A stretch of 61,258 nt of DNA from contig CALARG010000021.1 of assembly GCA_937888635.1 (NCBI GenBank), positions 1 through 61,258 on the forward strand, in the 5' to 3' direction. The translations under genes were made by a program, and so were the position numbers. Below are positions 1-61,258 of the stretch, piece by piece; within the stretch, counting starts at the first letter, position 1, and every line of letters begins with the position of its first letter. Below the pieces are notes generated by a model that searched no databases, was not told where the DNA came from, and saw only the letters and a list, made by a program, of their open reading frames with translations. The DNA comes from an uncultured Alphaproteobacteria bacterium (GTDB lineage: Bacteria > Pseudomonadota > Alphaproteobacteria > Rs-D84).

Positions 1-545
1 TCAATAACATCAACCACGCCACGGAAATCAGATTCTGCACCAATTGGGAAATTCACGACCAACGGATTCGCCCCCAAACGTTCACGAATCATATCAACGC
101 AGCGGAAGAAATTACCCCCAATACGGTCCATCTTATTAATAAAACAAATACGTGGAACCGCATAACGGTCTGCCTGACGCCATACCGTTTCCGTCTGTGG
201 TTGCACACCAGATACAGATTCAAAAACCGCAACCGCGCCGTCCAATACACGCAGCGAACGTTCTACTTCCATTGTAAAGTCCACGTGTCCCGGTGTATCA
301 ATCAAGTTAATGCGATGATCACGCCAGAAGCATGTTGTTGCCGCGGACGTAATTGTAATACCACGTTCTTGTTCCTGGGCCATCCAGTCCATGGTTGCGC
401 CACCATCGTGCACTTCACCAATTTTGTATGTTTTACCCGTATAGAACAAGATACGTTCAGAAGTTGTTGTTTTACCCGCGTCAATATGGGCCATAATGCC
501 GATATTGCGGTACATATGTAAAGGTGCGGTTTTTCCGACTGACAT
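1..545 (-). CDS. fusA: Elongation factor G, N-terminal GTPase domain (partial, continues past window start)
   Basis: Minus-strand frame from ATG at 543-545 reads [37 protein letters not shown]...DTPGHVDF...NKMDR (G1-G4 motifs). Lies downstream of rpsL-rpsG as in the str operon. Absent from the ORF track because it is open at the edge. Confidence 0.93.
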
Positions 546-572
546 TGTATCTTTCCTTTGCCTTTGTATTTA

Positions 573-1046
573 TTACCAACGGAAGTGAGCAAACGCCTTG
601 TTCGCTTCTGCCATTCTGTGTGTATCCAGTTTCTTTTTAAATGCGCCACCCTGGCCATTCAATGCATCACGCAATTCTGCGAACACGCGGTCTGTCATAT
701 TGCGTTCACCGCGTTTACGCGCGAACATAATCGCCCAACGAATCGCCAATGTCTGCTGACGCGCAGGACGCACATCACATGGAACCTGATATGTCGCACC
801 ACCAACACGGCGACCTTTTACTTCTACAGATGGTTTCAACGCATCAATCGCTTCCAAGAAAGCCGCTAATTCATCACCGTCTTTGGCAACAGATTTTAAC
901 TTTTCCATTGCACCATAAACAATATTTTCGGCAACTTCTTTTTTACCATCCCACATAACATTATTAATAAATTTTGCAACAACCAGATTGTTATATTTTG
1001 AATCTGGCAAGATTTCACGTTTTGTTGCAGCCTTACGTCTTGACAT
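573..1046 (-). CDS. rpsG: 30S ribosomal protein S7
   Basis: Translation [20 protein letters not shown]... is the typical S7 N-terminus. Start trimmed to Met8 of the ORF (ATG 1044-1046). Confidence 0.95.
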
Positions 1047-1123
1047 TTTATTTTTTCCTTTTGTCACTTCACCTGTTATTCAACAGATTACTCACGCACA
1101 TTATATGCGTGCGGTTAACTTAA

Positions 1124-1495
1124 TTATTTCTTTGTTTTGGCACCGTACAAAGAACGACCCTGCTTTCTTGCATCAACACCCTTGGTATCTAATACACCAC
1201 GGATGATATGATACTTCACACCCGGCAAGTCCTTTACACGACCACCACGAATCATAACGACACTATGTTCCTGCAGGTTATGACCTTCCCCAGGGATATA
1301 AGCAGTTACTTCGCGGCCGTTCGCCAGTTTTACACGGGCAACCTTACGCTGCGCCGAGTTAGGTTTTTTCGGTGTTGTCGTATAAACACGTGTGCAAACA
1401 CCACGTTTCTGTGGGTTTTCCATCATGTCAGGCGCAGTGCTTTTCACCACGACTTTTTTACGAGGTTTCCGAATCAGTTGGTTTACTGTTGGCAT
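1124..1495 (-). CDS. rpsL: 30S ribosomal protein S12
   Basis: [14 protein letters not shown]...[14 protein letters not shown]...[15 protein letters not shown] is canonical S12. Confidence 0.97.
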
Positions 1496-1647
1496 TCAAA
1501 ATCTCTTTGTTTTTTTCTACCTGTTTTACTCTGCACAAAAGCCACCTATCAGACTTATTTCAACGACTTAACGCCGGATTATAACTCTGAAACATTAGGC
1601 GGTTTCCTGTGTTCATTACTCTCCTTAATTACACGGAAAGCGAACAC

Positions 1648-1676
1648 ACTATAATCGCCCCACCCCAAATTGTCAA
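1648..1676 (-). promoter_or_regulatory. Sigma70-type promoter of the rpsL operon
   Basis: Minus strand reads TTGACA (1671-1676), a 17-nt spacer, then TATAGT (1648-1653), about 150 nt upstream of the rpsL ATG. Confidence 0.55.
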
Positions 1677-1782
1677 GGAAAATCTGGGATAAAATCTTAA
1701 CAAAATCGCTTGAAACCTGCGTATTTTTAGGAATTTAGAGAAATTACAAATTTGACAAATTTAATACCCGTACAAACAATAT

Positions 1783-1806
1783 AAAACCCGCCAAACAGCG
1801 GGTTTA
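1783..1806 (-). terminator. Rho-independent terminator after OMP gene 1812-2561
   Basis: Stem AAACCCGC/GCGGGTTT followed by a T-rich run on the minus strand. Confidence 0.6.
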
Positions 1807-1811
1807 CAATA

Positions 1812-2561
1812 TCAGAAATCTGCTCCAAAAACAAATCCAAACACCATTGGCGCACTATCAAAACTGTGCACAACATCTTTGGCCGCGTACACCCCCACAT
1901 ACTTGGTTGTATCCAGATTATAGTTCGCACCAACCTTGACCCGCAGTTGTTCCCCATCATAGTAATCATCAAACAGATCAAAATCAAACATCAGGTCCCC
2001 AACCAAATTCCAATTATCATTCAGTATATACTGTCCCTGAACACCAACGCTCATCGCCCATGCATCAAAGGTATCTTGTGGCAAATCATCATTTAAATAA
2101 TCAACTTGCACAATCCCAACAACGGTCCAATCATCTGTCATACGCCCAACACGCGCCCCCACCGTCCAATTATACGCAACCGTCTGTAAATTTTCACGCG
2201 TATCATAAATTTGTTTTACATCACCATAAACCTCGGCGTGTAATTCATTTTCACGCCACAAATCCCAATCAAACCCAAATTCTAAATCATTCCACGCCCA
2301 CTTTCCAAACTCTGGATTATCTGATGAATCATATGAACCACTTGTTGCCACGCTAATTGCAAAATCATCAGAAACACCATATCCAAATTCATCAGCCATA
2401 ACAAAACGGTCAAATTTAGAATTAGCCTCTATCGGTGTAAACAAGTTATAAAACCGTCCCTGGGCCGGCCTATATAATGGATTGCCGTTTATAATATTAG
2501 TCGCATTTGCTGCTGACATCAAACAAACCAACGCCCCCACAGAAACAATTAAAGTCTTCAT
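1812..2561 (-). CDS. Outer-membrane beta-barrel protein, paralogue A (unknown family)
   Basis: Signal peptide MKTLIVSVGALVCLMSAANA, alternating amphipathic strands rich in Gly/Tyr/Asp/Trp, C-terminal ...FVFGADF. Start trimmed to Met24 (2559-2561). Confidence 0.7.
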   Translation of the reverse strand: MKTLIVSVGALVCLMSAANATNIINGNPLYRPAQGRFYNLFTPIEANSKFDRFVMADEFGYGVSDDFAISVATSGSYDSSDNPEFGKWAWNDLEFGFDWDLWRENELHAEVYGDVKQIYDTRENLQTVAYNWTVGARVGRMTDDWTVVGIVQVDYLNDDLPQDTFDAWAMSVGVQGQYILNDNWNLVGDLMFDFDLFDDYYDGEQLRVKVGANYNLDTTKYVGVYAAKDVVHSFDSAPMVFGFVFGADF

Positions 2562-2627
2562 ATTTTCTCTCCTCTTTCGCATATGAATTGTAAAAAATAT
2601 GAAAACAGATATAAACAGGAACAAATT

Positions 2628-2660
2628 CAAAAAAAATCCCCCAAACGGGGGATTTCTTTT
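2628..2660 (-). terminator. Rho-independent terminator after OMP gene 2673-3461
   Basis: AATCCCCC-AAAC-GGGGGATT hairpin with a T-run on the minus strand. Confidence 0.7.
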
Positions 2661-2672
2661 GTTTTTAATTTA

Positions 2673-3461
2673 TTAAAATTCAATCCCAAAGTTCACACCA
2701 AATCCAAAACCATCAACCCATTCCCAATCGCCTTCTGCAACATGGGACATTTCCTTTGTAATATATGCACCAATAAATTTGGTTTCATCAATATTATAAT
2801 TTGCACCAAATGCAAAATCCCACGCCCCCAAATTCAATTTCCACATATCTCCATCAATCCACGCGGTATATTCCGCCGCACCAACCAGGTTCCAAGAATC
2901 ATTAATCACATACTGACCATCAACACCAAAACGCATCAGATGCAACCCACCATCACGTTCATCCCAGTTAAAAGATTCAGTCCCAATGTAATCAAACATC
3001 ACATGGCCCGCAATCGTAAATCCGGCACCAACATATCCACCACGAACGCCAATGGTCCAATTATACAACGTCGTGTCTTTATCCATAAAGGATGCATGAT
3101 CCCCCCATACTGGTGCAACAGAATAAGAGGCCAATAAATCCGCCTTCCACGCACCTTGATCTAACATACGATAATTAATCCCCAACGACAACGTATTCCA
3201 CGACATAGAATCAAACCAATCCGCCTGACCCGCAGACGTACCAACAACAACCGCCATATCTTCGGTAATACCATATCCAAACTCTTCATACAGCCCTACT
3301 TCATCAATTGCCTTGGTATGCGAACCAACAGATGTCACACTATAAAAATGCCCTGCCCCCGGACGCCACAATGGATTCCCATCAATAATATTTGCCGCAT
3401 GCGCGCCTGAAATTGCAAAAAAAGCCAACAAAGAAGTCAAAGTCAATTTTTTCATAATCAT
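2673..3461 (-). CDS. Outer-membrane beta-barrel protein, paralogue B
   Basis: Signal peptide MIMKKLTLTSLLAFFAISGAHA. Shares ANIIxGNPLxRPxxGxFY, EFGYGxxxD and C-terminal F with the upstream paralogue. Ends GVNFGIEF. Confidence 0.7.
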   Translation of the reverse strand: MIMKKLTLTSLLAFFAISGAHAANIIDGNPLWRPGAGHFYSVTSVGSHTKAIDEVGLYEEFGYGITEDMAVVVGTSAGQADWFDSMSWNTLSLGINYRMLDQGAWKADLLASYSVAPVWGDHASFMDKDTTLYNWTIGVRGGYVGAGFTIAGHVMFDYIGTESFNWDERDGGLHLMRFGVDGQYVINDSWNLVGAAEYTAWIDGDMWKLNLGAWDFAFGANYNIDETKFIGAYITKEMSHVAEGDWEWVDGFGFGVNFGIEF

Positions 3462-3785
3462 TCCTTTCGTTTAAGGTTAAACACCAGATTACATTTCCGG
3501 TCATATAACATTTTATCAGGCATAAAATCCCAACCGCAAGGTCAAAGATTTTTGCAAAACCACCCATTTTATGATACAGTCCTGCGCATATACGAATCGT
3601 ATTTTCAACAAATCGTTTTATCAAACGCCCGCCCAAAGGGCGTTTTAGCACATTTGTTATAATTCGTTATAATTTTTAATAATTATTAAAAACAACTAAA
3701 TGCCGATTTTCTAAAATAAATTTAAAAAAATTTTTTCGCTAAACACGCACAAGATAAAATTAAAAGATAATAACACAGATAAACA

Positions 3786-3855
3786 GGCTAGTAATGACAT
3801 AACACACAAACACTACACTAGCGCGCCAACAACAATCAGATACGCCATTAGCATC
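3786..3855. repeat. Degenerate copy of the GTAGTGTACA..ACGCTAC hairpin-repeat family, abutting the mltG stop
   Basis: The segment ...actacactagcgcgccaacaacaatcagatacgccattagcatc aligns with 30045-30089 (gctacacgagcgagccaacaacaagcagatatgccattagattt). Confidence 0.35.
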
Positions 3856-4872
3856 TTACTTTTTGTTTTTTATTTTACGCCACGCATTATGATTTTTTTT
3901 ATGCTCTTCATAGTCCCGCGAAAACCTGTGCCCGCCCTTGCCATCCGCAACAAAGAACAAGAAATTTGTTTCCGCCGGATTCAAGACCGCCCGAATCGCA
4001 CTTTGCCCAACATTTGCGATTGGCGCCGGTGGCAGGCCCGCATTACGATATGTATTATATGGACTGTCAATTTTTAGATGTCCCCGCAACAGTGGCGCAC
4101 CCTGCATATCCCCCAAACCATTTGTCAGTGCATAAACCACCGTCGGGTCGGCCTGCAACCGCATCCCCCGGTTCAGGCGATTTAAATACACACTGGCGAC
4201 AATTGGCATTTCACGCGCCAACGGCGTTTCCTTTTGAACAATTGACGCCAGTGTTATAACTTCATTCCACGATTTCAAAGGTTTTGGCAACCGACGACTG
4301 GTTTTATTCCAGGCATCCCCAATCCCCTGCATTTTTTTTCGTGCCAACTCTAACACTGCCAACCGGCGCGTACCACGTGCCACCGTATATGTATCTGGAA
4401 AAATCTGACCATCTTTTAAATTACAAACTGGGGCGATATTTCCCGCCTCGCATTCAACCGCACCGGTCAAGGCCGCAGATTGCAACAACAGTTTTTTTAT
4501 CTGTTGCACCGTCAGCCCTTCGGGAATAACGATTGTCGTTGATGCCACACGACCATTTGCAAACATATCTGCAATACGCCACGCACTGGCACCATTTGGA
4601 ATATCATATTGGCCACTTTGTATTTTTCCACCCATCAAACGAACAGATGTTTTAAAGACCTGATCTGAATCTATCAACTTTTGCTGTACCAGACGATTCG
4701 CAACACCTGATACAGTATCCCCACGACTAATATTAAAAACAACTGGCGCGCGCACTGTTGAATGCACCATGAACATATAAAACATTGCGCACACAACAAT
4801 TAACAATGGCGCCACAATCATTTGAATTAAAACACGTGTTGGAAAAAATTTTCTTATCCTGGGCATAACCAT
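3856..4872 (-). CDS. mltG: Endolytic murein transglycosylase MltG (YceG-like)
   Basis: N-terminal TM helix, then a YceG domain (...IPEGLTVQQI..., ...ASIVQKET..., ...LQADPTVVYA..., ...SPYNTYRNAGLPPAPIANVG...). Position after fabF is conserved. Start at Met26/Met28 of the ORF is uncertain. Confidence 0.85.
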   Translation of the reverse strand: MVMPRIRKFFPTRVLIQMIVAPLLIVVCAMFYMFMVHSTVRAPVVFNISRGDTVSGVANRLVQQKLIDSDQVFKTSVRLMGGKIQSGQYDIPNGASAWRIADMFANGRVASTTIVIPEGLTVQQIKKLLLQSAALTGAVECEAGNIAPVCNLKDGQIFPDTYTVARGTRRLAVLELARKKMQGIGDAWNKTSRRLPKPLKSWNEVITLASIVQKETPLAREMPIVASVYLNRLNRGMRLQADPTVVYALTNGLGDMQGAPLLRGHLKIDSPYNTYRNAGLPPAPIANVGQSAIRAVLNPAETNFLFFVADGKGGHRFSRDYEEHKKNHNAWRKIKNKK

Positions 4873-4921
4873 AAAATTATTACAAATAAAAAATAATTTG
4901 CAAACAACAAAAACAGCCCTA

Positions 4922-4950
4922 TTGACAAACAAAATTTTATACAGCATATT
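4922..4950 (+). promoter_or_regulatory. Putative sigma70 promoter for the ACP-like gene
   Basis: TTGACA (4922-4927), 17 nt, CATATT (4945-4950). AGGAAG SD lies before the ATG at 4980. Confidence 0.45.
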
Positions 4951-4979
4951 TTATACATAACAAACCATAGGAAGAAAAT

Positions 4980-5297
4980 ATGACAACATATGAAATCGTC
5001 CGTGACACAATCGTCAAGAAAGGCTATATGTCAAAAAATTCTATTAACCAAAACACAAACCTGTTTGAACATATGGGACCAATAGCAATACTGGAAATCG
5101 TATCAGAATTACAAGAAATGCTGAACACCCCAATCCAGGAAAAATATTTTGACAATGTAAAGACTGTTCGCGACCTGGTACGCGCATATCAGGCACAATC
5201 CCGCGCAAACCTGAACCAGGATTTAAAATTGACATACCAGCAACTGCGTACGCTGGTCCCCGTCCGTGCGAAACAAGCAAACTTTCGCACCCGCTAA
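4980..5297 (+). CDS. Acyl-carrier-protein-like paralogue lacking the phosphopantetheine-attachment serine
   Basis: Aligns with the window's own AcpP (MTTYEIVRDTIV.. vs [12 protein letters not shown]..; FEHMGPIAILEIVSEL vs [16 protein letters not shown]). DSL is replaced by PIA. Has an extra basic ~30-aa tail. Confidence 0.6.
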   Translation: MTTYEIVRDTIVKKGYMSKNSINQNTNLFEHMGPIAILEIVSELQEMLNTPIQEKYFDNVKTVRDLVRAYQAQSRANLNQDLKLTYQQLRTLVPVRAKQANFRTR

Positions 5298-5299
5298 AT

Positions 5300-5330
5300 A
5301 AAACCCCGCCAACCGGCGGGATTATTTCTC
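5300..5330 (+). terminator. Rho-independent terminator
   Basis: CCCGCC-AACC-GGCGGG followed by ATTATTTCTC. Confidence 0.6.
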
Positions 5331-5340
5331 ACTTGTCCGC

Positions 5341-5369
5341 TTGACAAATTTTAATTTTTGTGCTATATA
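5341..5369 (+). promoter_or_regulatory. Sigma70 promoter with extended -10
   Basis: TTGACA (5341-5346), 17 nt, TGcTATATA (-10 hexamer at 5364-5369). Confidence 0.55.
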
Positions 5370-5410
5370 TAAAATATAAGTAATTAAAAATACAATCAAA
5401 GGACAAAAAA

Positions 5411-5953
5411 ATGGCAAACTATGAAATTAACGACATCTACGATATTGCTACTGCATTTATTATGGACAAAAATACGAAAATTGATTTTGACCAAGATGTT
5501 GAAAAAGACAAAATTTGTTATAAATTCACCAGACACGGTCTGACCGACACCCCATATTGCCTGTGCATTTCTGCAACACGCAAGGCACCAACATGGCATC
5601 AAGAAGCCAGCGCGCACCCAATGTCTGATGGTCGCATACACACAGAAAAAAGAAAATTCAAAAAAAAGAATTACGGCACAATTACCCTGTCCGCCGAAAA
5701 AGAATATCGCATCTGTGGCGAACCAACAAAAATTAATGATAAATTATTAACCTACACAACAAAACACGAAGTTGGCAGCGCACTGGACAAAGGCCAAAGC
5801 GACATGAATCGTTTCCTGACGCGTATAAAGTCACGAAAATTCTTTAATCTGCTGGATTTGGCAGAAAAGCGCATTTCCGGTCAAATCAAGACAACCGATA
5901 ATTCAAAACAAATCTTTGACATGATTTATCGCCTGAAAGAAAACACAAAGTAA
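5411..5953 (+). CDS. Hypothetical protein (180 aa), no family recognised
   Basis: Long ORF with its own promoter and terminator. Lys-rich, no signal peptide. Confidence 0.55.
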   Translation: MANYEINDIYDIATAFIMDKNTKIDFDQDVEKDKICYKFTRHGLTDTPYCLCISATRKAPTWHQEASAHPMSDGRIHTEKRKFKKKNYGTITLSAEKEYRICGEPTKINDKLLTYTTKHEVGSALDKGQSDMNRFLTRIKSRKFFNLLDLAEKRISGQIKTTDNSKQIFDMIYRLKENTK

Positions 5954-5954
5954 G

Positions 5955-5990
5955 AAAAAATCCCCCAGAATTTCTGGGGGATTAAAAATT
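5955..5990. terminator. Bidirectional terminator between 5411-5953 (+) and fabF (-)
   Basis: TCCCCCA-GAATTTC-TGGGGGA flanked by an A-run and a T-run. Confidence 0.65.
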
Positions 5991-5999
5991 TATGCCATT

Positions 6000-7250
6000 T
6001 TATTTAATTTTCTTCAGAACAACCGATGCATTTGTCCCGCCAAATCCAAACGAATTACTTAACGCAACATCAACCTGGCGTTCTTTGGCCACATGTGGCA
6101 CCAAATCAAAATCACCAACCGCATCTTCTGGGTCATCTAAATTAATTGTCGGTGGCACAACACCATCACGAATCGCCAGCGCACAGAAAATTGTTTCCAC
6201 GGCACCCGCGGCACCCAACAAATGCCCTGTCATTGATTTCGTAGACGACATAGACACCGGCACACCTGCAAATAAATTCTGCACCGCCGCCAATTCGCCA
6301 ACATCACCCAAACCTGTTGATGTTCCATGGGCATTAATATAATCAACATCCGCCGGATTCAGCCCCGCGTCTTTTAACGCAGATTGCATTGCACGCATAC
6401 CACCTTCGCCATTTGGGGCGGGCGCAGTAATATGATACGCATCACCCGACATGCCGTATCCAGCAACCTCGGCATAGATTTTTGCACCACGCGCAACCGC
6501 GTGTTCATATTCTTCCAGAACCAACACACCGGCACCTTCGGCCATAATAAATCCATCGCGATTTTTATCCCATGGGCGCGATGCGCGTTCTGGCTCATCA
6601 TTGCGTGTACTTAATGCGCGCATTGCCGAAAATCCTGCCAGACCGATACGCCCAACCGCACCTTCGGTACCACCGCACACCATAATGTCTGCATCACCAT
6701 ATTTAATCATACGCGCAGCCTCGCCAATTGAATGCGCACCGGTCGCACACGCCGTCACCACAGAAATATTTGGCCCCTGCAAACCATACTTGATTGAAAT
6801 ATTGCCCGCTGCCATATTAATAATACCTTTTGGGATAAAGAACGGACTGACACGACGCGGTCCACCATCATGCAATTCAATACAATTATCATATATCGTA
6901 TTCAGCCCACCAATACCACTGCCGATTGAAACACCAATACGCGTCTTGTCCCCTGTATAGTTATCCAGCCCCGCATCCTTAATCGCTTCGTCCGCTGCAA
7001 CCAATCCATACAAAATACACCTATCTAACTTGCGCTGTTCACGTGGTTCCACAACCGCATCAAAATTACATTGACCGTCCGCAGTTCCAACTTGTGGAAT
7101 ACCTGCAATTTGCGATGCCAAATCTGACACTTCAAAAGAATCAATTTTACGCACACCCGATTTACCGGCCAAAATATTTTTCCACGCATGTTCAACCCCC
7201 GTTCCCACAGGCGATACAATACCCATACCGGTAATAACAACTCTTTTCAT
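6000..7250 (-). CDS. fabF: 3-oxoacyl-ACP synthase II
   Basis: MKRVVITGMGIVSPVG..., active-site context VVTACATGAHSIG, HGTSTxxGD and C-terminal SNSFGFGGTNASVV. Confidence 0.95.
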   Translation of the reverse strand: MKRVVITGMGIVSPVGTGVEHAWKNILAGKSGVRKIDSFEVSDLASQIAGIPQVGTADGQCNFDAVVEPREQRKLDRCILYGLVAADEAIKDAGLDNYTGDKTRIGVSIGSGIGGLNTIYDNCIELHDGGPRRVSPFFIPKGIINMAAGNISIKYGLQGPNISVVTACATGAHSIGEAARMIKYGDADIMVCGGTEGAVGRIGLAGFSAMRALSTRNDEPERASRPWDKNRDGFIMAEGAGVLVLEEYEHAVARGAKIYAEVAGYGMSGDAYHITAPAPNGEGGMRAMQSALKDAGLNPADVDYINAHGTSTGLGDVGELAAVQNLFAGVPVSMSSTKSMTGHLLGAAGAVETIFCALAIRDGVVPPTINLDDPEDAVGDFDLVPHVAKERQVDVALSNSFGFGGTNASVVLKKIK

Positions 7251-7330
7251 AATTTATATTCCTTTATAAGATTATACATAAACTAACATACGCAGATATA
7301 ATAAACATTTTTGCATCAAAATACAGTAAA

Positions 7331-7362
7331 AAAATCCGTCGGCACACACGCACCGACGGATA
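7331..7362 (-). terminator. Hairpin terminator/attenuator between acpP and fabF
   Basis: TCCGTCGG ... CCGACGGA stem followed by T7 on the minus strand. Confidence 0.65.
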
Positions 7363-7387
7363 CAGAATATTTCAAAGAAACATAAAA

Positions 7388-7624
7388 TTAGTTTTTCTTG
7401 TTTTCTTCAATATATTTAACTGCATCACCAACTTTTTCCAATTTAGCAGCTGCATCGTCTGGAATAGTGATATCAAATTCTTTTTCAACTTCCATAACGA
7501 ATTCAACAACATCCAAAGAATCTGCACCCAAATCATTAACGAATGCTGCTTCTTCTGTAACTTTTTCTTCTGGCACACCCAGTTTTTCAGCTACGATTTT
7601 TTTTACTTTTTCAAAAGTTGTCAT
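7388..7624 (-). CDS. acpP: Acyl carrier protein
   Basis: 78 aa with the [11 protein letters not shown] motif containing the attachment serine. Confidence 0.95.
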
Positions 7625-7749
7625 ATTTTTTTCCTTTGTTTTTGTTAAATTGTTTGGTCCATACCATGACCGTTGTTGTACTGTACGCTATCATTTTATG
7701 ACCTATGTGTCAAGAATTTATAACAAACGATAACAAACTTGACAAAAAA

Positions 7750-8760
7750 TCAATACAGATTTTCTGCAAACATATCATCCAATAACCCATTCAAATTATT
7801 ACGAAATTCTTCTCTGTCAGATGCCCACACAACCTGGCGCATTAAAAATTTATAAACATCATCCATTGTTAAATTTGGGATTCCCGCATCACACGCAACG
7901 CGTCGCCACGCAGTTCGCGGGTCAATTAAGTGCACACCGCCACGCCCTGGGAATACCCAGTGTCCATCCTGTGGCATATCCTGCAACAAAACAATCGCCC
8001 GATCTGACAATGGACGCCCATCCCACATATCATGATTAAAATCCAAATCTTCCCACGCCATAGAAAATATTTTTGAACGCGGTGCGAAACCATAAATCAG
8101 CATATAAAACGCCGAACGCAAAATCAAATCTGGCACCCTATCAATCGCCGCAACCAGGCGATAAAATCCCGCACGATTTAGTGGGCGTATACGGCGGTTT
8201 TGCTGGATTTTTTCTAGCCCAACCACCGGGTTCGTTTTCACATACCCCATTTCCATTGCATAGTTAAAAACACTTTGCATAAATTCTTGCATACGACCTG
8301 CGATTGCACGTCCAGAAATACTTGCAATAACATTTTTTACATCTTCTGATTTAATATCAGCAATCTTTTTTTCAAACAAAGATTCCAAATGCCGATTTAC
8401 CGCCCGCACCAATTTTGCATGCGAATCTTCACCACGCCGAACCTTGTTCTGCAAATACAAATCCAAGAATTGTTTAAACGTTATCTTCTTGCGACGAATC
8501 GGGGGCTTTTTCATCGCAGCATCCAAAATATCTGGCACTGCACTGCGCGCATCTTCTATATCCACCTGGGGATAATTTCCGATTAAAATCCGTTTATCCT
8601 TGCCATGTACGCGTTTTCGCACAAAGAAAGTTTTTATTCCACGACTGGTCACATACATACGCAAACGCGGTTCTGAAATATCCTGGACGACATCAAATCC
8701 CTTGGCCGGCGCCGGCAAGTTGTCCAAGATATACGGATTAAAATAGAATTGGTGCGCCAT
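7750..8760 (-). CDS. P4-type integrase-like protein with an apparently degenerate catalytic site
   Basis: Arm-binding (DUF4102-like) N-terminus (LPAPAKGFDVVQD...RLRMYVTSRGIKTFFVRKR...IGNYPQVDIEDAR), a core-binding region, and box I Arg (GFAPRSKIFSMAWEDLDF). The HxxR box reads TMDDVYKFL, and no C-terminal H...Y nucleophile segment is visible. Confidence 0.7.
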   Translation of the reverse strand: MAHQFYFNPYILDNLPAPAKGFDVVQDISEPRLRMYVTSRGIKTFFVRKRVHGKDKRILIGNYPQVDIEDARSAVPDILDAAMKKPPIRRKKITFKQFLDLYLQNKVRRGEDSHAKLVRAVNRHLESLFEKKIADIKSEDVKNVIASISGRAIAGRMQEFMQSVFNYAMEMGYVKTNPVVGLEKIQQNRRIRPLNRAGFYRLVAAIDRVPDLILRSAFYMLIYGFAPRSKIFSMAWEDLDFNHDMWDGRPLSDRAIVLLQDMPQDGHWVFPGRGGVHLIDPRTAWRRVACDAGIPNLTMDDVYKFLMRQVVWASDREEFRNNLNGLLDDMFAENLY

Positions 8761-8782
8761 ATCGGCCCCCTTTTTTTTATTT

Positions 8783-9151
8783 TTATTTTACATTTTGGAA
8801 TTTCTTATCCCAAAATTCAGCCAGCGCATTTTGCACTGCTTTTAATTCATCATGCTGCTTCCAATACCTATCATGCTGAAAACCACGCGGACAGACCCCA
8901 TCACAAACACCGCCAAAAAACTCTTCACAATAGTGTGCACTATAAACCGGACGAAACAATCTTTGTTCACCTGTTTTTTCTTTATGAATACATTTGATAT
9001 CTACACCATCGCACTTTTCAGAAATCTGTTTATGACGAAAGTCCCGCTCTCCACGCAATAACTTGGCCTTTTTGCGCAGATTCCAATATTCATTCCAATC
9101 TGCAACCATCTGATTAAACGGTGTTTCAACAATATAACTATATAAACTCAT
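8783..9151 (-). CDS. Hypothetical Cys-containing protein (122 aa)
   Basis: ORF between lepA and the integrase-like gene, 19-22 nt gaps. No family recognised. Confidence 0.45.
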   Translation of the reverse strand: MSLYSYIVETPFNQMVADWNEYWNLRKKAKLLRGERDFRHKQISEKCDGVDIKCIHKEKTGEQRLFRPVYSAHYCEEFFGGVCDGVCPRGFQHDRYWKQHDELKAVQNALAEFWDKKFQNVK

Positions 9152-9170
9152 ATCTATTTACCTTTATTTT

Positions 9171-10964
9171 TTACGATACTTTTAACGCATTAATAAACGC
9201 AGACTGCGGAATTTCCACATTCCCGAACGAGCGCATACGCTTCTTACCCTCTTTCTGCTTTTCCAACAGTTTACGTTTTCTTGTAATATCCCCCCCATAG
9301 CACTTTGCAGTCACATCCTTGCGATATGCTGCAATCGTCTCTCTGGCAATAATCTTTCCGCCAATTGCTGCCTGCAGCGGAATTTTAAACTGATGCCGTG
9401 GAATCAGGTCTTTTAATTTTTCTACAATCTGACGCCCGCGTTTTTCTGCAAACGACCGATGGCACATAAAAGACAACGGCTCTACATTTTCTTCATTAAC
9501 CAGAATATTAACCTTGACCAAATCAGATGCCTGATATCCGTACACTACATAGTCAAACGACGCATACCCCGACGAAATTGATTTGACCCTGTCATAGAAA
9601 TCAAACACAATTTCTGCCAACGGCAATTGATAGACCAACACCGCACGATTACCTACATAGGAAATATTTTCCTGAACCCCGCGTCGTTCCGAACACAGCG
9701 ACATAATTCCGCCCATATATTTGTCCGGCATCATAATTGTTGCACGCACCCATGGTTCTTCTATTGATTCAATCTTAGTAGGCTCTGGCATATCGGCTGG
9801 GTTTTCTAAATCAATCACCGATCCATCGCGCAGATGAATTTTATACAGCACACTGGGCACCGTATTAATCAGATTCAAATTAAATTCGCGCGCCAGTCGT
9901 TCACTAATAATCTCCATATGCAACAGCCCCAAGAACCCGCATCGCAATCCGAATCCCAACGCCGAAGACTTTTCCACTGTAAACATAAACGACGCGTCAT
10001 TTAACGCTAACTTTTCTGCACTTTCGCGAAATGTCGGATAATCATCCGCCTCAACCGGAAAGAAAGACGAAAACACCACCGGCACAGACGGCTTAAACCC
10101 TGGCAACATCTGGGCATTATCACTGCGCGCATCAATAATTGTATCCCCCACCTTACAGTCATGAATTGTCTTCATTCCCGTAATGATAAAACCAATTTCC
10201 CCTGTATACAGTGTATCTACATTAACCATCTTTGGGGTAAAGTATCCGATTTTATCAACCACATATTCGGCACCCGTTGCCATAAACTTAATCTTCTGGC
10301 CACGGTTTAACGTCCCATCAACAACCCGCACCAGAATAACAACCCCCAAATAAGAATCATACCAAGAATCAACCAACAACGCACGCGTTGACGCATTTTC
10401 ATCCCCATGTGGCGCCGGCAACTTGTTCACAATTTCTTCCAGCAATTCTGGCACACCGTCGCCGGTCTTGCCCGACACCGCCAGCGCATCATTCGCATCC
10501 AGCCCGATAACATCTGCAATTTGTTCACGGGTGCCTTGAACATCACTGGACGGCAAATCAATCTTGTTCAGCACCGGCAGCATTTCCAAATCATTATCCA
10601 ACGCCAGGTACGCATTTGCCAATGTCTGCGCCTGCACACCCTGGGTTGCATCCACCAACACCAACGCCCCTTCGCACGCCGCCAGCGATCGCGACACTTC
10701 GTATGAAAAGTCCACATGTCCCGGCGTATCCATCAGGTTTAATTGATATTCTTCGCCATTTTTCGCCTTGTAATTCAGTCGCACAGTCTGCGCCTTAATC
10801 GTAATACCGCGTTCGCGTTCAATATCCATAGAATCCAGAACCTGGGCCTTCATTTCACGCGATTGCAGACCACCTGTGAATTCAATCAACCTGTCCGACA
10901 GCGTTGATTTCCCGTGATCAATATGTGCAACGATTGAAAAATTACGAATATTAGACTGTTTCAT
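9171..10964 (-). CDS. lepA: Translation elongation factor 4 (LepA)
   Basis: [40 protein letters not shown] and the LepA C-terminal domain. Start trimmed to Met10. Confidence 0.95.
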
Positions 10965-11029
10965 ACAAATACACCTATGCTTGTACCGCATATACTAGTA
11001 TAGTATTGCCGCATTCGCAAGGTGAAATT

Positions 11030-11437
11030 TTACAAAGTTTTTTCCATAAATCTGTCTGCACTGATTTGCTGATAGCCATTTTTCACATAGAAATTTTTGG
11101 CCTGTTGTGTTGCCCGCGATTGCAGCAAAATACGCCTGGCCCCGTGATTACGGGCATAATCTTCATACGCACGTAACAAAGCCGTACCAATTCCCTGGCG
11201 ATGATATTTTTTATCAACATAGATTCGCGTGACCCGTCCCATATCGCGCACCATATAGCCCAATACAAATCCCCGCACACAACCATTATTTTCAGACACA
11301 AATAATGTCTGTCCGTCTTTATTTACCGAATCGCGCAGCGTATAGTAAATCAAATCCGCATCACCGACCGAAGTATTCGCCACACTATAACATATAACGC
11401 GCATTTGGTCGCTAACATTTTCAATCTGCTTAATCAT
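11030..11437 (-). CDS. GNAT-family N-acetyltransferase
   Basis: Motif A HRQGIGTALL plus NFYVKNGY. Overlaps the rbfA stop by 8 nt. Confidence 0.8.
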   Translation of the reverse strand: MIKQIENVSDQMRVICYSVANTSVGDADLIYYTLRDSVNKDGQTLFVSENNGCVRGFVLGYMVRDMGRVTRIYVDKKYHRQGIGTALLRAYEDYARNHGARRILLQSRATQQAKNFYVKNGYQQISADRFMEKTL

Positions 11438-11792
11438 TACCCGTATCCAAATTACTTAACAATTCATCTATCCGTGCGGCTTTTTCCAATGTATCATCAT
11501 ATGTAAATTTGATATCAGGCACATATTTCTGATTCATACGCGCGGCCAGTTCATATCGCACCATACGCGTTATTGAATCCAAACGCTGTTGCACCGCAGT
11601 AATATCATCATTACGGGTATAGTAAAACAATCGTACAAATTGCAACCCGCCATGTGCCACACTGCCAACCAGCGACACCCCAGAAACAAGTGCATCTTCG
11701 CCCCAATTATCGCGCAATATTTCCGCAACAATCGTTTGCACTTTGGCTGCGATTCTTTCGCCACGATTAGAATTAAATTGTCTTTTTGCCAT
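11430..11792 (-). CDS. rbfA: Ribosome-binding factor A
   Basis: Size and N-terminus (RGERIAAKVQTIVAEIL) are typical of RbfA. Confidence 0.85.
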   Translation of the reverse strand: MAKRQFNSNRGERIAAKVQTIVAEILRDNWGEDALVSGVSLVGSVAHGGLQFVRLFYYTRNDDITAVQQRLDSITRMVRYELAARMNQKYVPDIKFTYDDTLEKAARIDELLSNLDTGND

Positions 11793-11881
11793 TTTTTATA
11801 TCTTTTTTGCGTTATAACAATTGTAAATTAATATTTTATATTTTACAATCAAGTAAATTTTTTGAAAAACAAGGGTCGGGA

Positions 11882-12457
11882 ATGAAATTTTCAGAATTTA
11901 TATTACAGAAATCCGAATCGCGTGGCTATTCATGGTTGGTTTTTTTCTTAACAATATGCGAATCCATATTTTTATTTATCCCACCCGAAGTCTTTATGAC
12001 CCCACCGATTATTGCGAACAAGCGGCGCGCCCTGCCCATAACAATCGCGGCATCCCTGGGGTCAATCGTTGGTGGTGCAATTGCATATATGATCGGATTG
12101 TGGCTGTATGATTCTGTTGGGGTATGGTTAATTGAAACATTTTCAAATCCAGAATTAATTGAAACCGCGATTAAGCCAATGTTTAACAAATACGGAATAA
12201 TGATAATTGTACTGACGGCGGTCACCCCAATACCTTATAAACTATTGGCAATATGGTTGGGCTTTATCGGATATCCAATGTTGCTGTTTTTGGCGGTATC
12301 GGCCATATTCCGCACCGGCCGCTTTGCAATAATTGCAACATTACTGTATTTTTTCCAAGAACGGGCAAACGCAATTGTAAACAAATACTTCTGGCCATTA
12401 ACAATTTGCGCAATCGTCGCCGCCGTACTAGGGATTGGTCTGATAAGCCTGTTTTAA
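11882..12457 (+). CDS. YqaA/DedA-type (SNARE-associated) inner-membrane protein
   Basis: Multi-TM protein. ...CESIFLFIPPEVFMTP...GGAIAYMIG is typical of the YqaA family. Start trimmed to ATG 11882. Confidence 0.7.
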   Translation: MKFSEFILQKSESRGYSWLVFFLTICESIFLFIPPEVFMTPPIIANKRRALPITIAASLGSIVGGAIAYMIGLWLYDSVGVWLIETFSNPELIETAIKPMFNKYGIMIIVLTAVTPIPYKLLAIWLGFIGYPMLLFLAVSAIFRTGRFAIIATLLYFFQERANAIVNKYFWPLTICAIVAAVLGIGLISLF

Positions 12458-12473
12458 AAAGCAACCACCCCCT

Positions 12474-12547
12474 GTCATCCCGCCGCACACCACGGAACCC
12501 AGGAATAGTATCATCTGTCATCCCGCGGCTTGACCACGGGCCCCAGG
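12474..12547. repeat. Two REP-like palindromic units (GTCATCCCGnGG...CCACGGGnCCCAGG)
   Basis: Units at 12474-12503 and 12517-12547. The second is the inverted partner of 12882-12912. Confidence 0.6.
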
Positions 12548-12554
12548 TTTATCC

Positions 12555-12869
12555 TTATAACAAATTATTCAAATCTTCATACAAATCACGCCATTGTGGG
12601 TTAAAATTTTCTATCAAATCCTTTTTCCAATTCCTTTGCCATTCTTTTAAACGCTTCTCATGACGTATTGCACGGTTTACATCCGTAAATCGCTCAAAGT
12701 AAACTAATTTATCAACATTATACCTGCTGGTAAATCCAGGCAACAAATGATTTTTATGTTCAAAAACACGTTGTGCTAAATTACTGGTAAACCCAACATA
12801 CAGCGTTCCATTCCTGGAACTGGCCATAATATAAACATAGTAATACTTTTCTGCTGTCCACATAAACAT
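12555..12869 (-). CDS. GIY-YIG nuclease-superfamily protein (small stand-alone URI domain)
   Basis: YYVYIMASSRNGTLYVGFTSNLAQRVFEHK...RHEKRLKEW. The N-terminal ORF extension runs into the repeat and is probably not translated. Confidence 0.85.
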   Translation of the reverse strand: MFMWTAEKYYYVYIMASSRNGTLYVGFTSNLAQRVFEHKNHLLPGFTSRYNVDKLVYFERFTDVNRAIRHEKRLKEWQRNWKKDLIENFNPQWRDLYEDLNNLL

Positions 12870-12881
12870 CAGAATACATAA

Positions 12882-12912
12882 CCTGGGTCCCGTGGTCAAG
12901 CCACGGGATGAC
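12882..12912. repeat. REP-like unit, inverted copy of 12517-12547
   Basis: Its reverse complement differs from 12517-12547 at 2 of 31 positions. Confidence 0.6.
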
Positions 12913-12954
12913 AATTTTCTGAATAAAAATTTCAAACAAAACAAAAAGAAAACT

Positions 12955-12983
12955 CAAACAAAAAACCGGGCACACACCCGGTT
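12955..12983 (-). terminator. Rho-independent terminator after fibre gene P1
   Basis: ACCGGG-CACACA-CCCGGT with T6 on the minus strand. Confidence 0.65.
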
Positions 12984-13002
12984 TATATATTCATTTGAAA
13001 TG

Positions 13003-14250
13003 TTATTTAACAATAGATTCCCATTTCAAACCTTTAGTTGCATTATCATATACCAATGCACATGTTGCAGTACCATTTTCACAAGCTTCAGGCACATTCA
13101 TCTTTGCAACCGGTGTTAACGCTGCACGTGATACAGAAATTACACCATCCACTTCCGAAACAGCAGATACATATTCACCTGCGACAGCAGTATCTGCCTT
13201 ATCTAAAGCTTCAATTTTTGATTTTGCATCTGCTTTTGCATCAGCCAAAGCTTGGTCTGCTTTTGATTTTGCATCTGCCGCTGCAGTAGAAATCGCTTCA
13301 GACTTTGCCGTTGCAATTGCTGTATTCATACCTGTTGTATTAGTATAATTCTTCAACTGCTCAGTAGTAAACGACTTCGCATTTGATTCCGCTGTATTCG
13401 CCTTTGATGCCGCATCTGTCGCTGCCGCTGCTTGTGCATTTGCAATTGCGGTTGCAACATCTGTCGCGCCATCCGCTAATGTACCAATTTTATTATCAAT
13501 CTGCTTTGAAACTGAATTATCACCAGTATTTAATGCGTCAATCTGTCCCTGCAATTCCGTTTTTGCTGCACTAACCTGACTGGTCGTCTCTCCCTTTGCC
13601 GCTGCAACCGCTTCAGACTTTGCCGTTGCAATATCACCAGTCAAAGTTGTTTTTTGCGAGGCCAACTCTTCCTTGGTTGCAGAATTTGTTTCCAAGTTCG
13701 CAACATCTAATTTTAAACCAGCAACATCTTGCTTTGTCCCTGACAACGCATTGGTAATTCTGGTATCAACATCGTTCGTCATGACTTCCAGCTTATTTTT
13801 TACATACCCTGCTACAGCCGCGGTTGTCGGCGCAACTGTTGAAGTATCATTCTTGTTTTCTCCATTCTCATTAATTTGCCCAACCAAATCACCCGTGGTC
13901 ACAGAAACTTTACCATCTGTTTCTGACACTGTCTTAACATATTTACCATCTGCAACAGTAATCGTATCAACATCTAACCCTTGAACAGCCGCAGCAATTT
14001 GTGTTGAAATAGAACCATTTGCACCACCAATCGCAGCAACATCCGCTTGCAATTTCGTAATATCGCCCTGATTCTTTGTGTTATCAGTTTCCAAACTTGT
14101 AACACGTGTGTTCATTGCATTATTATACCCTGTTGCTGTTGCTTCTGCTGCCTGCTTCGCTTTATCAACATAGTCTGTTGATGCGATATCCGCGTTTGCT
14201 GCGGTAACCGCCATCATCGCAACCAAAGATGCTGTTAAGATTTTTTTCAT
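13003..14250 (-). CDS. Secreted fibre-like protein P1 (415 aa), tail-fibre-type modules
   Basis: Signal peptide MKKILTASLVAMMAVTAANA, then DIASTDYVD. Ala/Thr/Lys-rich rod. C-terminal cap ...CENGTATCALVYDNATKGLKWESIVK. Confidence 0.8.
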   Translation of the reverse strand: MKKILTASLVAMMAVTAANADIASTDYVDKAKQAAEATATGYNNAMNTRVTSLETDNTKNQGDITKLQADVAAIGGANGSISTQIAAAVQGLDVDTITVADGKYVKTVSETDGKVSVTTGDLVGQINENGENKNDTSTVAPTTAAVAGYVKNKLEVMTNDVDTRITNALSGTKQDVAGLKLDVANLETNSATKEELASQKTTLTGDIATAKSEAVAAAKGETTSQVSAAKTELQGQIDALNTGDNSVSKQIDNKIGTLADGATDVATAIANAQAAAATDAASKANTAESNAKSFTTEQLKNYTNTTGMNTAIATAKSEAISTAAADAKSKADQALADAKADAKSKIEALDKADTAVAGEYVSAVSEVDGVISVSRAALTPVAKMNVPEACENGTATCALVYDNATKGLKWESIVK

Positions 14251-14305
14251 GTTTTCCTTCCTTTCTTTTTGTTTGTTTTGTTTATTCTCTCATTTGATAT
14301 GATTT

Positions 14306-14335
14306 ATTTTATCATAAAATGCGAATCGCTGTCTA
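14306..14335 (-). promoter_or_regulatory. Putative promoter of P1 with a GANTC palindrome in the spacer
   Basis: Minus strand reads TAGACA-gCGATTCGcattttaTGa-TAAAAT (18-nt spacer, extended -10). GCGAaTCGC lies at 14321-14329. Confidence 0.45.
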
Positions 14336-14347
14336 TAATAAAATTTC

Positions 14348-16024
14348 CTATTCCGTACGACCGGCAATATCTTCCCATGCATATTCATAGGTCACCTTGC
14401 CATCGACAGTAATTTTCTTGGCCGTTAATACAAATGTACCTTCGGCGTTTTCTGATGTTGGCGCCTGAATTGCCCCCGCCAGCAACGAATTAACATCCGA
14501 CGCCAATTGATCTGCACCAACTGCATTTTTCGCAATTGTATTCGCCGTCACGGCACCAGCAGCAATATTTCCTTCTAGCACTGCCCCCGTTGCCAAATTT
14601 CCTGCCTCAACCGCACTTTCACCAATCTTACCCTTGACGATTGCGCCATCTGCAATTTTATCCTTTGTCACCGCATTATTGGCAATCTTACCTTCTGTTA
14701 CTGCATTATTGGCAATCTTACCTTCTGTTACGGCCGCATCTGCCAATTGTGCAGTTCCAATTCCATTGTCCACAATTGAAACAACACCATTTGCAATAAC
14801 AATAACGCCTTCTTGCCCGGTCAGACTAACCTGTTTTGCATCCAATGCCGCCTGCAAACCGTCAACTTTTTCAATTGACAATGTTGGAATATCCGATTCT
14901 GCCAACTCTGCCCGTGACACAGTAATAACACCGTTTTCCTGGGATACCGCTGTTACGAACTGACCAGTTGTTGTCCCATCCGCAACATCCAATCCACCCA
15001 ATGCCTCTTGGATAGAATTTTCAACAGATCCAACCGTCGCGGCAGTATCATTCAACAAAGCAATTGCCGCCTTGTTATCATTAATCTGCGCAGTCAAGTT
15101 CTTAATAGAACCTTCTGCATTTTCCCCACCTTCTAAAATCGCGATAGTATCTGCATTTGCCTTGACCTGCGCATCCAATTTAATCGTTGCCGCTTTTAGT
15201 CCCGTTTGTTCATTCAAATAATTTGTACCCGAATATGTCACACCGGTCACATCCGCTGCATTTGCCTTTAGATCAATTTCACCCTGCAATTGCGTATCTG
15301 CTGCCTCGCGCGCAGATTTTTCTGCTGCGATTGCATCCGCATTTGTTTTAACCGCACCTGCTGCCAATTCAGAAACCTTGGAATCTGCATAGTTTTGCGC
15401 TGTTTTTAAAACACCAGTCTCGGCATTATTAATCGCCGCAATCGCAGATTCATTTGCCGCGACCTTAGCATCAGTTGCATCCAGCGCAGTTTTATCCGCC
15501 TTTGTCCCCAAGGCAGATTCAACTGTCACCCCATCACCCAGACCACCAATAGTTTCTTTGATATCCGCAACATTCGTCTTCAATGTAGAAACATCACCCT
15601 GCAAGGTTGCAACACCACCTGTCAAAATTCCAACCGCATTCTCGGCAATTTTAACCGTTGCCGCATACGATGGATAGTGTTCATTTTCCGTCCCTTCTGC
15701 AGGCGCAACAACAGCACCATTTGCGTCTGTCTTAACCAAATTAGCCTTTACCTGTTGGTCTGCAACCGCTGCATTAACCGCCGCATAAATATCAGCCGCC
15801 GTCACCAGGTTTGTCCCCTGTTCAGATACAGCACCTGTTTCAACAGACACAATATTATTTTCAATCTTTACCGGCCCAGTTGCGGTCATTTTTGTTTGCA
15901 CATCCGCCAATTCTGTTTTCAAAACATCATTTAAATATTCAGTTGAAACAACGGCTGCATCTGCAACACCCGCAGACACCAGCCCCAACAGTACAGAAAA
16001 AATACCCGCAGTTAATTTTCTCAT
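14348..16024 (-). CDS. Secreted fibre-like protein P2 (558 aa)
   Basis: Signal peptide MRKLTAGIFSVLLGLVSAGVADA, then AVVSTEYLNDV. Eight decapeptide repeats (xxAVTxGKIA). Cap ...GTFVLTAKKITVDGKVTYEYAWEDI. Confidence 0.8.
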   Translation of the reverse strand: MRKLTAGIFSVLLGLVSAGVADAAVVSTEYLNDVLKTELADVQTKMTATGPVKIENNIVSVETGAVSEQGTNLVTAADIYAAVNAAVADQQVKANLVKTDANGAVVAPAEGTENEHYPSYAATVKIAENAVGILTGGVATLQGDVSTLKTNVADIKETIGGLGDGVTVESALGTKADKTALDATDAKVAANESAIAAINNAETGVLKTAQNYADSKVSELAAGAVKTNADAIAAEKSAREAADTQLQGEIDLKANAADVTGVTYSGTNYLNEQTGLKAATIKLDAQVKANADTIAILEGGENAEGSIKNLTAQINDNKAAIALLNDTAATVGSVENSIQEALGGLDVADGTTTGQFVTAVSQENGVITVSRAELAESDIPTLSIEKVDGLQAALDAKQVSLTGQEGVIVIANGVVSIVDNGIGTAQLADAAVTEGKIANNAVTEGKIANNAVTKDKIADGAIVKGKIGESAVEAGNLATGAVLEGNIAAGAVTANTIAKNAVGADQLASDVNSLLAGAIQAPTSENAEGTFVLTAKKITVDGKVTYEYAWEDIAGRTE

Positions 16025-16054
16025 AATATTCCCTTCCTTTCTTTCGTATGGTAC

Positions 16055-16084
16055 ATTATATCATATTTGCCCGAATCGTGTAAA
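16055..16084 (-). promoter_or_regulatory. Putative promoter of P2 with a GANTC motif in the spacer
   Basis: Minus strand reads TTTACA-CGATTCGggcaaataTGa-TATAAT (18-nt spacer). Confidence 0.5.
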
Positions 16085-16111
16085 GACCAAAAAAAACACT
16101 TCTATATTTTT

Positions 16112-16144
16112 ATAAAAAAAACAGGGGCATTTTTTGCCCCTGTG
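16112..16144 (-). terminator. Rho-independent terminator after P3
   Basis: ACAGGGGCA-TTTTT-TGCCCCTGT with T8 on the minus strand. Confidence 0.7.
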
Positions 16145-16161
16145 TATTAGTCAAAAAATAA

Positions 16162-17094
16162 TTATAACGATAAAGCCAATTCCATCCAATATGGATCACC
16201 ATTCTGATCAACTGACAAAACACATTTTGCATGTGCACAATTTGTACCTGGTTTTGGAACCGCATAACCTTCAACTGTTTTTTTTGCAGTATTAGCGACC
16301 GACCCTTCTTCGGTATCAGCAGCATTCAATGTCGCAATTGCACCCTGATTGGTAACCGCAATTTCATTTGTCTTTGCCAAACCTTTTTCTGTATCGTTCA
16401 CAGCGTTTGTCAAATTCGTTAAATCAGTTGCCGATGCCTTGGTTGCGATATCCGCTTTATTCTGCGCAATATCTGCTTTGACCTGTGTATCATCATAGGT
16501 TGCAGCACTCTGCGCTTCTGTAATCATTTGAACAACTGTTTTATCCGCTGGGACATCACCAATTGTTGTTTTATCAGCCTTTCCACCCAACGCAGTTTCT
16601 AAGTCCTGAACCTGTGACTGCTGAATAACAGCATTTGCAATAGAATGTGCAACCGAACCACTTTCTGTCGCCGCGCCGTTCAATTTGGTAATCGCATTTT
16701 CATTTGCAGTAATTTTTAAGTCCTGCGCCTCATCAACTTCTGCCTGGGCTGTTTTAACTGCATTTATCTGCTGTTTAACAGAACCATCTTTATTTTCGTC
16801 ACCTGTCAATGTTGCAATAGAATTTTGAATATTTTGCATGTCTTCAGACCCAACCACACCTTCGGTCTTGGTATCCAATGCCTTAATCGCAGTCGCCACA
16901 TCAGAATAGGTAGCAGACCCAACTGTAAATCCACCCTGTGGAATTGTACCAACCTTGGTATCAACAACACCAACCTTTGCATCAACATAGCCCGTTGATG
17001 CAACGCTGATTGGGTCCGCTGCGTTTGCCGCACCTGCAACACTCATCAGGATTGCCGCCATAACACCACCAAACATAATATTTTTAATTTTCAT
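16162..17094 (-). CDS. Secreted fibre-like protein P3 (310 aa)
   Basis: Start trimmed to MKIKNIMFGGVMAAILMSVAGAANA (SD GAAAGGAA upstream), then VASTGYVDAKV. Cap ...TNCAHAKCVLSVDQNGDPYWMELALSL. Confidence 0.8.
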   Translation of the reverse strand: MKIKNIMFGGVMAAILMSVAGAANAADPISVASTGYVDAKVGVVDTKVGTIPQGGFTVGSATYSDVATAIKALDTKTEGVVGSEDMQNIQNSIATLTGDENKDGSVKQQINAVKTAQAEVDEAQDLKITANENAITKLNGAATESGSVAHSIANAVIQQSQVQDLETALGGKADKTTIGDVPADKTVVQMITEAQSAATYDDTQVKADIAQNKADIATKASATDLTNLTNAVNDTEKGLAKTNEIAVTNQGAIATLNAADTEEGSVANTAKKTVEGYAVPKPGTNCAHAKCVLSVDQNGDPYWMELALSL

Positions 17095-17170
17095 TATTAT
17101 TTCCTTTCTTTTCTTTCGTTTTTTATTTTTAAATGCCACCCCAAAATATTATGGGGTGACACTATTTATA

Positions 17171-18211
17171 TTAATTTGCAGCTGGCTTAATCGCATTGTC
17201 ACCATTCAATGTGATTTCATTACCGTCTTTGTCCAAAATCTTAATTGGCGCATATGATACAGCACCCGTTGCATCAAAATTCACCAGATATGTGCCCGCC
17301 GTAGTCACAACAGAAACCTTTTTAGCAATTTCTGCTGCATTATCTGCAATCCCCTGGGTATTTGTAGCAATCGCAGCAACTTTATCTGAATCAACACCTG
17401 AATTAACCGCCTTCATCTGTGTCTCATCCAACTTTGCCTGATAATTTTCGCTCAAATTCAAATTATCAATCGCTGTCTGAACATCATCTGCCGTCTGATA
17501 ACCTTTACCCTGCAATTCGGTTTCATCAACATATTTGCCATTTGCCAAGGCATCAGCAATAGACTTTGCAACCGAACCTTCTGTTTGCGCATCTGCATTC
17601 AATTTTGCGATACCCTCCGTATTACCCTTAACATCCTGCATCAGGGTTGCAATACCTTGGCTGCCGTTTCCACCACTCAAAGTATTAATCGCCGCGGTAT
17701 TCGCCTGAATATCAGATTCAGCTTCGGTCATACGTGTTGTCAAACCCGAAATATCTTCCTTGTTGGTTGTAATTTGAGCAACCGCCTCAGAATCAATCCC
17801 AGAATTAATTGCCGCCTGTTGTTCAGTCGTCAATGTATCCTGCTTACCTGCCAAGGCTTCCTGAACAGTAATATCTTCGCCCTGTTCATTCTGCAATGTC
17901 CCAATTTTCTGATCCAAGGCATCCGACACAGACACTACATTGCCTTCTGCGTCAACACCAATCTTCTGCTCCAACGCCTCTACAGATTGTTTTGTTGCCA
18001 ACGATGACAGGTCAACATTCGCAGAAATTGTTGTTGTGCCATCTGCCTGTTCTGCAATATCAATCCCCTGCCCTTCGGTCAATTTTGCCTGCAATTTTGC
18101 ATCAGCATAGTCTTTTGAAATCAAAGACACATCTGCCGCAACCGCTGCCCCACATACGGTCGCAAATACTGCCGCCGCAAAACCAGAAAACATAATATTT
18201 TTTACTTTCAT
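17171..18211 (-). CDS. Secreted fibre-like protein P4 (346 aa)
   Basis: Signal peptide MKVKNIMFSGFAAAVFATVCGAAVA, then LISKDYADAKL. Cap ...AGTYLVNFDATGAVSYAPIKIL. Confidence 0.8.
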   Translation of the reverse strand: MKVKNIMFSGFAAAVFATVCGAAVAADVSLISKDYADAKLQAKLTEGQGIDIAEQADGTTTISANVDLSSLATKQSVEALEQKIGVDAEGNVVSVSDALDQKIGTLQNEQGEDITVQEALAGKQDTLTTEQQAAINSGIDSEAVAQITTNKEDISGLTTRMTEAESDIQANTAAINTLSGGNGSQGIATLMQDVKGNTEGIAKLNADAQTEGSVAKSIADALANGKYVDETELQGKGYQTADDVQTAIDNLNLSENYQAKLDETQMKAVNSGVDSDKVAAIATNTQGIADNAAEIAKKVSVVTTAGTYLVNFDATGAVSYAPIKILDKDGNEITLNGDNAIKPAAN

Positions 18212-18248
18212 TTTTTCCTTCCTTTCCTTTTTTAATCTTTTGAATTTT

Positions 18249-19436
18249 TTACTTCAAAATCTCTACTGACAACCATGTCACATTACCTTCTGCATCAACA
18301 GACATCAGCAATGTTTCACCCGCCGCAGGCGTCCGGCCAGCAATCTTGTCCATTGTGACTGCCTTGGCATCAATATCTGCTGTTGCAACCATATCCTTGA
18401 ATGCCAACGCTTTTAAATCTGCAGTATTTGCCTTCTTGGCCAATTCCGCATTAACAGTCTCCGTTTTTGCATAAGACCCTAATTCTGACTTGGTCGCCAA
18501 ATCAGCAGTTGCCGTTGTAATTGCACCTTGAACCTGTTGTGCTGTTTGATAGCCTGCGGCCTCTAATGTATCAACGCGACCTTCAACCGCATCAACCGTT
18601 TCAATTGTTGCGTATGTCTTGGCAACATCTTCAGACTTTGCATAACTGCTCAGATCAATATTAGAAGAATCAATAACCGCCTGGTCAATCTTGGCATTCA
18701 AATCAGTAACCGCCGTTTCCAACGCAGACTTATCCGCCTTAGTTGCAATTGCCGCCTTGTTATCTGCAACATCCTTTAACAAACCAGAATCCGCCGAACC
18801 AACAACATTTGTTATCTGTTGTGTCACCTGCTGTTCTGTCACATATGTTTCTGATGCTGTTTTTTGCGTCACATATGTATTCTGGGCATCAGTTTTGGTC
18901 AGATAATTATTTGATATATTTTGTTCCAAATTCTGAATCGTTTCTGCCGATACCTTCTTTGCCAATTCTTCATCAACATATGATTTTTCTGCCAAGCCTT
19001 CCACCGATGGGATTTCTGGCTTGTCCGACAAACTGTTATATGAACCCGTTGTCGCCACTTCAGACAACCCCGAAATATTTTCCACCGCCAACGGATTTTC
19101 AGCCGTAATCACATCCTGCTTGCCCGCCATTTCCGAGTGCAACTCATTAATCGCCGGAATTGCCAGTTTTGCCTCTGTGTCTAACTGAATCCAGTTGTCA
19201 TCAGCATCTCTGCTATTCAACATATCACGCAACACAACCTGATTCTCAAAAAGCTGATTATCGTTTGTGTTCATGGTTCTGCTCATAGGCGTAGTTGTGC
19301 TATCAACATAGTCTATAACCTCAAAAAACAAATCATCTACATACTCTTCACTTGCGTAATTTTCCGCTGAATATGCCACATTAGACAATGCAACAAAAAT
19401 ACAAAACGGCAGCAAAAAAGATGTTTTCCTTGTCAT
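18249..19436 (-). CDS. Secreted fibre-like protein P5 (395 aa)
   Basis: Signal peptide MTRKTSFLLPFCIFVALSNVAYS, then YASEEYVDD. Contains VATTGSYNSLSDKPEIPS. Cap ...AGETLLMSVDAEGNVTWLSVEILK. Confidence 0.8.
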   Translation of the reverse strand: MTRKTSFLLPFCIFVALSNVAYSAENYASEEYVDDLFFEVIDYVDSTTTPMSRTMNTNDNQLFENQVVLRDMLNSRDADDNWIQLDTEAKLAIPAINELHSEMAGKQDVITAENPLAVENISGLSEVATTGSYNSLSDKPEIPSVEGLAEKSYVDEELAKKVSAETIQNLEQNISNNYLTKTDAQNTYVTQKTASETYVTEQQVTQQITNVVGSADSGLLKDVADNKAAIATKADKSALETAVTDLNAKIDQAVIDSSNIDLSSYAKSEDVAKTYATIETVDAVEGRVDTLEAAGYQTAQQVQGAITTATADLATKSELGSYAKTETVNAELAKKANTADLKALAFKDMVATADIDAKAVTMDKIAGRTPAAGETLLMSVDAEGNVTWLSVEILK

Positions 19437-19498
19437 TTTTCTTCTCTTATCAATATTTATATTAATTCCCAGCTGTACTATTAATTTAAATCACAACC

Positions 19499-21826
19499 CT
19501 ATATTTCAGGAACAGTACCACCAGAACTGCCACCAACAATGTCACTGGTCAATTTCCATGAATACGAACACTTCTTACTGGTACATGTTGCTGACAACAA
19601 ATATTTTCCAGTCCCTGGATTTTCTGGCGTCGCCATATAGCCTGCCAAATCATCCTGACTCGCAAAACCTTCTGTCGCTGTTGTAATTGCATTTTGAACA
19701 TCGGTTGATGTCTGATAACCAGCATTTTTCAAGTTGGTTATTTCGGTCGTGTTACCATTAACCAATGCCTGCAGGGCATCCAACGCAGATGTCGTTGCAT
19801 ATCCTGACAAATCAACACTACCACCCGATGCAGCACCTGCAATCTTCTCGTCAACTTCTGCCTTGGTATAAACATTTGATGTTTTTGCATATTCTGCCAA
19901 TGAATCAGAAACCGCCTTCAATGCAGTTGCCGTCGCATAGTCACCCGACGCCTGTTTGTTGGCAATTTGCGCTTCTAAATTCGTACGCAGGGTCTCCAAT
20001 TCTTCACTTGTCACCAAATCATTCAACGCGCTTGCATCTGCCTTGGTTGCCAATTCTGCTTTGGTCGCCAGATTTGCCGTTGATGGAATTTCCGACTTGG
20101 TCGCATAATCATCCAACGCCGCACTGGTAATATACCCTGCATCATTTGTAAACACAGAAACATCAGTTGGCACAGTTGGAATCAAGGCCTTGACCCCATT
20201 AATCGCCGCAGTTAATTCCGCATCAGACGCATAGGTATCACCTAAATTATTAATTGCTGTCTGCAATGCAGTCACAGTCGCAACATCTGCCTTGCCTGAC
20301 TGCAAATCAGAAATCGCGGCATTAATTCCTGCCAGATCTGCTTCTTCTAAATAATCGCCCGCATCTTGCTTTGCTGCGATTTTATCTTCTAATGCCTGCA
20401 ATTCTGCACTGGTCGCCAATCCCGCAATTGATGGGATTTCCGGTTTATCCGACAAACTGTTATATGAACCCGTTGTTGCGACTGCCGCCAAATCACCTGT
20501 CTTGGCATAATCGGCCAACTCGGCCTTGGTTGCCAAATCTGCCGTTGCTGTCGTAATTGCACCCTGAACATCTGTTGATGTCTGATAACCAGCACTCTTT
20601 ATCGCGTTAATCTCAGACGCATTCCCACTCACTAACAGCTGCAGGGCCTCCAAGTCAGATGTTTTTGCATATCCGGACAAATCAATCTGACCTCCCGAAA
20701 CCGCATCTGCAATCTTCTGATCAACTTCTGCCTTGGTATAAGAATCACCCTTTAAATCTGCCAACGAATCAGAAACCGCCTTCAACGCAGTCGCCGTCGC
20801 ATAGTCACCCGACGCCTGTTTGTTGGCAATTTGCGCTTCTAAATTCGTACGCAGGGTCGCCAATTCTTCACTTGTCACCAAATCATTCAACGCGCTCGCA
20901 TCTGCCTTGGTTTCCAATTCTGCCTTGGTCGCTAAATTCGCTGTTGATGGAATATCTGTCAACTTGGCATAACCATCCAAACTTGGGATTTGAATTGCCA
21001 AAATCGCATTCTGTAATCTGGTTTCAACTTCACTCAATTCACCCTTTGTTGAATAAGTATTCCCCAAATTATTAATCGCTGTCTGCAATGCTGTGACCGT
21101 GCTTGCATCTGCCTTGTCAGATTCCAGTGCATTAACCGCATTCTGCAATTCCGCCAAATCAGATTCTTCTAAATAATCACCTTTATCCTGCTTTTCTGCG
21201 ATTGCGGCTTCCAATGTTGTCTTTAATGTATTTAACGCACTTGCATTTGCCTTCAGCAACAATTTCGCATCCACATCATCAACCGTTGCATACTGACTCA
21301 AATCAATCGCCTTGACCGCAGCATCCACCACACCAATCGCATCTCGCAAATCCTGTTCAGTCGCATTCAATTCGCTTTTCTTCGCATAATCCGCACTAAT
21401 CGTCGCAACCGACGCCTGCAAACTTTCAATCGCAGCCTTATCCGCACCACCTGTTTGCAAAGTCTCTACTGTATTTTTTAATTCCTGCAATTGCGCCGCT
21501 GTCGCATAATCACCCGCCGCATGCTTGGCTGAAATTTCTGCCTGCAACGCCCTTTCCAAGGCCGCCAAATCACTATGCGTTGCAAAATTCTTAAAATCAG
21601 GCATATCATGCTTTAACAAGAAGTTTGAAACATCCAGTGTTGACTTAACAACATTATCGGAAATTTCAATCCCTTCACCCGCGGTCAGGACATTTTGTTT
21701 CTGCGCCAAAGCATCATCAACATAAGTTTTACTGGCCAGATTAACAGTCGCCGCACTTGCCACACCGGCAACCGACGCCAAGATCGTTGCCATAACACCA
21801 GAAAATACAATATTATTAATTCTCAT
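19499..21826 (-). CDS. Secreted fibre-like protein P6 (775 aa), internally duplicated
   Basis: Signal peptide MRINNIVFSGVMATILASVAGVASA, then LASKTYVDDAL. Contains TTGSYNSLSDKPEIPS and VFTNDAGYITS. ~290-aa internal duplication. Cap ...GKYLLSATCTSKKCSYSWKL. Confidence 0.85.
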   Translation of the reverse strand: MRINNIVFSGVMATILASVAGVASAATVNLASKTYVDDALAQKQNVLTAGEGIEISDNVVKSTLDVSNFLLKHDMPDFKNFATHSDLAALERALQAEISAKHAAGDYATAAQLQELKNTVETLQTGGADKAAIESLQASVATISADYAKKSELNATEQDLRDAIGVVDAAVKAIDLSQYATVDDVDAKLLLKANASALNTLKTTLEAAIAEKQDKGDYLEESDLAELQNAVNALESDKADASTVTALQTAINNLGNTYSTKGELSEVETRLQNAILAIQIPSLDGYAKLTDIPSTANLATKAELETKADASALNDLVTSEELATLRTNLEAQIANKQASGDYATATALKAVSDSLADLKGDSYTKAEVDQKIADAVSGGQIDLSGYAKTSDLEALQLLVSGNASEINAIKSAGYQTSTDVQGAITTATADLATKAELADYAKTGDLAAVATTGSYNSLSDKPEIPSIAGLATSAELQALEDKIAAKQDAGDYLEEADLAGINAAISDLQSGKADVATVTALQTAINNLGDTYASDAELTAAINGVKALIPTVPTDVSVFTNDAGYITSAALDDYATKSEIPSTANLATKAELATKADASALNDLVTSEELETLRTNLEAQIANKQASGDYATATALKAVSDSLAEYAKTSNVYTKAEVDEKIAGAASGGSVDLSGYATTSALDALQALVNGNTTEITNLKNAGYQTSTDVQNAITTATEGFASQDDLAGYMATPENPGTGKYLLSATCTSKKCSYSWKLTSDIVGGSSGGTVPEI

Positions 21827-21850
21827 CTCTTCCTTCCTTTTAGCAACCTG

Positions 21851-22756
21851 TTAGTCAACCAGAACATCAACCCATTCCATTTTACCTTCTGCATTTTTCT
21901 GCAACATCAAGAAACCATTCTCGCCCACAGCTTCAGCCGCACCACCAAAATTCAGTTTGTCAGCACCGACAGAATCATCTGGAATTTCATAATCTAACAA
22001 AGCCTCGTTAACTGTTTCTTCAACGACCAAATTAACCGTCTCTTCTACAATAGGCACAACATCATCTTTCTTGGCATAATCACCCAACAAAGTATCCGTT
22101 TCTTCCTTGGTATAGTATTTATCCTGAACCCCATCCAAGGCCGCCTGCAACGCATCAATTTCTGCCATACCCACAAAGTCAGTTGCCAAATCATAAACCA
22201 TAACATCTTCGCCCTGCACAACCGTCAGAACACCATCTGCATATTCAACCGTTGTTGAACCGCCTGTTATCTGTGATAAATCTGCCGCCAACGCATCAAC
22301 ATCCAACTTAATCGCATCTAACTGTTCGGAAACACTTTCACCATTTTCACTAAAACCAACAAAGCTTTCCAGTTCTTCTACACGTTCGCGCAAATCGTTA
22401 CCTGAACTGCCCGCACCTGGCTTATTCGCCCCAGAAATTGAAGACCCACCACTAATCGCACTGGACCCAGACAAGTATTTACCAATTGACAAACGCGGCG
22501 TTGACGCTGCACGCGTTGAGCCCGAGCGGGTCGCCCCCGTATTTGCACCTGCAACATTATTCACGCGCATTGACCCCGCACGCACAGAATTAATTGCACC
22601 ACCATCCGACTTGGCCGCCGCCGCGCCAGATGCACTGGTATATGTTCCTGCCCCGCCCAGCGCACGCACCGAAGACGCACCAAAAGAAGGCATCGCCACA
22701 GATGCACACAACACACAAACGATTGACAGCGTTGATATTTTCAGTTCATTTCTCAT
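21851..22756 (-). CDS. Secreted fibre-like protein P7 (301 aa) with a Gly/Ser/Ala/Arg-rich N-terminal region
   Basis: Signal peptide MRNELKISTLSIVCVLCASVAMPSFG, low-complexity region (SVRAGSMRV..TRSGSTRAAS), then a coiled segment. Cap ...GENGFLMLQKNAEGKMEWVDVLVD. Confidence 0.75.
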   Translation of the reverse strand: MRNELKISTLSIVCVLCASVAMPSFGASSVRALGGAGTYTSASGAAAAKSDGGAINSVRAGSMRVNNVAGANTGATRSGSTRAASTPRLSIGKYLSGSSAISGGSSISGANKPGAGSSGNDLRERVEELESFVGFSENGESVSEQLDAIKLDVDALAADLSQITGGSTTVEYADGVLTVVQGEDVMVYDLATDFVGMAEIDALQAALDGVQDKYYTKEETDTLLGDYAKKDDVVPIVEETVNLVVEETVNEALLDYEIPDDSVGADKLNFGGAAEAVGENGFLMLQKNAEGKMEWVDVLVD

Positions 22757-22781
22757 ATTGCATTCTCTCTACTTGTTTTCA

Positions 22782-22811
22782 ATTTTATCACAATCAGCGA
22801 ATCGGGGTCAA
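22782..22811 (-). promoter_or_regulatory. Putative promoter of P7 (and probably P6-P4) with a GANTC motif in the spacer
   Basis: Minus strand reads TTGACC-cCGATTCGctgattgTGa-TAAAAT (18-nt spacer, extended -10). Confidence 0.5.
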
Positions 22812-22840
22812 CCCTCTTTTTTGACACTTTTTCTATTTTT

Positions 22841-23521
22841 TTAGAAATCGTATCTTACCCCAACAGAAAATGAATTATTTATAATCATATCCACATCTGT
22901 TTTCAGCCAATATCCACCGGAATACGCAACACCTTCTGCCTTGACATCTGGCCCAAACAAGAACGACAATCTATAACGAAAATCCAAACTTACACTGTCT
23001 GTTAATTTATGCGAATAACCTGCCATCAAATCAAACTTTGGCGAAACAGTGCGTTTATCCGAATCAAATGTATACCAGCTTAAATCAACCTTTGGAATTG
23101 CGATTCCCAAACCACCGCCAACATAGGCATTATTTGCGAAATCATACATCATATTAACCGACAAATATGGTATAGTTAATTTAAAATCTGCACCATAACC
23201 ACTGTCTGTAAACTGCCCGATTAAGCCACCTTCTACTTCACCACGCCAATTTGCATTTGCTACATGCCCAACCGCCAAAGAACCACCAAAAACAGGCTCA
23301 AACGAAAAACTCTCAGATTTGCCATCTATCTCCAAATCATCAGACGAGTATTTATTCTTCCAACTAAGCAGTGACATTTCGCCACGAACAACACCATACC
23401 ACGCACCATTCAACCAATGCGATGGCGCATTATCCACCGGCCTTACCACAGAATACTTTGGCGCAGAAAACGCCGGTACAGTTAACATTGCCAATACTGC
23501 AAAAGATACAATTTTTTTCAT
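22841..23521 (-). CDS. Small outer-membrane beta-barrel protein (Omp25/OMP_b-brl-like)
   Basis: Start trimmed to MKKIVSFAVLAMLTVPAFSA. Alternating beta-strand pattern and terminal ...FSVGVRYDF. First gene of the fibre locus. Confidence 0.75.
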   Translation of the reverse strand: MKKIVSFAVLAMLTVPAFSAPKYSVVRPVDNAPSHWLNGAWYGVVRGEMSLLSWKNKYSSDDLEIDGKSESFSFEPVFGGSLAVGHVANANWRGEVEGGLIGQFTDSGYGADFKLTIPYLSVNMMYDFANNAYVGGGLGIAIPKVDLSWYTFDSDKRTVSPKFDLMAGYSHKLTDSVSLDFRYRLSFLFGPDVKAEGVAYSGGYWLKTDVDMIINNSFSVGVRYDF

Positions 23522-23587
23522 AATTACCCCTTTTCCTTTTTTCCTAAGTATATCACAAAACGCACACACAACCAAACACAAAAACAT

Positions 23588-23616
23588 TTGACCGCATATA
23601 ATTTTTTTTCTATATT
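23588..23616 (+). promoter_or_regulatory. Putative ftsE promoter (transcript possibly leaderless)
   Basis: TTGACC (23588-23593), 17 nt, TATATT (23611-23616). The ATG begins 7 nt after the -10 and no SD is present. Confidence 0.45.
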
Positions 23617-23622
23617 CCAACC

Positions 23623-24417
23623 ATGGAAGACAGGACAGCAATATCATTTGCAAATGTGGCCGCCCGTTATGACGGAACGCCCGATATCTTAACCGATGTT
23701 TCATTTAACATCAGCGGTGGTGGTTTTTACTTTTTATCTGGCGCATCTGGCGCGGGAAAAACCACATTACTAAGATTAATATATCAATTACACAAACCAC
23801 ACCGTGGCCAGATAAAGTTATTTGGAAAAACAACAAATGACATGTCGCGCAACGAAATAAACAAATTACGCCAGAAAATGGCAATTGTCTTCCAAGAATA
23901 CTCATTACTATCCCATATGTCCGTATTTGATAACATCGCCCTGCCCCTGCGCGTTCGTGGCATACCAGAGGCTAAGATAAAAAAACTGGTGGCCAAGGTT
24001 CTAGATTGGGTCGGCCTGGGCAAATACGCCGACGCAAACCCCAAATCATTGTCCGGCGGGCAACAACAACGCGTATCTGTTGCACGCGCTATTATTGTTC
24101 AGCCTGCTATTTTACTGGCCGACGAACCGACCGGTAATTTAGATGACGAAAACGCATCACGCCTGATGGAATTATTTATCCAAATGAACAAAATGTTTGG
24201 CACAACAATTATTTTGGCCACGCACAGTAAAAAGTTAATGGAAACATACAAATTCCCAGTTATTCGTGTTGATAACCATCGGGTCGTTTTTACCGGCAAA
24301 TCCGCACCATCTGAACCCAAGACTGATTCAGAACCTAAGAAAGTATGGCGTGGTCCAAAGCCACAAAATTATTTCACAGAATTATCTAAACAATTTGACG
24401 ATATTGGGAACGCATAA
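23623..24417 (+). CDS. ftsE: Cell-division ABC transporter ATPase FtsE
   Basis: Walker A GASGAGKTTLL, signature LSGGQQQRV, Walker B ILLADEPTGNLD. Confidence 0.9.
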   Translation: MEDRTAISFANVAARYDGTPDILTDVSFNISGGGFYFLSGASGAGKTTLLRLIYQLHKPHRGQIKLFGKTTNDMSRNEINKLRQKMAIVFQEYSLLSHMSVFDNIALPLRVRGIPEAKIKKLVAKVLDWVGLGKYADANPKSLSGGQQQRVSVARAIIVQPAILLADEPTGNLDDENASRLMELFIQMNKMFGTTIILATHSKKLMETYKFPVIRVDNHRVVFTGKSAPSEPKTDSEPKKVWRGPKPQNYFTELSKQFDDIGNA

Positions 24418-24419
24418 AT

Positions 24420-25262
24420 ATGATTAAGAAACCAACTGTATTTTCACTTGTCCGCGATCAATCTTTGTTTATGACAATAATAATGTCACTGCTGACATTT
24501 TTATCTGTTTTGGCACTGGGGGTCGCGCTGTCAATCGGTACTGGCGTTATCCGCTGGAACAATCAATGGGAACTGTTCGCCACGGTCCAGGTCACAGACC
24601 CGTCTAAATCAGACACCACAAAAAAAGTAATTGCGAATAATTCTGATAAAATTGAGTCCGCCACACAAATCAGCACATCCGAAATGACAGACTTAATGTC
24701 CCCATGGCTGTCAGGCAACAACAATGTACTGAAAAACTATCTGCCCCAAATGTGGGAAATTCAGTTTAAATCCCCCGACGCGATGCAGGAATTTGCAAAA
24801 CAAATTTCAAAATCTGCACGTTTTCTGCCACATGCTGACGCATTAAAATCGTCAACTTCGTCTGGTATGCAAATGATATTGATGGCATCATTAATATTGG
24901 CAATGATACTGGCCACAATTGGCATCTGTATTTCATATATTGCACGCAACACGGCAATGTTGCACCGTCGCGAATTGGAAATACTGAATCAAATTGGCGC
25001 ATCCGACAACTTTATCGCACGCCAAATGCAAATAATTGTCGCCAAAATATCCATGACCGCAACATGCATTGGTTTTATTGTTGCATGCCCAATTATATTA
25101 TTAGTTCAGTCCGCCGCACACAGCGCGCGCGTTGGCCTGATGGCAACAATTGGCCTGACCAGTGGCGGTTGGATGACATTAATATTATTACCAATTGCGA
25201 TTGTAATTTTTGCAATTATCGTCACCCGCCACACAACAATTAAAATATTAAAAAACAGTTAA
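24420..25262 (+). CDS. ftsX: Cell-division permease FtsX-like
   Basis: Follows ftsE by 2 nt. One N-terminal TM, a periplasmic loop and three C-terminal TMs. Confidence 0.8.
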   Translation: MIKKPTVFSLVRDQSLFMTIIMSLLTFLSVLALGVALSIGTGVIRWNNQWELFATVQVTDPSKSDTTKKVIANNSDKIESATQISTSEMTDLMSPWLSGNNNVLKNYLPQMWEIQFKSPDAMQEFAKQISKSARFLPHADALKSSTSSGMQMILMASLILAMILATIGICISYIARNTAMLHRRELEILNQIGASDNFIARQMQIIVAKISMTATCIGFIVACPIILLVQSAAHSARVGLMATIGLTSGGWMTLILLPIAIVIFAIIVTRHTTIKILKNS

Positions 25263-25265
25263 CAA

Positions 25266-25781
25266 ATGTTAAGACGTCTGCTGACACCAACATTTTTAAT
25301 ATTCAGCGCATTCATACTGGGCGGCATGGTATTTAAATCCACCGCCCCGATTCAGTGTGGAACAATTCTGCCAAACGACAGCATATTTGTTCTGACCGGC
25401 GACGAACGCCGCATACCATTCGCCATGCGCAAAATGCGTGAATTTCCCAATGCAGACCTGTATATAATCGGCGCCGGCGCCCAGGGAAAAATAGACATTG
25501 CCCGCCCTGCAATAATTGAATCAAAATCAAAATCCACATACCAAAACGCATTGGCAATACGGGACATCGCACAAATTCGCGACCTGAAACGCGTGGTAAT
25601 CATCACAACCGAAGATCATATGAACCGCGCAAAATACCTGGTGCAATCCGAATTACCTGACACAGAAATAATTGCATGTCCTGCAATTTTAACCGGCATG
25701 CCCCCAGCAAAAAGACTTGAAAGATGGGCAACCGAATATATAAAATACATCGTCACGATGATTGGAATCAAAGAAAGTTAA
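25266..25781 (+). CDS. YdcF/SanA (DUF218) family protein
   Basis: N-terminal TM. ...FVLTGDERRI...STYQNALAI...VVIITTEDHMNRA is typical of DUF218. Confidence 0.7.
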   Translation: MLRRLLTPTFLIFSAFILGGMVFKSTAPIQCGTILPNDSIFVLTGDERRIPFAMRKMREFPNADLYIIGAGAQGKIDIARPAIIESKSKSTYQNALAIRDIAQIRDLKRVVIITTEDHMNRAKYLVQSELPDTEIIACPAILTGMPPAKRLERWATEYIKYIVTMIGIKES

Positions 25782-25795
25782 GCAAAGGAAAGAAA

Positions 25796-26503
25796 ATGTT
25801 CAGAACAATACTGTTTAAAATTGCATTACCTATATATTTTGTACTGTGGTCACCACTGTTGCTGATTGGATTGGTATCACGCAAATTATCACGCAAGTTC
25901 GTATTTGCAGACGCAGCCGGCGTTTTGGTCTTGGCACGTTTGATATGCGGAATAAAGTATAATGTACATTACCCACAAACCGAAGAAGACGGCATTCCAA
26001 CAATGCCCGACGGGAACAAACGTCTGGACGGCAAATCAATTATCGCCGCCAAACACATGTCTATTTTGGAAATTGCGGTTATATCACGCGTTGTTCCAAA
26101 TTCATTTTTCATTATGAAGCGCGAACTGCTGTGGATTCCAATCTATGGTTGGGCATTTTGGCGCTGTGGCATGTTGGGTGTAAATCGCGCACGCGGCAAG
26201 ACAAACATGAAGAAATTAGCCGACGATGTTGAAAAACGCGTTTTAAATGGTGGCACCCTGGTAATCTTTCCCGAAGGCACACGTGCAAAACCCGGCGAAA
26301 GAATCCCATTAAAACGCGGCCTGCTGTTATTGGCACACACATTGAAATTGCCAATTCTGCCTGTTGGCACAGATGCAGGTTTATATTGGCCAAAGCACGG
26401 CCGTATGCATTCTGGTACGGCAAATGTATGGTTTGAACCACTGTTGCCATGCAACGCATCACTGGACGAAATCAGCACGGCCATCAACCGCCACAGTGCA
26501 TAA
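25796..26503 (+). CDS. plsC: 1-acyl-sn-glycerol-3-phosphate acyltransferase
   Basis: Acyltransferase blocks (AAKHMSILE = HxxxxD-type box region; FPEGTR). Start trimmed to MFRTILFKI (ATG 25796). Confidence 0.85.
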   Translation: MFRTILFKIALPIYFVLWSPLLLIGLVSRKLSRKFVFADAAGVLVLARLICGIKYNVHYPQTEEDGIPTMPDGNKRLDGKSIIAAKHMSILEIAVISRVVPNSFFIMKRELLWIPIYGWAFWRCGMLGVNRARGKTNMKKLADDVEKRVLNGGTLVIFPEGTRAKPGERIPLKRGLLLLAHTLKLPILPVGTDAGLYWPKHGRMHSGTANVWFEPLLPCNASLDEISTAINRHSA

Positions 26504-26508
26504 AACAC

Positions 26509-26534
26509 ATTCCCGCCCCGGCGGGATTTTTATT
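26509..26534 (+). terminator. Rho-independent terminator after plsC
   Basis: TCCCGC-CCCG-GCGGGA followed by TTTTTATT. Confidence 0.7.
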
Positions 26535-26564
26535 ACCCTTTTGCAAAGATAAATAAAAGTTTAT

Positions 26565-26958
26565 GTTAGTTGTTAGTGTAAGTTGTAAGTGGTCTGTGTT
26601 GGAAATAAATTAAGAACTTTCGTCATTCCCGCAAATGCGGGAATCCACTGCGTTGCAGACATTTTTTCGGTCCCTGCGGGGTAATGGATACCGGCCTGCG
26701 CCGGCATGACAAGTTTTTTGTTTCTTCAATTTTATGCTAAGATAAATAAAAGTTTAGTTGAGTAATTTTTTACAAAAATGTTTTGCATTTTTGTCATTAC
26801 CGCGCAGGCGGTAATAGGGTCTTTAATACCGCGCGCAACGTGCGCCAAATAAGTATTTCAAAAATTTTTAGTCCCTATTCCTGCCTACGCAGGAATGACA
26901 ATATTTTATATATTTTTTTGCCGATACTAACCACTTACAACTTACACTAACAACTAAC
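26565..26958. mobile_element. MITE-like non-coding element with perfect 28-bp terminal inverted repeats
   Basis: GTTAGTTGTTAGTGTAAGTTGTAAGTGG at 26565-26592 is the exact reverse complement of 26931-26958. The interior contains four GTCAT..stem-loop..GGGAC palindromic units and an internal direct repeat AAGATAAATAAAAGTTTA (26545 and 26739). Confidence 0.6.
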
Positions 26959-26961
26959 CAC

Positions 26962-26988
26962 AAAAAATCCCCCACTTGGGGGGATTTT
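26962..26988. terminator. Bidirectional terminator (serves gene 26989-27747)
   Basis: ATCCCCC-ACTT-GGGGGGAT flanked by A6 and T6. Confidence 0.7.
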
Positions 26989-27747
26989 TTATCGCCTGTT
27001 ATCCTGATACTGCCGTTCTTTCTGTTGCGCCTCTTCATACCCTTTACGAATTCCTGCCTGCAAAACATCTAAGCATTTCTGAAATCTCTTTTTCTTACCC
27101 AAATCTTTATATTGAGAACATTTATATTTATCGCCCGCATCATCCACTTCATCAACTTCTGTTTTTCCAGAACTAGACAACATAACCGAAAAATCCTTTG
27201 CCAACTGCTTGCGCAATTCGGTCGTCAAATTTGCACCATTATTTGACGAATTATAAATTGTCGTCAAATTTCCATTCAAACATTCAAAAACCTTTAATGT
27301 TGATATTTCGCGATTACAATCATAAACACCCGCCATATGAATATTAGGATTACCTGATTCAAAACGCTCGCTGCCCCCTGATGAAGAAGACGAACCGCCA
27401 CTTGACCCAGATGATGCGCCCTTGGCCTCTAACGAAGTGGTTAAAATCGCCTTTTCCAGTTGCGTTTTCAATCTGCGCAACATAGATTCCATTTGTTCAT
27501 ATTGCTTATACATCTGTTGTGTAATAACCGTTGTCTTCATCGCAATAACATCACGCATCAGTCCCTTGTCCGCGCCAGATGGATTTTTCGTATTTCCGAT
27601 ATTATATGCATGCGTTGAACACAGTGCCAATTCCGCCACAATCATATCATTATCGTCGTTATCACAACCATTTTCCGCGGCAACCACCGGCACAGTCAGC
27701 AATGCCAGAACCGAAAAACCAACCAAGATATTTTTTACTTTTTTCAT
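26989..27747 (-). CDS. Secreted Cys-containing protein (252 aa), unknown family
   Basis: Signal peptide MKKVKNILVGFSVLALLTVPVVAA, a Ser/Gly linker and 7 Cys. Motif LCSTHAYNIGNT is shared with 42716-43630. Confidence 0.6.
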   Translation of the reverse strand: MKKVKNILVGFSVLALLTVPVVAAENGCDNDDNDMIVAELALCSTHAYNIGNTKNPSGADKGLMRDVIAMKTTVITQQMYKQYEQMESMLRRLKTQLEKAILTTSLEAKGASSGSSGGSSSSSGGSERFESGNPNIHMAGVYDCNREISTLKVFECLNGNLTTIYNSSNNGANLTTELRKQLAKDFSVMLSSSGKTEVDEVDDAGDKYKCSQYKDLGKKKRFQKCLDVLQAGIRKGYEEAQQKERQYQDNRR

Positions 27748-27767
27748 TATTTATTCTTTACCAACAA

Positions 27768-29918
27768 TTAAAACCCAATCTTCCTTATACACTCACCATT
27801 AGAGTTCATAGTACCATCATGCCAAATTGACTGACAATCGCACGCCCCATTAGTCCATTTACCACCACTGTTCTCACAGGCAGATCTTCGCGCCCCCCCT
27901 TCAACAGCTGATGTTAATACGTCCTTCTTTATACACCGACCCGCAACTTGATAAGAATCATCCCCGCACATACAATATGCATCATAATTATTCGATACCC
28001 ATGTTCCGCCACTATTCTTACAATCATTCACCGTCTGTGCAGTCGCAGCAACCGCTGCCCCCTCTGCGGTAATCGTAGTTTTCTCTTTACGTTTTATCAC
28101 CTTTCCATCTGTCGCATCATACCCACAGCGATCCCCATAAACACGACAACGTTTTTCTGTCTCGGACCATTCAACACGACACCCAGATTCAATCACTAAA
28201 TACTGGGCGGCGCCATCCCGTACCAGCGCATTGTCTTTCTTGTATCCTTCACACCCCTCTTTGGTACTGATTGAACCAACATATTCTGACAGACCCGTTT
28301 CCACCCATCCCACAGAATAACTAAGCGCACCACCGGTCACAAACTCGCGCTCCAGTGCCTTGGTCGTGGTACAAATCGTCTTGGGCAGTTTTTTTGTCTT
28401 AACCGCATTCATCAGACGCTGATAAGAATCTTCGTTAACTGCGCAATACTTTAATCTGTCAATATCCGTATTTCCACCCTGAACATAGCGATTACTAATC
28501 GCAAATTCTGGTGCATCCTGGGCAATAATGCGTTCCAGGGTATCTAAATCCAATGTTGCACCATTACGACTGCTGCGACGACCAAATATCGCAATAGATT
28601 CCAACGCCGATGTTGCACATCCAACACGAACCAGTTTATCACCATCATCGGCCTCGTTAATCCATTCACGCAAAACCACATCCCGATCTGTACCTGTGCC
28701 ACCAATCAATTCTGTCAATGTACAACGCGAATCATCCTGGGGCGGTACGACCATCCCGGGCGTACATTCCATTCCACCTTTGACCGCACCAACCGCAATT
28801 TTATCACCGTCTTTCTTTACATATATCGCACCCTTGACGGAACGACCATTTTTACATGTGTCCTCGGTATAATGACCTTCTTGGTGTTTCCCGCCTGATG
28901 TATCTGTGGTACACATAAACTTGCCCCACTGATTACAGGCGCCACTTAACATCATAATAACATCCGAAACATCCGCACCAACCGCCAACGCCATTTCCAG
29001 ACCTTCGTAGGCCTCGTCTACAATCGCATCATACGGGTCAAAGAATCCCATTGCCTTTTGCTTGAAAATTTTCACGCGTTTTGGACCCGAACAGTTATTT
29101 CCACGCGTATCACAGCCTGCATATGTAAAGATATCTTGCATTGTTGCATTCAGTGTTTTTAACGCAACCTCGGCATTTTCAATTTTAGTTAAAATCTGAC
29201 CTGAAATTTGATTGCGCATCAAAACATCCGCAGAAACACCCTTCTCTATCGCCTCTGCCTGGGCATCACTAACATTTGACAAACTCTGCGACGCTGCCGC
29301 CTGGGCCTGTGCCTGGGCGGTTGCCGCGGCCGCCGCCTGGGCCTGCGCCTGGGCTGCTAATGCTTTTTGTTCATCCAGTGCCGCCTGCATTTGCTGCATC
29401 TGTTGTGCGTTTTGCTGTTGCATTTCATATTGCATCTGCTGCATTTGTTGCTGCATCTGCTGCATCTGGGCACTGTTCTGTGCTGCTGCCGCCTGGGCCG
29501 CTGCATTTTGCGCCGCCAACTGCTGTTGCTGTACCTTGGCATTTGCATCGGCCACAATTTGTGCAGATATATAATCCACTAAATCATTGCCATGCTTTTT
29601 ACATGTATCATTACTGTTAACGCACCCCTCAACAATCGTTCGCGCAATATCCATCGTTGTACATCCCGCACACTTTGGCTGTGCACAACGCAAAATCAGC
29701 GAATTACAATTACCAAAATCCGCCTTTGGCTTTTGCCCAACCGCACCAGTTGCCTGGGTACGACTGTTCATTATTTGATTCCAATTATTATTATTTGTTG
29801 CACCACTGTCCCCATTCCATGCGGTCAAATTACTGCCCGCAGTTGTTGCAACATTCGCACCCGCGACGCCCGGCATCGCGCACAAAACCAACAATAAAAA
29901 AGACGTCAGCAATTTCAT
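27768..29918 (-). CDS. Large secreted Cys-rich protein (716 aa) with a Gln/Ala-rich low-complexity segment
   Basis: Signal peptide MKLLTSFLLLVLCAMPGVAGA, a Q/A tract (QQMQQQMQQMQYEMQQQNAQQMQQMQ..AQAQAQAAAA), and C-terminal Cys-rich modules (CKNSGGTW..CMCGDDSYQVAGRC; CENSGGKW..CDC..GEC). Confidence 0.7.
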   Translation of the reverse strand: MKLLTSFLLLVLCAMPGVAGANVATTAGSNLTAWNGDSGATNNNNWNQIMNSRTQATGAVGQKPKADFGNCNSLILRCAQPKCAGCTTMDIARTIVEGCVNSNDTCKKHGNDLVDYISAQIVADANAKVQQQQLAAQNAAAQAAAAQNSAQMQQMQQQMQQMQYEMQQQNAQQMQQMQAALDEQKALAAQAQAQAAAAATAQAQAQAAASQSLSNVSDAQAEAIEKGVSADVLMRNQISGQILTKIENAEVALKTLNATMQDIFTYAGCDTRGNNCSGPKRVKIFKQKAMGFFDPYDAIVDEAYEGLEMALAVGADVSDVIMMLSGACNQWGKFMCTTDTSGGKHQEGHYTEDTCKNGRSVKGAIYVKKDGDKIAVGAVKGGMECTPGMVVPPQDDSRCTLTELIGGTGTDRDVVLREWINEADDGDKLVRVGCATSALESIAIFGRRSSRNGATLDLDTLERIIAQDAPEFAISNRYVQGGNTDIDRLKYCAVNEDSYQRLMNAVKTKKLPKTICTTTKALEREFVTGGALSYSVGWVETGLSEYVGSISTKEGCEGYKKDNALVRDGAAQYLVIESGCRVEWSETEKRCRVYGDRCGYDATDGKVIKRKEKTTITAEGAAVAATAQTVNDCKNSGGTWVSNNYDAYCMCGDDSYQVAGRCIKKDVLTSAVEGGARRSACENSGGKWTNGACDCQSIWHDGTMNSNGECIRKIGF

Positions 29919-30005
29919 ACTCTCTCTATTACACCAATTCTAACACAAAAAGGAAATATATAAAAGTTATTTTTTCACACCCCTGCAACAAAAAAAAAGA
30001 CAATG

Positions 30006-30089
30006 ACATAGATGCGCAGTTGTTGGCAAGCGTAGTGTACATAACGCTACACGAGCGAGCCAACAACAAGCAGATATGCCATTAGATTT
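30006..30089. repeat. Hairpin repeat: conserved core GTAGTGTACATAACGCTAC inside a 9-bp perfect outer stem, plus an 18-mer AGATATGCCATTAGATTT abutting a stop codon
   Basis: Outer stem GTTGTTGGC (30019-30027) / GCCAACAAC (30059-30067), core 30032-30050, 18-mer 30072-30089. Confidence 0.6.
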
Positions 30090-30502
30090 TATTTTTTGCA
30101 CCAAGGTTGACGACGACCACCACTATACCTGCGCGCTAACTTTTCACGCACCAAAACTTCACCAACATCGCGCCCATCGGGCAAAATCGCATTTGCATCA
30201 ATCCGCCCCAGATATTTATCGTCTTTGATATTTTCCAGTTCTATTTTCGCACCGCGTGGCAATAATTTTTCCAACCGCCCGCGCGCACGACGCGCCATCT
30301 TTGATTCAGACGCACATTCACCATTCATCTCGGGCGTATCAACATTTATCAGACGAACACGCACGGTTATATCAACCCCATCGGCAACACCAACACGCGC
30401 TGCAAATGTATCACCATCCAGAACATAGTCCACCACCGCCGGCACCGCATAAGACGCCCAACATACAAACACCCCGAAAATCGCAACCACCAGATGTTTC
30501 AT
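30089..30502 (-). CDS. Secreted staphylococcal-nuclease-like (thermonuclease) protein
   Basis: Signal peptide MKHLVVAIFGVFVCWASYA. DGDTF...VRLINVDTPE...KYLGRI are SNase-fold motifs. Its ATG directly abuts the tolB stop (TAAATG). Confidence 0.8.
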   Translation of the reverse strand: MKHLVVAIFGVFVCWASYAVPAVVDYVLDGDTFAARVGVADGVDITVRVRLINVDTPEMNGECASESKMARRARGRLEKLLPRGAKIELENIKDDKYLGRIDANAILPDGRDVGEVLVREKLARRYSGGRRQPWCKK

Positions 30503-31819
30503 TTACGGCAACTTTGGCGACCATGTTGGTTCGGTCCCGTTTACACCATCAGGCAATTCAATATCATAGAAATTCTGACCTGTTATATCAACACTGCGAA
30601 TATGGCTGATACGATCAATGCCATCTAAATGTTTTTCCGTTTCATAGTAAACAATGCGACGCGACCCCGGTGCCCAAGATGGCGCCTCCATAAACCAGCC
30701 ACCCGCTAAAATCTTTTCATTGCGACCCAGCGGGTCCATAATACCAACATAGAATGTATCATCCGCAATTTTTGTAAAGGCAATAAATTGACCATCTGGC
30801 GACCATGCCGGCGTTGCATAGCGCCCAGAACCATATGTTATGCGTTCAACTTCGCCTGTCTCTAAATCCAAAATATGAATCTGCTGCCGCCCTGAACGGT
30901 CTGAATTAAATGCCATCTTTTTACCATCTGGGGAATAAGAAGGACTGGTATTAATAGAATTACCAAATGTCAATTGGCGCAATTCATTTGTTTCCAGATT
31001 AAATTCATAAATATGTGTAATACCATTTTTCACCAAGGATATCGCCACACGCGACCCATCCGGCGAGAAACGCGGCGCAAAGTTCATTCCACCAAACTGC
31101 CCCAGACGACGCTGTTCCCCAGTGTCCAGATTCAAACTCCACACCATTGGATCATCATTATAATAAGACAAGAAAACAATAGACTGCATATTTGGCGAAA
31201 AGTGCGGCGACATAACCATCGCACCCGCATCTGACAGATATCGCATACCTGCCCCGTCTTGATCCATAATCGCCAACCGCTTTACACGATTTGACATATC
31301 GCCCGTTTCTGCAATAAACACAATCTGCGTATCAAAATAACCAATTTCACCAGTCAACCGTTCATAAATCGCATCGGCCATAATATGCGCCAGACGACGC
31401 GCTGTCTTGCGCGTTGCAACCAGGGATTGCGCCTCTATCTGTTCACGCCCGTTAACATCCCAGACAAAGAAATCCAATTTATACCGGTTATCAGATTCCG
31501 CCGTCAATTTTGCCTGAACCAAGACCTGGGTTTTTATCGCCGCCCACGACTTAAAGGTCGGCATTGCATGCATCTTGACATATTCCGGAAAGGCATCGTG
31601 ATTTACAATACGAAACAACCCCGTACTTTTTAAATCATTTTCAACCACCCCACGCATCATTGACGCAACCTTGGCCGGGACATCGTCGCCCACCTCAAAC
31701 TTCTGAACTGCGATTGAAATCGGTTCGGCCGCACCGGCAATAATATCAACCTTTAATTCAGCACGCGCCGGCATTGCAACCACCAACGCAACCAACGCCG
31801 CAAAAACATGTCTCAGCAT
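30503..31819 (-). CDS. tolB: Tol-Pal system periplasmic beta-propeller protein TolB
   Basis: Signal peptide MLRHVFAALVALVVAMPARA, TolB N-domain, and repeated ..SPxxSPDGxxxAF.. propeller blades. Start trimmed to Met32. Confidence 0.9.
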   Translation of the reverse strand: MLRHVFAALVALVVAMPARAELKVDIIAGAAEPISIAVQKFEVGDDVPAKVASMMRGVVENDLKSTGLFRIVNHDAFPEYVKMHAMPTFKSWAAIKTQVLVQAKLTAESDNRYKLDFFVWDVNGREQIEAQSLVATRKTARRLAHIMADAIYERLTGEIGYFDTQIVFIAETGDMSNRVKRLAIMDQDGAGMRYLSDAGAMVMSPHFSPNMQSIVFLSYYNDDPMVWSLNLDTGEQRRLGQFGGMNFAPRFSPDGSRVAISLVKNGITHIYEFNLETNELRQLTFGNSINTSPSYSPDGKKMAFNSDRSGRQQIHILDLETGEVERITYGSGRYATPAWSPDGQFIAFTKIADDTFYVGIMDPLGRNEKILAGGWFMEAPSWAPGSRRIVYYETEKHLDGIDRISHIRSVDITGQNFYDIELPDGVNGTEPTWSPKLP

Positions 31820-31953
31820 ATTTGGTCCTTTCCTTTTATATACACAAGCAATTTTAAACACACATTTAAGAAAAATCAAACCAAATGACACACAATACAC
31901 CCGACCACACACCCGCCATCACAGCCGCAAATACAAGCGTATTTATATTTGTA

Positions 31954-31989
31954 TTGACAAATGTATTTACAATGGTATAGTTCATTGTA
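31954..31989 (+). promoter_or_regulatory. Promoter with an overlapping 7-bp inverted repeat (candidate operator) upstream of the BrnA-like gene
   Basis: TTGACA (31954-31959), 16 nt, TATAGT (31976-31981). TACAATG (31968-31974) / CATTGTA (31983-31989) bracket the -10. Confidence 0.45.
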
Positions 31990-32008
31990 ATTACCGCTGT
32001 ATTGCGGT

Positions 32009-32251
32009 ATGTATGGAGGTGCGTATATGCCAAATGTTATGCAACAATTATTTGTAATGAATATGGAATCCTTGCTGCGCGAATATGCTGCGTACAAGGC
32101 TTTTAATAAATCTGATTGCGTAATCAACATGCGCATTCCGCGCCCTATTCTGGACAAGATAAAAGAACTGGCTGAAACCCAGCATGTCCCATATCAGTCA
32201 TTGATATCATCTGTTTTGTATTCCCTGGCCAACCTGGACGATAAAAAATAA
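32009..32251 (+). CDS. CopG/RHH BrnA-like antitoxin-family protein
   Basis: C-terminal ...INMRIPRPILDKIKELAETQHVPYQSLISSVLYSLA resembles the BrnA family. The start may be Met7 (32027). Confidence 0.6.
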   Translation: MYGGAYMPNVMQQLFVMNMESLLREYAAYKAFNKSDCVINMRIPRPILDKIKELAETQHVPYQSLISSVLYSLANLDDKK

Positions 32252-32276
32252 CCACAAAAAAACTGAGAGAGACACC

Positions 32277-33212
32277 ATGCCCGCGCCATCAAAACCAGAA
32301 ATCTTTGCAACACTAAATGCAAAACGCATAAAAACAGACGACCAATTAACCCTGTTTCCTGAAACACATCCCCACAACACATGCAACGAATATTGGCTGT
32401 ATTCTGACCTGCATAATTTGTATGGCGAAATACTATTTCCCACCCAGCCTTCATTCAGCGCACACATATGGCAAAACATGGTTATGCCCAGCACCCCAGA
32501 ACCAACACGCGCATTCCCAAAACTGCAACCAACAAATATAGAATTTTACAACAACCACATTGCATTGATTACCCATCCATACACACTGGACAACCGTCAC
32601 TTCAAAAGTTCCAAAGACTTTAAATTATCCCGCTATGCATGTTGGTGTATGTCGCGCAGTAATCCAAACATGATTTTTTCGCGAACATATTTTATTGCAC
32701 CAATAATTGACCCACACATGTCTTTTGAACAAATGAACGCATACTGCTATCAATTTGCACGCATACATTTACGCGAACAACTGTCACGCCAAGAAAAAAT
32801 TATAAACGCAATCGCATACAAAAACAAAATAGACTTTAATGAATTCAGACGCATTAACCGCGCCGCATTGTTTGCCGACCACAGCAAATCACACATCGCC
32901 GCACGAAACGATTTTTACATATCACGCAACACACCACTGGCCGACCACATGGGCGCCGCAACATTATACACCCGCACCCAGGCACTAGAAAACGCAATCG
33001 CGAAAATAAATCACACCCAGCCGATTAATTCTAGAAAAATTCTGGAAATCATATTCACCGAACTAGACAACGCGCGAATCAATATGACAAAAAATCTACA
33101 CATCCGACCAGAAGATGACATATCCCGAATTCCCGTTCAAAAAACACAATCACTGTTAATGCAAACCGAACGTGACTTTATAAACAAATATGCACATCAA
33201 AAAATGAGATAA
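32277..33212 (+). CDS. DinD/RhuM-like protein (311 aa)
   Basis: KLSRYACWCMSRSNPNMIFSRTYFIA and LADHMGAATLYTRTQ resemble E. coli DinD segments LSRYACYLVVQNGDP..GQTYFA and LDHMGSTELAANLF (recalled from memory). Confidence 0.5.
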   Translation: MPAPSKPEIFATLNAKRIKTDDQLTLFPETHPHNTCNEYWLYSDLHNLYGEILFPTQPSFSAHIWQNMVMPSTPEPTRAFPKLQPTNIEFYNNHIALITHPYTLDNRHFKSSKDFKLSRYACWCMSRSNPNMIFSRTYFIAPIIDPHMSFEQMNAYCYQFARIHLREQLSRQEKIINAIAYKNKIDFNEFRRINRAALFADHSKSHIAARNDFYISRNTPLADHMGAATLYTRTQALENAIAKINHTQPINSRKILEIIFTELDNARINMTKNLHIRPEDDISRIPVQKTQSLLMQTERDFINKYAHQKMR

Positions 33213-33217
33213 TAAAA

Positions 33218-33248
33218 AGAACCGGCACATTTGCCGGTTTTTTATTTT
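33218..33248. terminator. Bidirectional terminator
   Basis: ACCGGCA-CATT-TGCCGGT followed by T6. Confidence 0.7.
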
Positions 33249-33619
33249 TGTTTTACAAAAGATTCTAACTTTTTACCACGCGCCAACTGTTTTACAACAT
33301 TGCAACTTTCGTCAATCACAACAACATCACCCGAATCCACAACCACAACATTGTCCCGCATACCACGAACCATCTGCTTTACACCATTCTTGTTCACAAA
33401 TATAACATCATGCCCAGACGCAGACGGTTGCGCACTTAGCACAAACAAAGTATCACGCCATGCACTGGCATCTTGTTGCACAGTTCTGACCTTGTCGTCC
33501 TCAAAATCTGCCACACGCGCACTGGGATTACCGACCATAAAACTGCCCGCTGCACGCCCCACAATCGCCAAGCAAAAACCAAATAAAAAATAGTTTAACT
33601 TATCTTTTTTCAAACTCAT
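33242..33619 (-). CDS. Small membrane-anchored hypothetical protein (125 aa)
   Basis: Start trimmed to MSLKKDKLNYFLFGFCLAIVGRAAG (one TM). No family recognised. Confidence 0.45.
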   Translation of the reverse strand: MSLKKDKLNYFLFGFCLAIVGRAAGSFMVGNPSARVADFEDDKVRTVQQDASAWRDTLFVLSAQPSASGHDVIFVNKNGVKQMVRGMRDNVVVVDSGDVVVIDESCNVVKQLARGKKLESFVKQK

Positions 33620-33738
33620 GTTATATATCCTTATATTTTTTACCGAAAAAAATGCCAGCCTATAATATATAAAAAATAAACCAATGCAACAAAAAACGCC
33701 ACAACAGGTGGCGTTTCCTAGGGCCATATAAACAAGAC

Positions 33739-34872
33739 CTAAAACCAACTTTTTTTATCAGACTTCATTTCTGCAAATTCAGCCAAGATCTTCTTTTGTT
33801 TATCCGTTAACTTTGTTGGGATTTTAATCGCAATATCTATGTACAAATCCCCATATGCCCCCGCACGACGAACCGATGGCATACCATGCCCACGCACACG
33901 CAACTTTTCGCCAACCTGGGTACCGGCTGGAACTTTGACTGATAATTTCTTCTCATCAATTGTTTCAACTTCAATCTCGCCCCCCAGGGCCAGTGTTGTA
34001 AACGGAACATCCATACGCATAACCAGATCGTTTCCCTGACGCTCAAAGCGTTTATCTGGACGAATCCGCACATCTAAATAGAAATCACCTGCCGGTGCAC
34101 CGTTTGACCCCGCCTCGCCCTGACCGGCCAGACGCAGACGCGCGCCATCTTCAATACCCGCGGGAATCTTTACCTCTAATGTGCGCTGTTTATGCTGTGT
34201 CCCTGTACCATCACACGCGCTGCATTTTTTACTAATCTTTCTGCCTAAACCATTACATTCTGGACACGGCGTCTCCATCGCAAAGAACCCCTGGCGCGTA
34301 TGCACAAATCCACTGCCCCCACAACGCGAACAGACCGGCGCCGGCTTGCCATCGGCCGTACCATGCCCATGACATTTTTCACATTCTACATTACTGGAAA
34401 ACTTAACCGTATGCGTTTTGCCAAAATAAGCATCTTTTAAATCAATAACAACTTCGTCTAATAAATCACGTCCACCGCGCTGTTGCGCCGCGCGCCCAGA
34501 CGCACCACCGCCAAAGTCGCCAAATCCAAATCCACGCATAGCCTCGCGCAGAATGTCTTCCATACCTGCGCCACCACCCATATTAAAGTGAAACGCGCCA
34601 TCACCGAATGGATTACCACCACCAAAGCCAGCACCCGCCCCATTACCATTTGCAAATGCCGCATCACCGAATCGGTCATAGGCCGCGCGCTTTTGCGGGT
34701 CTTTTAGAATATCAAACGCATTATTAACTTCCTTGAACTTTTCTTCTGCATCTTTATTATCTGGATTTCTGTCTGGATGATATTTCATCACCAACTTATG
34801 ATACGCCTTTTTAATATCAGCATCTGACGCATCACGGGCCACGCCCAAGACTTCGTACGGGTTTTTATTCAT
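33739..34872 (-). CDS. dnaJ: Chaperone DnaJ
   Basis: J-domain with HPD (KYHPDRNP), a G/F region and four CxxCxGxG zinc-finger repeats. Confidence 0.95.
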
Positions 34873-35006
34873 CGTTATTTTCCATATGGTTTGTTGTTAA
34901 CAAATATATAGTCGCCCACAACAAAAATTCAACCCCAAAATAAGATTTAGGCAGAAATTCTTTGGGCTTGCACAAAATTCAAAAATGTTTTAATAATAAT
35001 ATCACT

Positions 35007-36986
35007 ATGACAGAGAAGAAAACGAACACATATGACGCATCCGACATTCAGGTGTTGGAAGGACTGGAACCCGTACGCCTGCGCCCTGGAATGTATATCG
35101 GTGGCACAGACGAAAAGGCATGGCACCACCTGCCAATTGAAATAATGGACAATTCTATTGACGAAGCCGTCGCCGGCTTTGCCAAGAAAATAACCGTAAA
35201 TTTAATTGATTCCAAAACAATTGAAATCGCAGACGACGGACGCGGCATTCCTGTTGACGAACACCCAAAATACCCTGGCAAATCCGCCTTAGAGGTTATT
35301 TTAACCACCCTGCATTCTGGGGGTAAATTTAATAATAATGTTTACAAAACCAGTGGTGGCTTGCACGGTGTAGGGTCGGCTGTTGTTAATGCCCTGTCAT
35401 CAGAAATGATTGTTGATATTGCGCGCGATGGCTATAACTGGCACCAAACATTTTCGCGTGGCCTGACCACATCACCAATGACCCGCGGGGATGCAACAAA
35501 AAACCATGGCACCAAAATTCGCTTTACAATTGATGATGAAATATTCGGCACAAATGCAACCTTTAAACCGGTCAAGATTTACCGCATGGCCCGTGCCAAG
35601 GCATTCCTGTCCCGTGGCGTAAAAATTGATTGGCATTGCAATCCCGAATTATTAACCGAAGACATGAATATCCCTGCCACAACAACATTTTATTATCCAA
35701 ATGGTGTTGCAGACTTCCTGGCAGAAAAGACAGATTCAAAACCACGCATTTTGCCACGCATTTTCAGTGGCAGCGTTGATTTCCCCGATGACTGTGGGCG
35801 CGTTGAATGGGCGTTGACATTTTTAACCGATGAAAATGGCGCCGCATCTGATGACGGATTCTTTTCATCATATTGCAACACAATTGCAACAATTGACGGT
35901 GGCACACACGAAACTGGCTTTAAATCCGCAATTACCAAGGGGATTAAGGCATATGGCGAAAAAATAAACAACAAAGCCGCCGCATCAATCATTGGCGAAG
36001 ATGTATTTGATTCTGTCGCCGCAATCGTATCTGTATTTTACAAAACGCCACAATTTTTGGGCCAGACCAAAGAAAAACTGTCCAACCCAGAAATTGCCCG
36101 TTTCACAGAAAATGCGTTGCGTGACCCATGGGAAATGTTTTTGGCATCTGACCCAAAGACTGCAAACGCATTGCTGGAATTTGTAATTAATCTGGCAAAC
36201 GCGCGCATTAAAACGAAACAGGTCAAAGATGTCGCCCGCAAAACACCAACAAAACGCATTCGTATGCCTGCAAAATTGGCCGATTGTTCCAAGCATGGTA
36301 TTGCCGGCACAGAATTATTTATTGTAGAGGGCGAATCGGCAGGCGGAACCGCAAAACAGGCACGCGACCGCGCAACCCAGGCAATCATGCCCCTGCGAGG
36401 CAAGGTTTTAAATGTTATATCAAATTCCGATGAACGATTCGGCAACAACCGCGAATTAAATGACCTGATTGATATCATTGGTGCAGGCACCGCCAAAGAT
36501 TGGAACGAAGACAAATTGCGTTATGAAAAAATTATTGTCATGACCGATGCCGACGTTGACGGCAGCCACATTGCATCACTGTTGATGGCATTCTTTTATC
36601 AATTCATGCCCCAACTAATTTATGGCGGACATTTATATTTATCGTGCCCACCATTGTATAAATTAACCTGTGGCACCGAATCAATTTATGTTGACACCGA
36701 CGAAGAACTGGAAAATCTGAAATCTACAAAATACAAAAACAAACGCGTTGAAATATCACGATTCAAAGGACTGGGTGAAATGATGCCCAATCAACTAAAA
36801 GAAACCACCATGTCCCCAAAAACGCGGCGTTTAATACGCGTAGATTTACCCCCACGCACCGAAGAAGGGGCCGAAGACACCGAAAAAACGCGCACAATCG
36901 TATCTGAACTGATGGGCAAAAAACCAGAATTCCGTTTCAAATTCATAACTGAACACGCCCAATTCGTCAAAGATTTATTTGTATAA
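35007..36986 (+). CDS. parE: DNA topoisomerase IV subunit B
   Basis: GHKL ATPase (LEGLEPVRLRPGMYIGGTDE..DNSIDEA..DDGRGIP), Toprim EGESAGG and DADVDGSHI. The ~659-aa length and lack of the GyrB insertion favour ParE over GyrB. Confidence 0.85.
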   Translation: MTEKKTNTYDASDIQVLEGLEPVRLRPGMYIGGTDEKAWHHLPIEIMDNSIDEAVAGFAKKITVNLIDSKTIEIADDGRGIPVDEHPKYPGKSALEVILTTLHSGGKFNNNVYKTSGGLHGVGSAVVNALSSEMIVDIARDGYNWHQTFSRGLTTSPMTRGDATKNHGTKIRFTIDDEIFGTNATFKPVKIYRMARAKAFLSRGVKIDWHCNPELLTEDMNIPATTTFYYPNGVADFLAEKTDSKPRILPRIFSGSVDFPDDCGRVEWALTFLTDENGAASDDGFFSSYCNTIATIDGGTHETGFKSAITKGIKAYGEKINNKAAASIIGEDVFDSVAAIVSVFYKTPQFLGQTKEKLSNPEIARFTENALRDPWEMFLASDPKTANALLEFVINLANARIKTKQVKDVARKTPTKRIRMPAKLADCSKHGIAGTELFIVEGESAGGTAKQARDRATQAIMPLRGKVLNVISNSDERFGNNRELNDLIDIIGAGTAKDWNEDKLRYEKIIVMTDADVDGSHIASLLMAFFYQFMPQLIYGGHLYLSCPPLYKLTCGTESIYVDTDEELENLKSTKYKNKRVEISRFKGLGEMMPNQLKETTMSPKTRRLIRVDLPPRTEEGAEDTEKTRTIVSELMGKKPEFRFKFITEHAQFVKDLFV

Positions 36987-36989
36987 CAA

Positions 36990-37019
36990 AAAAAACACCG
37001 ATTTTTTCGGTGTTTTTTA
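36990..37019 (+). terminator. Rho-independent terminator after parE
   Basis: ACACCGA-TTTTT-TCGGTGT followed by T6. Confidence 0.75.
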
Positions 37020-37095
37020 TATACTTTTTATTGACAATTTCTTTTTATGTACTAATATAAACATATAACAATATTAAAACCACAAAGGATAAACT

Positions 37096-37623
37096 ATGGG
37101 AATTTTTGACATTTTTAACCAAAAAACAGAAAAAGCCAGCGAACAACCCGCGGTTGAACAGACACAAAAGCCAGAAATATCACCAAACCATATCAGCAAA
37201 AAGAAAAAGAACACATATGTTATTACATACAATGTAATGGCTGATATCAAACTGTTTGGTATGTGCCCCACAACACCATTACCTGTAATTGAAATTAACG
37301 GTGTAAAGCAAGACACGACATCTGGCGGATTTACCAAAGGTATAAAATTCCCTAACCCATGTGCAAACGACATGGTACGCAGCCACGATATCTTGCGCGA
37401 AATTATGGGCGAACGCATTTCTGCAACAATTATTGAATATCTGGACAAAGACACCGGCAAACCCGTTGTCCAGGTCTATCCCGAAGGCTGGTATGTATTT
37501 GACAACTATGGCCCAGATTATATGACCCGCCTGAACCATGCATCACGCCGCGATTTAAAACACCAATTAAAAATACGCGACAATATGATAAACGAATATA
37601 TTGCGCGTCAACAGGTGCGATAA
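37096..37623 (+). CDS. Hypothetical protein (175 aa)
   Basis: ORF with an upstream TTGACA-16-TAATAT promoter and a downstream terminator. No family recognised. Confidence 0.5.
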   Translation: MGIFDIFNQKTEKASEQPAVEQTQKPEISPNHISKKKKNTYVITYNVMADIKLFGMCPTTPLPVIEINGVKQDTTSGGFTKGIKFPNPCANDMVRSHDILREIMGERISATIIEYLDKDTGKPVVQVYPEGWYVFDNYGPDYMTRLNHASRRDLKHQLKIRDNMINEYIARQQVR

Positions 37624-37627
37624 CCAG

Positions 37628-37661
37628 CAAAAAAAAACCGGCAATTGCCGGTTTTTTTTAT
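37628..37661. terminator. Bidirectional terminator (perfect 16-bp palindrome)
   Basis: ACCGGCAATTGCCGGT flanked by A9 and T8. Confidence 0.75.
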
Positions 37662-39904
37662 TGACCTGATACCTTTGTGCATACCCCATTCGCCAATTCA
37701 TAACCTGAACGACATTGACATACACCATATGAATCACGTTCCTCAGACGCCTCATTACATTTCTTCAGACACGAACTGCCCCATATTTCATACCCTGTAT
37801 TACATTTACAGTGCGTATTAACATACCCATTACTGCCAGCAGTTCCTGTTGCCTGCATGTATGTTGAATTTTCCGGGCACAGCAATGACTGATAGAACAT
37901 TTGCGAAATATTTTGTATACACTTAGATTCCTCGCGCACAGAACAACTAGATGCATCCTGGGCAAACACCGCATACGCACATGTCAGCGCCACATTACGA
38001 CATGCCCCCGCCAGAACCTTTTGTATACTGCCCACACTGGCATTTGACGACCAAGTATTCACCTGGGTCACCTGTTCGTTATAGCAATCTGCCACATCAA
38101 CAATACAACTGGACGCGTACTCTGATATAATCTTGCTTTGCGCAGCACGAATATTAACCATTGCACGTTGAACATAATTTACAACAACATCATTAAATTT
38201 TATATACCGCCCCTCTGAATCATATGTATACGCCTGACACTTATCCAATACTGCACGACACAAACCACTATCTGTCACCTTTTGCCCTGTTCCAATCTTT
38301 TGCAATAAATACTTTGCCGTACATTTACCATCACCCGTATCTGCATTTGACGACACAGCCTTACAATTTTCGGTATTTATCGTTATCTCTTCTGCACCAT
38401 CCAAGAAATCTTTATCAATACTGGCATTGTTATAATTCTGCATAAAATCCAATATATCTGCTGTACGCCGTCCCAATACAACCTGACCATTTTCATCAAT
38501 ATAAGTTTTTGTCGGATCAACACACTTAAAGTACTTTTCACCGCAAACCATTTCATCAGTCATACATGCCTCTAATGCGGCGATGCACCCCTTGGCATCA
38601 TACATATTTTTATTTTGCAACACTGCCAGACGCGCCTTTTGCAACATACGATTCGCACTGCCCACATTTGAGATTAATGTCTCGTTCATTTTTTTCAGGC
38701 CATTTGCATACGCCACACAATCCTTGTCAATCGCCAGGTCATAATTCCCTGTAATTTGCGCAATGGTTGAGCCCGCTTCCTTACATTGATTTAACACTGT
38801 ATTGCAACGCTTTTTCGCCGCCCTGTATAATTCTGCCCCACGCAGGTTTGAAAAACTGCCCGTATTACCAGTACCCAAGAAATCTATATTAAATATATCC
38901 GTACTGTCTGACGAAAAATCCAAATCAATATCCAAACCAAAACTATCTGATTCTGTAAATGTCGCAGTATTAGAAACAGGGTCACGAATCAATTCTTCAA
39001 TCTGTTCCAGCATATTGCGTGTCTGCGATGTGTCCGTTGTCCCAGACAAAGCTTCTTCCGCCTCAGTCTCGGTCAAAATCGCACGAATTTCATCTGCAGA
39101 CAAACCAACATAACGAATGCGCTGCGCAACCTCATTCAACTGATTATTCGCATCCTTGACCGCTTCTTCAACCTTGGCATACTGACTTAAGTTTGACGAA
39201 CATGAACAGCGCCCCTGATTCGCATCAATAACCTTGCAAAACTGATCCATACAGTCATTATATTGTTCCTGACATGACTTATTCAGCGTAGCCGTCTGTT
39301 CCAGACGCGTTGTCGCCTCCGCAATCGTTTCTGCGGTCACCTCTTTGGCTGCGCGTGAATGTACACTGCGAACCTGTTCATCTATATTAGACCCCGTCTG
39401 CATCCCCGTGTCACCAATTGTGGCACGCCCACCAACCTCAGCCGTGCTGGGACGCAGCACCACCCCCGCCCGACGAACGGTCGGATTTGCATTGATACTG
39501 GCATCTGACACGCGTTTATTGCGCCCAACTGTACTTACCGCCTCAGCCAAATTACTGCGGGCTGCATTATTTGATTTTACACCCGACCGCGCAACAACCC
39601 CCGTTGCCACCTGTTGGGGTTTATCTTTTTTAACCTCAGGCACACCGGCAAAAACACGCGATACCGCACTGCGCACTGGCATGGCCGATAAATCTTCTGT
39701 ACTTTTTGTATTTTTTTCCGCCTGACCCGTATTAACAACACGTGTCGCCACACGCGATACAGTCCCCCGACCAGCATCCACATCCGCATTCGCGCCCCCA
39801 CCATTATCCAGGGACGGCAAAACACGCGAAACAGCGCCATCGGCACCAAATGCACCGGGCGCAAACAATAACACACTGAAAAAACATAAAACCAGTTTTT
39901 TCAT
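37658..39904 (-). CDS. Large secreted Cys-rich protein (748 aa) with C-terminal EGF-like signatures
   Basis: Signal peptide MKKLVLCFFSVLLFAPGAFG, an Arg/Ser/Val-rich N-region, >40 Cys. CKCNTGYEIWGSSC and CQCRSGYELANGVC fit C-x-C-x2-[GP]-[FYW]-x4-8-C. Confidence 0.7.
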   Translation of the reverse strand: MKKLVLCFFSVLLFAPGAFGADGAVSRVLPSLDNGGGANADVDAGRGTVSRVATRVVNTGQAEKNTKSTEDLSAMPVRSAVSRVFAGVPEVKKDKPQQVATGVVARSGVKSNNAARSNLAEAVSTVGRNKRVSDASINANPTVRRAGVVLRPSTAEVGGRATIGDTGMQTGSNIDEQVRSVHSRAAKEVTAETIAEATTRLEQTATLNKSCQEQYNDCMDQFCKVIDANQGRCSCSSNLSQYAKVEEAVKDANNQLNEVAQRIRYVGLSADEIRAILTETEAEEALSGTTDTSQTRNMLEQIEELIRDPVSNTATFTESDSFGLDIDLDFSSDSTDIFNIDFLGTGNTGSFSNLRGAELYRAAKKRCNTVLNQCKEAGSTIAQITGNYDLAIDKDCVAYANGLKKMNETLISNVGSANRMLQKARLAVLQNKNMYDAKGCIAALEACMTDEMVCGEKYFKCVDPTKTYIDENGQVVLGRRTADILDFMQNYNNASIDKDFLDGAEEITINTENCKAVSSNADTGDGKCTAKYLLQKIGTGQKVTDSGLCRAVLDKCQAYTYDSEGRYIKFNDVVVNYVQRAMVNIRAAQSKIISEYASSCIVDVADCYNEQVTQVNTWSSNASVGSIQKVLAGACRNVALTCAYAVFAQDASSCSVREESKCIQNISQMFYQSLLCPENSTYMQATGTAGSNGYVNTHCKCNTGYEIWGSSCLKKCNEASEERDSYGVCQCRSGYELANGVCTKVSGQ

Positions 39905-39971
39905 TTTCTCCTAAACATTATATCACAAAAATGATATATTTTCATTAACATAATCTGTACCCAAAACCCAA

Positions 39972-41258
39972 TTATTTGCATTCTTCTGTTAACTGTTTAA
40001 TCTGTGCCGCCAAAACCAAATCAGATGCAACATTCTTTTCAATTTGTTTGATTGCATACAAAACTGTTGCATGATCACGACCACCAACAAAATTACCAAT
40101 TTCTGACAAAGACAACTGTGTCGCACCCTTTAAAACAACCATCATAATCTGACGTGCCAAAACCAAATTGCGGCTGCGACCTGTGCCACAAACTGCATCA
40201 TAAGACACACCCAATTTTTCACACATCATTTTAACCATCGCAACCGGTGTTTTTACAGTTTGCAAAGAATCTGCCAACAAACGTGTTGCAATTGCCATAT
40301 CAACACTTGTGCCCATCAGTTCAGCATATGTCTTGATTTTTGTTGCGATACCTGCCAGCAAATGACCATCATTTGCAATACGCCCCGCCAAGGTATCTGC
40401 AACATCAGATTTCACACCTGCGCGTTTCAACAAAACAGATTTTACATGTGTGTTTGGCGCAACAACATCTGCAACCAATCCTGATGCCATCAGGCTTTGT
40501 GCACGACGATCAAAACCTGTCAAATTGCCTGGCATTGCATTTGCAGTCAGAACAACATTCTTGCCAGCATTACGCAAATCAACAATCAATTGAATAAATT
40601 CTTCTGTTGTTGCCTTTTTACCTGACAGGGCCTGAACATCATCCAAGATAAAGGTATCGCAATTGCGACAGAAATCCTTGAACGCAAAAACATTGTGTTC
40701 TTTCAAACTGCGTGCAAATTCAGAAACAAATTGTGCGCCACTCATCTTAACAACTTTTGATGTTGCTGCCCCTGCGATACATTCTGTCAACAAAGATTTA
40801 CCACAACCTGCCGCACCATAAATAAACAGCGGGGAAAAAGGAACCGAACCCGCTGCGACTTTTTTACATGCAGATACAACAAACAAATTTTCATCTGAAC
40901 AAACAAAAGAATCAAATGCAACCGATGTGGCTGTTGCTTTTTCAGCCGCTGGCGCATATGCCTGTGCACGATTGTCATTTGCAACCGGTGCCGCAACTGT
41001 CTGTTTGGCAGACGCAACAACAACAGACGCATTCAGACCAAATTCCGCCGCAACTGCTGCAATTGTCCCCATATGAACACTGTTGATAAAATCTGCTGAA
41101 AACTGATTCTGTGCACCCAAAACCAAAGTTCCATCAACAACATCAAAAGCCAGTGGTGCAATCCAAGAAGTATAAGACGCTGCATCAATTTTCGCGGCAA
41201 TGGCCCCCTTGATTGTTTCCAGGTTAGTCATTTGAATTTTTGCCGCTGTTGTCTGCAT
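39972..41258 (-). CDS. dnaA: Chromosomal replication initiator DnaA
   Basis: Domain I (SYTSWIAPL), an AAA+ core (Walker A GAAGCGKS; box VII), and C-terminal DNA-binding ...GGRDHATVLYAIKQIE. Start trimmed to Met28. Confidence 0.9.
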   Translation of the reverse strand: MQTTAAKIQMTNLETIKGAIAAKIDAASYTSWIAPLAFDVVDGTLVLGAQNQFSADFINSVHMGTIAAVAAEFGLNASVVVASAKQTVAAPVANDNRAQAYAPAAEKATATSVAFDSFVCSDENLFVVSACKKVAAGSVPFSPLFIYGAAGCGKSLLTECIAGAATSKVVKMSGAQFVSEFARSLKEHNVFAFKDFCRNCDTFILDDVQALSGKKATTEEFIQLIVDLRNAGKNVVLTANAMPGNLTGFDRRAQSLMASGLVADVVAPNTHVKSVLLKRAGVKSDVADTLAGRIANDGHLLAGIATKIKTYAELMGTSVDMAIATRLLADSLQTVKTPVAMVKMMCEKLGVSYDAVCGTGRSRNLVLARQIMMVVLKGATQLSLSEIGNFVGGRDHATVLYAIKQIEKNVASDLVLAAQIKQLTEECK

Positions 41259-41617
41259 GCCGTTTTCTCCTTTTTCCTTCCTTTCAAAAGAGTTTCCTGC
41301 CCGAACAAGGTTGTAAAAACCACCCACACAAAACACCATTTTTCAATTGAATCACGGTATTTTATATTGCCCTACTTTAAACTCTCTCGCGCCATTAATG
41401 TTTTTTGGATTAATTTTATTTTAGACATTTAAAATAAAACCAATCCTGTTTTTTTGATTACCTTTTTCTCGTTTTGGATACGACAGATAAGTTAAAATAT
41501 TATTTTCCATTTACAAGCAAATCTTGCCCCAAAATTTCACTTTTATTTTTTGACAACGATTCGTTTTTTTGCCTATTTTCTGCCCTTTGTATATACACTG
41601 TATAGACAATTTTTTTA

Positions 41618-42649
41618 TCACACACGAACATACCCGCCATCAACTTTTCGCACTAAACCTTGCAATTCTAAAACAACCAATTCAGATTTAATTTCCGAAA
41701 CAGATTTTTTGACAAGTTCTGCCAATACAGATTCTGACACCGGAATCATCCCTAATGCGTCAATCAGATTATTTTCCGCATCAACTTTTTTTGATATTTT
41801 TTGTTGTTTTTTATCCGCATCAAAAAAATCCATCAGTCCCATACACAGATGCGCCTGTCCATCCCGAATCAATGAATTTGGTCCCAACGCGCGCAAATCT
41901 GCGGGGTGTGACGGAATCGCCCAAACATCGCGCCCCATTTCAATTGCGAATCGGGCGGTTGTCATTGATCCCGACTTTAAATCAGCCTCGCCCAAAATCA
42001 ATTTTTCCCCCAAACCTGCGACTAACTTGTTTCTTTGCACAAAGTTTGTGGCAACCGGCACAAATCCAACGGGCATTTCACTAACAACCGCGCCACGCGC
42101 CAATATTTCATGGTATAACGATTCGTTTTCCATTGGCCAGACATAGTCCACCCCACCCGCCAGCACAGCAATCGTCACGGCATTCGCCCCACTGCGCAAC
42201 GCACCACGATGTGCTGCCGTATCTGTCCCAATTGCCATACCAGACACAACCGCATAATTATTTTCTGCAAACCCTTGGGCAATATCTGCAACAAAACCCA
42301 TGCCCACCGCTGTTGCGTGACGCGTTCCAACAATTGATACCATCGGTCTGTTTAATACATCTAGATTCCCACGCACAGATATAATCGGCGGATGATTTTT
42401 GACCGCACGCAAATTTTTCGGATACCGTGTGTCTGTATCATCTATATAATATATATGTTGCGCATGCGCCGATTCCATTTCACGCAAAACAGAATCGCGA
42501 TGCGCGGAATCTGGGTTTAAAAATTCAACCACTGCCCCCGGCGCACCAAAACGACGCAACAAATCGTTATATCGCGCTGGTCCAATCCCCGGTGTTCGCA
42601 ATATCAATAACTTATTAAATATATCTGACATGACAACACTATAGGACAA
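41618..42649 (-). CDS. dprA: DNA-processing protein DprA (Smf)
   Basis: GIGPARYNDLL..., Rossmann core ...VSGMAIGTDTAAHRGAL... Confidence 0.88.
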   Translation of the reverse strand: MSYSVVMSDIFNKLLILRTPGIGPARYNDLLRRFGAPGAVVEFLNPDSAHRDSVLREMESAHAQHIYYIDDTDTRYPKNLRAVKNHPPIISVRGNLDVLNRPMVSIVGTRHATAVGMGFVADIAQGFAENNYAVVSGMAIGTDTAAHRGALRSGANAVTIAVLAGGVDYVWPMENESLYHEILARGAVVSEMPVGFVPVATNFVQRNKLVAGLGEKLILGEADLKSGSMTTARFAIEMGRDVWAIPSHPADLRALGPNSLIRDGQAHLCMGLMDFFDADKKQQKISKKVDAENNLIDALGMIPVSESVLAELVKKSVSEIKSELVVLELQGLVRKVDGGYVRV

Positions 42650-42668
42650 ACGAAAAAAATATTTCCAT

Positions 42669-42696
42669 TAAAAAATCCCGCAACGCGGGATTTTAA
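42669..42696 (-). terminator. Rho-independent terminator after 42716-43630
   Basis: ATCCCGC-AAC-GCGGGAT with a T-run on the minus strand. Confidence 0.7.
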
Positions 42697-42715
42697 TTTA
42701 TTATTAATGATGACC

Positions 42716-43630
42716 CTAGACCGCCAAATCAAACAGTCCCTTAAATTCATCACACATACTCTTTAATTCTACATCATCGGCATTTGCCACATGATCTTTT
42801 GCACATTCTGTTTTCAGTACCTTTAAATTAGTAATGAACTTTTTATAATCTGATTCATTATCCTTTTTCAGCACCGCCAACTGTGAACGCAACAACTGAT
42901 CACCTTCTAATGCCTTTTGTCCCTGAACAGAACCACCAATCATCTTATTACCAAATAATTCCATCGCACCAACACCAACACCGGCACCAAGAACTGCGCC
43001 ACCAACCGTTGCCCATGTGCGTGCAGACTTTTTCGCATCCAAAATACGCTTTTTCAACACATCATAGTCCGCCCATGAACCACATGCGATATTATGCCCC
43101 CATTCAAAATACTTACTTGGCACATCTGAAACACCAATCTTTGAATCATTAGATTTCAATTCAACCTTAACAAAACATGTATTATTTTCTGGGTTTTCAA
43201 TATCTTCAACCATTGTTGAATAATTATTTATATTGCTGTAACGCGATGCCCAAACAAAAGTATTTCCAATACCAATATTATTAGCGATACATGCACCTTT
43301 TTCCTTTTCACGCATATCTTTTTTCTGCGCAGAAATCATTTCTTCAGGATTTACCGCCAAATCTGCATTGATGTTATCATTAACATTATTATCAACCTTT
43401 GTACTAGATTTCTGAACAACCGCCGTTTCCGGTGCCAATGTTGCCGTCGCAGAAATTTGATTTTTTGATGCAACACCTGCGCGTTCTTGATTTAGCTGTG
43501 GCGGTGTGGCATTTATCATTTTACTTGCCATTGAAGCACGCCCACGCCCCTGTGCTGGTGCCCCATATGGTGCCGCCCCTGCAGAAAACGCAATTGCCGA
43601 CAAAATAACAACAGAAATAACTTTCTTCAT
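42716..43630 (-). CDS. Secreted protein (304 aa) with a Gly-rich hydrophobic segment, unknown family
   Basis: Signal peptide MKKVISVVILSAIAFSAGAA. Motif ACIANNIGIGNT and hydrophobic segment WATVGGAVLGAGVGVGAMELFG. Confidence 0.6.
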   Translation of the reverse strand: MKKVISVVILSAIAFSAGAAPYGAPAQGRGRASMASKMINATPPQLNQERAGVASKNQISATATLAPETAVVQKSSTKVDNNVNDNINADLAVNPEEMISAQKKDMREKEKGACIANNIGIGNTFVWASRYSNINNYSTMVEDIENPENNTCFVKVELKSNDSKIGVSDVPSKYFEWGHNIACGSWADYDVLKKRILDAKKSARTWATVGGAVLGAGVGVGAMELFGNKMIGGSVQGQKALEGDQLLRSQLAVLKKDNESDYKKFITNLKVLKTECAKDHVANADDVELKSMCDEFKGLFDLAV

Positions 43631-43699
43631 TCTCTAATCCCTTTGATTCTTTCCCCTGTATTATATCACAAAATCATTCAAAAATAAAGTACAAATAAT

Positions 43700-43722
43700 A
43701 AAAGACGGGGCATTGCCCCGCA
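43700..43722 (-). terminator. Rho-independent terminator after plsY
   Basis: CGGGGC-ATT-GCCCCG with a T-rich tail on the minus strand. Confidence 0.6.
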
Positions 43723-43724
43723 TT

Positions 43725-44312
43725 TTATTTTTTCCACTTCCATTCAATTTTTGATTCATGCCCCGAAATCAATCTGGAAATATTTGCCTTGTGCCGCCAC
43801 ATGCACAATAATCCAATTGCCAGGAACGCAAACCCAACCTGCATTGAAATCGCAAACCCCAAAACCGGGATTAAACAAAATACGATTACCGCCCCAAAAG
43901 AAGACATCCCTGATGTCAATGCAACCAACAACCATTCAATTCCACAAATCGCAAAAGACAGCGGACTGACCGCCAACAGCACACCAAACAGTGATGAAAT
44001 CCCCTTACCTCCTTTGAATCGCAACCATATCGGATAGCAATGTCCAACAATTGCGGCAAACCCGCACCACGCGCCAAATGCTTCGCCTGCGACATATTTA
44101 CCGACAAACACGGCGGCAATTGCCTTGGCCATATCCAACAACCAAACCAGACCCGCCATACGCAATCCGCCAACACGCATAACATTTGTTGCGCCAATAT
44201 TACCACTGCCAACCTGACGCAAATCCCCCTTGCCCGCCAATTTTGTCAGGATTAATCCCATTGGCACACTGCCCAATAAATAAGATACAATAATTGCAAT
44301 TAAGTAAATCAT
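43725..44312 (-). CDS. plsY: Glycerol-3-phosphate acyltransferase PlsY
   Basis: YLLGSVPMGLILTKL...GSGNIGATNV...KGGKG are PlsY motifs. Confidence 0.92.
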   Translation of the reverse strand: MIYLIAIIVSYLLGSVPMGLILTKLAGKGDLRQVGSGNIGATNVMRVGGLRMAGLVWLLDMAKAIAAVFVGKYVAGEAFGAWCGFAAIVGHCYPIWLRFKGGKGISSLFGVLLAVSPLSFAICGIEWLLVALTSGMSSFGAVIVFCLIPVLGFAISMQVGFAFLAIGLLCMWRHKANISRLISGHESKIEWKWKK

Positions 44313-44385
44313 GTTATTTTTCCTTGATTTTGTGTTTGTTTTTTATAAAATAGCAAAATCAAAACAAAAATAAAAGGAAAATAAA

Positions 44386-44646
44386 GTGGCAAATCATAAG
44401 TCATCTGAAAAAAGAATTTTGGTAACGGCCAAGAAAAACGCAATCAATACATCACGTCGCAGTGTTGTTAAAACTGCAACTAAAAAGGCATTGGTTGCAA
44501 TTGAATCTGGCGACAAAGCGGCTGCAACAACTGCGGCCCGCAACGCAGAAAGCAAGATTATGAAATCTGCTGGCAAAATCATGCCTAAAAAACGCGCTGC
44601 ACGCAAAATTTCGCGTTTGGCGAAAAAAGTTGCTAAAATGGCTTAA
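44386..44646 (+). CDS. rpsT: 30S ribosomal protein S20 (GTG start)
   Basis: MANHKSSEKRILVTAKKNAINTSRRS... is typical S20. Confidence 0.93.
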   Translation: MANHKSSEKRILVTAKKNAINTSRRSVVKTATKKALVAIESGDKAAATTAARNAESKIMKSAGKIMPKKRAARKISRLAKKVAKMA

Positions 44647-44664
44647 TTCCATTTCAGAAAATTT

Positions 44665-44689
44665 AAATCCCCCGATTGGGGGATTTTTA
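44665..44689 (+). terminator. Rho-independent terminator after rpsT
   Basis: AATCCCCC-GATT-GGGGGATT followed by TTT. Confidence 0.75.
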
Positions 44690-44714
44690 ATATCAAAAAA
44701 ATTAAATTATTATC

Positions 44715-44741
44715 ATAAAAAAAACGGGGCATCGCCCCGTA
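44715..44741 (-). terminator. Rho-independent terminator after 44747-45106
   Basis: ACGGGGC-ATC-GCCCCGT with T8 on the minus strand. Confidence 0.7.
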
Positions 44742-44746
44742 TTTAT

Positions 44747-45106
44747 TTAAAAGAAATTTTGAACACAATCCAAGGAACCACCTTCACCGATCATGCTCAT
44801 AAAAATACTTAAAAGCGTACCAATACCGAACAGCAAGAAAAAGCCAATCAACATACCAACACCTTTTTCCTTAACCTCTTTTACAACATCTACGGATTTA
44901 CCACCTGAAATATATCCCCATGCCCATCCTGCAATTGTCACACCCGCACCAATAAAGGCCAACATTTGCAACAATTCAAATATAGAACCAAACTCCGCGC
45001 CCATTTTGCACAAAGCATCCTTCATATTACTATCCAAAGCCATAGCAGGCGCAGATGCCATGATACCAACAATTGCAAAATTTAATTTTTTAATCAGTTT
45101 TTTCAT
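44747..45106 (-). CDS. Small exported two-TM protein with VirB2/TrbC-pilin-like topology (function uncertain)
   Basis: Start trimmed to MKKLIKKLNFAIVGIMASAPAMA. Mature part has two hydrophobic helices separated by a charged loop (SGGKSVDVVKEVKEKG). No other T4SS genes are nearby. Confidence 0.35.
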   Translation of the reverse strand: MKKLIKKLNFAIVGIMASAPAMALDSNMKDALCKMGAEFGSIFELLQMLAFIGAGVTIAGWAWGYISGGKSVDVVKEVKEKGVGMLIGFFLLFGIGTLLSIFMSMIGEGGSLDCVQNFF

Positions 45107-45175
45107 ATAAAACCCCTTTATCCTTTTCCATAATCTTATCACAAAAAACACATTATTTCAAATAATATTAATAAT

Positions 45176-45198
45176 AAAAAACCCGCCATTTGGCGGGA
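45176..45198 (-). terminator. Rho-independent terminator after the lipoprotein gene
   Basis: CCCGCC-ATTT-GGCGGG with a T-run on the minus strand. Confidence 0.65.
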
Positions 45199-45203
45199 TA
45201 GAT

Positions 45204-45560
45204 TTATTTTACAAAAACATATTTCTTTTTTGTTGCACATTTATTGCACTTTGCACATTTTGGTGCATCTGCCACTGTCGCAGCCGCCGGCACCAAAATC
45301 TGGCGTGCATTTGTTGATGCAACACCCATATTATCGCGCAAATATAAATCACGACACATTGTATTGCGATAAACAATCTTTTTATCCGTATTCAGCGAAC
45401 GAATATCATCAGAATAATGGCGACCGCGTTCCGCCGCATAGAAAATACAATCTTCGCCATCTTGGGTATAACGAACACCGCCCTTGTAATAATCAAAATA
45501 TGTTGAACAGCCTGTCAAAACCGCCAAACCAAACAACGCAAACAAAGTCTTTTTCATCAC
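45204..45560 (-). CDS. Lipoprotein (118 aa), unknown function
   Basis: Lipobox LAVLTGC after MMKKTLFALFG. Confidence 0.6.
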   Translation of the reverse strand: MMKKTLFALFGLAVLTGCSTYFDYYKGGVRYTQDGEDCIFYAAERGRHYSDDIRSLNTDKKIVYRNTMCRDLYLRDNMGVASTNARQILVPAAATVADAPKCAKCNKCATKKKYVFVK

Positions 45561-45707
45561 TTACACCTTTTATGTAAAACTGTGCGTTCTCTGCCCGTCC
45601 CCCGATTCGGCTTAATTGTTGCACAAATCCGCGCCCTGTCAAGATTTTGTATTAAAAAACCAAAAAAACATGCTATAATTCAACCAAAGAAAAAAAAGGA
45701 AAGTCTG

Positions 45708-46652
45708 ATGACATATACTGAATTGGGACTGGTTAATACAAACGAAATGTTTCGTGATGCAATCGCACGCAACTACGCCGTACCTGCATTTAACTTCTAT
45801 AACATGGAAACATTACAGGCGATTTTAAACGCCGCCCGCATCACACACAGCCCCATCATATTGGCGGTATCTGAATCTGCATTAAAATATATGGGCGCAG
45901 ATATGCTGGCTGGAATGATACGCGGTGCAAACATTTCGCCCGACGATAAAATTGCACTGCACCTGGATCACGGAACCAGTTTTGACGCATGTGCACGCGC
46001 GATTGAAATCGGATTTTCATCCGTCATGATTGATGCCAGCAAATTACCATTTGACGAAAATGCCACACTTTCACGCCGCGTCGCAGAATACGCCCATAAA
46101 TATAATGTATCGGTTGAAGCAGAACTGGGGTTACTGGCGGGAATAGAAGATGAAAACACAAAATCTGATTTTTCCAGTTATACAAATCCATCAGATGTTG
46201 AAAAATTTGTAAACGCAACTGGCATTGATTCACTGGCAATCGCAATCGGCACCAGTCACGGCGCATACAAACGCAAAAAAGAAGACGAAGAACTGCGTTT
46301 TGACATACTGGCCAATGTTGCCACGCGCCTGCCCGGTTTTCCTTTGGTATTACATGGCGCATCAAACATACCACAAAAACTAATAACAACAATTAATGAA
46401 TTTGGTGGCAAATTATCTGGCGCGCGTGGTATTGATGAAATCCAACTGCGCCGTGCAACAAAAATGAATATATGTAAAATAAATGTAGACAGTGACCTGC
46501 GCCTGGGCTTTACCGCCGCAGTACGCAAATCATTATATGAAAAGCCGGAAAACTTTAACCCACGTGAATTCTTATCCCCCGCCCGCGACACCATGACCCA
46601 AATATGCATTGATGAAATCCGCAATATCATGGGATCCGAAGACAAAATTTAA
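45708..46652 (+). CDS. fba: Class II fructose-bisphosphate aldolase
   Basis: YAVPAFNF.., HLDHG, SVMIDAS, VEAELG, GTSHGAY motifs. Start trimmed to MTYTELG (ATG 45708). TGcTATAAT lies at 45671-45679. Confidence 0.92.
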   Translation: MTYTELGLVNTNEMFRDAIARNYAVPAFNFYNMETLQAILNAARITHSPIILAVSESALKYMGADMLAGMIRGANISPDDKIALHLDHGTSFDACARAIEIGFSSVMIDASKLPFDENATLSRRVAEYAHKYNVSVEAELGLLAGIEDENTKSDFSSYTNPSDVEKFVNATGIDSLAIAIGTSHGAYKRKKEDEELRFDILANVATRLPGFPLVLHGASNIPQKLITTINEFGGKLSGARGIDEIQLRRATKMNICKINVDSDLRLGFTAAVRKSLYEKPENFNPREFLSPARDTMTQICIDEIRNIMGSEDKI

Positions 46653-46820
46653 AAATTAAAGATAATGGTATAGATATGGACAGTGCCGTCCCCGTAGTGT
46701 ACAAACGCTACATTAGTCCCTTGCAAGGCGTTTAAATAAATTAGAATGGTTTAGATATGTAAAAATCCGTTGGCGTAGTGTACATAACGCTACATGAGCC
46801 AACGGATTTTCGCATAGATG
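46652..46820. repeat. Two copies of the hairpin-repeat family between fba and trxB
   Basis: 46652-46706 is identical over 55 nt to 60829-60883. The second copy has a 10-bp outer stem ATCCGTTGGC (46765-46774) / GCCAACGGAT (46798-46807) around core 46775-46793 plus ATGA. Confidence 0.65.
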
Positions 46821-46825
46821 AACTA

Positions 46826-47725
46826 TTATAATTTATTTAAAAATGCGACAGCGTCCATTCCCACTTCACACCCCGTCCCCACTGCGGTGGCAATTTGCAT
46901 CTTCAGCCCACTGCGAACATCGCCGGCAACAAACATACCAGATGGCAACGCATCGGGTGCCAGACGTCCCAGCGCATCGCGCACAATATCTTCGGTTAAA
47001 AAGTCTGTATTGGCTTCGTGTCCAATTGCAACAAAAACACCATCAACAACCAATTCTGTGCCATCTGTTGTGGTCACAATTAATTCACCATCTGCCGAAT
47101 CTGGCTTTTCTGCAATTTTTGCCAATTCTGTATTAAACAGGCATTCTATGTTATCGCGCGCCGCAACGCGTTCACGCAATACGGCCTCGGCCCGGGTAAA
47201 GGCATCTTTGCGATAAACAATTTTAACTGTTTTTGCCAAATCCGCCAGGTATAACGCATCGTTCAGCGCACTGTTTCCCCCACCTAAAACGATAACTGTT
47301 TTACCACTGTAAAAGAATCCATCACATGTCGCACAATATGAAACACCACGCCCCATTAATTCGCGCGCACCTGCGACCTCTAATCTTCGTGGCGACGCAC
47401 CGGTTGCAACAATAACTGTGCGGCTGGTAAATTCACTGCCATCATCACAGGTGATAACAAATCCATTTTCCGAATCGCCCGAAACATTTGTCGCAGACAA
47501 AAATTCTACCTGGGCACCAAATGTTTCACACTGTTTCTTCATAAATTGCGCCAATTCCAAACCACTGCCGGCCCAACCCGGATAATTTTCCAACACCGCA
47601 ATTCCTGCGGTCTGACCGCCCAATCTGTCACCGCCCAGAACCAATGTCTTTTTATTTGCACGCGCTGTATATAATGCCGCCGTCAATCCTGCCGGTCCCG
47701 AGCCCAATATAATAACATCATACAT
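46826..47725 (-). CDS. trxB: Thioredoxin reductase
   Basis: GSGPAG FAD motif and redox CATCDG. Start trimmed to MYDVIILG. Confidence 0.93.
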   Translation of the reverse strand: MYDVIILGSGPAGLTAALYTARANKKTLVLGGDRLGGQTAGIAVLENYPGWAGSGLELAQFMKKQCETFGAQVEFLSATNVSGDSENGFVITCDDGSEFTSRTVIVATGASPRRLEVAGARELMGRGVSYCATCDGFFYSGKTVIVLGGGNSALNDALYLADLAKTVKIVYRKDAFTRAEAVLRERVAARDNIECLFNTELAKIAEKPDSADGELIVTTTDGTELVVDGVFVAIGHEANTDFLTEDIVRDALGRLAPDALPSGMFVAGDVRSGLKMQIATAVGTGCEVGMDAVAFLNKL

Positions 47726-47956
47726 GACAACCTTCCTTTTCTTGTTTGGCCACACGATACAAAATACGCACTAAATATGCAAATGAAATCGTTGCATTTA
47801 AGATATGATTAATTTATAATCCAATCAATATGACAATGAAATTTTCATTTTTCAGTCGCACTTCATCCCCGTTGGGGGAATAATTTGTCACACAGATATT
47901 TTTAAATTCAAAATTTCAAAAACAACACTTCAATTATTAAAGAAAGGTAAGACATA

Positions 47957-49234
47957 ATGCTTGATATAAAATTCATTCGTGAAAATCCAGATGCCGTAAA
48001 ACGCGCATGCGAATTAAAAGGCTTTACAGATTACACCGACCAGATTCTGGAACTGGACGCACGCGTTCGCGAACTAAAAACAGTTACCCAGTCCAAGACC
48101 GCAGAAAAAAATAAAATCACACGTGAAATTCCAACCGCCACGGACAAGGCACCACTGATTGCTGCGTCCAAGGCAATTGCAAACGAAATCGCAAATGACA
48201 TGGCGGAACTGGATGAAAAAGAAAAACAATTAACAGACCTGCTGCACCGCGTACCACAAATTCCATCTGATGCGGCACCAATCGGCCGTGACGACACCGA
48301 AAATGTTGAGGTTCGCCGCGTTGGCACACCACGCGAATTTGATTTCACACCACGCCCCCAGTGGGATTTACTGGAAATGAACGGATGGTGGAAACCTGAA
48401 AAAATCGCATCTATCTGTGGCACACGCACATACGCCCTGTTTGGCGAAGCCGCCGAATTAGAACTGGCAATTGAAACATATGTTTTGCAAAAATTAATGG
48501 GCAAAGGCTTCACATTCGTCAGCTGTCCATCAATCACAAAACCCCAAACAATCTTTAACGCAGGCCACTTTATGGGTACCGACCCATCTGTTATGGCAAA
48601 CGATGTATTTATGTTAACTGATACAGACCGTTGCCTGGCGGGCACCGCAGAAATTATCTTAAATTGCCTGCACAGTGACGAAGTCCTGAACGAAAAAGAT
48701 TTACCGATAAAGTATGCAGGTTTCTCGCCCTGTTTCCGCAAAGAAGCCGGCGCCGCCGGTCGTGACACCCGCGGAATCGTGCGTATACATCAATTTAACA
48801 AGGTTGAACAATACATATACTGCACCCCTGAACAGTCAGACGAAATGCACGAACATCTGTTGAACAACCTGTGCGAAGTTATGGAAGACCTGGAATTACC
48901 ATACCGCGTTATTGCCGCCTGCACAGGTGACATGGGCTTTAACAAAGTAAAAATGAACGATGTAGAAGCATGGTTCCCCAGCGAAGGCGCATATCGCGAA
49001 CTGGGCTCTTGTTCATCAATTGGACAATTCCAGGCCCGCCGCACAAACACACGCTATCGCGACAAAAACGGCAACATGCAATTCTGCGCAACATTGAATA
49101 ACACAGGTATTGCCCTGCCCCGCGCAATTGTACCGGTAATTGAAAACCACCAAAACCCAGACGGGTCAATTAATATCCCCAAAAAACTGCAACCACTGAT
49201 GGGTGGCCGCACAAAAATTGGTGGTAAACACTAA
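47957..49234 (+). CDS. serS: Seryl-tRNA synthetase
   Basis: MLDIKFIRENPD..., coiled-coil arm, class II motifs (FRKEAGAAGRDTRGIVRIHQF; GTGIALPR). Confidence 0.96.
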   Translation: MLDIKFIRENPDAVKRACELKGFTDYTDQILELDARVRELKTVTQSKTAEKNKITREIPTATDKAPLIAASKAIANEIANDMAELDEKEKQLTDLLHRVPQIPSDAAPIGRDDTENVEVRRVGTPREFDFTPRPQWDLLEMNGWWKPEKIASICGTRTYALFGEAAELELAIETYVLQKLMGKGFTFVSCPSITKPQTIFNAGHFMGTDPSVMANDVFMLTDTDRCLAGTAEIILNCLHSDEVLNEKDLPIKYAGFSPCFRKEAGAAGRDTRGIVRIHQFNKVEQYIYCTPEQSDEMHEHLLNNLCEVMEDLELPYRVIAACTGDMGFNKVKMNDVEAWFPSEGAYRELGSCSSIGQFQARRTNTRYRDKNGNMQFCATLNNTGIALPRAIVPVIENHQNPDGSINIPKKLQPLMGGRTKIGGKH

Positions 49235-49235
49235 A

Positions 49236-49266
49236 AGAAAAAAACGCCCAAACGGGCGTTTTTTTA
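49236..49266. terminator. Bidirectional terminator
   Basis: ACGCCC-AAAC-GGGCGT flanked by A7 and T7. Confidence 0.75.
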
Positions 49267-49821
49267 ATGCGCAAATGTTCGCTTGATACCCTTCCACATT
49301 TCCCACACCGCCATATTACTTTTTTTAGAATATTTTTTACTTTCTATTCTTTCACGCATTGCGAAAATTTTGTTTGCGATTTTATCCGCTTCTGCAACTT
49401 CGGCCTTGTCTTTGCTGGTGCGCTTATACTCCCATTCTTGAACCAGCGCCAACAAATCCCTCAGCAATTCGCGCGCAACAGAACCACGACTATGCATAAA
49501 TAATGGATATGCCTTTAACTCAACCTCGTGCGCGGGGCCACCCACTATATACGCAACCGCCTTTCTGTCTTTTGACTTAAATCCACCCTGTTTCTGATAA
49601 TCGCGAATTCTTTTTTCCCATTCCTGCTCGGTATTGGCGCGTGAAAAATAATCCTGTGGTCTGTTTGCCACATTCTTCAAATATACCTGTGCACGCCCCG
49701 CTTTGTAATGGTTTGTTTTATCTAAATTCTTCCAAACCACGGCCAACTCTTCACGCGCCATTACCAAAATATCACGCAAAGATATCTTAATCGCCCGATA
49801 GACTCTTGATGCATCCGCCAT
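49264..49821 (-). CDS. Hypothetical helical protein, tandem paralogue A (185 aa)
   Basis: SD AAGGTG. Weak shared motifs with the two upstream genes (VYRAIK / VYLAIK; NRPQDY / KRPRVALEAY / DNPRQYADY). Confidence 0.5.
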   Translation of the reverse strand: MADASRVYRAIKISLRDILVMAREELAVVWKNLDKTNHYKAGRAQVYLKNVANRPQDYFSRANTEQEWEKRIRDYQKQGGFKSKDRKAVAYIVGGPAHEVELKAYPLFMHSRGSVARELLRDLLALVQEWEYKRTSKDKAEVAEADKIANKIFAMRERIESKKYSKKSNMAVWEMWKGIKRTFAH

Positions 49822-49839
49822 AACTACACCTTTTTTTAT

Positions 49840-50295
49840 TTAGCGTTGAAAAAACTTCTGTGCCAATTTTTTAAATGGACGCGCAATCGGATTTGAATTT
49901 TCCAATTCCAACTGATTGTTCAAGCGCTTTGATTCTGCGATAATCTTTTGCGCCTGCTTATCATTCTTTTCACCCGTCATCCAATGATCAATATATACAG
50001 AAATATTATGGAATTGAACATACAAATCATGATCACAACTGGCGCCTAAAATCCCCTCAACATCATCTATTATCTTATCAGAAATAGATTTTTTTCCGCC
50101 TTTATCCTTATATGCCTCTAATGCGACCCGCGGTCTTTTTATAATAATGTCTATATTTTCCATTGACTTTTTTACCATTGCCTGACTTTTTGGCAAAGAA
50201 CGTTTTGCCAACGATTTTTCTGACAACCCCTTTAATGCTGTAAATGCTGACTTGATTGCCAAATAAACTTCTGCATCTGAAAAATTATTACTCAT
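49840..50295 (-). CDS. Hypothetical helical protein, tandem paralogue B (151 aa)
   Basis: Start trimmed to MSNNFSD (SD AAGGAG 6 nt upstream). TGaTATAAT promoter lies right after the upstream terminator. Confidence 0.5.
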   Translation of the reverse strand: MSNNFSDAEVYLAIKSAFTALKGLSEKSLAKRSLPKSQAMVKKSMENIDIIIKRPRVALEAYKDKGGKKSISDKIIDDVEGILGASCDHDLYVQFHNISVYIDHWMTGEKNDKQAQKIIAESKRLNNQLELENSNPIARPFKKLAQKFFQR

Positions 50296-50323
50296 TTCAA
50301 ACTCCTTTTTCTGCAATTATATC

Positions 50324-50352
50324 ATAAAAAACGCCCAATTGGGCGTTTTTTG
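50324..50352 (-). terminator. Rho-independent terminator after paralogue C
   Basis: ACGCCC-AATT-GGGCGT with T-runs on both strands. Confidence 0.7.
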
Positions 50353-50353
50353 T

Positions 50354-50794
50354 TTATTTTTGTTTTACCTTTACCGCAAATGCTTCTGGTGACTTGAACG
50401 GAAAGATTAAATCTTTTAAGAAATTTGTTGAATTTTTATATTCAATTACCTTCAATACTTCTAATAAAACTTTTTGTGCCTCTTCCCGTTCCCAAGAATA
50501 TTGGCTGCTTAATTTGCCCATATTCCACAACACCTTGTTATACAGCAGAAAAGCACTATTATCCCTTGTTCCTGCCATAAATCCATCAACAACCGCATGC
50601 GATTCCAAGCCCGCCTTTACACGCACATTATAATCCGCATACTGTCTTGGATTATCCGAAATTGTCTGAACCGTCCTAATCGCATCAGATATATCTTTTT
50701 GAATATATTTATCCTTAGCGGTCTCGGCGCGTTTTTTCAGATACACAATACACTGTTTAAAAAACTTTTCTAATGTTTTGTCATAATCAATCAT
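50354..50794 (-). CDS. Hypothetical helical protein, tandem paralogue C (146 aa)
   Basis: Start trimmed to MIDYDK (SD GGAGA 5 nt upstream). TATAAT at 50825-50830 on the minus strand. Confidence 0.5.
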   Translation of the reverse strand: MIDYDKTLEKFFKQCIVYLKKRAETAKDKYIQKDISDAIRTVQTISDNPRQYADYNVRVKAGLESHAVVDGFMAGTRDNSAFLLYNKVLWNMGKLSSQYSWEREEAQKVLLEVLKVIEYKNSTNFLKDLIFPFKSPEAFAVKVKQK

Positions 50795-50932
50795 TTTGCT
50801 CTCCATTTTTTCATTACACAATATATTATAGACAAATTTTTCAAAATGTCAATATTTTACATAAAAAAAGTTGAAAATTCATATTTTTAGTTATACCCTA
50901 TACCCGATAAACAAAAATATGGGGTTTAAATT

Positions 50933-52765
50933 ATGAAAATTCGCAACATTGCAATTATTGCGCACGTTGACCATGGCAAAACAACATTGGTTGACAATAT
51001 GTTAAAACAGGCCGGCACCTTCCGTGACAACGAACGCATTGACGAACGCGTCATGGACAGTGGCGATATTGAACGCGAACGCGGCATTACCATTTCTGCC
51101 AAGCCTACATCAATTCAGTGGGGCGAATACAAAATTAATATCGTTGACACACCCGGGCACGCAGACTTTGGTGGCGAAGTTGAACGAATCTTATCCATGG
51201 TTGATGGTGTTGTCCTGTTGGTTGACAGTGCCGAAGGCCCCCTGCCCCAGACTAAATTCGTATTGTCCAAGGCCCTAAAACTGGGGCTACGCCCAATCGT
51301 ATGTATTAACAAGGTCGACCGCGCAGACGCACGCCCTGACGAAGTCTTAACCGAAACATTTGATTTATTTGATAAACTGGGCGCGACCGATTCCCAACTG
51401 GATTTCCCATATTTATATTCTGTTGGCCGTGATGGCTGGGCGGTGCGCGACCTGAACGATGAACGCAAAGACCTGACCCCATTGTTCCAACTAATTGTTG
51501 ACCATGTCCCGGCCCCTGATTGCAACGGCAGCCGTTGTCAACTGAACGCACCATTTACAATGCTGGCCACCACACTGGAAGCAGATCCATATGTCGGCCG
51601 TATTCTGACTGGCAAAATTGAATCTGGTACTGTTCGCGTTGGCCAATCGGTCAAGGCAATAAATCGCAACGGCGAATTTATTGAAAACGCCAAGATTACA
51701 AAAATCATTGAACATCGTGGCATTGAAAAGGTTTCCCGCGACACAGCATCTGCGGGTGACATCGTTGTCGTCGCCGGCTTTTCCAAGGCAACCGTGGCAG
51801 ACACCCTGTGCGATCCATCGATCACCGAACCGATTCCTGCAATGCCAATTGACCCACCAACCCTGACAATGACATTTTTTGTAAACACATCACCTTTGGC
51901 GGGTAAATCTGGCAAGAAATTAACATCACGCATGATTGGCGAAAGATTATTTAAAGAAGCCGAAACAAACATCGCATTAAAGGTTGAACAAAGTGAAAAC
52001 AACGAAGCGTTTGAAGTTTCTGGTCGTGGCGAATTGCAGTTGGGTATTTTAATTGAAACAATGCGTCGCGAAGGCTTTGAATTATCTGTATCACGCCCAC
52101 GCGTTGTAATGCAGACAAATGAAAATGGCGAAAAACTGGAACCAATAGAAGATGTCGTAATTGATGTTGACGACGAATTCAGCGGTGTTGTAATTGAAAA
52201 AATGACCAAGCGCAAGGCAACAATCACCGAAATGAAGGCATCAGGGGCTGGCAAAACACGCATTGTATTTTCTGCCCCATCACGCGGATTGATTGGATAC
52301 CTGTCTGAATTTCGCACTGACACGCGTGGCACCGGCATTATGAACCGCGTATTTGATAAATACGACACATACCGTGGCGCGATTCAGCAATATCGCCCCG
52401 GCGTTTTGGTATCAATGGAAAAAGGCGCGGCCGCAACATATGCACTGTTTAACTTGCAACCACGCGGCACACTGTTCATTGACCCCCAGACCGAGGTTTA
52501 TTCCGGTATGATTATCGGTGAACACAGCAAAGAAAATGATTTAGAAGTTAACCCAATCAAGGGCAAAGAATTAACAAACATGCGTTCAGTCACAGCCGAT
52601 GAAAAATTATTCTTGGCACCACCGCGTCGCATTTCACTAGAAGAAGCCCTGTCCTATATCTTGGACGATGAATTGGTTGAAATCACACCTGATACGATTC
52701 GTCTGCGCAAAAAAGAACTGGACAGCAACACCCGTAAAAAATTAAAGAAGCATACAGAAGAATAA
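50933..52765 (+). CDS. typA: Translational GTPase TypA/BipA
   Basis: [32 protein letters not shown] and the BipA C-terminal domain. Confidence 0.95.
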
Positions 52766-52792
52766 AAAAATCCCCCACCAGGGGATTTTTTT
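52764..52792 (+). terminator. Rho-independent terminator after typA
   Basis: ATCCCC-CACCA-GGGGAT followed by T7. Confidence 0.7.
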
Positions 52793-52943
52793 GTTGTAAG
52801 TGTAAGTTGCAAGTGGCCAGTATCGGCAAAAAACACCACACACCATCACCCCCAATTCTGCCCGTCATACCGGCGACGGCCGGTATCCATTGCCCCGCAG
52901 GGACCAACACTAACCACTTACAACTTGCAATACAACTTACAAC
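52793..52943. mobile_element. Short MITE-like element related to 26565-26958
   Basis: Imperfect GTAAGT-rich inverted ends (GTTGTAAGTGTAAGTTGCAAGTGG / CCACTTACAACTTGCAATACAACTTACAAC). Sub-terminal CCAGTATCGGCAAAAAA matches the inverse of 26920-26935. The interior unit GTCATACCGGC..GCCGGTATCCATTGCCCCGCAGGGAC is the inverse of 26671-26710. Confidence 0.55.
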
Positions 52944-52944
52944 T

Positions 52945-52971
52945 AAAAAAAATTCCCCCAAACGGGGGAAG
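52945..52971 (-). terminator. Rho-independent terminator after dnaN
   Basis: TTCCCCC-AAAC-GGGGGAA with T8 on the minus strand. Confidence 0.7.
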
Positions 52972-52973
52972 TA

Positions 52974-54092
52974 TTACATCCTCATTGGCATCAAAACATA
53001 CAGCGCGTCTGTATCTTTATCAACCGAGTTTATTTTTGTTGGTGCCAATGGATCCTGCATTTCCATCTGGAATTTTTCACCTTCTACCTGGCCTGCAACA
53101 TCCAACAAGAACTTTACATTAAACACAACTGTAAACGAACTGTCGCCATTGTATTCAATATCTAATTCCTGGGTTGCAGTTCCTGCATCTGGACTGGACG
53201 CATTAATAACCAACTTGTTCATACTGAATGTCAACTGAACAGATTTTGTTTTATCAACACTGGCAACCGAAACCAAGTCAACTGCATTAATAAACTGTTT
53301 TCTGTCCAGAATTGCAATCTTGTCATTACCCTTTGGAATAACAACGCGATAGTTTGGATATTGTGCATCAACCAATTTACTGGTCAATGTTGCAGAACCA
53401 ACTGTGAAACGCGCCTTGGTATCTGACAATTCAACCATAACATCATCAACATTGGCATCTTCTAACAATTTTGACAATTCACCAATCACACGACGTGGCA
53501 AAATAACCGATGGCATTTCTGCACTGCCCACCGGTGCAGGCATCGCACACAACGCCATACGCTGGGCATCTGTTGCAACCGCAGTCAGTTTTTTCGCATC
53601 GCCTTCATCTGCGATATGAAAATAAATCCCCCCCAAATGATAGCGCACATCATCTGTTGGAATTGCAAACTTTGTCTGATTAATCAGATGCGCCAAATCC
53701 CCCGTTGTCATCTGGAATTTAGTTGTCAAATTACTGCCCGCCATTGCTGGGAAATTTTCTGCCGGCAATGTTGGCAAACGAAATACCGCACGTCCACTGG
53801 ACACAACCAACTGGTCCCCAGACTGTTTAAAAGAAATTTCTGCATCATCTGGCAATTTACGAACAATATCATACAACATCTGAACTGGCACAGTAATCTT
53901 GCCCCCCAGTGTGATATCTGCCGCCACATGTTCAACCAATTCCAAATCTACATTGGTTGCCGACAATATTAAATCATCTGCTGCTTCTATTTTAACATTC
54001 ATCAAAATTGGCAATGTTGCGCGCTTTTCTACAATAGACTGCATATGCCCCAGCGCACGTATCAATACCTGACGAAACACTGAAAATTCCAT
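52974..54092 (-). CDS. dnaN: DNA polymerase III beta sliding clamp
   Basis: 372 aa. MEFSVFRQVLIRALGHMQSIVEKRATLPIL... and C-terminal ...YVLMPMRM are typical of DnaN. Confidence 0.93.
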   Translation of the reverse strand: MEFSVFRQVLIRALGHMQSIVEKRATLPILMNVKIEAADDLILSATNVDLELVEHVAADITLGGKITVPVQMLYDIVRKLPDDAEISFKQSGDQLVVSSGRAVFRLPTLPAENFPAMAGSNLTTKFQMTTGDLAHLINQTKFAIPTDDVRYHLGGIYFHIADEGDAKKLTAVATDAQRMALCAMPAPVGSAEMPSVILPRRVIGELSKLLEDANVDDVMVELSDTKARFTVGSATLTSKLVDAQYPNYRVVIPKGNDKIAILDRKQFINAVDLVSVASVDKTKSVQLTFSMNKLVINASSPDAGTATQELDIEYNGDSSFTVVFNVKFLLDVAGQVEGEKFQMEMQDPLAPTKINSVDKDTDALYVLMPMRM

Positions 54093-54146
54093 AATACTAC
54101 TCCTGTTTCCTTATAAAATTTGTGTGACCTACACTCTTTTACCCCA

Positions 54147-54176
54147 ACTTTACCAAAAAACCCCGATTCGGTGCAA
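54147..54176 (-). promoter_or_regulatory. Putative dnaN promoter with a GANTC palindrome in the spacer
   Basis: Minus strand reads TTGCAC-CGAATCGgggttttttgg-TAAAGT (18-nt spacer). CCGAtTCGG spans 54163-54171. Confidence 0.5.
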
Positions 54177-54211
54177 GACCAAAAGCACCCCAAACATCAC
54201 AATACAAAATT

Positions 54212-54970
54212 TTATTTACTAAGGATTTTTTCCAGCCGCGCGCGCAACTTTTTTATATCGTCATATTTTGCAAATTTACCCTTTTCTGCGATTGAAATAT
54301 CACCACTTTCTTCTGACACAATCAATACAGTCGCACCGGACACCTCGCTAATCCCCAGGGCCGCGCGATGTCGCGTTCCATATTTCCAATTCAGATTATT
54401 CTGCGACAATGGCAAAATTGCCCCTGCATACGCAATGCGACCATTTTTAATAATAACCGCCCCATCATGCAACGGTGTTTTGTTAAAGAATATTGTCAGC
54501 AACAATTCACTGCTGATTTTTGCATCAATTGCAATCCCTTTCTTTTCAATCGCACTTTCATCCAAAGAACTGGGGAAAACAATCAATGCCCCCGTATGCT
54601 TTTGCGACATATATTCAACCGCCGACACGATTGCGTCCAAGCCCTTGGTATTTTTTGTTGTCACGCCACCCCGTCTAAAGATACGACGCCACTGTTCAAC
54701 ATTTCCCATCAGCGCCATAAACTTGCGCAATTCCGGCTGAAAAACAACAATCAAACTTAACGACAGGAACAACGCCGTCCAATGCAAGAATGTTGCTAAT
54801 AAATCTAAATGCGCCCAAGACAACACAAAACTAAGCACCCACAGCGCCGCCAACCCCAACAATCCACGCACCAATTTTTCCGACTGGGTATTTTGAATAA
54901 AACTGCGATAAAAGACCCACATCAAACCAACAATAATCACAATTTGAATTAAATCAACCCAGCCAAACAT
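54212..54970 (-). CDS. cdaA: Diadenylate cyclase CdaA (membrane-anchored DAC domain)
   Basis: Three N-terminal TM helices. DAC motifs TPLHDGAVII and GTRHRAALG. Confidence 0.88.
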   Translation of the reverse strand: MFGWVDLIQIVIIVGLMWVFYRSFIQNTQSEKLVRGLLGLAALWVLSFVLSWAHLDLLATFLHWTALFLSLSLIVVFQPELRKFMALMGNVEQWRRIFRRGGVTTKNTKGLDAIVSAVEYMSQKHTGALIVFPSSLDESAIEKKGIAIDAKISSELLLTIFFNKTPLHDGAVIIKNGRIAYAGAILPLSQNNLNWKYGTRHRAALGISEVSGATVLIVSEESGDISIAEKGKFAKYDDIKKLRARLEKILSK

Positions 54971-54988
54971 TTACACTTCCCCTTTTTT

Positions 54989-57049
54989 TTATAAAATTGT
55001 ATCAATCAGTTCACCAATTGGCATCGCCATCCATTCTGGATCATCGCGTCGCAATGGCGCGCCGCGTTCCATTGCGGTTTCACACGGATTGCTGTCCGCC
55101 AACCAATTTTCTAATAAATCCCCTGCGACCAGGCCAATTCCCGCACCCGCAACCAAACTGATACCACCTGTAAATGGCGCCAACAATAACCCCAAACCTG
55201 TTGCAGACGCAACCTTGCCCGCCATGGCGGCACCACTAATTTTCACATCAGGCTGGGCCAAACTGCCAGTTAAACTGACCGAATTTACAACATTACCGGT
55301 CAAAGACAATTTCAGTCCACGCACCGGCACCGTTGTCAATGCCAATTTCATTTCTTCATCACCCAAATTCAAGCCCCCAACCAATCGCAAATTTATGGCA
55401 TTTGTTTCAACTGCAAAACCATTTTGTGTTTCAAACATACCGTCACGCAAATTTACATTCAACGCAACACACGATATCTTTATCTGATTGTATTTCTTTT
55501 CTGAACTGAACAGGTCTTGAATCCCGTGTCGCAGCGATGTCAGAAAATCAGTTCCATACATATACGCCACCAACGCAGAATGTGCATACCCCGCCCCACT
55601 GGACCAAACACGCACAGGCCCGGTAATTGTCTGCATAACCTGTGATAAATTTTTACCATTTGCCTGAACATAAAACTCTAAATCCATTGGCAAATCAGAC
55701 AAGAAATCATTTTTATCAATTTCACTTAAAATTTCCCCAACAGACACTTTTTCACCACGCGCTGCCGCACGCAACCAAACATGTCCGTTATCTTCTATAT
55801 CGCCATCTATGCCAATTTGAATATCGCCATCCGCAATACCTGTTTTAATATCAATGCGCGCATGATTATCAATAACATTCATATCCAATTTCAGATTTTT
55901 TAAATCCAATTCGCGATACATCACCAAACGCCCGATATTAAGATTCAAATCCACCTGTCTATCAATAAATTCATCTGCGAATAATGGAATACCTTTAAAC
56001 ACATTTAATTTTTTCTTGCCCCGCACGCGCGCCCTGCCATACATTTCTGGGAACAACTGCGGCAAATTCACCACCGGCGAATCAACATTTAATTTCACCA
56101 CCATATTTTTTTTACCCCAATCCAACTCGCCCGACACAGAAAAGTCCGTATCACGCACCCAGACCGAAGATTTACGCAACACAACTTTTTTTCTGTCCAG
56201 CCCACCTGCAACATTCAAACGCACCGCCGGCACACCTGACAAATCCCAATTAAATATACGTCCAAATTTTTGCGCATCTGGGACATCACCCTTTATCTTA
56301 AAATCTATTGGCAACTTGCTGGTCCCTTCCAGCGCAACATTTGCAATTAATGCCTCGCCCCCCGTTGACAACGCAATTTGCATCGGATAAATTTTTCGCG
56401 CCGCATTATATTCTGAAAAAGACACAATAAACGGCAAAACATCATCCCCAGATTTTATCCACCCCGAATATTCACGCGCATCTTTATGCGGCATTAAACG
56501 AATATTAAATCCCGCCAATTTATACACATCACCCAAGAAATTAAGGTTTAATTTTTTCACCTCAACCCCGCCCAACCCTGCATCTTTGAACGGGTATTTT
56601 TCCTGAACCTGGGCAACATTTTCATCAGATTTTTTTTCTTTTACTATTTTTTCCAGCGAATATTTACCATCACTGTTTTTTTCAATATTTATATCTGCAT
56701 CATACACACGCACATTCTGAATTGTCGGTCTGTCGCGCAACAAAGACACCAGATTTAAACGCACATCAATTTTTTCTGCACTGAACGCGTACTTACTTTT
56801 TGCCCATGTGGCATTTGGTATACGCACCAGATTTAACTCAACCCGCGGTCGCAATGAAAACTTCCACGACACCGCACCATCAATTTGAACCGGCATACCT
56901 GTTGCATCCCGCAACACAGAAACCAAATTTCCACGCAAAGTCTCCAAATTTACCTGACTTAACGCCACCACAATCGCCACAACCAGCCCGACAAGAAACA
57001 GTCCGGCAATTCGCAACATTGACACAAAGATATTTTTCCTAACTCTCAT
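54989..57049 (-). CDS. AsmA-family outer-membrane biogenesis protein
   Basis: N-terminal TM anchor, a long beta-rich periplasmic domain and an AsmA-like C-terminal region. Its start overlaps the upstream stop (TAATG). Confidence 0.8.
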   Translation of the reverse strand: MRVRKNIFVSMLRIAGLFLVGLVVAIVVALSQVNLETLRGNLVSVLRDATGMPVQIDGAVSWKFSLRPRVELNLVRIPNATWAKSKYAFSAEKIDVRLNLVSLLRDRPTIQNVRVYDADINIEKNSDGKYSLEKIVKEKKSDENVAQVQEKYPFKDAGLGGVEVKKLNLNFLGDVYKLAGFNIRLMPHKDAREYSGWIKSGDDVLPFIVSFSEYNAARKIYPMQIALSTGGEALIANVALEGTSKLPIDFKIKGDVPDAQKFGRIFNWDLSGVPAVRLNVAGGLDRKKVVLRKSSVWVRDTDFSVSGELDWGKKNMVVKLNVDSPVVNLPQLFPEMYGRARVRGKKKLNVFKGIPLFADEFIDRQVDLNLNIGRLVMYRELDLKNLKLDMNVIDNHARIDIKTGIADGDIQIGIDGDIEDNGHVWLRAAARGEKVSVGEILSEIDKNDFLSDLPMDLEFYVQANGKNLSQVMQTITGPVRVWSSGAGYAHSALVAYMYGTDFLTSLRHGIQDLFSSEKKYNQIKISCVALNVNLRDGMFETQNGFAVETNAINLRLVGGLNLGDEEMKLALTTVPVRGLKLSLTGNVVNSVSLTGSLAQPDVKISGAAMAGKVASATGLGLLLAPFTGGISLVAGAGIGLVAGDLLENWLADSNPCETAMERGAPLRRDDPEWMAMPIGELIDTIL

Positions 57050-58020
57050 TATGGCAATTTAAGTTCTAAAAATTTCATTACCGACAACATAAAGTCCGGC
57101 ACCGTTGCACGCAAGGTAATCATACGCCCTGTTGTTGGGTGCTGAAATGTTAACTTATACGCAAACAAAAACAAGTTGTTTGTTTTCAACAATGTGCCCA
57201 ACGCACCGTCCACATCTTGTCGTCCACCATACAATGCATCACCAACAATCGGCGCATTCAGCGATAATGCACTGTGCAGTCGCAACTGATGCGTACGCCC
57301 TGTCTTTGGCGAAAACCGCACCCATGACACACAGCCTGCGGCCCCGCCCAATACAGAATATTCTGTTATCGCACGCTGTGGCCGCGGCCCCGTACCATTA
57401 TTTAAACGCGCTGGACTGTCAAAAACCTGACCTTTTAACATAAAGTTATCAATCACACCATGCTTTGGATTAACATCACCACACAGCAAGGCCAAATATT
57501 CCTTGTGTGCATTTTTCGTTTGAAATTGCGTGGCCAAACTTTGCGCGGCGCGTTGCGTTTTCGCAACAACTAATAAACCACTGGTCTCTCTATCCAGGCG
57601 ATGAACCAACGCAATCTTATCGTACGGAAACAGTGCCGCCGCCATTTTATCCACAGATTTACGAATTCCTGTCCCACCTTGGACCGCCAAACCGGCCGGC
57701 TTGTTAAACACAACAACATCCGGGTCATTATGCACAATACATTTACGCAACCCTTCTAAATCTTCCAACGAAAAATGTTCACCACTTTCCGTTTTCTTTG
57801 GGCGCGCCTGGGCATATCCTGATATAGTTGGTGGCACACGCACCGCATCACCTGTACGCAGTATTTCCTGGCCACGAACCCGTTTTGAATTTACGCGTAT
57901 TTGACCACCACGACACAGTTTGTAAAATTCACGCTGTGGCATTGATGGAAAATGTCGCAAGAACCAACGCAACAATCGCGTTCCGTCTTCTACCTTGGAA
58001 ACCTCAATAAAATCTGCCAT
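57049..58020 (-). CDS. RluA-family 23S rRNA pseudouridine synthase (RluC/RluD-like)
   Basis: S4 domain followed by the catalytic HRLDRETSGLLVVAK. Start trimmed to MADFIEV. Confidence 0.85.
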   Translation of the reverse strand: MADFIEVSKVEDGTRLLRWFLRHFPSMPQREFYKLCRGGQIRVNSKRVRGQEILRTGDAVRVPPTISGYAQARPKKTESGEHFSLEDLEGLRKCIVHNDPDVVVFNKPAGLAVQGGTGIRKSVDKMAAALFPYDKIALVHRLDRETSGLLVVAKTQRAAQSLATQFQTKNAHKEYLALLCGDVNPKHGVIDNFMLKGQVFDSPARLNNGTGPRPQRAITEYSVLGGAAGCVSWVRFSPKTGRTHQLRLHSALSLNAPIVGDALYGGRQDVDGALGTLLKTNNLFLFAYKLTFQHPTTGRMITLRATVPDFMLSVMKFLELKLP

Positions 58021-58047
58021 ACCTACCCCACTTGGCACAGAATAAAA

Positions 58048-58512
58048 TTATTCACCAAAAACGATTTGAACGCTGTTCGTTCCGTTTGTACCCTTGCAAT
58101 CACCTGTTGCACCACCTTGCTTGCCATCAGACAACTGATACCCAACAGAATCAGACCATGCCTTGGCGACCAGCGATTCGCATTCAGATTGCCCCAAACC
58201 ATTAATTGTCACAATAAACTGACGGGGATTAGATGGGTCAACCGCCAATTCATACTTACCCCCATATGGGTTCTGATTACTCATACCAATTGCACCAAAA
58301 ATAGTCGTCCCATTCATATTTGAAAAATCATCGTATTCGCCGTGAATATTGCGCACCATAGTCACCATTTGCACAACCTGATCATTTACACTGGTCAATT
58401 TTTGTGTACGCATTGCAGTTGCAATCATACCAATCGCACCGACGGTGATAACCCCCATAATTGCCAGCACCCCCAGCATTTCAATCATTGAACGACCTGA
58501 TTCTTGATTCAT
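58048..58512 (-). CDS. Type IV pilin-like protein (prepilin leader)
   Basis: MNQESG|RSMIEMLGVLAIMGVITVG: Gly(-1), Glu(+5), a hydrophobic alpha1 helix, and a C-terminal Cys pair (SEC...GDC). Confidence 0.7.
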   Translation of the reverse strand: MNQESGRSMIEMLGVLAIMGVITVGAIGMIATAMRTQKLTSVNDQVVQMVTMVRNIHGEYDDFSNMNGTTIFGAIGMSNQNPYGGKYELAVDPSNPRQFIVTINGLGQSECESLVAKAWSDSVGYQLSDGKQGGATGDCKGTNGTNSVQIVFGE

Positions 58513-58563
58513 TGAAAAACCTCTTATTTGCTATTTACTAATTAATATTCTATCATAAAGATT

Positions 58564-59991
58564 ATGAATATTCAATTTTCTGATTTAATAGAAAACGCAC
58601 CACACGCCCCCGGCGTGTATCGCATGTACGACAGTGAAAACAACCTGTTATATGTAGGCAAGGCAAAAAATCTGTCCAATCGTCTGAAACAATACCTGGA
58701 CATTACCAAACTGGAACCGCATAAACAGGTTATGCGCACATTGGTCACGCGTGTTGAATGGGAAATTGTTCCAACCGAATCAGACGCGCTTATCCGCGAA
58801 CAAGAACTAATAAAAACACAGCGACCGAAATACAACATTATGCTGACCGACGGCAAAATGTATCCAATGCTGGCCCTGACATCTGGGCCATTTCCCCGCC
58901 TGTTAAAATTTCGCGGTCGCATAAACCAGCGTCGCGATGTATACGGCCCCTACCCTTCTGTTTCCAGTCTGAACGAAACAATTAAAACCATACAAAAGGT
59001 CTGCCAGATTCGCACCTGTACAGACACACAAATGCGCAACAGAACGCGTCCATGCCTGTTGCACCAAATCGGCCGATGCAGCGCACCATGTTGCAATCCT
59101 GACAAACAAAAATACGCAGATTCCGTGCGTATAGCGCGCAAAATCTTAACCGGTGACAGCGCGCCTGTAATATCAGACCTGACCCAGCAAATGAAGACAT
59201 TCGCACAAAATATGGACTATGAATCCGCCGCAATAATTCGCGATAAAATTTCTGCAATCACACACACTTCAAATCGCGGAAACGCCAAAAAGCATGCGTA
59301 TACACCGAATTTAAACTGGGACAAAAATGTGTCTGAATTGGAAAAATGGTTGAACATAAAAATAAACCTGGCTGGTGTATTTGATAATTCACACCTGTTT
59401 GGCAAACAACCTGTTGGCGCAATGATAACATTTGGACATGACGGTTTTGAAAAATCCGGATACAGACATTTTAAATTGCACGACAAATCACGCGCCGGCA
59501 ACGATATTGCAATGATGTCAGAATTTGTAAAACGTGCAACCGAACGCGGTCCAAAACTGGATTTGATAATTGTTGACGGTGGCATGGCGCAATGGAATAT
59601 CGCCAAACGCGCCGCCGGCAACATACCCGTCTTTGGTGTCACCAAGGGGGCCGTCCGCGATGGCGACGAACACTTTATTCTGCCAGACGGCACAATTTAT
59701 CACGACCTGCCCAAGGATTCGGCATTATTTTTAATGCTGCGCACCGTCCGTGACGAAGCGCACCGCTTTGTAATCACATACCACCGCACACTGCGCGCAA
59801 AACAAATGACCGCATCTGTCCTGGATGAAATAGATGGTATTGGCCACGCACGCAAACGCGCCCTGTTGCAACATTTTGGCACACCGCGCGCAATAATTGA
59901 TGCCGACCTGAACGCATTAAAGCATGTCCCCGGCCTTGGGGATAATATCGCAGAAAAAATATATGCCCATTTCCATTCAGAAGTGATATAA
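58564..59991 (+). CDS. uvrC: Excinuclease ABC subunit C (unusually short, 475 aa)
   Basis: GIY-YIG (GVYRMYDSENNLLYVGKAKNL), a Cys cluster, UVR domain (YESAAIIRDKISAI), endonuclease domain and C-terminal (HhH)2 (IDGIGHARKRALLQHFG). Confidence 0.88.
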   Translation: MNIQFSDLIENAPHAPGVYRMYDSENNLLYVGKAKNLSNRLKQYLDITKLEPHKQVMRTLVTRVEWEIVPTESDALIREQELIKTQRPKYNIMLTDGKMYPMLALTSGPFPRLLKFRGRINQRRDVYGPYPSVSSLNETIKTIQKVCQIRTCTDTQMRNRTRPCLLHQIGRCSAPCCNPDKQKYADSVRIARKILTGDSAPVISDLTQQMKTFAQNMDYESAAIIRDKISAITHTSNRGNAKKHAYTPNLNWDKNVSELEKWLNIKINLAGVFDNSHLFGKQPVGAMITFGHDGFEKSGYRHFKLHDKSRAGNDIAMMSEFVKRATERGPKLDLIIVDGGMAQWNIAKRAAGNIPVFGVTKGAVRDGDEHFILPDGTIYHDLPKDSALFLMLRTVRDEAHRFVITYHRTLRAKQMTASVLDEIDGIGHARKRALLQHFGTPRAIIDADLNALKHVPGLGDNIAEKIYAHFHSEVI

Positions 59992-60034
59992 TATAAGCAA
60001 TTCATATACAATATACAACCTAAGGAGAAAGCAT

Positions 60035-60634
60035 ATGAAGTTCTTTGTAAATTTCTTGTCTGCATTTCGGATTGCTGCATCATTTGCAATAATTCCGACA
60101 TTAATGTTCCAAATGTATTGGACAACATTTATCCTGTACACATTGGCGGCAATGTCAGACTGGTTTGACGGCTACCTGGCACGCAAATACAATGTTTGCA
60201 CAAAAATCGGTGGTGTAATGGATCACATTGGTGACAAACTATTGGTTGTTAACACATTAATTATGTTAACTGTTATGATGCCGGTATGGTTTGTTGTGGT
60301 TCCAGTTATCATAATGATTGCACGCGAACTGTATATTTCTGGCCTGCGTGAATTTCTGGGCACACAAAAGATTGAAATGCCTGTCCCTAAGGCACGCTTT
60401 TCCATGGGCAAAATTAAAACGACATTGCAAATGATTTCAATTGCGGCATTTTTATTAATCTTTGCCATCGGCACATTAATCAAGCCCGACACCGACAGCC
60501 GTATATTAATGTACATGATTTACGCATTACCACAAATTGGCATTTATGGTCTGTGGCTGTCACTGGTTGCATCTTTATGGTCCGCAACCCAATACACCAA
60601 GACATTCCTGGGACACATGAAAAAGATTAAATAA
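60035..60634 (+). CDS. pgsA: CDP-diacylglycerol--glycerol-3-phosphate 3-phosphatidyltransferase
   Basis: CDP-alcohol phosphatidyltransferase motif DWFDGYLARKYNVCTKIGGVMDHIGDK. Follows uvrC as in many proteobacteria. Confidence 0.9.
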   Translation: MKFFVNFLSAFRIAASFAIIPTLMFQMYWTTFILYTLAAMSDWFDGYLARKYNVCTKIGGVMDHIGDKLLVVNTLIMLTVMMPVWFVVVPVIIMIARELYISGLREFLGTQKIEMPVPKARFSMGKIKTTLQMISIAAFLLIFAIGTLIKPDTDSRILMYMIYALPQIGIYGLWLSLVASLWSATQYTKTFLGHMKKIK

Positions 60635-60649
60635 AAACCACATATAAAA

Positions 60650-60677
60650 CAAATCCCCCACCTGGGGGATTTTTAAT
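60650..60677 (+). terminator. Rho-independent terminator after pgsA
   Basis: ATCCCC-CACCTG-GGGGAT followed by TTTTT. Confidence 0.7.
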
Positions 60678-60789
60678 ATCATTCAACCAAATGCCACACC
60701 ATTCACAGAGAAAATATTTTTTATTGAAAAAGAATTAGAATGATTCAAATAAAAATAAACAGACATTCTCAAAACGTCACCTCCACACA

Positions 60790-61023
60790 GCATAACAAAC
60801 GCTACACGTGCCCCCCCTGCAGCGGGGTAAAATTAAAGATAATGGTATAGATATGGACAGTGCCGTCCCCGTAGTGTACAAACCGCTATATGAGATTCCA
60901 CCCCACCCCTTGCAACGGGATAAAATTAAAGATAATGGCGTAGATAAAGTGAATGGGGGAATCGTAGTGTACAAACGCTACATGAGATTCCCCCATTCGC
61001 TTTAGATATGCCATTAGATTTAA
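60790..61023. repeat. Tandem (~93-bp period) array of the hairpin-repeat family
   Basis: Partial core at 60791-60808 and full cores at 60871-60893 and 60964-60985. Second unit has a 13-bp outer stem GAATGGGGGAATC (60951-60963) / GATTCCCCCATTC (60986-60998). 18-mer AGATATGCCATTAGATTT at 61004-61021. Confidence 0.65.
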
Positions 61024-61025
61024 TT

Positions 61026-61258
61026 TTAGTTCAGCGGGGCACCCCAATGCTGCTGAATACTGCGTTCCATATCCATTGGGCTAATCAGAACCTGAGGAGT
61101 TAAGATAACAACCAAGACTTCACGACTGGCCGATGTCTCGCGCGAACCGGACAATGCCATAAAGTCTGGGTCCCCCAGGCCATAACGCGTATCCGAACCT
61201 TTCTGTTTTTCAAAGCCTGATACAACCAACATCTGACCCGATTCCATAATAACTTCTT
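61026..61258 (-). CDS. C-terminal end of a secretin-family protein (partial, N-terminus beyond window end)
   Basis: The frame is open to the window edge. ...ESGQMLVVSGFE...YGLGDPDFMALSG...REVLVVILTPQVL matches the secretin C-terminal pattern (dG.t.vigGl ... P.LGDiP.LG ... ELli.iTP.i). Confidence 0.45.
   Translation of the reverse strand, partial: EVIMESGQMLVVSGFEKQKGSDTRYGLGDPDFMALSGSRETSASREVLVVILTPQVLISPMDMERSIQQHWGAPLN

Follow-up and report, generated by a model that had tools for sequence, protein, structure and literature searches.

How does a bacterium come to export proteins that carry the peptides of phage tail fibres? A sequence-only reading of this locus had picked out such peptides in two neighbouring proteins of an uncultured alphaproteobacterium of the order Rs-D84, here called P5 and P6, and had proposed that viral fibre modules found behind signal peptides were domesticated for the cell's own envelope. 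We have followed the question through the window, the whole stretch of 61,258 nucleotides that was analysed (contig CALARG010000021.1), and through related loci, phages and cellular proteins. Reasoning largely by analogy, we hold with moderate confidence that P5 and P6 belong to a conserved Rs-D84 array of exported, surface-held, phage-like adhesive fibres.

Organisation and conservation of the locus

P5 and P6 are two of seven tandem paralogs that occupy positions 13003-22756, after a small outer-membrane barrel gene and between ftsEX and lepA; all genes and modules of the cluster described here lie on the reverse strand. The cluster is made up of one small barrel gene and then six or seven fibrous-protein paralogs. 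Its first gene (22841..23521) encodes a small outer-membrane β-barrel (Pfam OMP_b-brl, E = 2.9e-7) that probably starts with MKKIVSF at 23521, the listed open reading frame extending to 23704. It is followed by gene G (21851..22756, 301 aa), with a signal peptide, a Gly/Ser/Ala-rich low-complexity stretch and a C-terminal hairpin box (..GFLMLQKNAEGKMEWVDVLVD), and by P6 (19499..21826, 775 aa), in which a signal peptide (residues 1-25) and an ASKTYVD box lead into a fibre body with an internal duplication, the modules M1 and M2, and a C-terminal tip with a Cys pair. In P5 (18249..19436, 395 aa) a signal peptide (residues 1-23) and a conserved N-domain come before M1; the middle region is variable, and a hairpin box (GETLLMSVDAEGNVTWLSVEILK) is found at the C-terminus. 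The remaining paralogs are gene D (17171..18211, 346 aa), gene C (16162..17094, 310 aa from the start MKIKNIMF), gene B (14348..16024, 558 aa) and, last, gene A (13003..14250, 415 aa), which has a Cys pair in its tip. Terminator-like hairpins lie directly past the stop codon of gene C (16143-16121) and 3' of gene A (12984-12963).

The neighbours of the array in the window are all housekeeping genes (ftsEX, lepA, rbfA-region genes, tolB, dnaJ, a gyrB-type topoisomerase gene and dnaA), and no capsid, portal, terminase, tail or lysis genes were found near the array within the window. The same order, with FtsE and FtsX reading leftwards and the barrel, G-type and fibre genes reading rightwards, followed by VTT and LepA, is found in 27 of 29 species-representative Rs-D84 genomes and also in L031. 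The barrel gene is immediately upstream of the fibre genes in 27/29 Rs-D84 loci, plus L031, and wherever a locus gave matches, 29 in all, the barrel gene is followed by a G-type gene. Across the Rs-D84 loci FtsE is 80-89% and LepA 96-98% identical, whereas the barrel protein is only 36-69% and the G-type protein 32-60% identical, so that by this measure the envelope genes of the cluster appear to be fast-evolving relative to their neighbours. The array is a cellular core locus of the order Rs-D84 (Candidatus Enterousia and relatives), not a prophage.

Enterousia and its Rs-D84 relatives recur in gut metagenomes from farm animals, chickens, horses and humans and, to our knowledge, have never been cultured. 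Candidatus Enterousia genomes measure ∼0.75-1 Mb and are without the TCA cycle, respiration, flagella and standard transporters, and a partner-dependent lifestyle has been proposed (PMC12306168). The ∼10-kb array amounts to ∼1% of such a genome and, being order-wide and fast-evolving, is a strong candidate for the link between Enterousia cells and their dependencies. It also provides a definite starting point for enriching or labelling the cells and for identifying their partners.

Module positions and signal peptides

The positions originally given for the peptides are correct. Module M1 of P5 (SEVATTGSYNSLSDKPEIPSV) spans S125-V145 (19002..19064), and that of P6 (AVATTGSYNSLSDKPEIPSI) spans A448-I467 (20426..20485) and fits the phage consensus LATVATSGSYNDLSDKPTIP. 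Module M2 of P6 (PTVPTDVSVFTNDAGYIT, 20126..20179) has the register of TVPTNVSAFTNDAGYLT in viral ORFs; residues V556-L571 of P6 read VSVFTNDAGYITSAAL (20114-20161). Both modules of P6 are situated between the two copies of its internal duplication (∼870 nt; distal copy 19637..20116, partner 20507-20980, 75-91% identity in a repeat search). The GSYNSLSDKP copies of P5 and P6 fall within a 77-nt direct DNA repeat (18991-19067 and 20415-20491, 82% identical); they are paralogous rather than a product of chance. The DNA of the P6 signal peptide is likewise repeated in three paralogs (17017-17094, 18134-18211 and 21749-21826). Residues G131, L136 and P143 in M1 of P5 are invariant among 45 orthologs, down to 43% identity, and the modules are old and fixed in position within the P5 and P6 lineages. 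P0194, the positional ortholog of gene A in another lineage, has five M1 copies, one of them fused straight to an M2.

All seven paralogs have a Sec-type signal peptide with an A-x-A cleavage site, followed at the predicted mature N-terminus by a conserved A-S-K-x-Y-V-D box. The signal peptide of P6 (MRINNIVFSGVMATILASVAGVASA, then AT; 21752..21826) is kept in homologs. Its type of N-terminus, with MK(V/I)KNI(A/V/M)FSGFAA..(A.A) before and A.VNLASK.YVD after the predicted cleavage point, persists in ∼117 of the 120 homologs listed, down to ∼33% overall identity, and the P5 type (MTRKTSF...AYS, then AENYA..YVD) is kept in P5 orthologs. Five array genes, P6 among them, have a strong ribosome-binding site (AAAGGAAGGA) 5-9 nt upstream of the ATG; that of P5 is weaker. 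One gene caller places the P5 start 7 residues downstream, and even this version retains the hydrophobic core and cleavage site. The signal peptides of P5 and P6 are therefore genuine, and the possibility that they had been mis-called because the true starts lie downstream is not borne out.

Modules in phages and in cellular proteins

The association of both motifs with phages is real. Scans of IMG/VR found F-x-N-D-A-G-Y-[ILM]-T in at least 118 stretches, compared with a handful expected by chance, and G-x-Y-N-D-L-T-[DN]-K-P in at least 119, compared with fewer than one (information-content estimates). M1 and M2 are the extended modules, often joined as a fixed 44-residue unit, and together with LTAGxGIxI and AVTxxKIA repeats they are the body modules that the array shares with phage tail and head fibres. 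The C-terminal AVTxGKIA repeats of gene B (residues ∼409-535, 14420-14800) resemble those of phage tail fibres; they match the PHROG tail fibre phrog_892 (E = 1.1e-9), and tblastn with gene B reaches 196 phage records (best E = 5e-18), described as host specificity protein J, tail fiber or minor tail protein. The likeness is confined to modules: no whole-protein similarity to P6 was found in phages, and no relatives of the fibre family were found in 2.9 million viral contigs. Among motif-bearing ORF rows from viral contigs, 3 of 133 have a hydrophobic N-terminus.

The modules are not exclusive to phages, however. A search with P6 residues 440-580 gave 4122 matching clusters at 50% identity, and the best 150 of these were sorted. 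Seventy-one have no signal peptide, and all eight of these that were scanned are phage-fibre-like; 20 are the Rs-D84 fibre family; and 59 are of an exported type, in which the N-terminus combines a signal peptide with YQAVVR and the N-domain is that of Bacteroidota Fib_succ_major proteins. All seven YQAVVR-type proteins scanned by Pfam have Fib_succ_major C-terminal domains, clusters of this type contain up to 23-25 motif copies, and the one protein whose context was read comes from a Bacteroidota-like chromosome. What stands of the original claim is that authentic phage-fibre peptides, in full phage register (TVPTNVSAFTNDAGYLT; LATVATSGSYNDLSDKPTIP), occur behind real signal peptides in chromosomal proteins. 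The description of them as hallmarks of phage falls, since 59 of the best 150 of the 4122 clusters are of a cellular, exported type, and the concern that the motifs might be common in unrelated non-phage proteins is partly justified by these same Fib_succ_major-type clusters.

The overlap in modules between phage fibres and array proteins is thus real, although not unique to them. Domestication of viral modules, which would mean transfer from virus to cell, is plausible, and from the wide viral and narrow cellular spread of the modules we infer that a viral reservoir is favoured. The 44-residue M1-M2 module is very abundant, is present in phage fibres and in exported proteins of two bacterial phyla, and could aid fibre annotation and the study of how phages and cells trade pieces of their fibres. 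Our searches found no solved structure for it.

Architecture of the array proteins

In composition the bodies of the array proteins are enriched in Ala, Thr and Asp and lack Cys, and each protein terminates in a short β-hairpin box. The mature body is without Cys in 185 of 187 family proteins, and 58 have exactly two Cys within the last 60 residues, on either side of the predicted hairpin; this pair fits a disulfide made outside the cytoplasm. The tips are swapped between orthologs that are 80-89% identical in the body and 25-29% identical over the last 75 residues; in one ortholog the situation is reversed, with 69% identity in the body and 87% in the tip. Judged by these comparisons the array proteins are mosaics, in which the N-termini are conserved and the C-terminal tips of the large proteins are exchanged by recombination. 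AlphaFold models of the monomers, with a mean pLDDT of only ∼51, predict many short helices and a C-terminal hairpin, which together with the low-complexity composition point to a fibrous character. The weak heptad periodicity (z = 0.5-2.1) does not support a long coiled coil. Nothing scored above threshold when the seven paralogs were scanned with Pfam and NCBIfam, and a PDB search with the array proteins gave no convincing match; the assignment of a role as adhesins is therefore by analogy.

Proposed role and alternatives

What, then, do these proteins do? They are probably cell-surface adhesive fibres for binding other cells. The chains would leave the cytoplasm unfolded via Sec, with cleavage of the signal peptide, and once outside it would assemble into oligomers, probably trimers of the kind formed by the fibres of phages and of Bdellovibrio. 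The conserved N-terminal end may be anchored at the envelope, possibly through the barrel protein encoded alongside, with the variable C-terminal tips directed outwards to ligands carried by partner cells, host mucus or particles. The array would then be the recognition and attachment apparatus of an organism thought to be partner-dependent. The OMP_b-brl family comprises small barrels, and the barrel adjacent to the array would be better suited to anchoring than to translocation; no secretion or anchoring route over the outer membrane was found for the array proteins.

Several alternatives must be weighed. The modules may not be domesticated viral parts at all, but a generic fibre vocabulary of cellular surface proteins that phages borrowed or co-inherited. 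We see this as a possibility on the doubtful side; it would leave the exported-fibre reading unaffected. Cellular-type signal-peptide N-termini in 79 of the best 150 of the 4122 clusters (59 of Fib_succ_major type and 20 from Rs-D84), the ancient, fixed placement of the modules in the P5 and P6 lineages, and the lack of any phage protein resembling P6 beyond the modules all speak for it. The phage modules, however, span diverse hosts, being found in cyanophages, Pseudomonas jumbo, crAss-like, actinobacterial and alphaproteobacterial phages, whereas among the cellular proteins examined they occur in only two groups. That the genes are ordinary tail-fibre genes left by a degraded prophage or gene-transfer agent is a reading to which we give almost no weight. 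The PHROG tail-fibre matches, the phage tblastn matches of gene B and an integrase-like ORF at 7750-8760 could be cited for it, but it is effectively refuted by the housekeeping neighbours with no capsid, portal, terminase, tail or lysis genes, by recurrence of the locus in 27/29 Rs-D84 species and by the signal peptides on all members, and the integrase-like gene keeps its own position in another lineage.

Two further explanations concern function and location. The proteins could instead protect the cell or give it its shape, as an S-layer-like or fibrillar coat or as a scaffold of the envelope; tip variation would then reflect escape from phages or host immunity and not the choice of ligand. 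Numerous, abundant-looking paralogs with strong ribosome-binding sites, a locus kept order-wide beside envelope genes, a low-complexity Ala/Thr-rich composition and faster divergence than in neighbouring genes would all suit such a coat. We nevertheless think it unlikely, as discrete swaps of tip cassettes among near-identical proteins are the pattern of receptor-binding proteins, seven unequal lengths (301-775 aa) poorly suit a lattice, and no likeness to known S-layer families was found in the Pfam and NCBIfam scans. Less likely again is retention within the envelope, through an uncleaved signal-peptide anchor or as a periplasmic spacer or tether between the membranes. Here the hydrophobic N-terminus is conserved in sequence beyond the needs of Sec targeting, and an outer-membrane export route was not found; against this, a conserved box stands at the mature N-terminus, behind clear A-x-A cleavage motifs, and recombining tips on proteins of up to ∼800 residues would be odd for a periplasmic tether.

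Comparison with known systems

How do the putative adhesive fibres of the array relate to fibres already described? Trimeric autotransporter adhesins of the YadA/Oca family are fibrous proteins of a similar sort, exported by Sec and serving as surface adhesins, but Pfam finds no YadA_anchor barrel or other autotransporter domain in the paralogs, whose C-termini are instead short hairpin boxes. T4 fibritin, a segmented helical fibre with a C-terminal β-hairpin nucleus, resembles the helices and terminal hairpin predicted, in low-confidence models, for the array proteins; no relationship between the C-terminal box and the T4 foldon was detected, the hhalign probability being 10.8% and a PDB profile search giving no foldon match.

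Phage proteins come closer in their modules. The host specificity protein J, tail fibre and minor tail proteins with (N/D)A(I/V)TxxKI repeats, for example those of Paracoccus phage Pkon1 and roseophage DSS3 phages, align with the C-terminal 159 residues of gene B (E to 5e-18). The likeness is to the repeat block only, and gene B differs in its signal peptide and in the N-terminal and C-terminal boxes of its family. The M1-M2 fibres (crAss-like head fibres, and cyanophage and Pseudomonas jumbo-phage tail fibres; PHROGs 17509, 9729 and 31460) have the same extended modules in the same register, and share with the array the companion boxes xxYVDxxL..K and LTAGxGIxI and a mosaic, repeat-rich architecture. 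Unlike the array proteins, they are encoded in phage genomes and have no signal peptide (the 3/133 viral ORF rows being the exception), and many of them carry a Phage_tail_C, Gp53-like_C or other tip domain at the end. As a rule phage proteins contain M1 and M2 in fused form and in many copies, whereas P5 has a single M1 and P6 a single copy of each, ∼100 residues apart. Judged as phage tail-fibre or receptor-binding proteins, the array proteins agree in their modules and repeats, but phage neighbours are lacking and signal peptides are present.

The Bacteroidota Fib_succ_major proteins (PF09603 / TIGR02145) are, like the array proteins, cellular, with a signal peptide and with many M1/M2 copies forming a stalk, and they show that these modules can work in exported proteins. 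They belong to a different phylum, however, and have another type of signal peptide, another N-domain (APEKFTYQAVVRN), lengths of 700-2600 aa, up to 23-25 module copies and globular Fib_succ_major tips, a domain absent from the seven paralogs in the Pfam and NCBIfam scans. The single locus read had no tandem array.

Exported phage-like fibres have already been published in the form of the MAT (mosaic adhesive trimer) fibres of Bdellovibrio bacteriovorus (PMC10769870). These, like the array proteins, are encoded in the cell genome by many paralogs, with a signal peptide, a conserved N-terminal element and exchanged C-terminal tips; both are long fibres related to phage tail fibres, and the proposed orientation is the same, with the conserved N-terminus at the cell and the variable tip outward (PMC10769870). 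MATs are ∼1000 aa long, with a β-rich N-domain of ∼130 aa, β-helix or prism bodies, and S74, TNF-like, C-type lectin or novel sandwich domains as tips (PMC10769870). The Enterousia proteins, in contrast, have 300-800 aa, predicted short helices and a simple hairpin tip, and in place of the N-domain the paralogs share only a box of ∼15-45 residues (ASKxYVD..LTAGxGIxI), which is helix or coil in low-confidence models. The PDB search, expected to include the deposited MAT tip structures, gave no convincing match for these Enterousia proteins. Their genes form one tandem array, whereas MAT genes are scattered, and the organism is a reduced-genome gut alphaproteobacterium that is not a known predator, unlike Bdellovibrio. 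Tentatively, and more as a conjecture than as our expectation, we suggest that Rs-D84/Enterousia cells are obligately partner-dependent and that the barrel and fibre cluster gives them phage-style host recognition by exported fibres built from the phage fibre vocabulary, in which swappable tips choose the partner cell or host surface, as an independently evolved cellular counterpart of phage receptor-binding proteins and of the Bdellovibrio MAT fibres.

Organisation and predicted export of the array

P5 (18249-19436, minus strand, 395 aa) and P6 (19499-21826, minus strand, 775 aa) belong to a tandem set of seven paralogs on the minus strand, the others being genes A (13003-14250), B (14348-16024), C (16162-17094), D (17171-18211) and G (21851-22756). 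Ahead of the array, on the same strand, lies a gene for a small outer-membrane barrel protein (22841-23521; Pfam OMP_b-brl). As listed, the barrel ORF (22841-23704, minus strand) carries ~60 extra N-terminal residues, which run across the start of the divergent ftsE (23623-24417, plus strand), and the true start is likely to be MKKIVSF at 23521, which has a purine-rich ribosome-binding site ahead of it. A strong terminator-like hairpin is located directly 3' of gene C (16143-16121, minus strand), another is found 3' of gene A (12984-12963), and between the gene C hairpin and gene B there is a promoter-like site (16084-16055, minus strand; 11/12 match) with an extended -10 element. The gene C hairpin and this site thus suggest at least three transcription units, which the consensus scans suggest would be G-P6-P5-D-C, B and A.

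Every paralog opens with a signal peptide that has an A-x-A site, followed by a short box A-S-K-x-Y-V-D, or a variant of it, at the predicted mature N-terminus, and has a C-terminal box G-x-Φ-Φ...(D/E)G...W-x-x-Φ; cleavage is predicted to leave mature chains that begin at A24 in P5 and at A26 in P6. None matches a family above threshold in Pfam or NCBIfam, and a word-indexed homolog search with a 48-residue consensus as query returned only 30 short fragments. The signal peptides proposed in the sequence-only reading prove genuine, and mis-called starts are ruled out, because P6 homologs keep the N-terminus MK(V/I)KNI(A/V/M)FSGFAA... in ~117 of the 120 listed, down to ~33% overall identity, P5 orthologs keep their own P5-type N-terminus, and a strong AAAGGAAGGA ribosome-binding site stands 5-9 nt 5' of the ATG in A, B, C, D and P6. 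The mature body lacks cysteine in 185 of 187 family proteins; in 58 of the 187, exactly two cysteines occur within the last 60 residues, flanking the predicted terminal hairpin, and we take the pair to be a probable extracytoplasmic disulfide.

The M1 and M2 modules

The peptides picked out earlier are present in P5 and P6 as described, all on the minus strand, and both belong to modules longer than the motifs then named. M1, the extended GSYN(D/S)L-type module, is represented by SEVATTGSYNSLSDKPEIPSV in P5 (residues 125-145, 19002-19064) and by AVATTGSYNSLSDKPEIPSI in P6 (residues 448-467, 20426-20485), its full extent being L(A/S)xVA(T)(S/T)G(S/D)Y(N/D)(D/S)L(S/T)(D/N)KP(T/E)IP. M2, the extended F-T-N-D-A-G-Y-[IL]-T-type module, is represented in P6 by VSVFTNDAGYITSAAL (residues 556-571, 20114-20161). 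The GSYNSLSDKP segments of P5 and P6 form a 77-nt direct DNA repeat with 82% identity (18991-19067 versus 20415-20491) and are thus paralogous copies of one module. P6 also has an internal duplication of ~870 nt (19637-20116 versus 20507-20980), with M1 and M2 in the segment between the copies.

P6 orthologs keep both modules in position down to ~51% identity, and M1 is kept in 45 of 45 aligned P5 orthologs, with G131, L136 and P143 invariant, implying that the modules have long belonged to these lineages and are not recent insertions. The positional orthologs of gene A in other lineages (proteins P0194 and P0302, the latter placed by its N- and C-terminal sequence) consist almost wholly of stacked M1/M2 units.

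Viral and cellular counterparts

A degenerate DNA scan of IMG/VR found at least 118 stretches with the M2-type motif F-x-N-D-A-G-Y-[ILM]-T, where a handful would be expected by chance, and at least 119 with the M1-type motif G-x-Y-N-D-L-T-[DN]-K-P, where fewer than one would be, these expectations being our own information-content estimates. The M2 consensus of the viral ORFs, (T/V)(V/I)PT(N/D)VS(A/S)F(T/N)NDAGY(L/I)T, is in the same register as TVPTDVSVFTNDAGYIT of P6; together with the scan counts, this bears out the proposal that the peptides are phage-fibre modules. Only 3 of 133 rows of motif-bearing viral ORFs have a hydrophobic N-terminus. In phages M1 often runs straight into M2 as a fixed 44-residue unit, of which 208 distinct versions were gathered. 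Weak direct tblastn matches were to crAss-like head fibres, Pseudomonas jumbo-phage tail fibres and cyanophage tail fibres, and distant M1-bearing matches to P5 lack signal peptides and carry Phage_tail_C, Gp53-like_C or PTR domains. The AVTxGKIA repeats in the gene B product hit 196 phage records (E as low as 5e-18), phages of Alphaproteobacteria among them, in genes listed as host specificity protein J, minor tail protein or tail fibre; judged by these matches, gene B has the strongest phage link of the array. A literature search on the motif strings returned nothing relevant.

P6 residues 440-580, used as the query of an exhaustive HMMER search over 1.84 billion cluster representatives, matched 4122 clusters at E ≤ 1e-3, of which 1014 reached E ≤ 1e-10. 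Chance or low-complexity resemblance is ruled out by this number of clusters, by agreement in register over 17-22 residues and by the counts of viral stretches (at least 118 and at least 119). Among the best 150 of the 4122 clusters, 71 have no signal peptide, and all eight of those scanned match PHROG tail-fibre or tail families. The other 79 bear signal peptides: 20 are the Rs-D84 family, and 59 share a signal peptide of the ...LFAQ|APEKFTYQAVVRN type, with M1 or M2 repeated up to 23-25 times. All seven of the latter that were scanned end in Fib_succ_major (PF09603/TIGR02145). These 59 form a large exported set of the Bacteroidota type (within P0254-P0389 of the retrieved proteins), in which a signal peptide, an APEKFTYQAVVRN N-domain, a stalk of M1/M2 copies and a Fib_succ_major tip are combined (for example P0268, at 8001-12614 of the retrieved locus L267). 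One Fib_succ_major protein is encoded on a 306-kb contig beside asd, a GH2 gene, batA and T9SS-type genes, and this contig is a Bacteroidota-like chromosome. Such carriers imply that phage-fibre modules behind signal peptides are widespread in gut bacteria, so the peptides fail as a phage hallmark, and the earlier caveat that they might be common in non-phage proteins holds in part.

Conservation of the locus in Rs-D84

All named P6 homologs are hypothetical proteins of MAGs labelled "Alphaproteobacteria bacterium". Scanning species-representative genomes for the family N-terminus gave 30 loci, all in MAGs from animal or human gut and all from Candidatus Enterousia or unnamed Alphaproteobacteria of the order Rs-D84. 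Published genomes of this order measure 0.75-1.0 Mb and encode no TCA cycle, respiratory chains, flagella or standard transporters, and a partner-dependent lifestyle has been proposed for these bacteria (PMC12306168). The family genes usually occur in arrays of two to four or more, and the order FtsX<-FtsE / barrel -> G-type -> fibre genes ... VTT-domain gene, LepA is found at 27 of 29 loci; the same FtsEX-barrel-fibre-LepA order is present in a relative with a P6 homolog of just 37% identity. Between genomes, LepA is 96-98% and FtsE 80-89% identical, whereas identity falls to 36-69% for the barrel protein and to 32-60% for the G-type protein. Recurrent gene order, with divergence relative to the neighbours, points to an old, vertically inherited and fast-evolving envelope locus rather than a prophage.

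The window holds other features of note. An integrase-like ORF (7750-8760, minus strand, 336 aa) matches Arm-DNA-bind_3 and Phage_int_M, without a catalytic-domain match, and is in the same place relative to lepA in another Rs-D84 lineage (locus L266, 7892-8902); being positionally conserved, it looks like a resident gene rather than a mobile-element marker. Four further minus-strand ORFs with signal peptides (27768-29918, 37658-39904, 26989-27747 and 42716-43630) may add to the envelope or secreted proteins that this reduced genome encodes; the two of the four that were scanned gave no convincing Pfam family, and the larger pair (716 and 748 aa) is Gln/Ala-rich or of low complexity in the N-terminal half and rich in cysteine in the C-terminal half. 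Two tandem paralogous ORFs (1812-2630 and 2673-3461, minus strand) have signal peptides and common motifs NGNPL(W/Y)RP...YNWT(I/V)G..., and are probably outer-membrane barrel proteins, since one has a weak Phenol_MetA_deg match. GC skew is negative across 1-61258 (cumulative ~-7), with no sign change around dnaA (39972-41339), so the replication origin is probably not beside dnaA within the window.

Variable tips and predicted structure

P6 orthologs with 80-89% identity over the body are only 25-29% identical over the last 75 residues, and one ortholog with 69% body identity has yet 87% tip identity; by these comparisons the C-terminal tips recombine. AlphaFold monomer models of P5 and P6 from family alignments are of low confidence (mean pLDDT ~51) and show many short helices and a terminal β-hairpin, M1 and M2 falling in the linkers between helices. 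A long coiled coil is not supported, heptad periodicity being only weakly raised, and neither hhalign nor a PDB profile search supported a foldon-like C-terminal box, an idea taken from the G-x-Φ-Φ..DG..W pattern. PDB sequence and profile searches with P6, gene B, the consensus peptide and the module profile gave weak unrelated matches at most, the sole match below 0.001 being a compositional alignment to enoyl-CoA hydratase. The unit formed by fusion of M1 and M2, G[SD]YNDLTNKPTIPTVPTNVSAFTNDAGY[IL]T, is fixed at 44 residues and occurs in thousands of protein clusters; it is absent from PDB chains in sequence and profile searches, and its structure appears to be still unsolved.

Function and origin

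What are these proteins for? The family has signal peptides, a conserved cluster, common modules and swapped tips, and is best supported as Sec-exported fibrous proteins, most likely cell-surface adhesive fibres. The conserved N-terminus would be held at the envelope and the variable tip would point outwards; we infer that the proteins oligomerise, are displayed at the surface, are anchored by the barrel protein and bind ligands. The leading alternatives to adhesive fibres are proteins retained in the periplasm and a coat of structural or S-layer-like kind. A prophage or GTA remnant is excluded by order-wide synteny and by gene context, the other genes of the window being housekeeping genes (rpsG, yceG, fabF, lepA, ftsEX, plsC-like, tolB, dnaJ, gyrB-type topoisomerase and dnaA). 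Moreover, no relative of the fibre family turned up when 2.9 million viral contigs were scanned by pattern, and searching 50,697 phage genomes (INPHARED) with whole P6 gave nothing at E ≤ 1e-3.

As to origin, domestication of viral modules for the cell's own envelope, as first proposed, is plausible, since the modules occur across phages of many hosts and were seen in only two cellular groups; they may instead have passed from cells to phages, or belong to a pool common to both. Of that proposal, phage-fibre modules behind real signal peptides stand, but the modules are not phage-specific and the arrangement is both precedented and common. What is undescribed, and biologically suggestive, is the object: a fibre array that spans the order, evolves fast and swaps its tips, in an uncultured gut bacterium of reduced genome. 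Exported phage-like fibres have already been described in Bdellovibrio, whose mosaic adhesive trimer (MAT) fibres have a signal peptide, a conserved N-domain, a trimeric fibre and swapped tips, and are located at the cell surface (PMC10769870).
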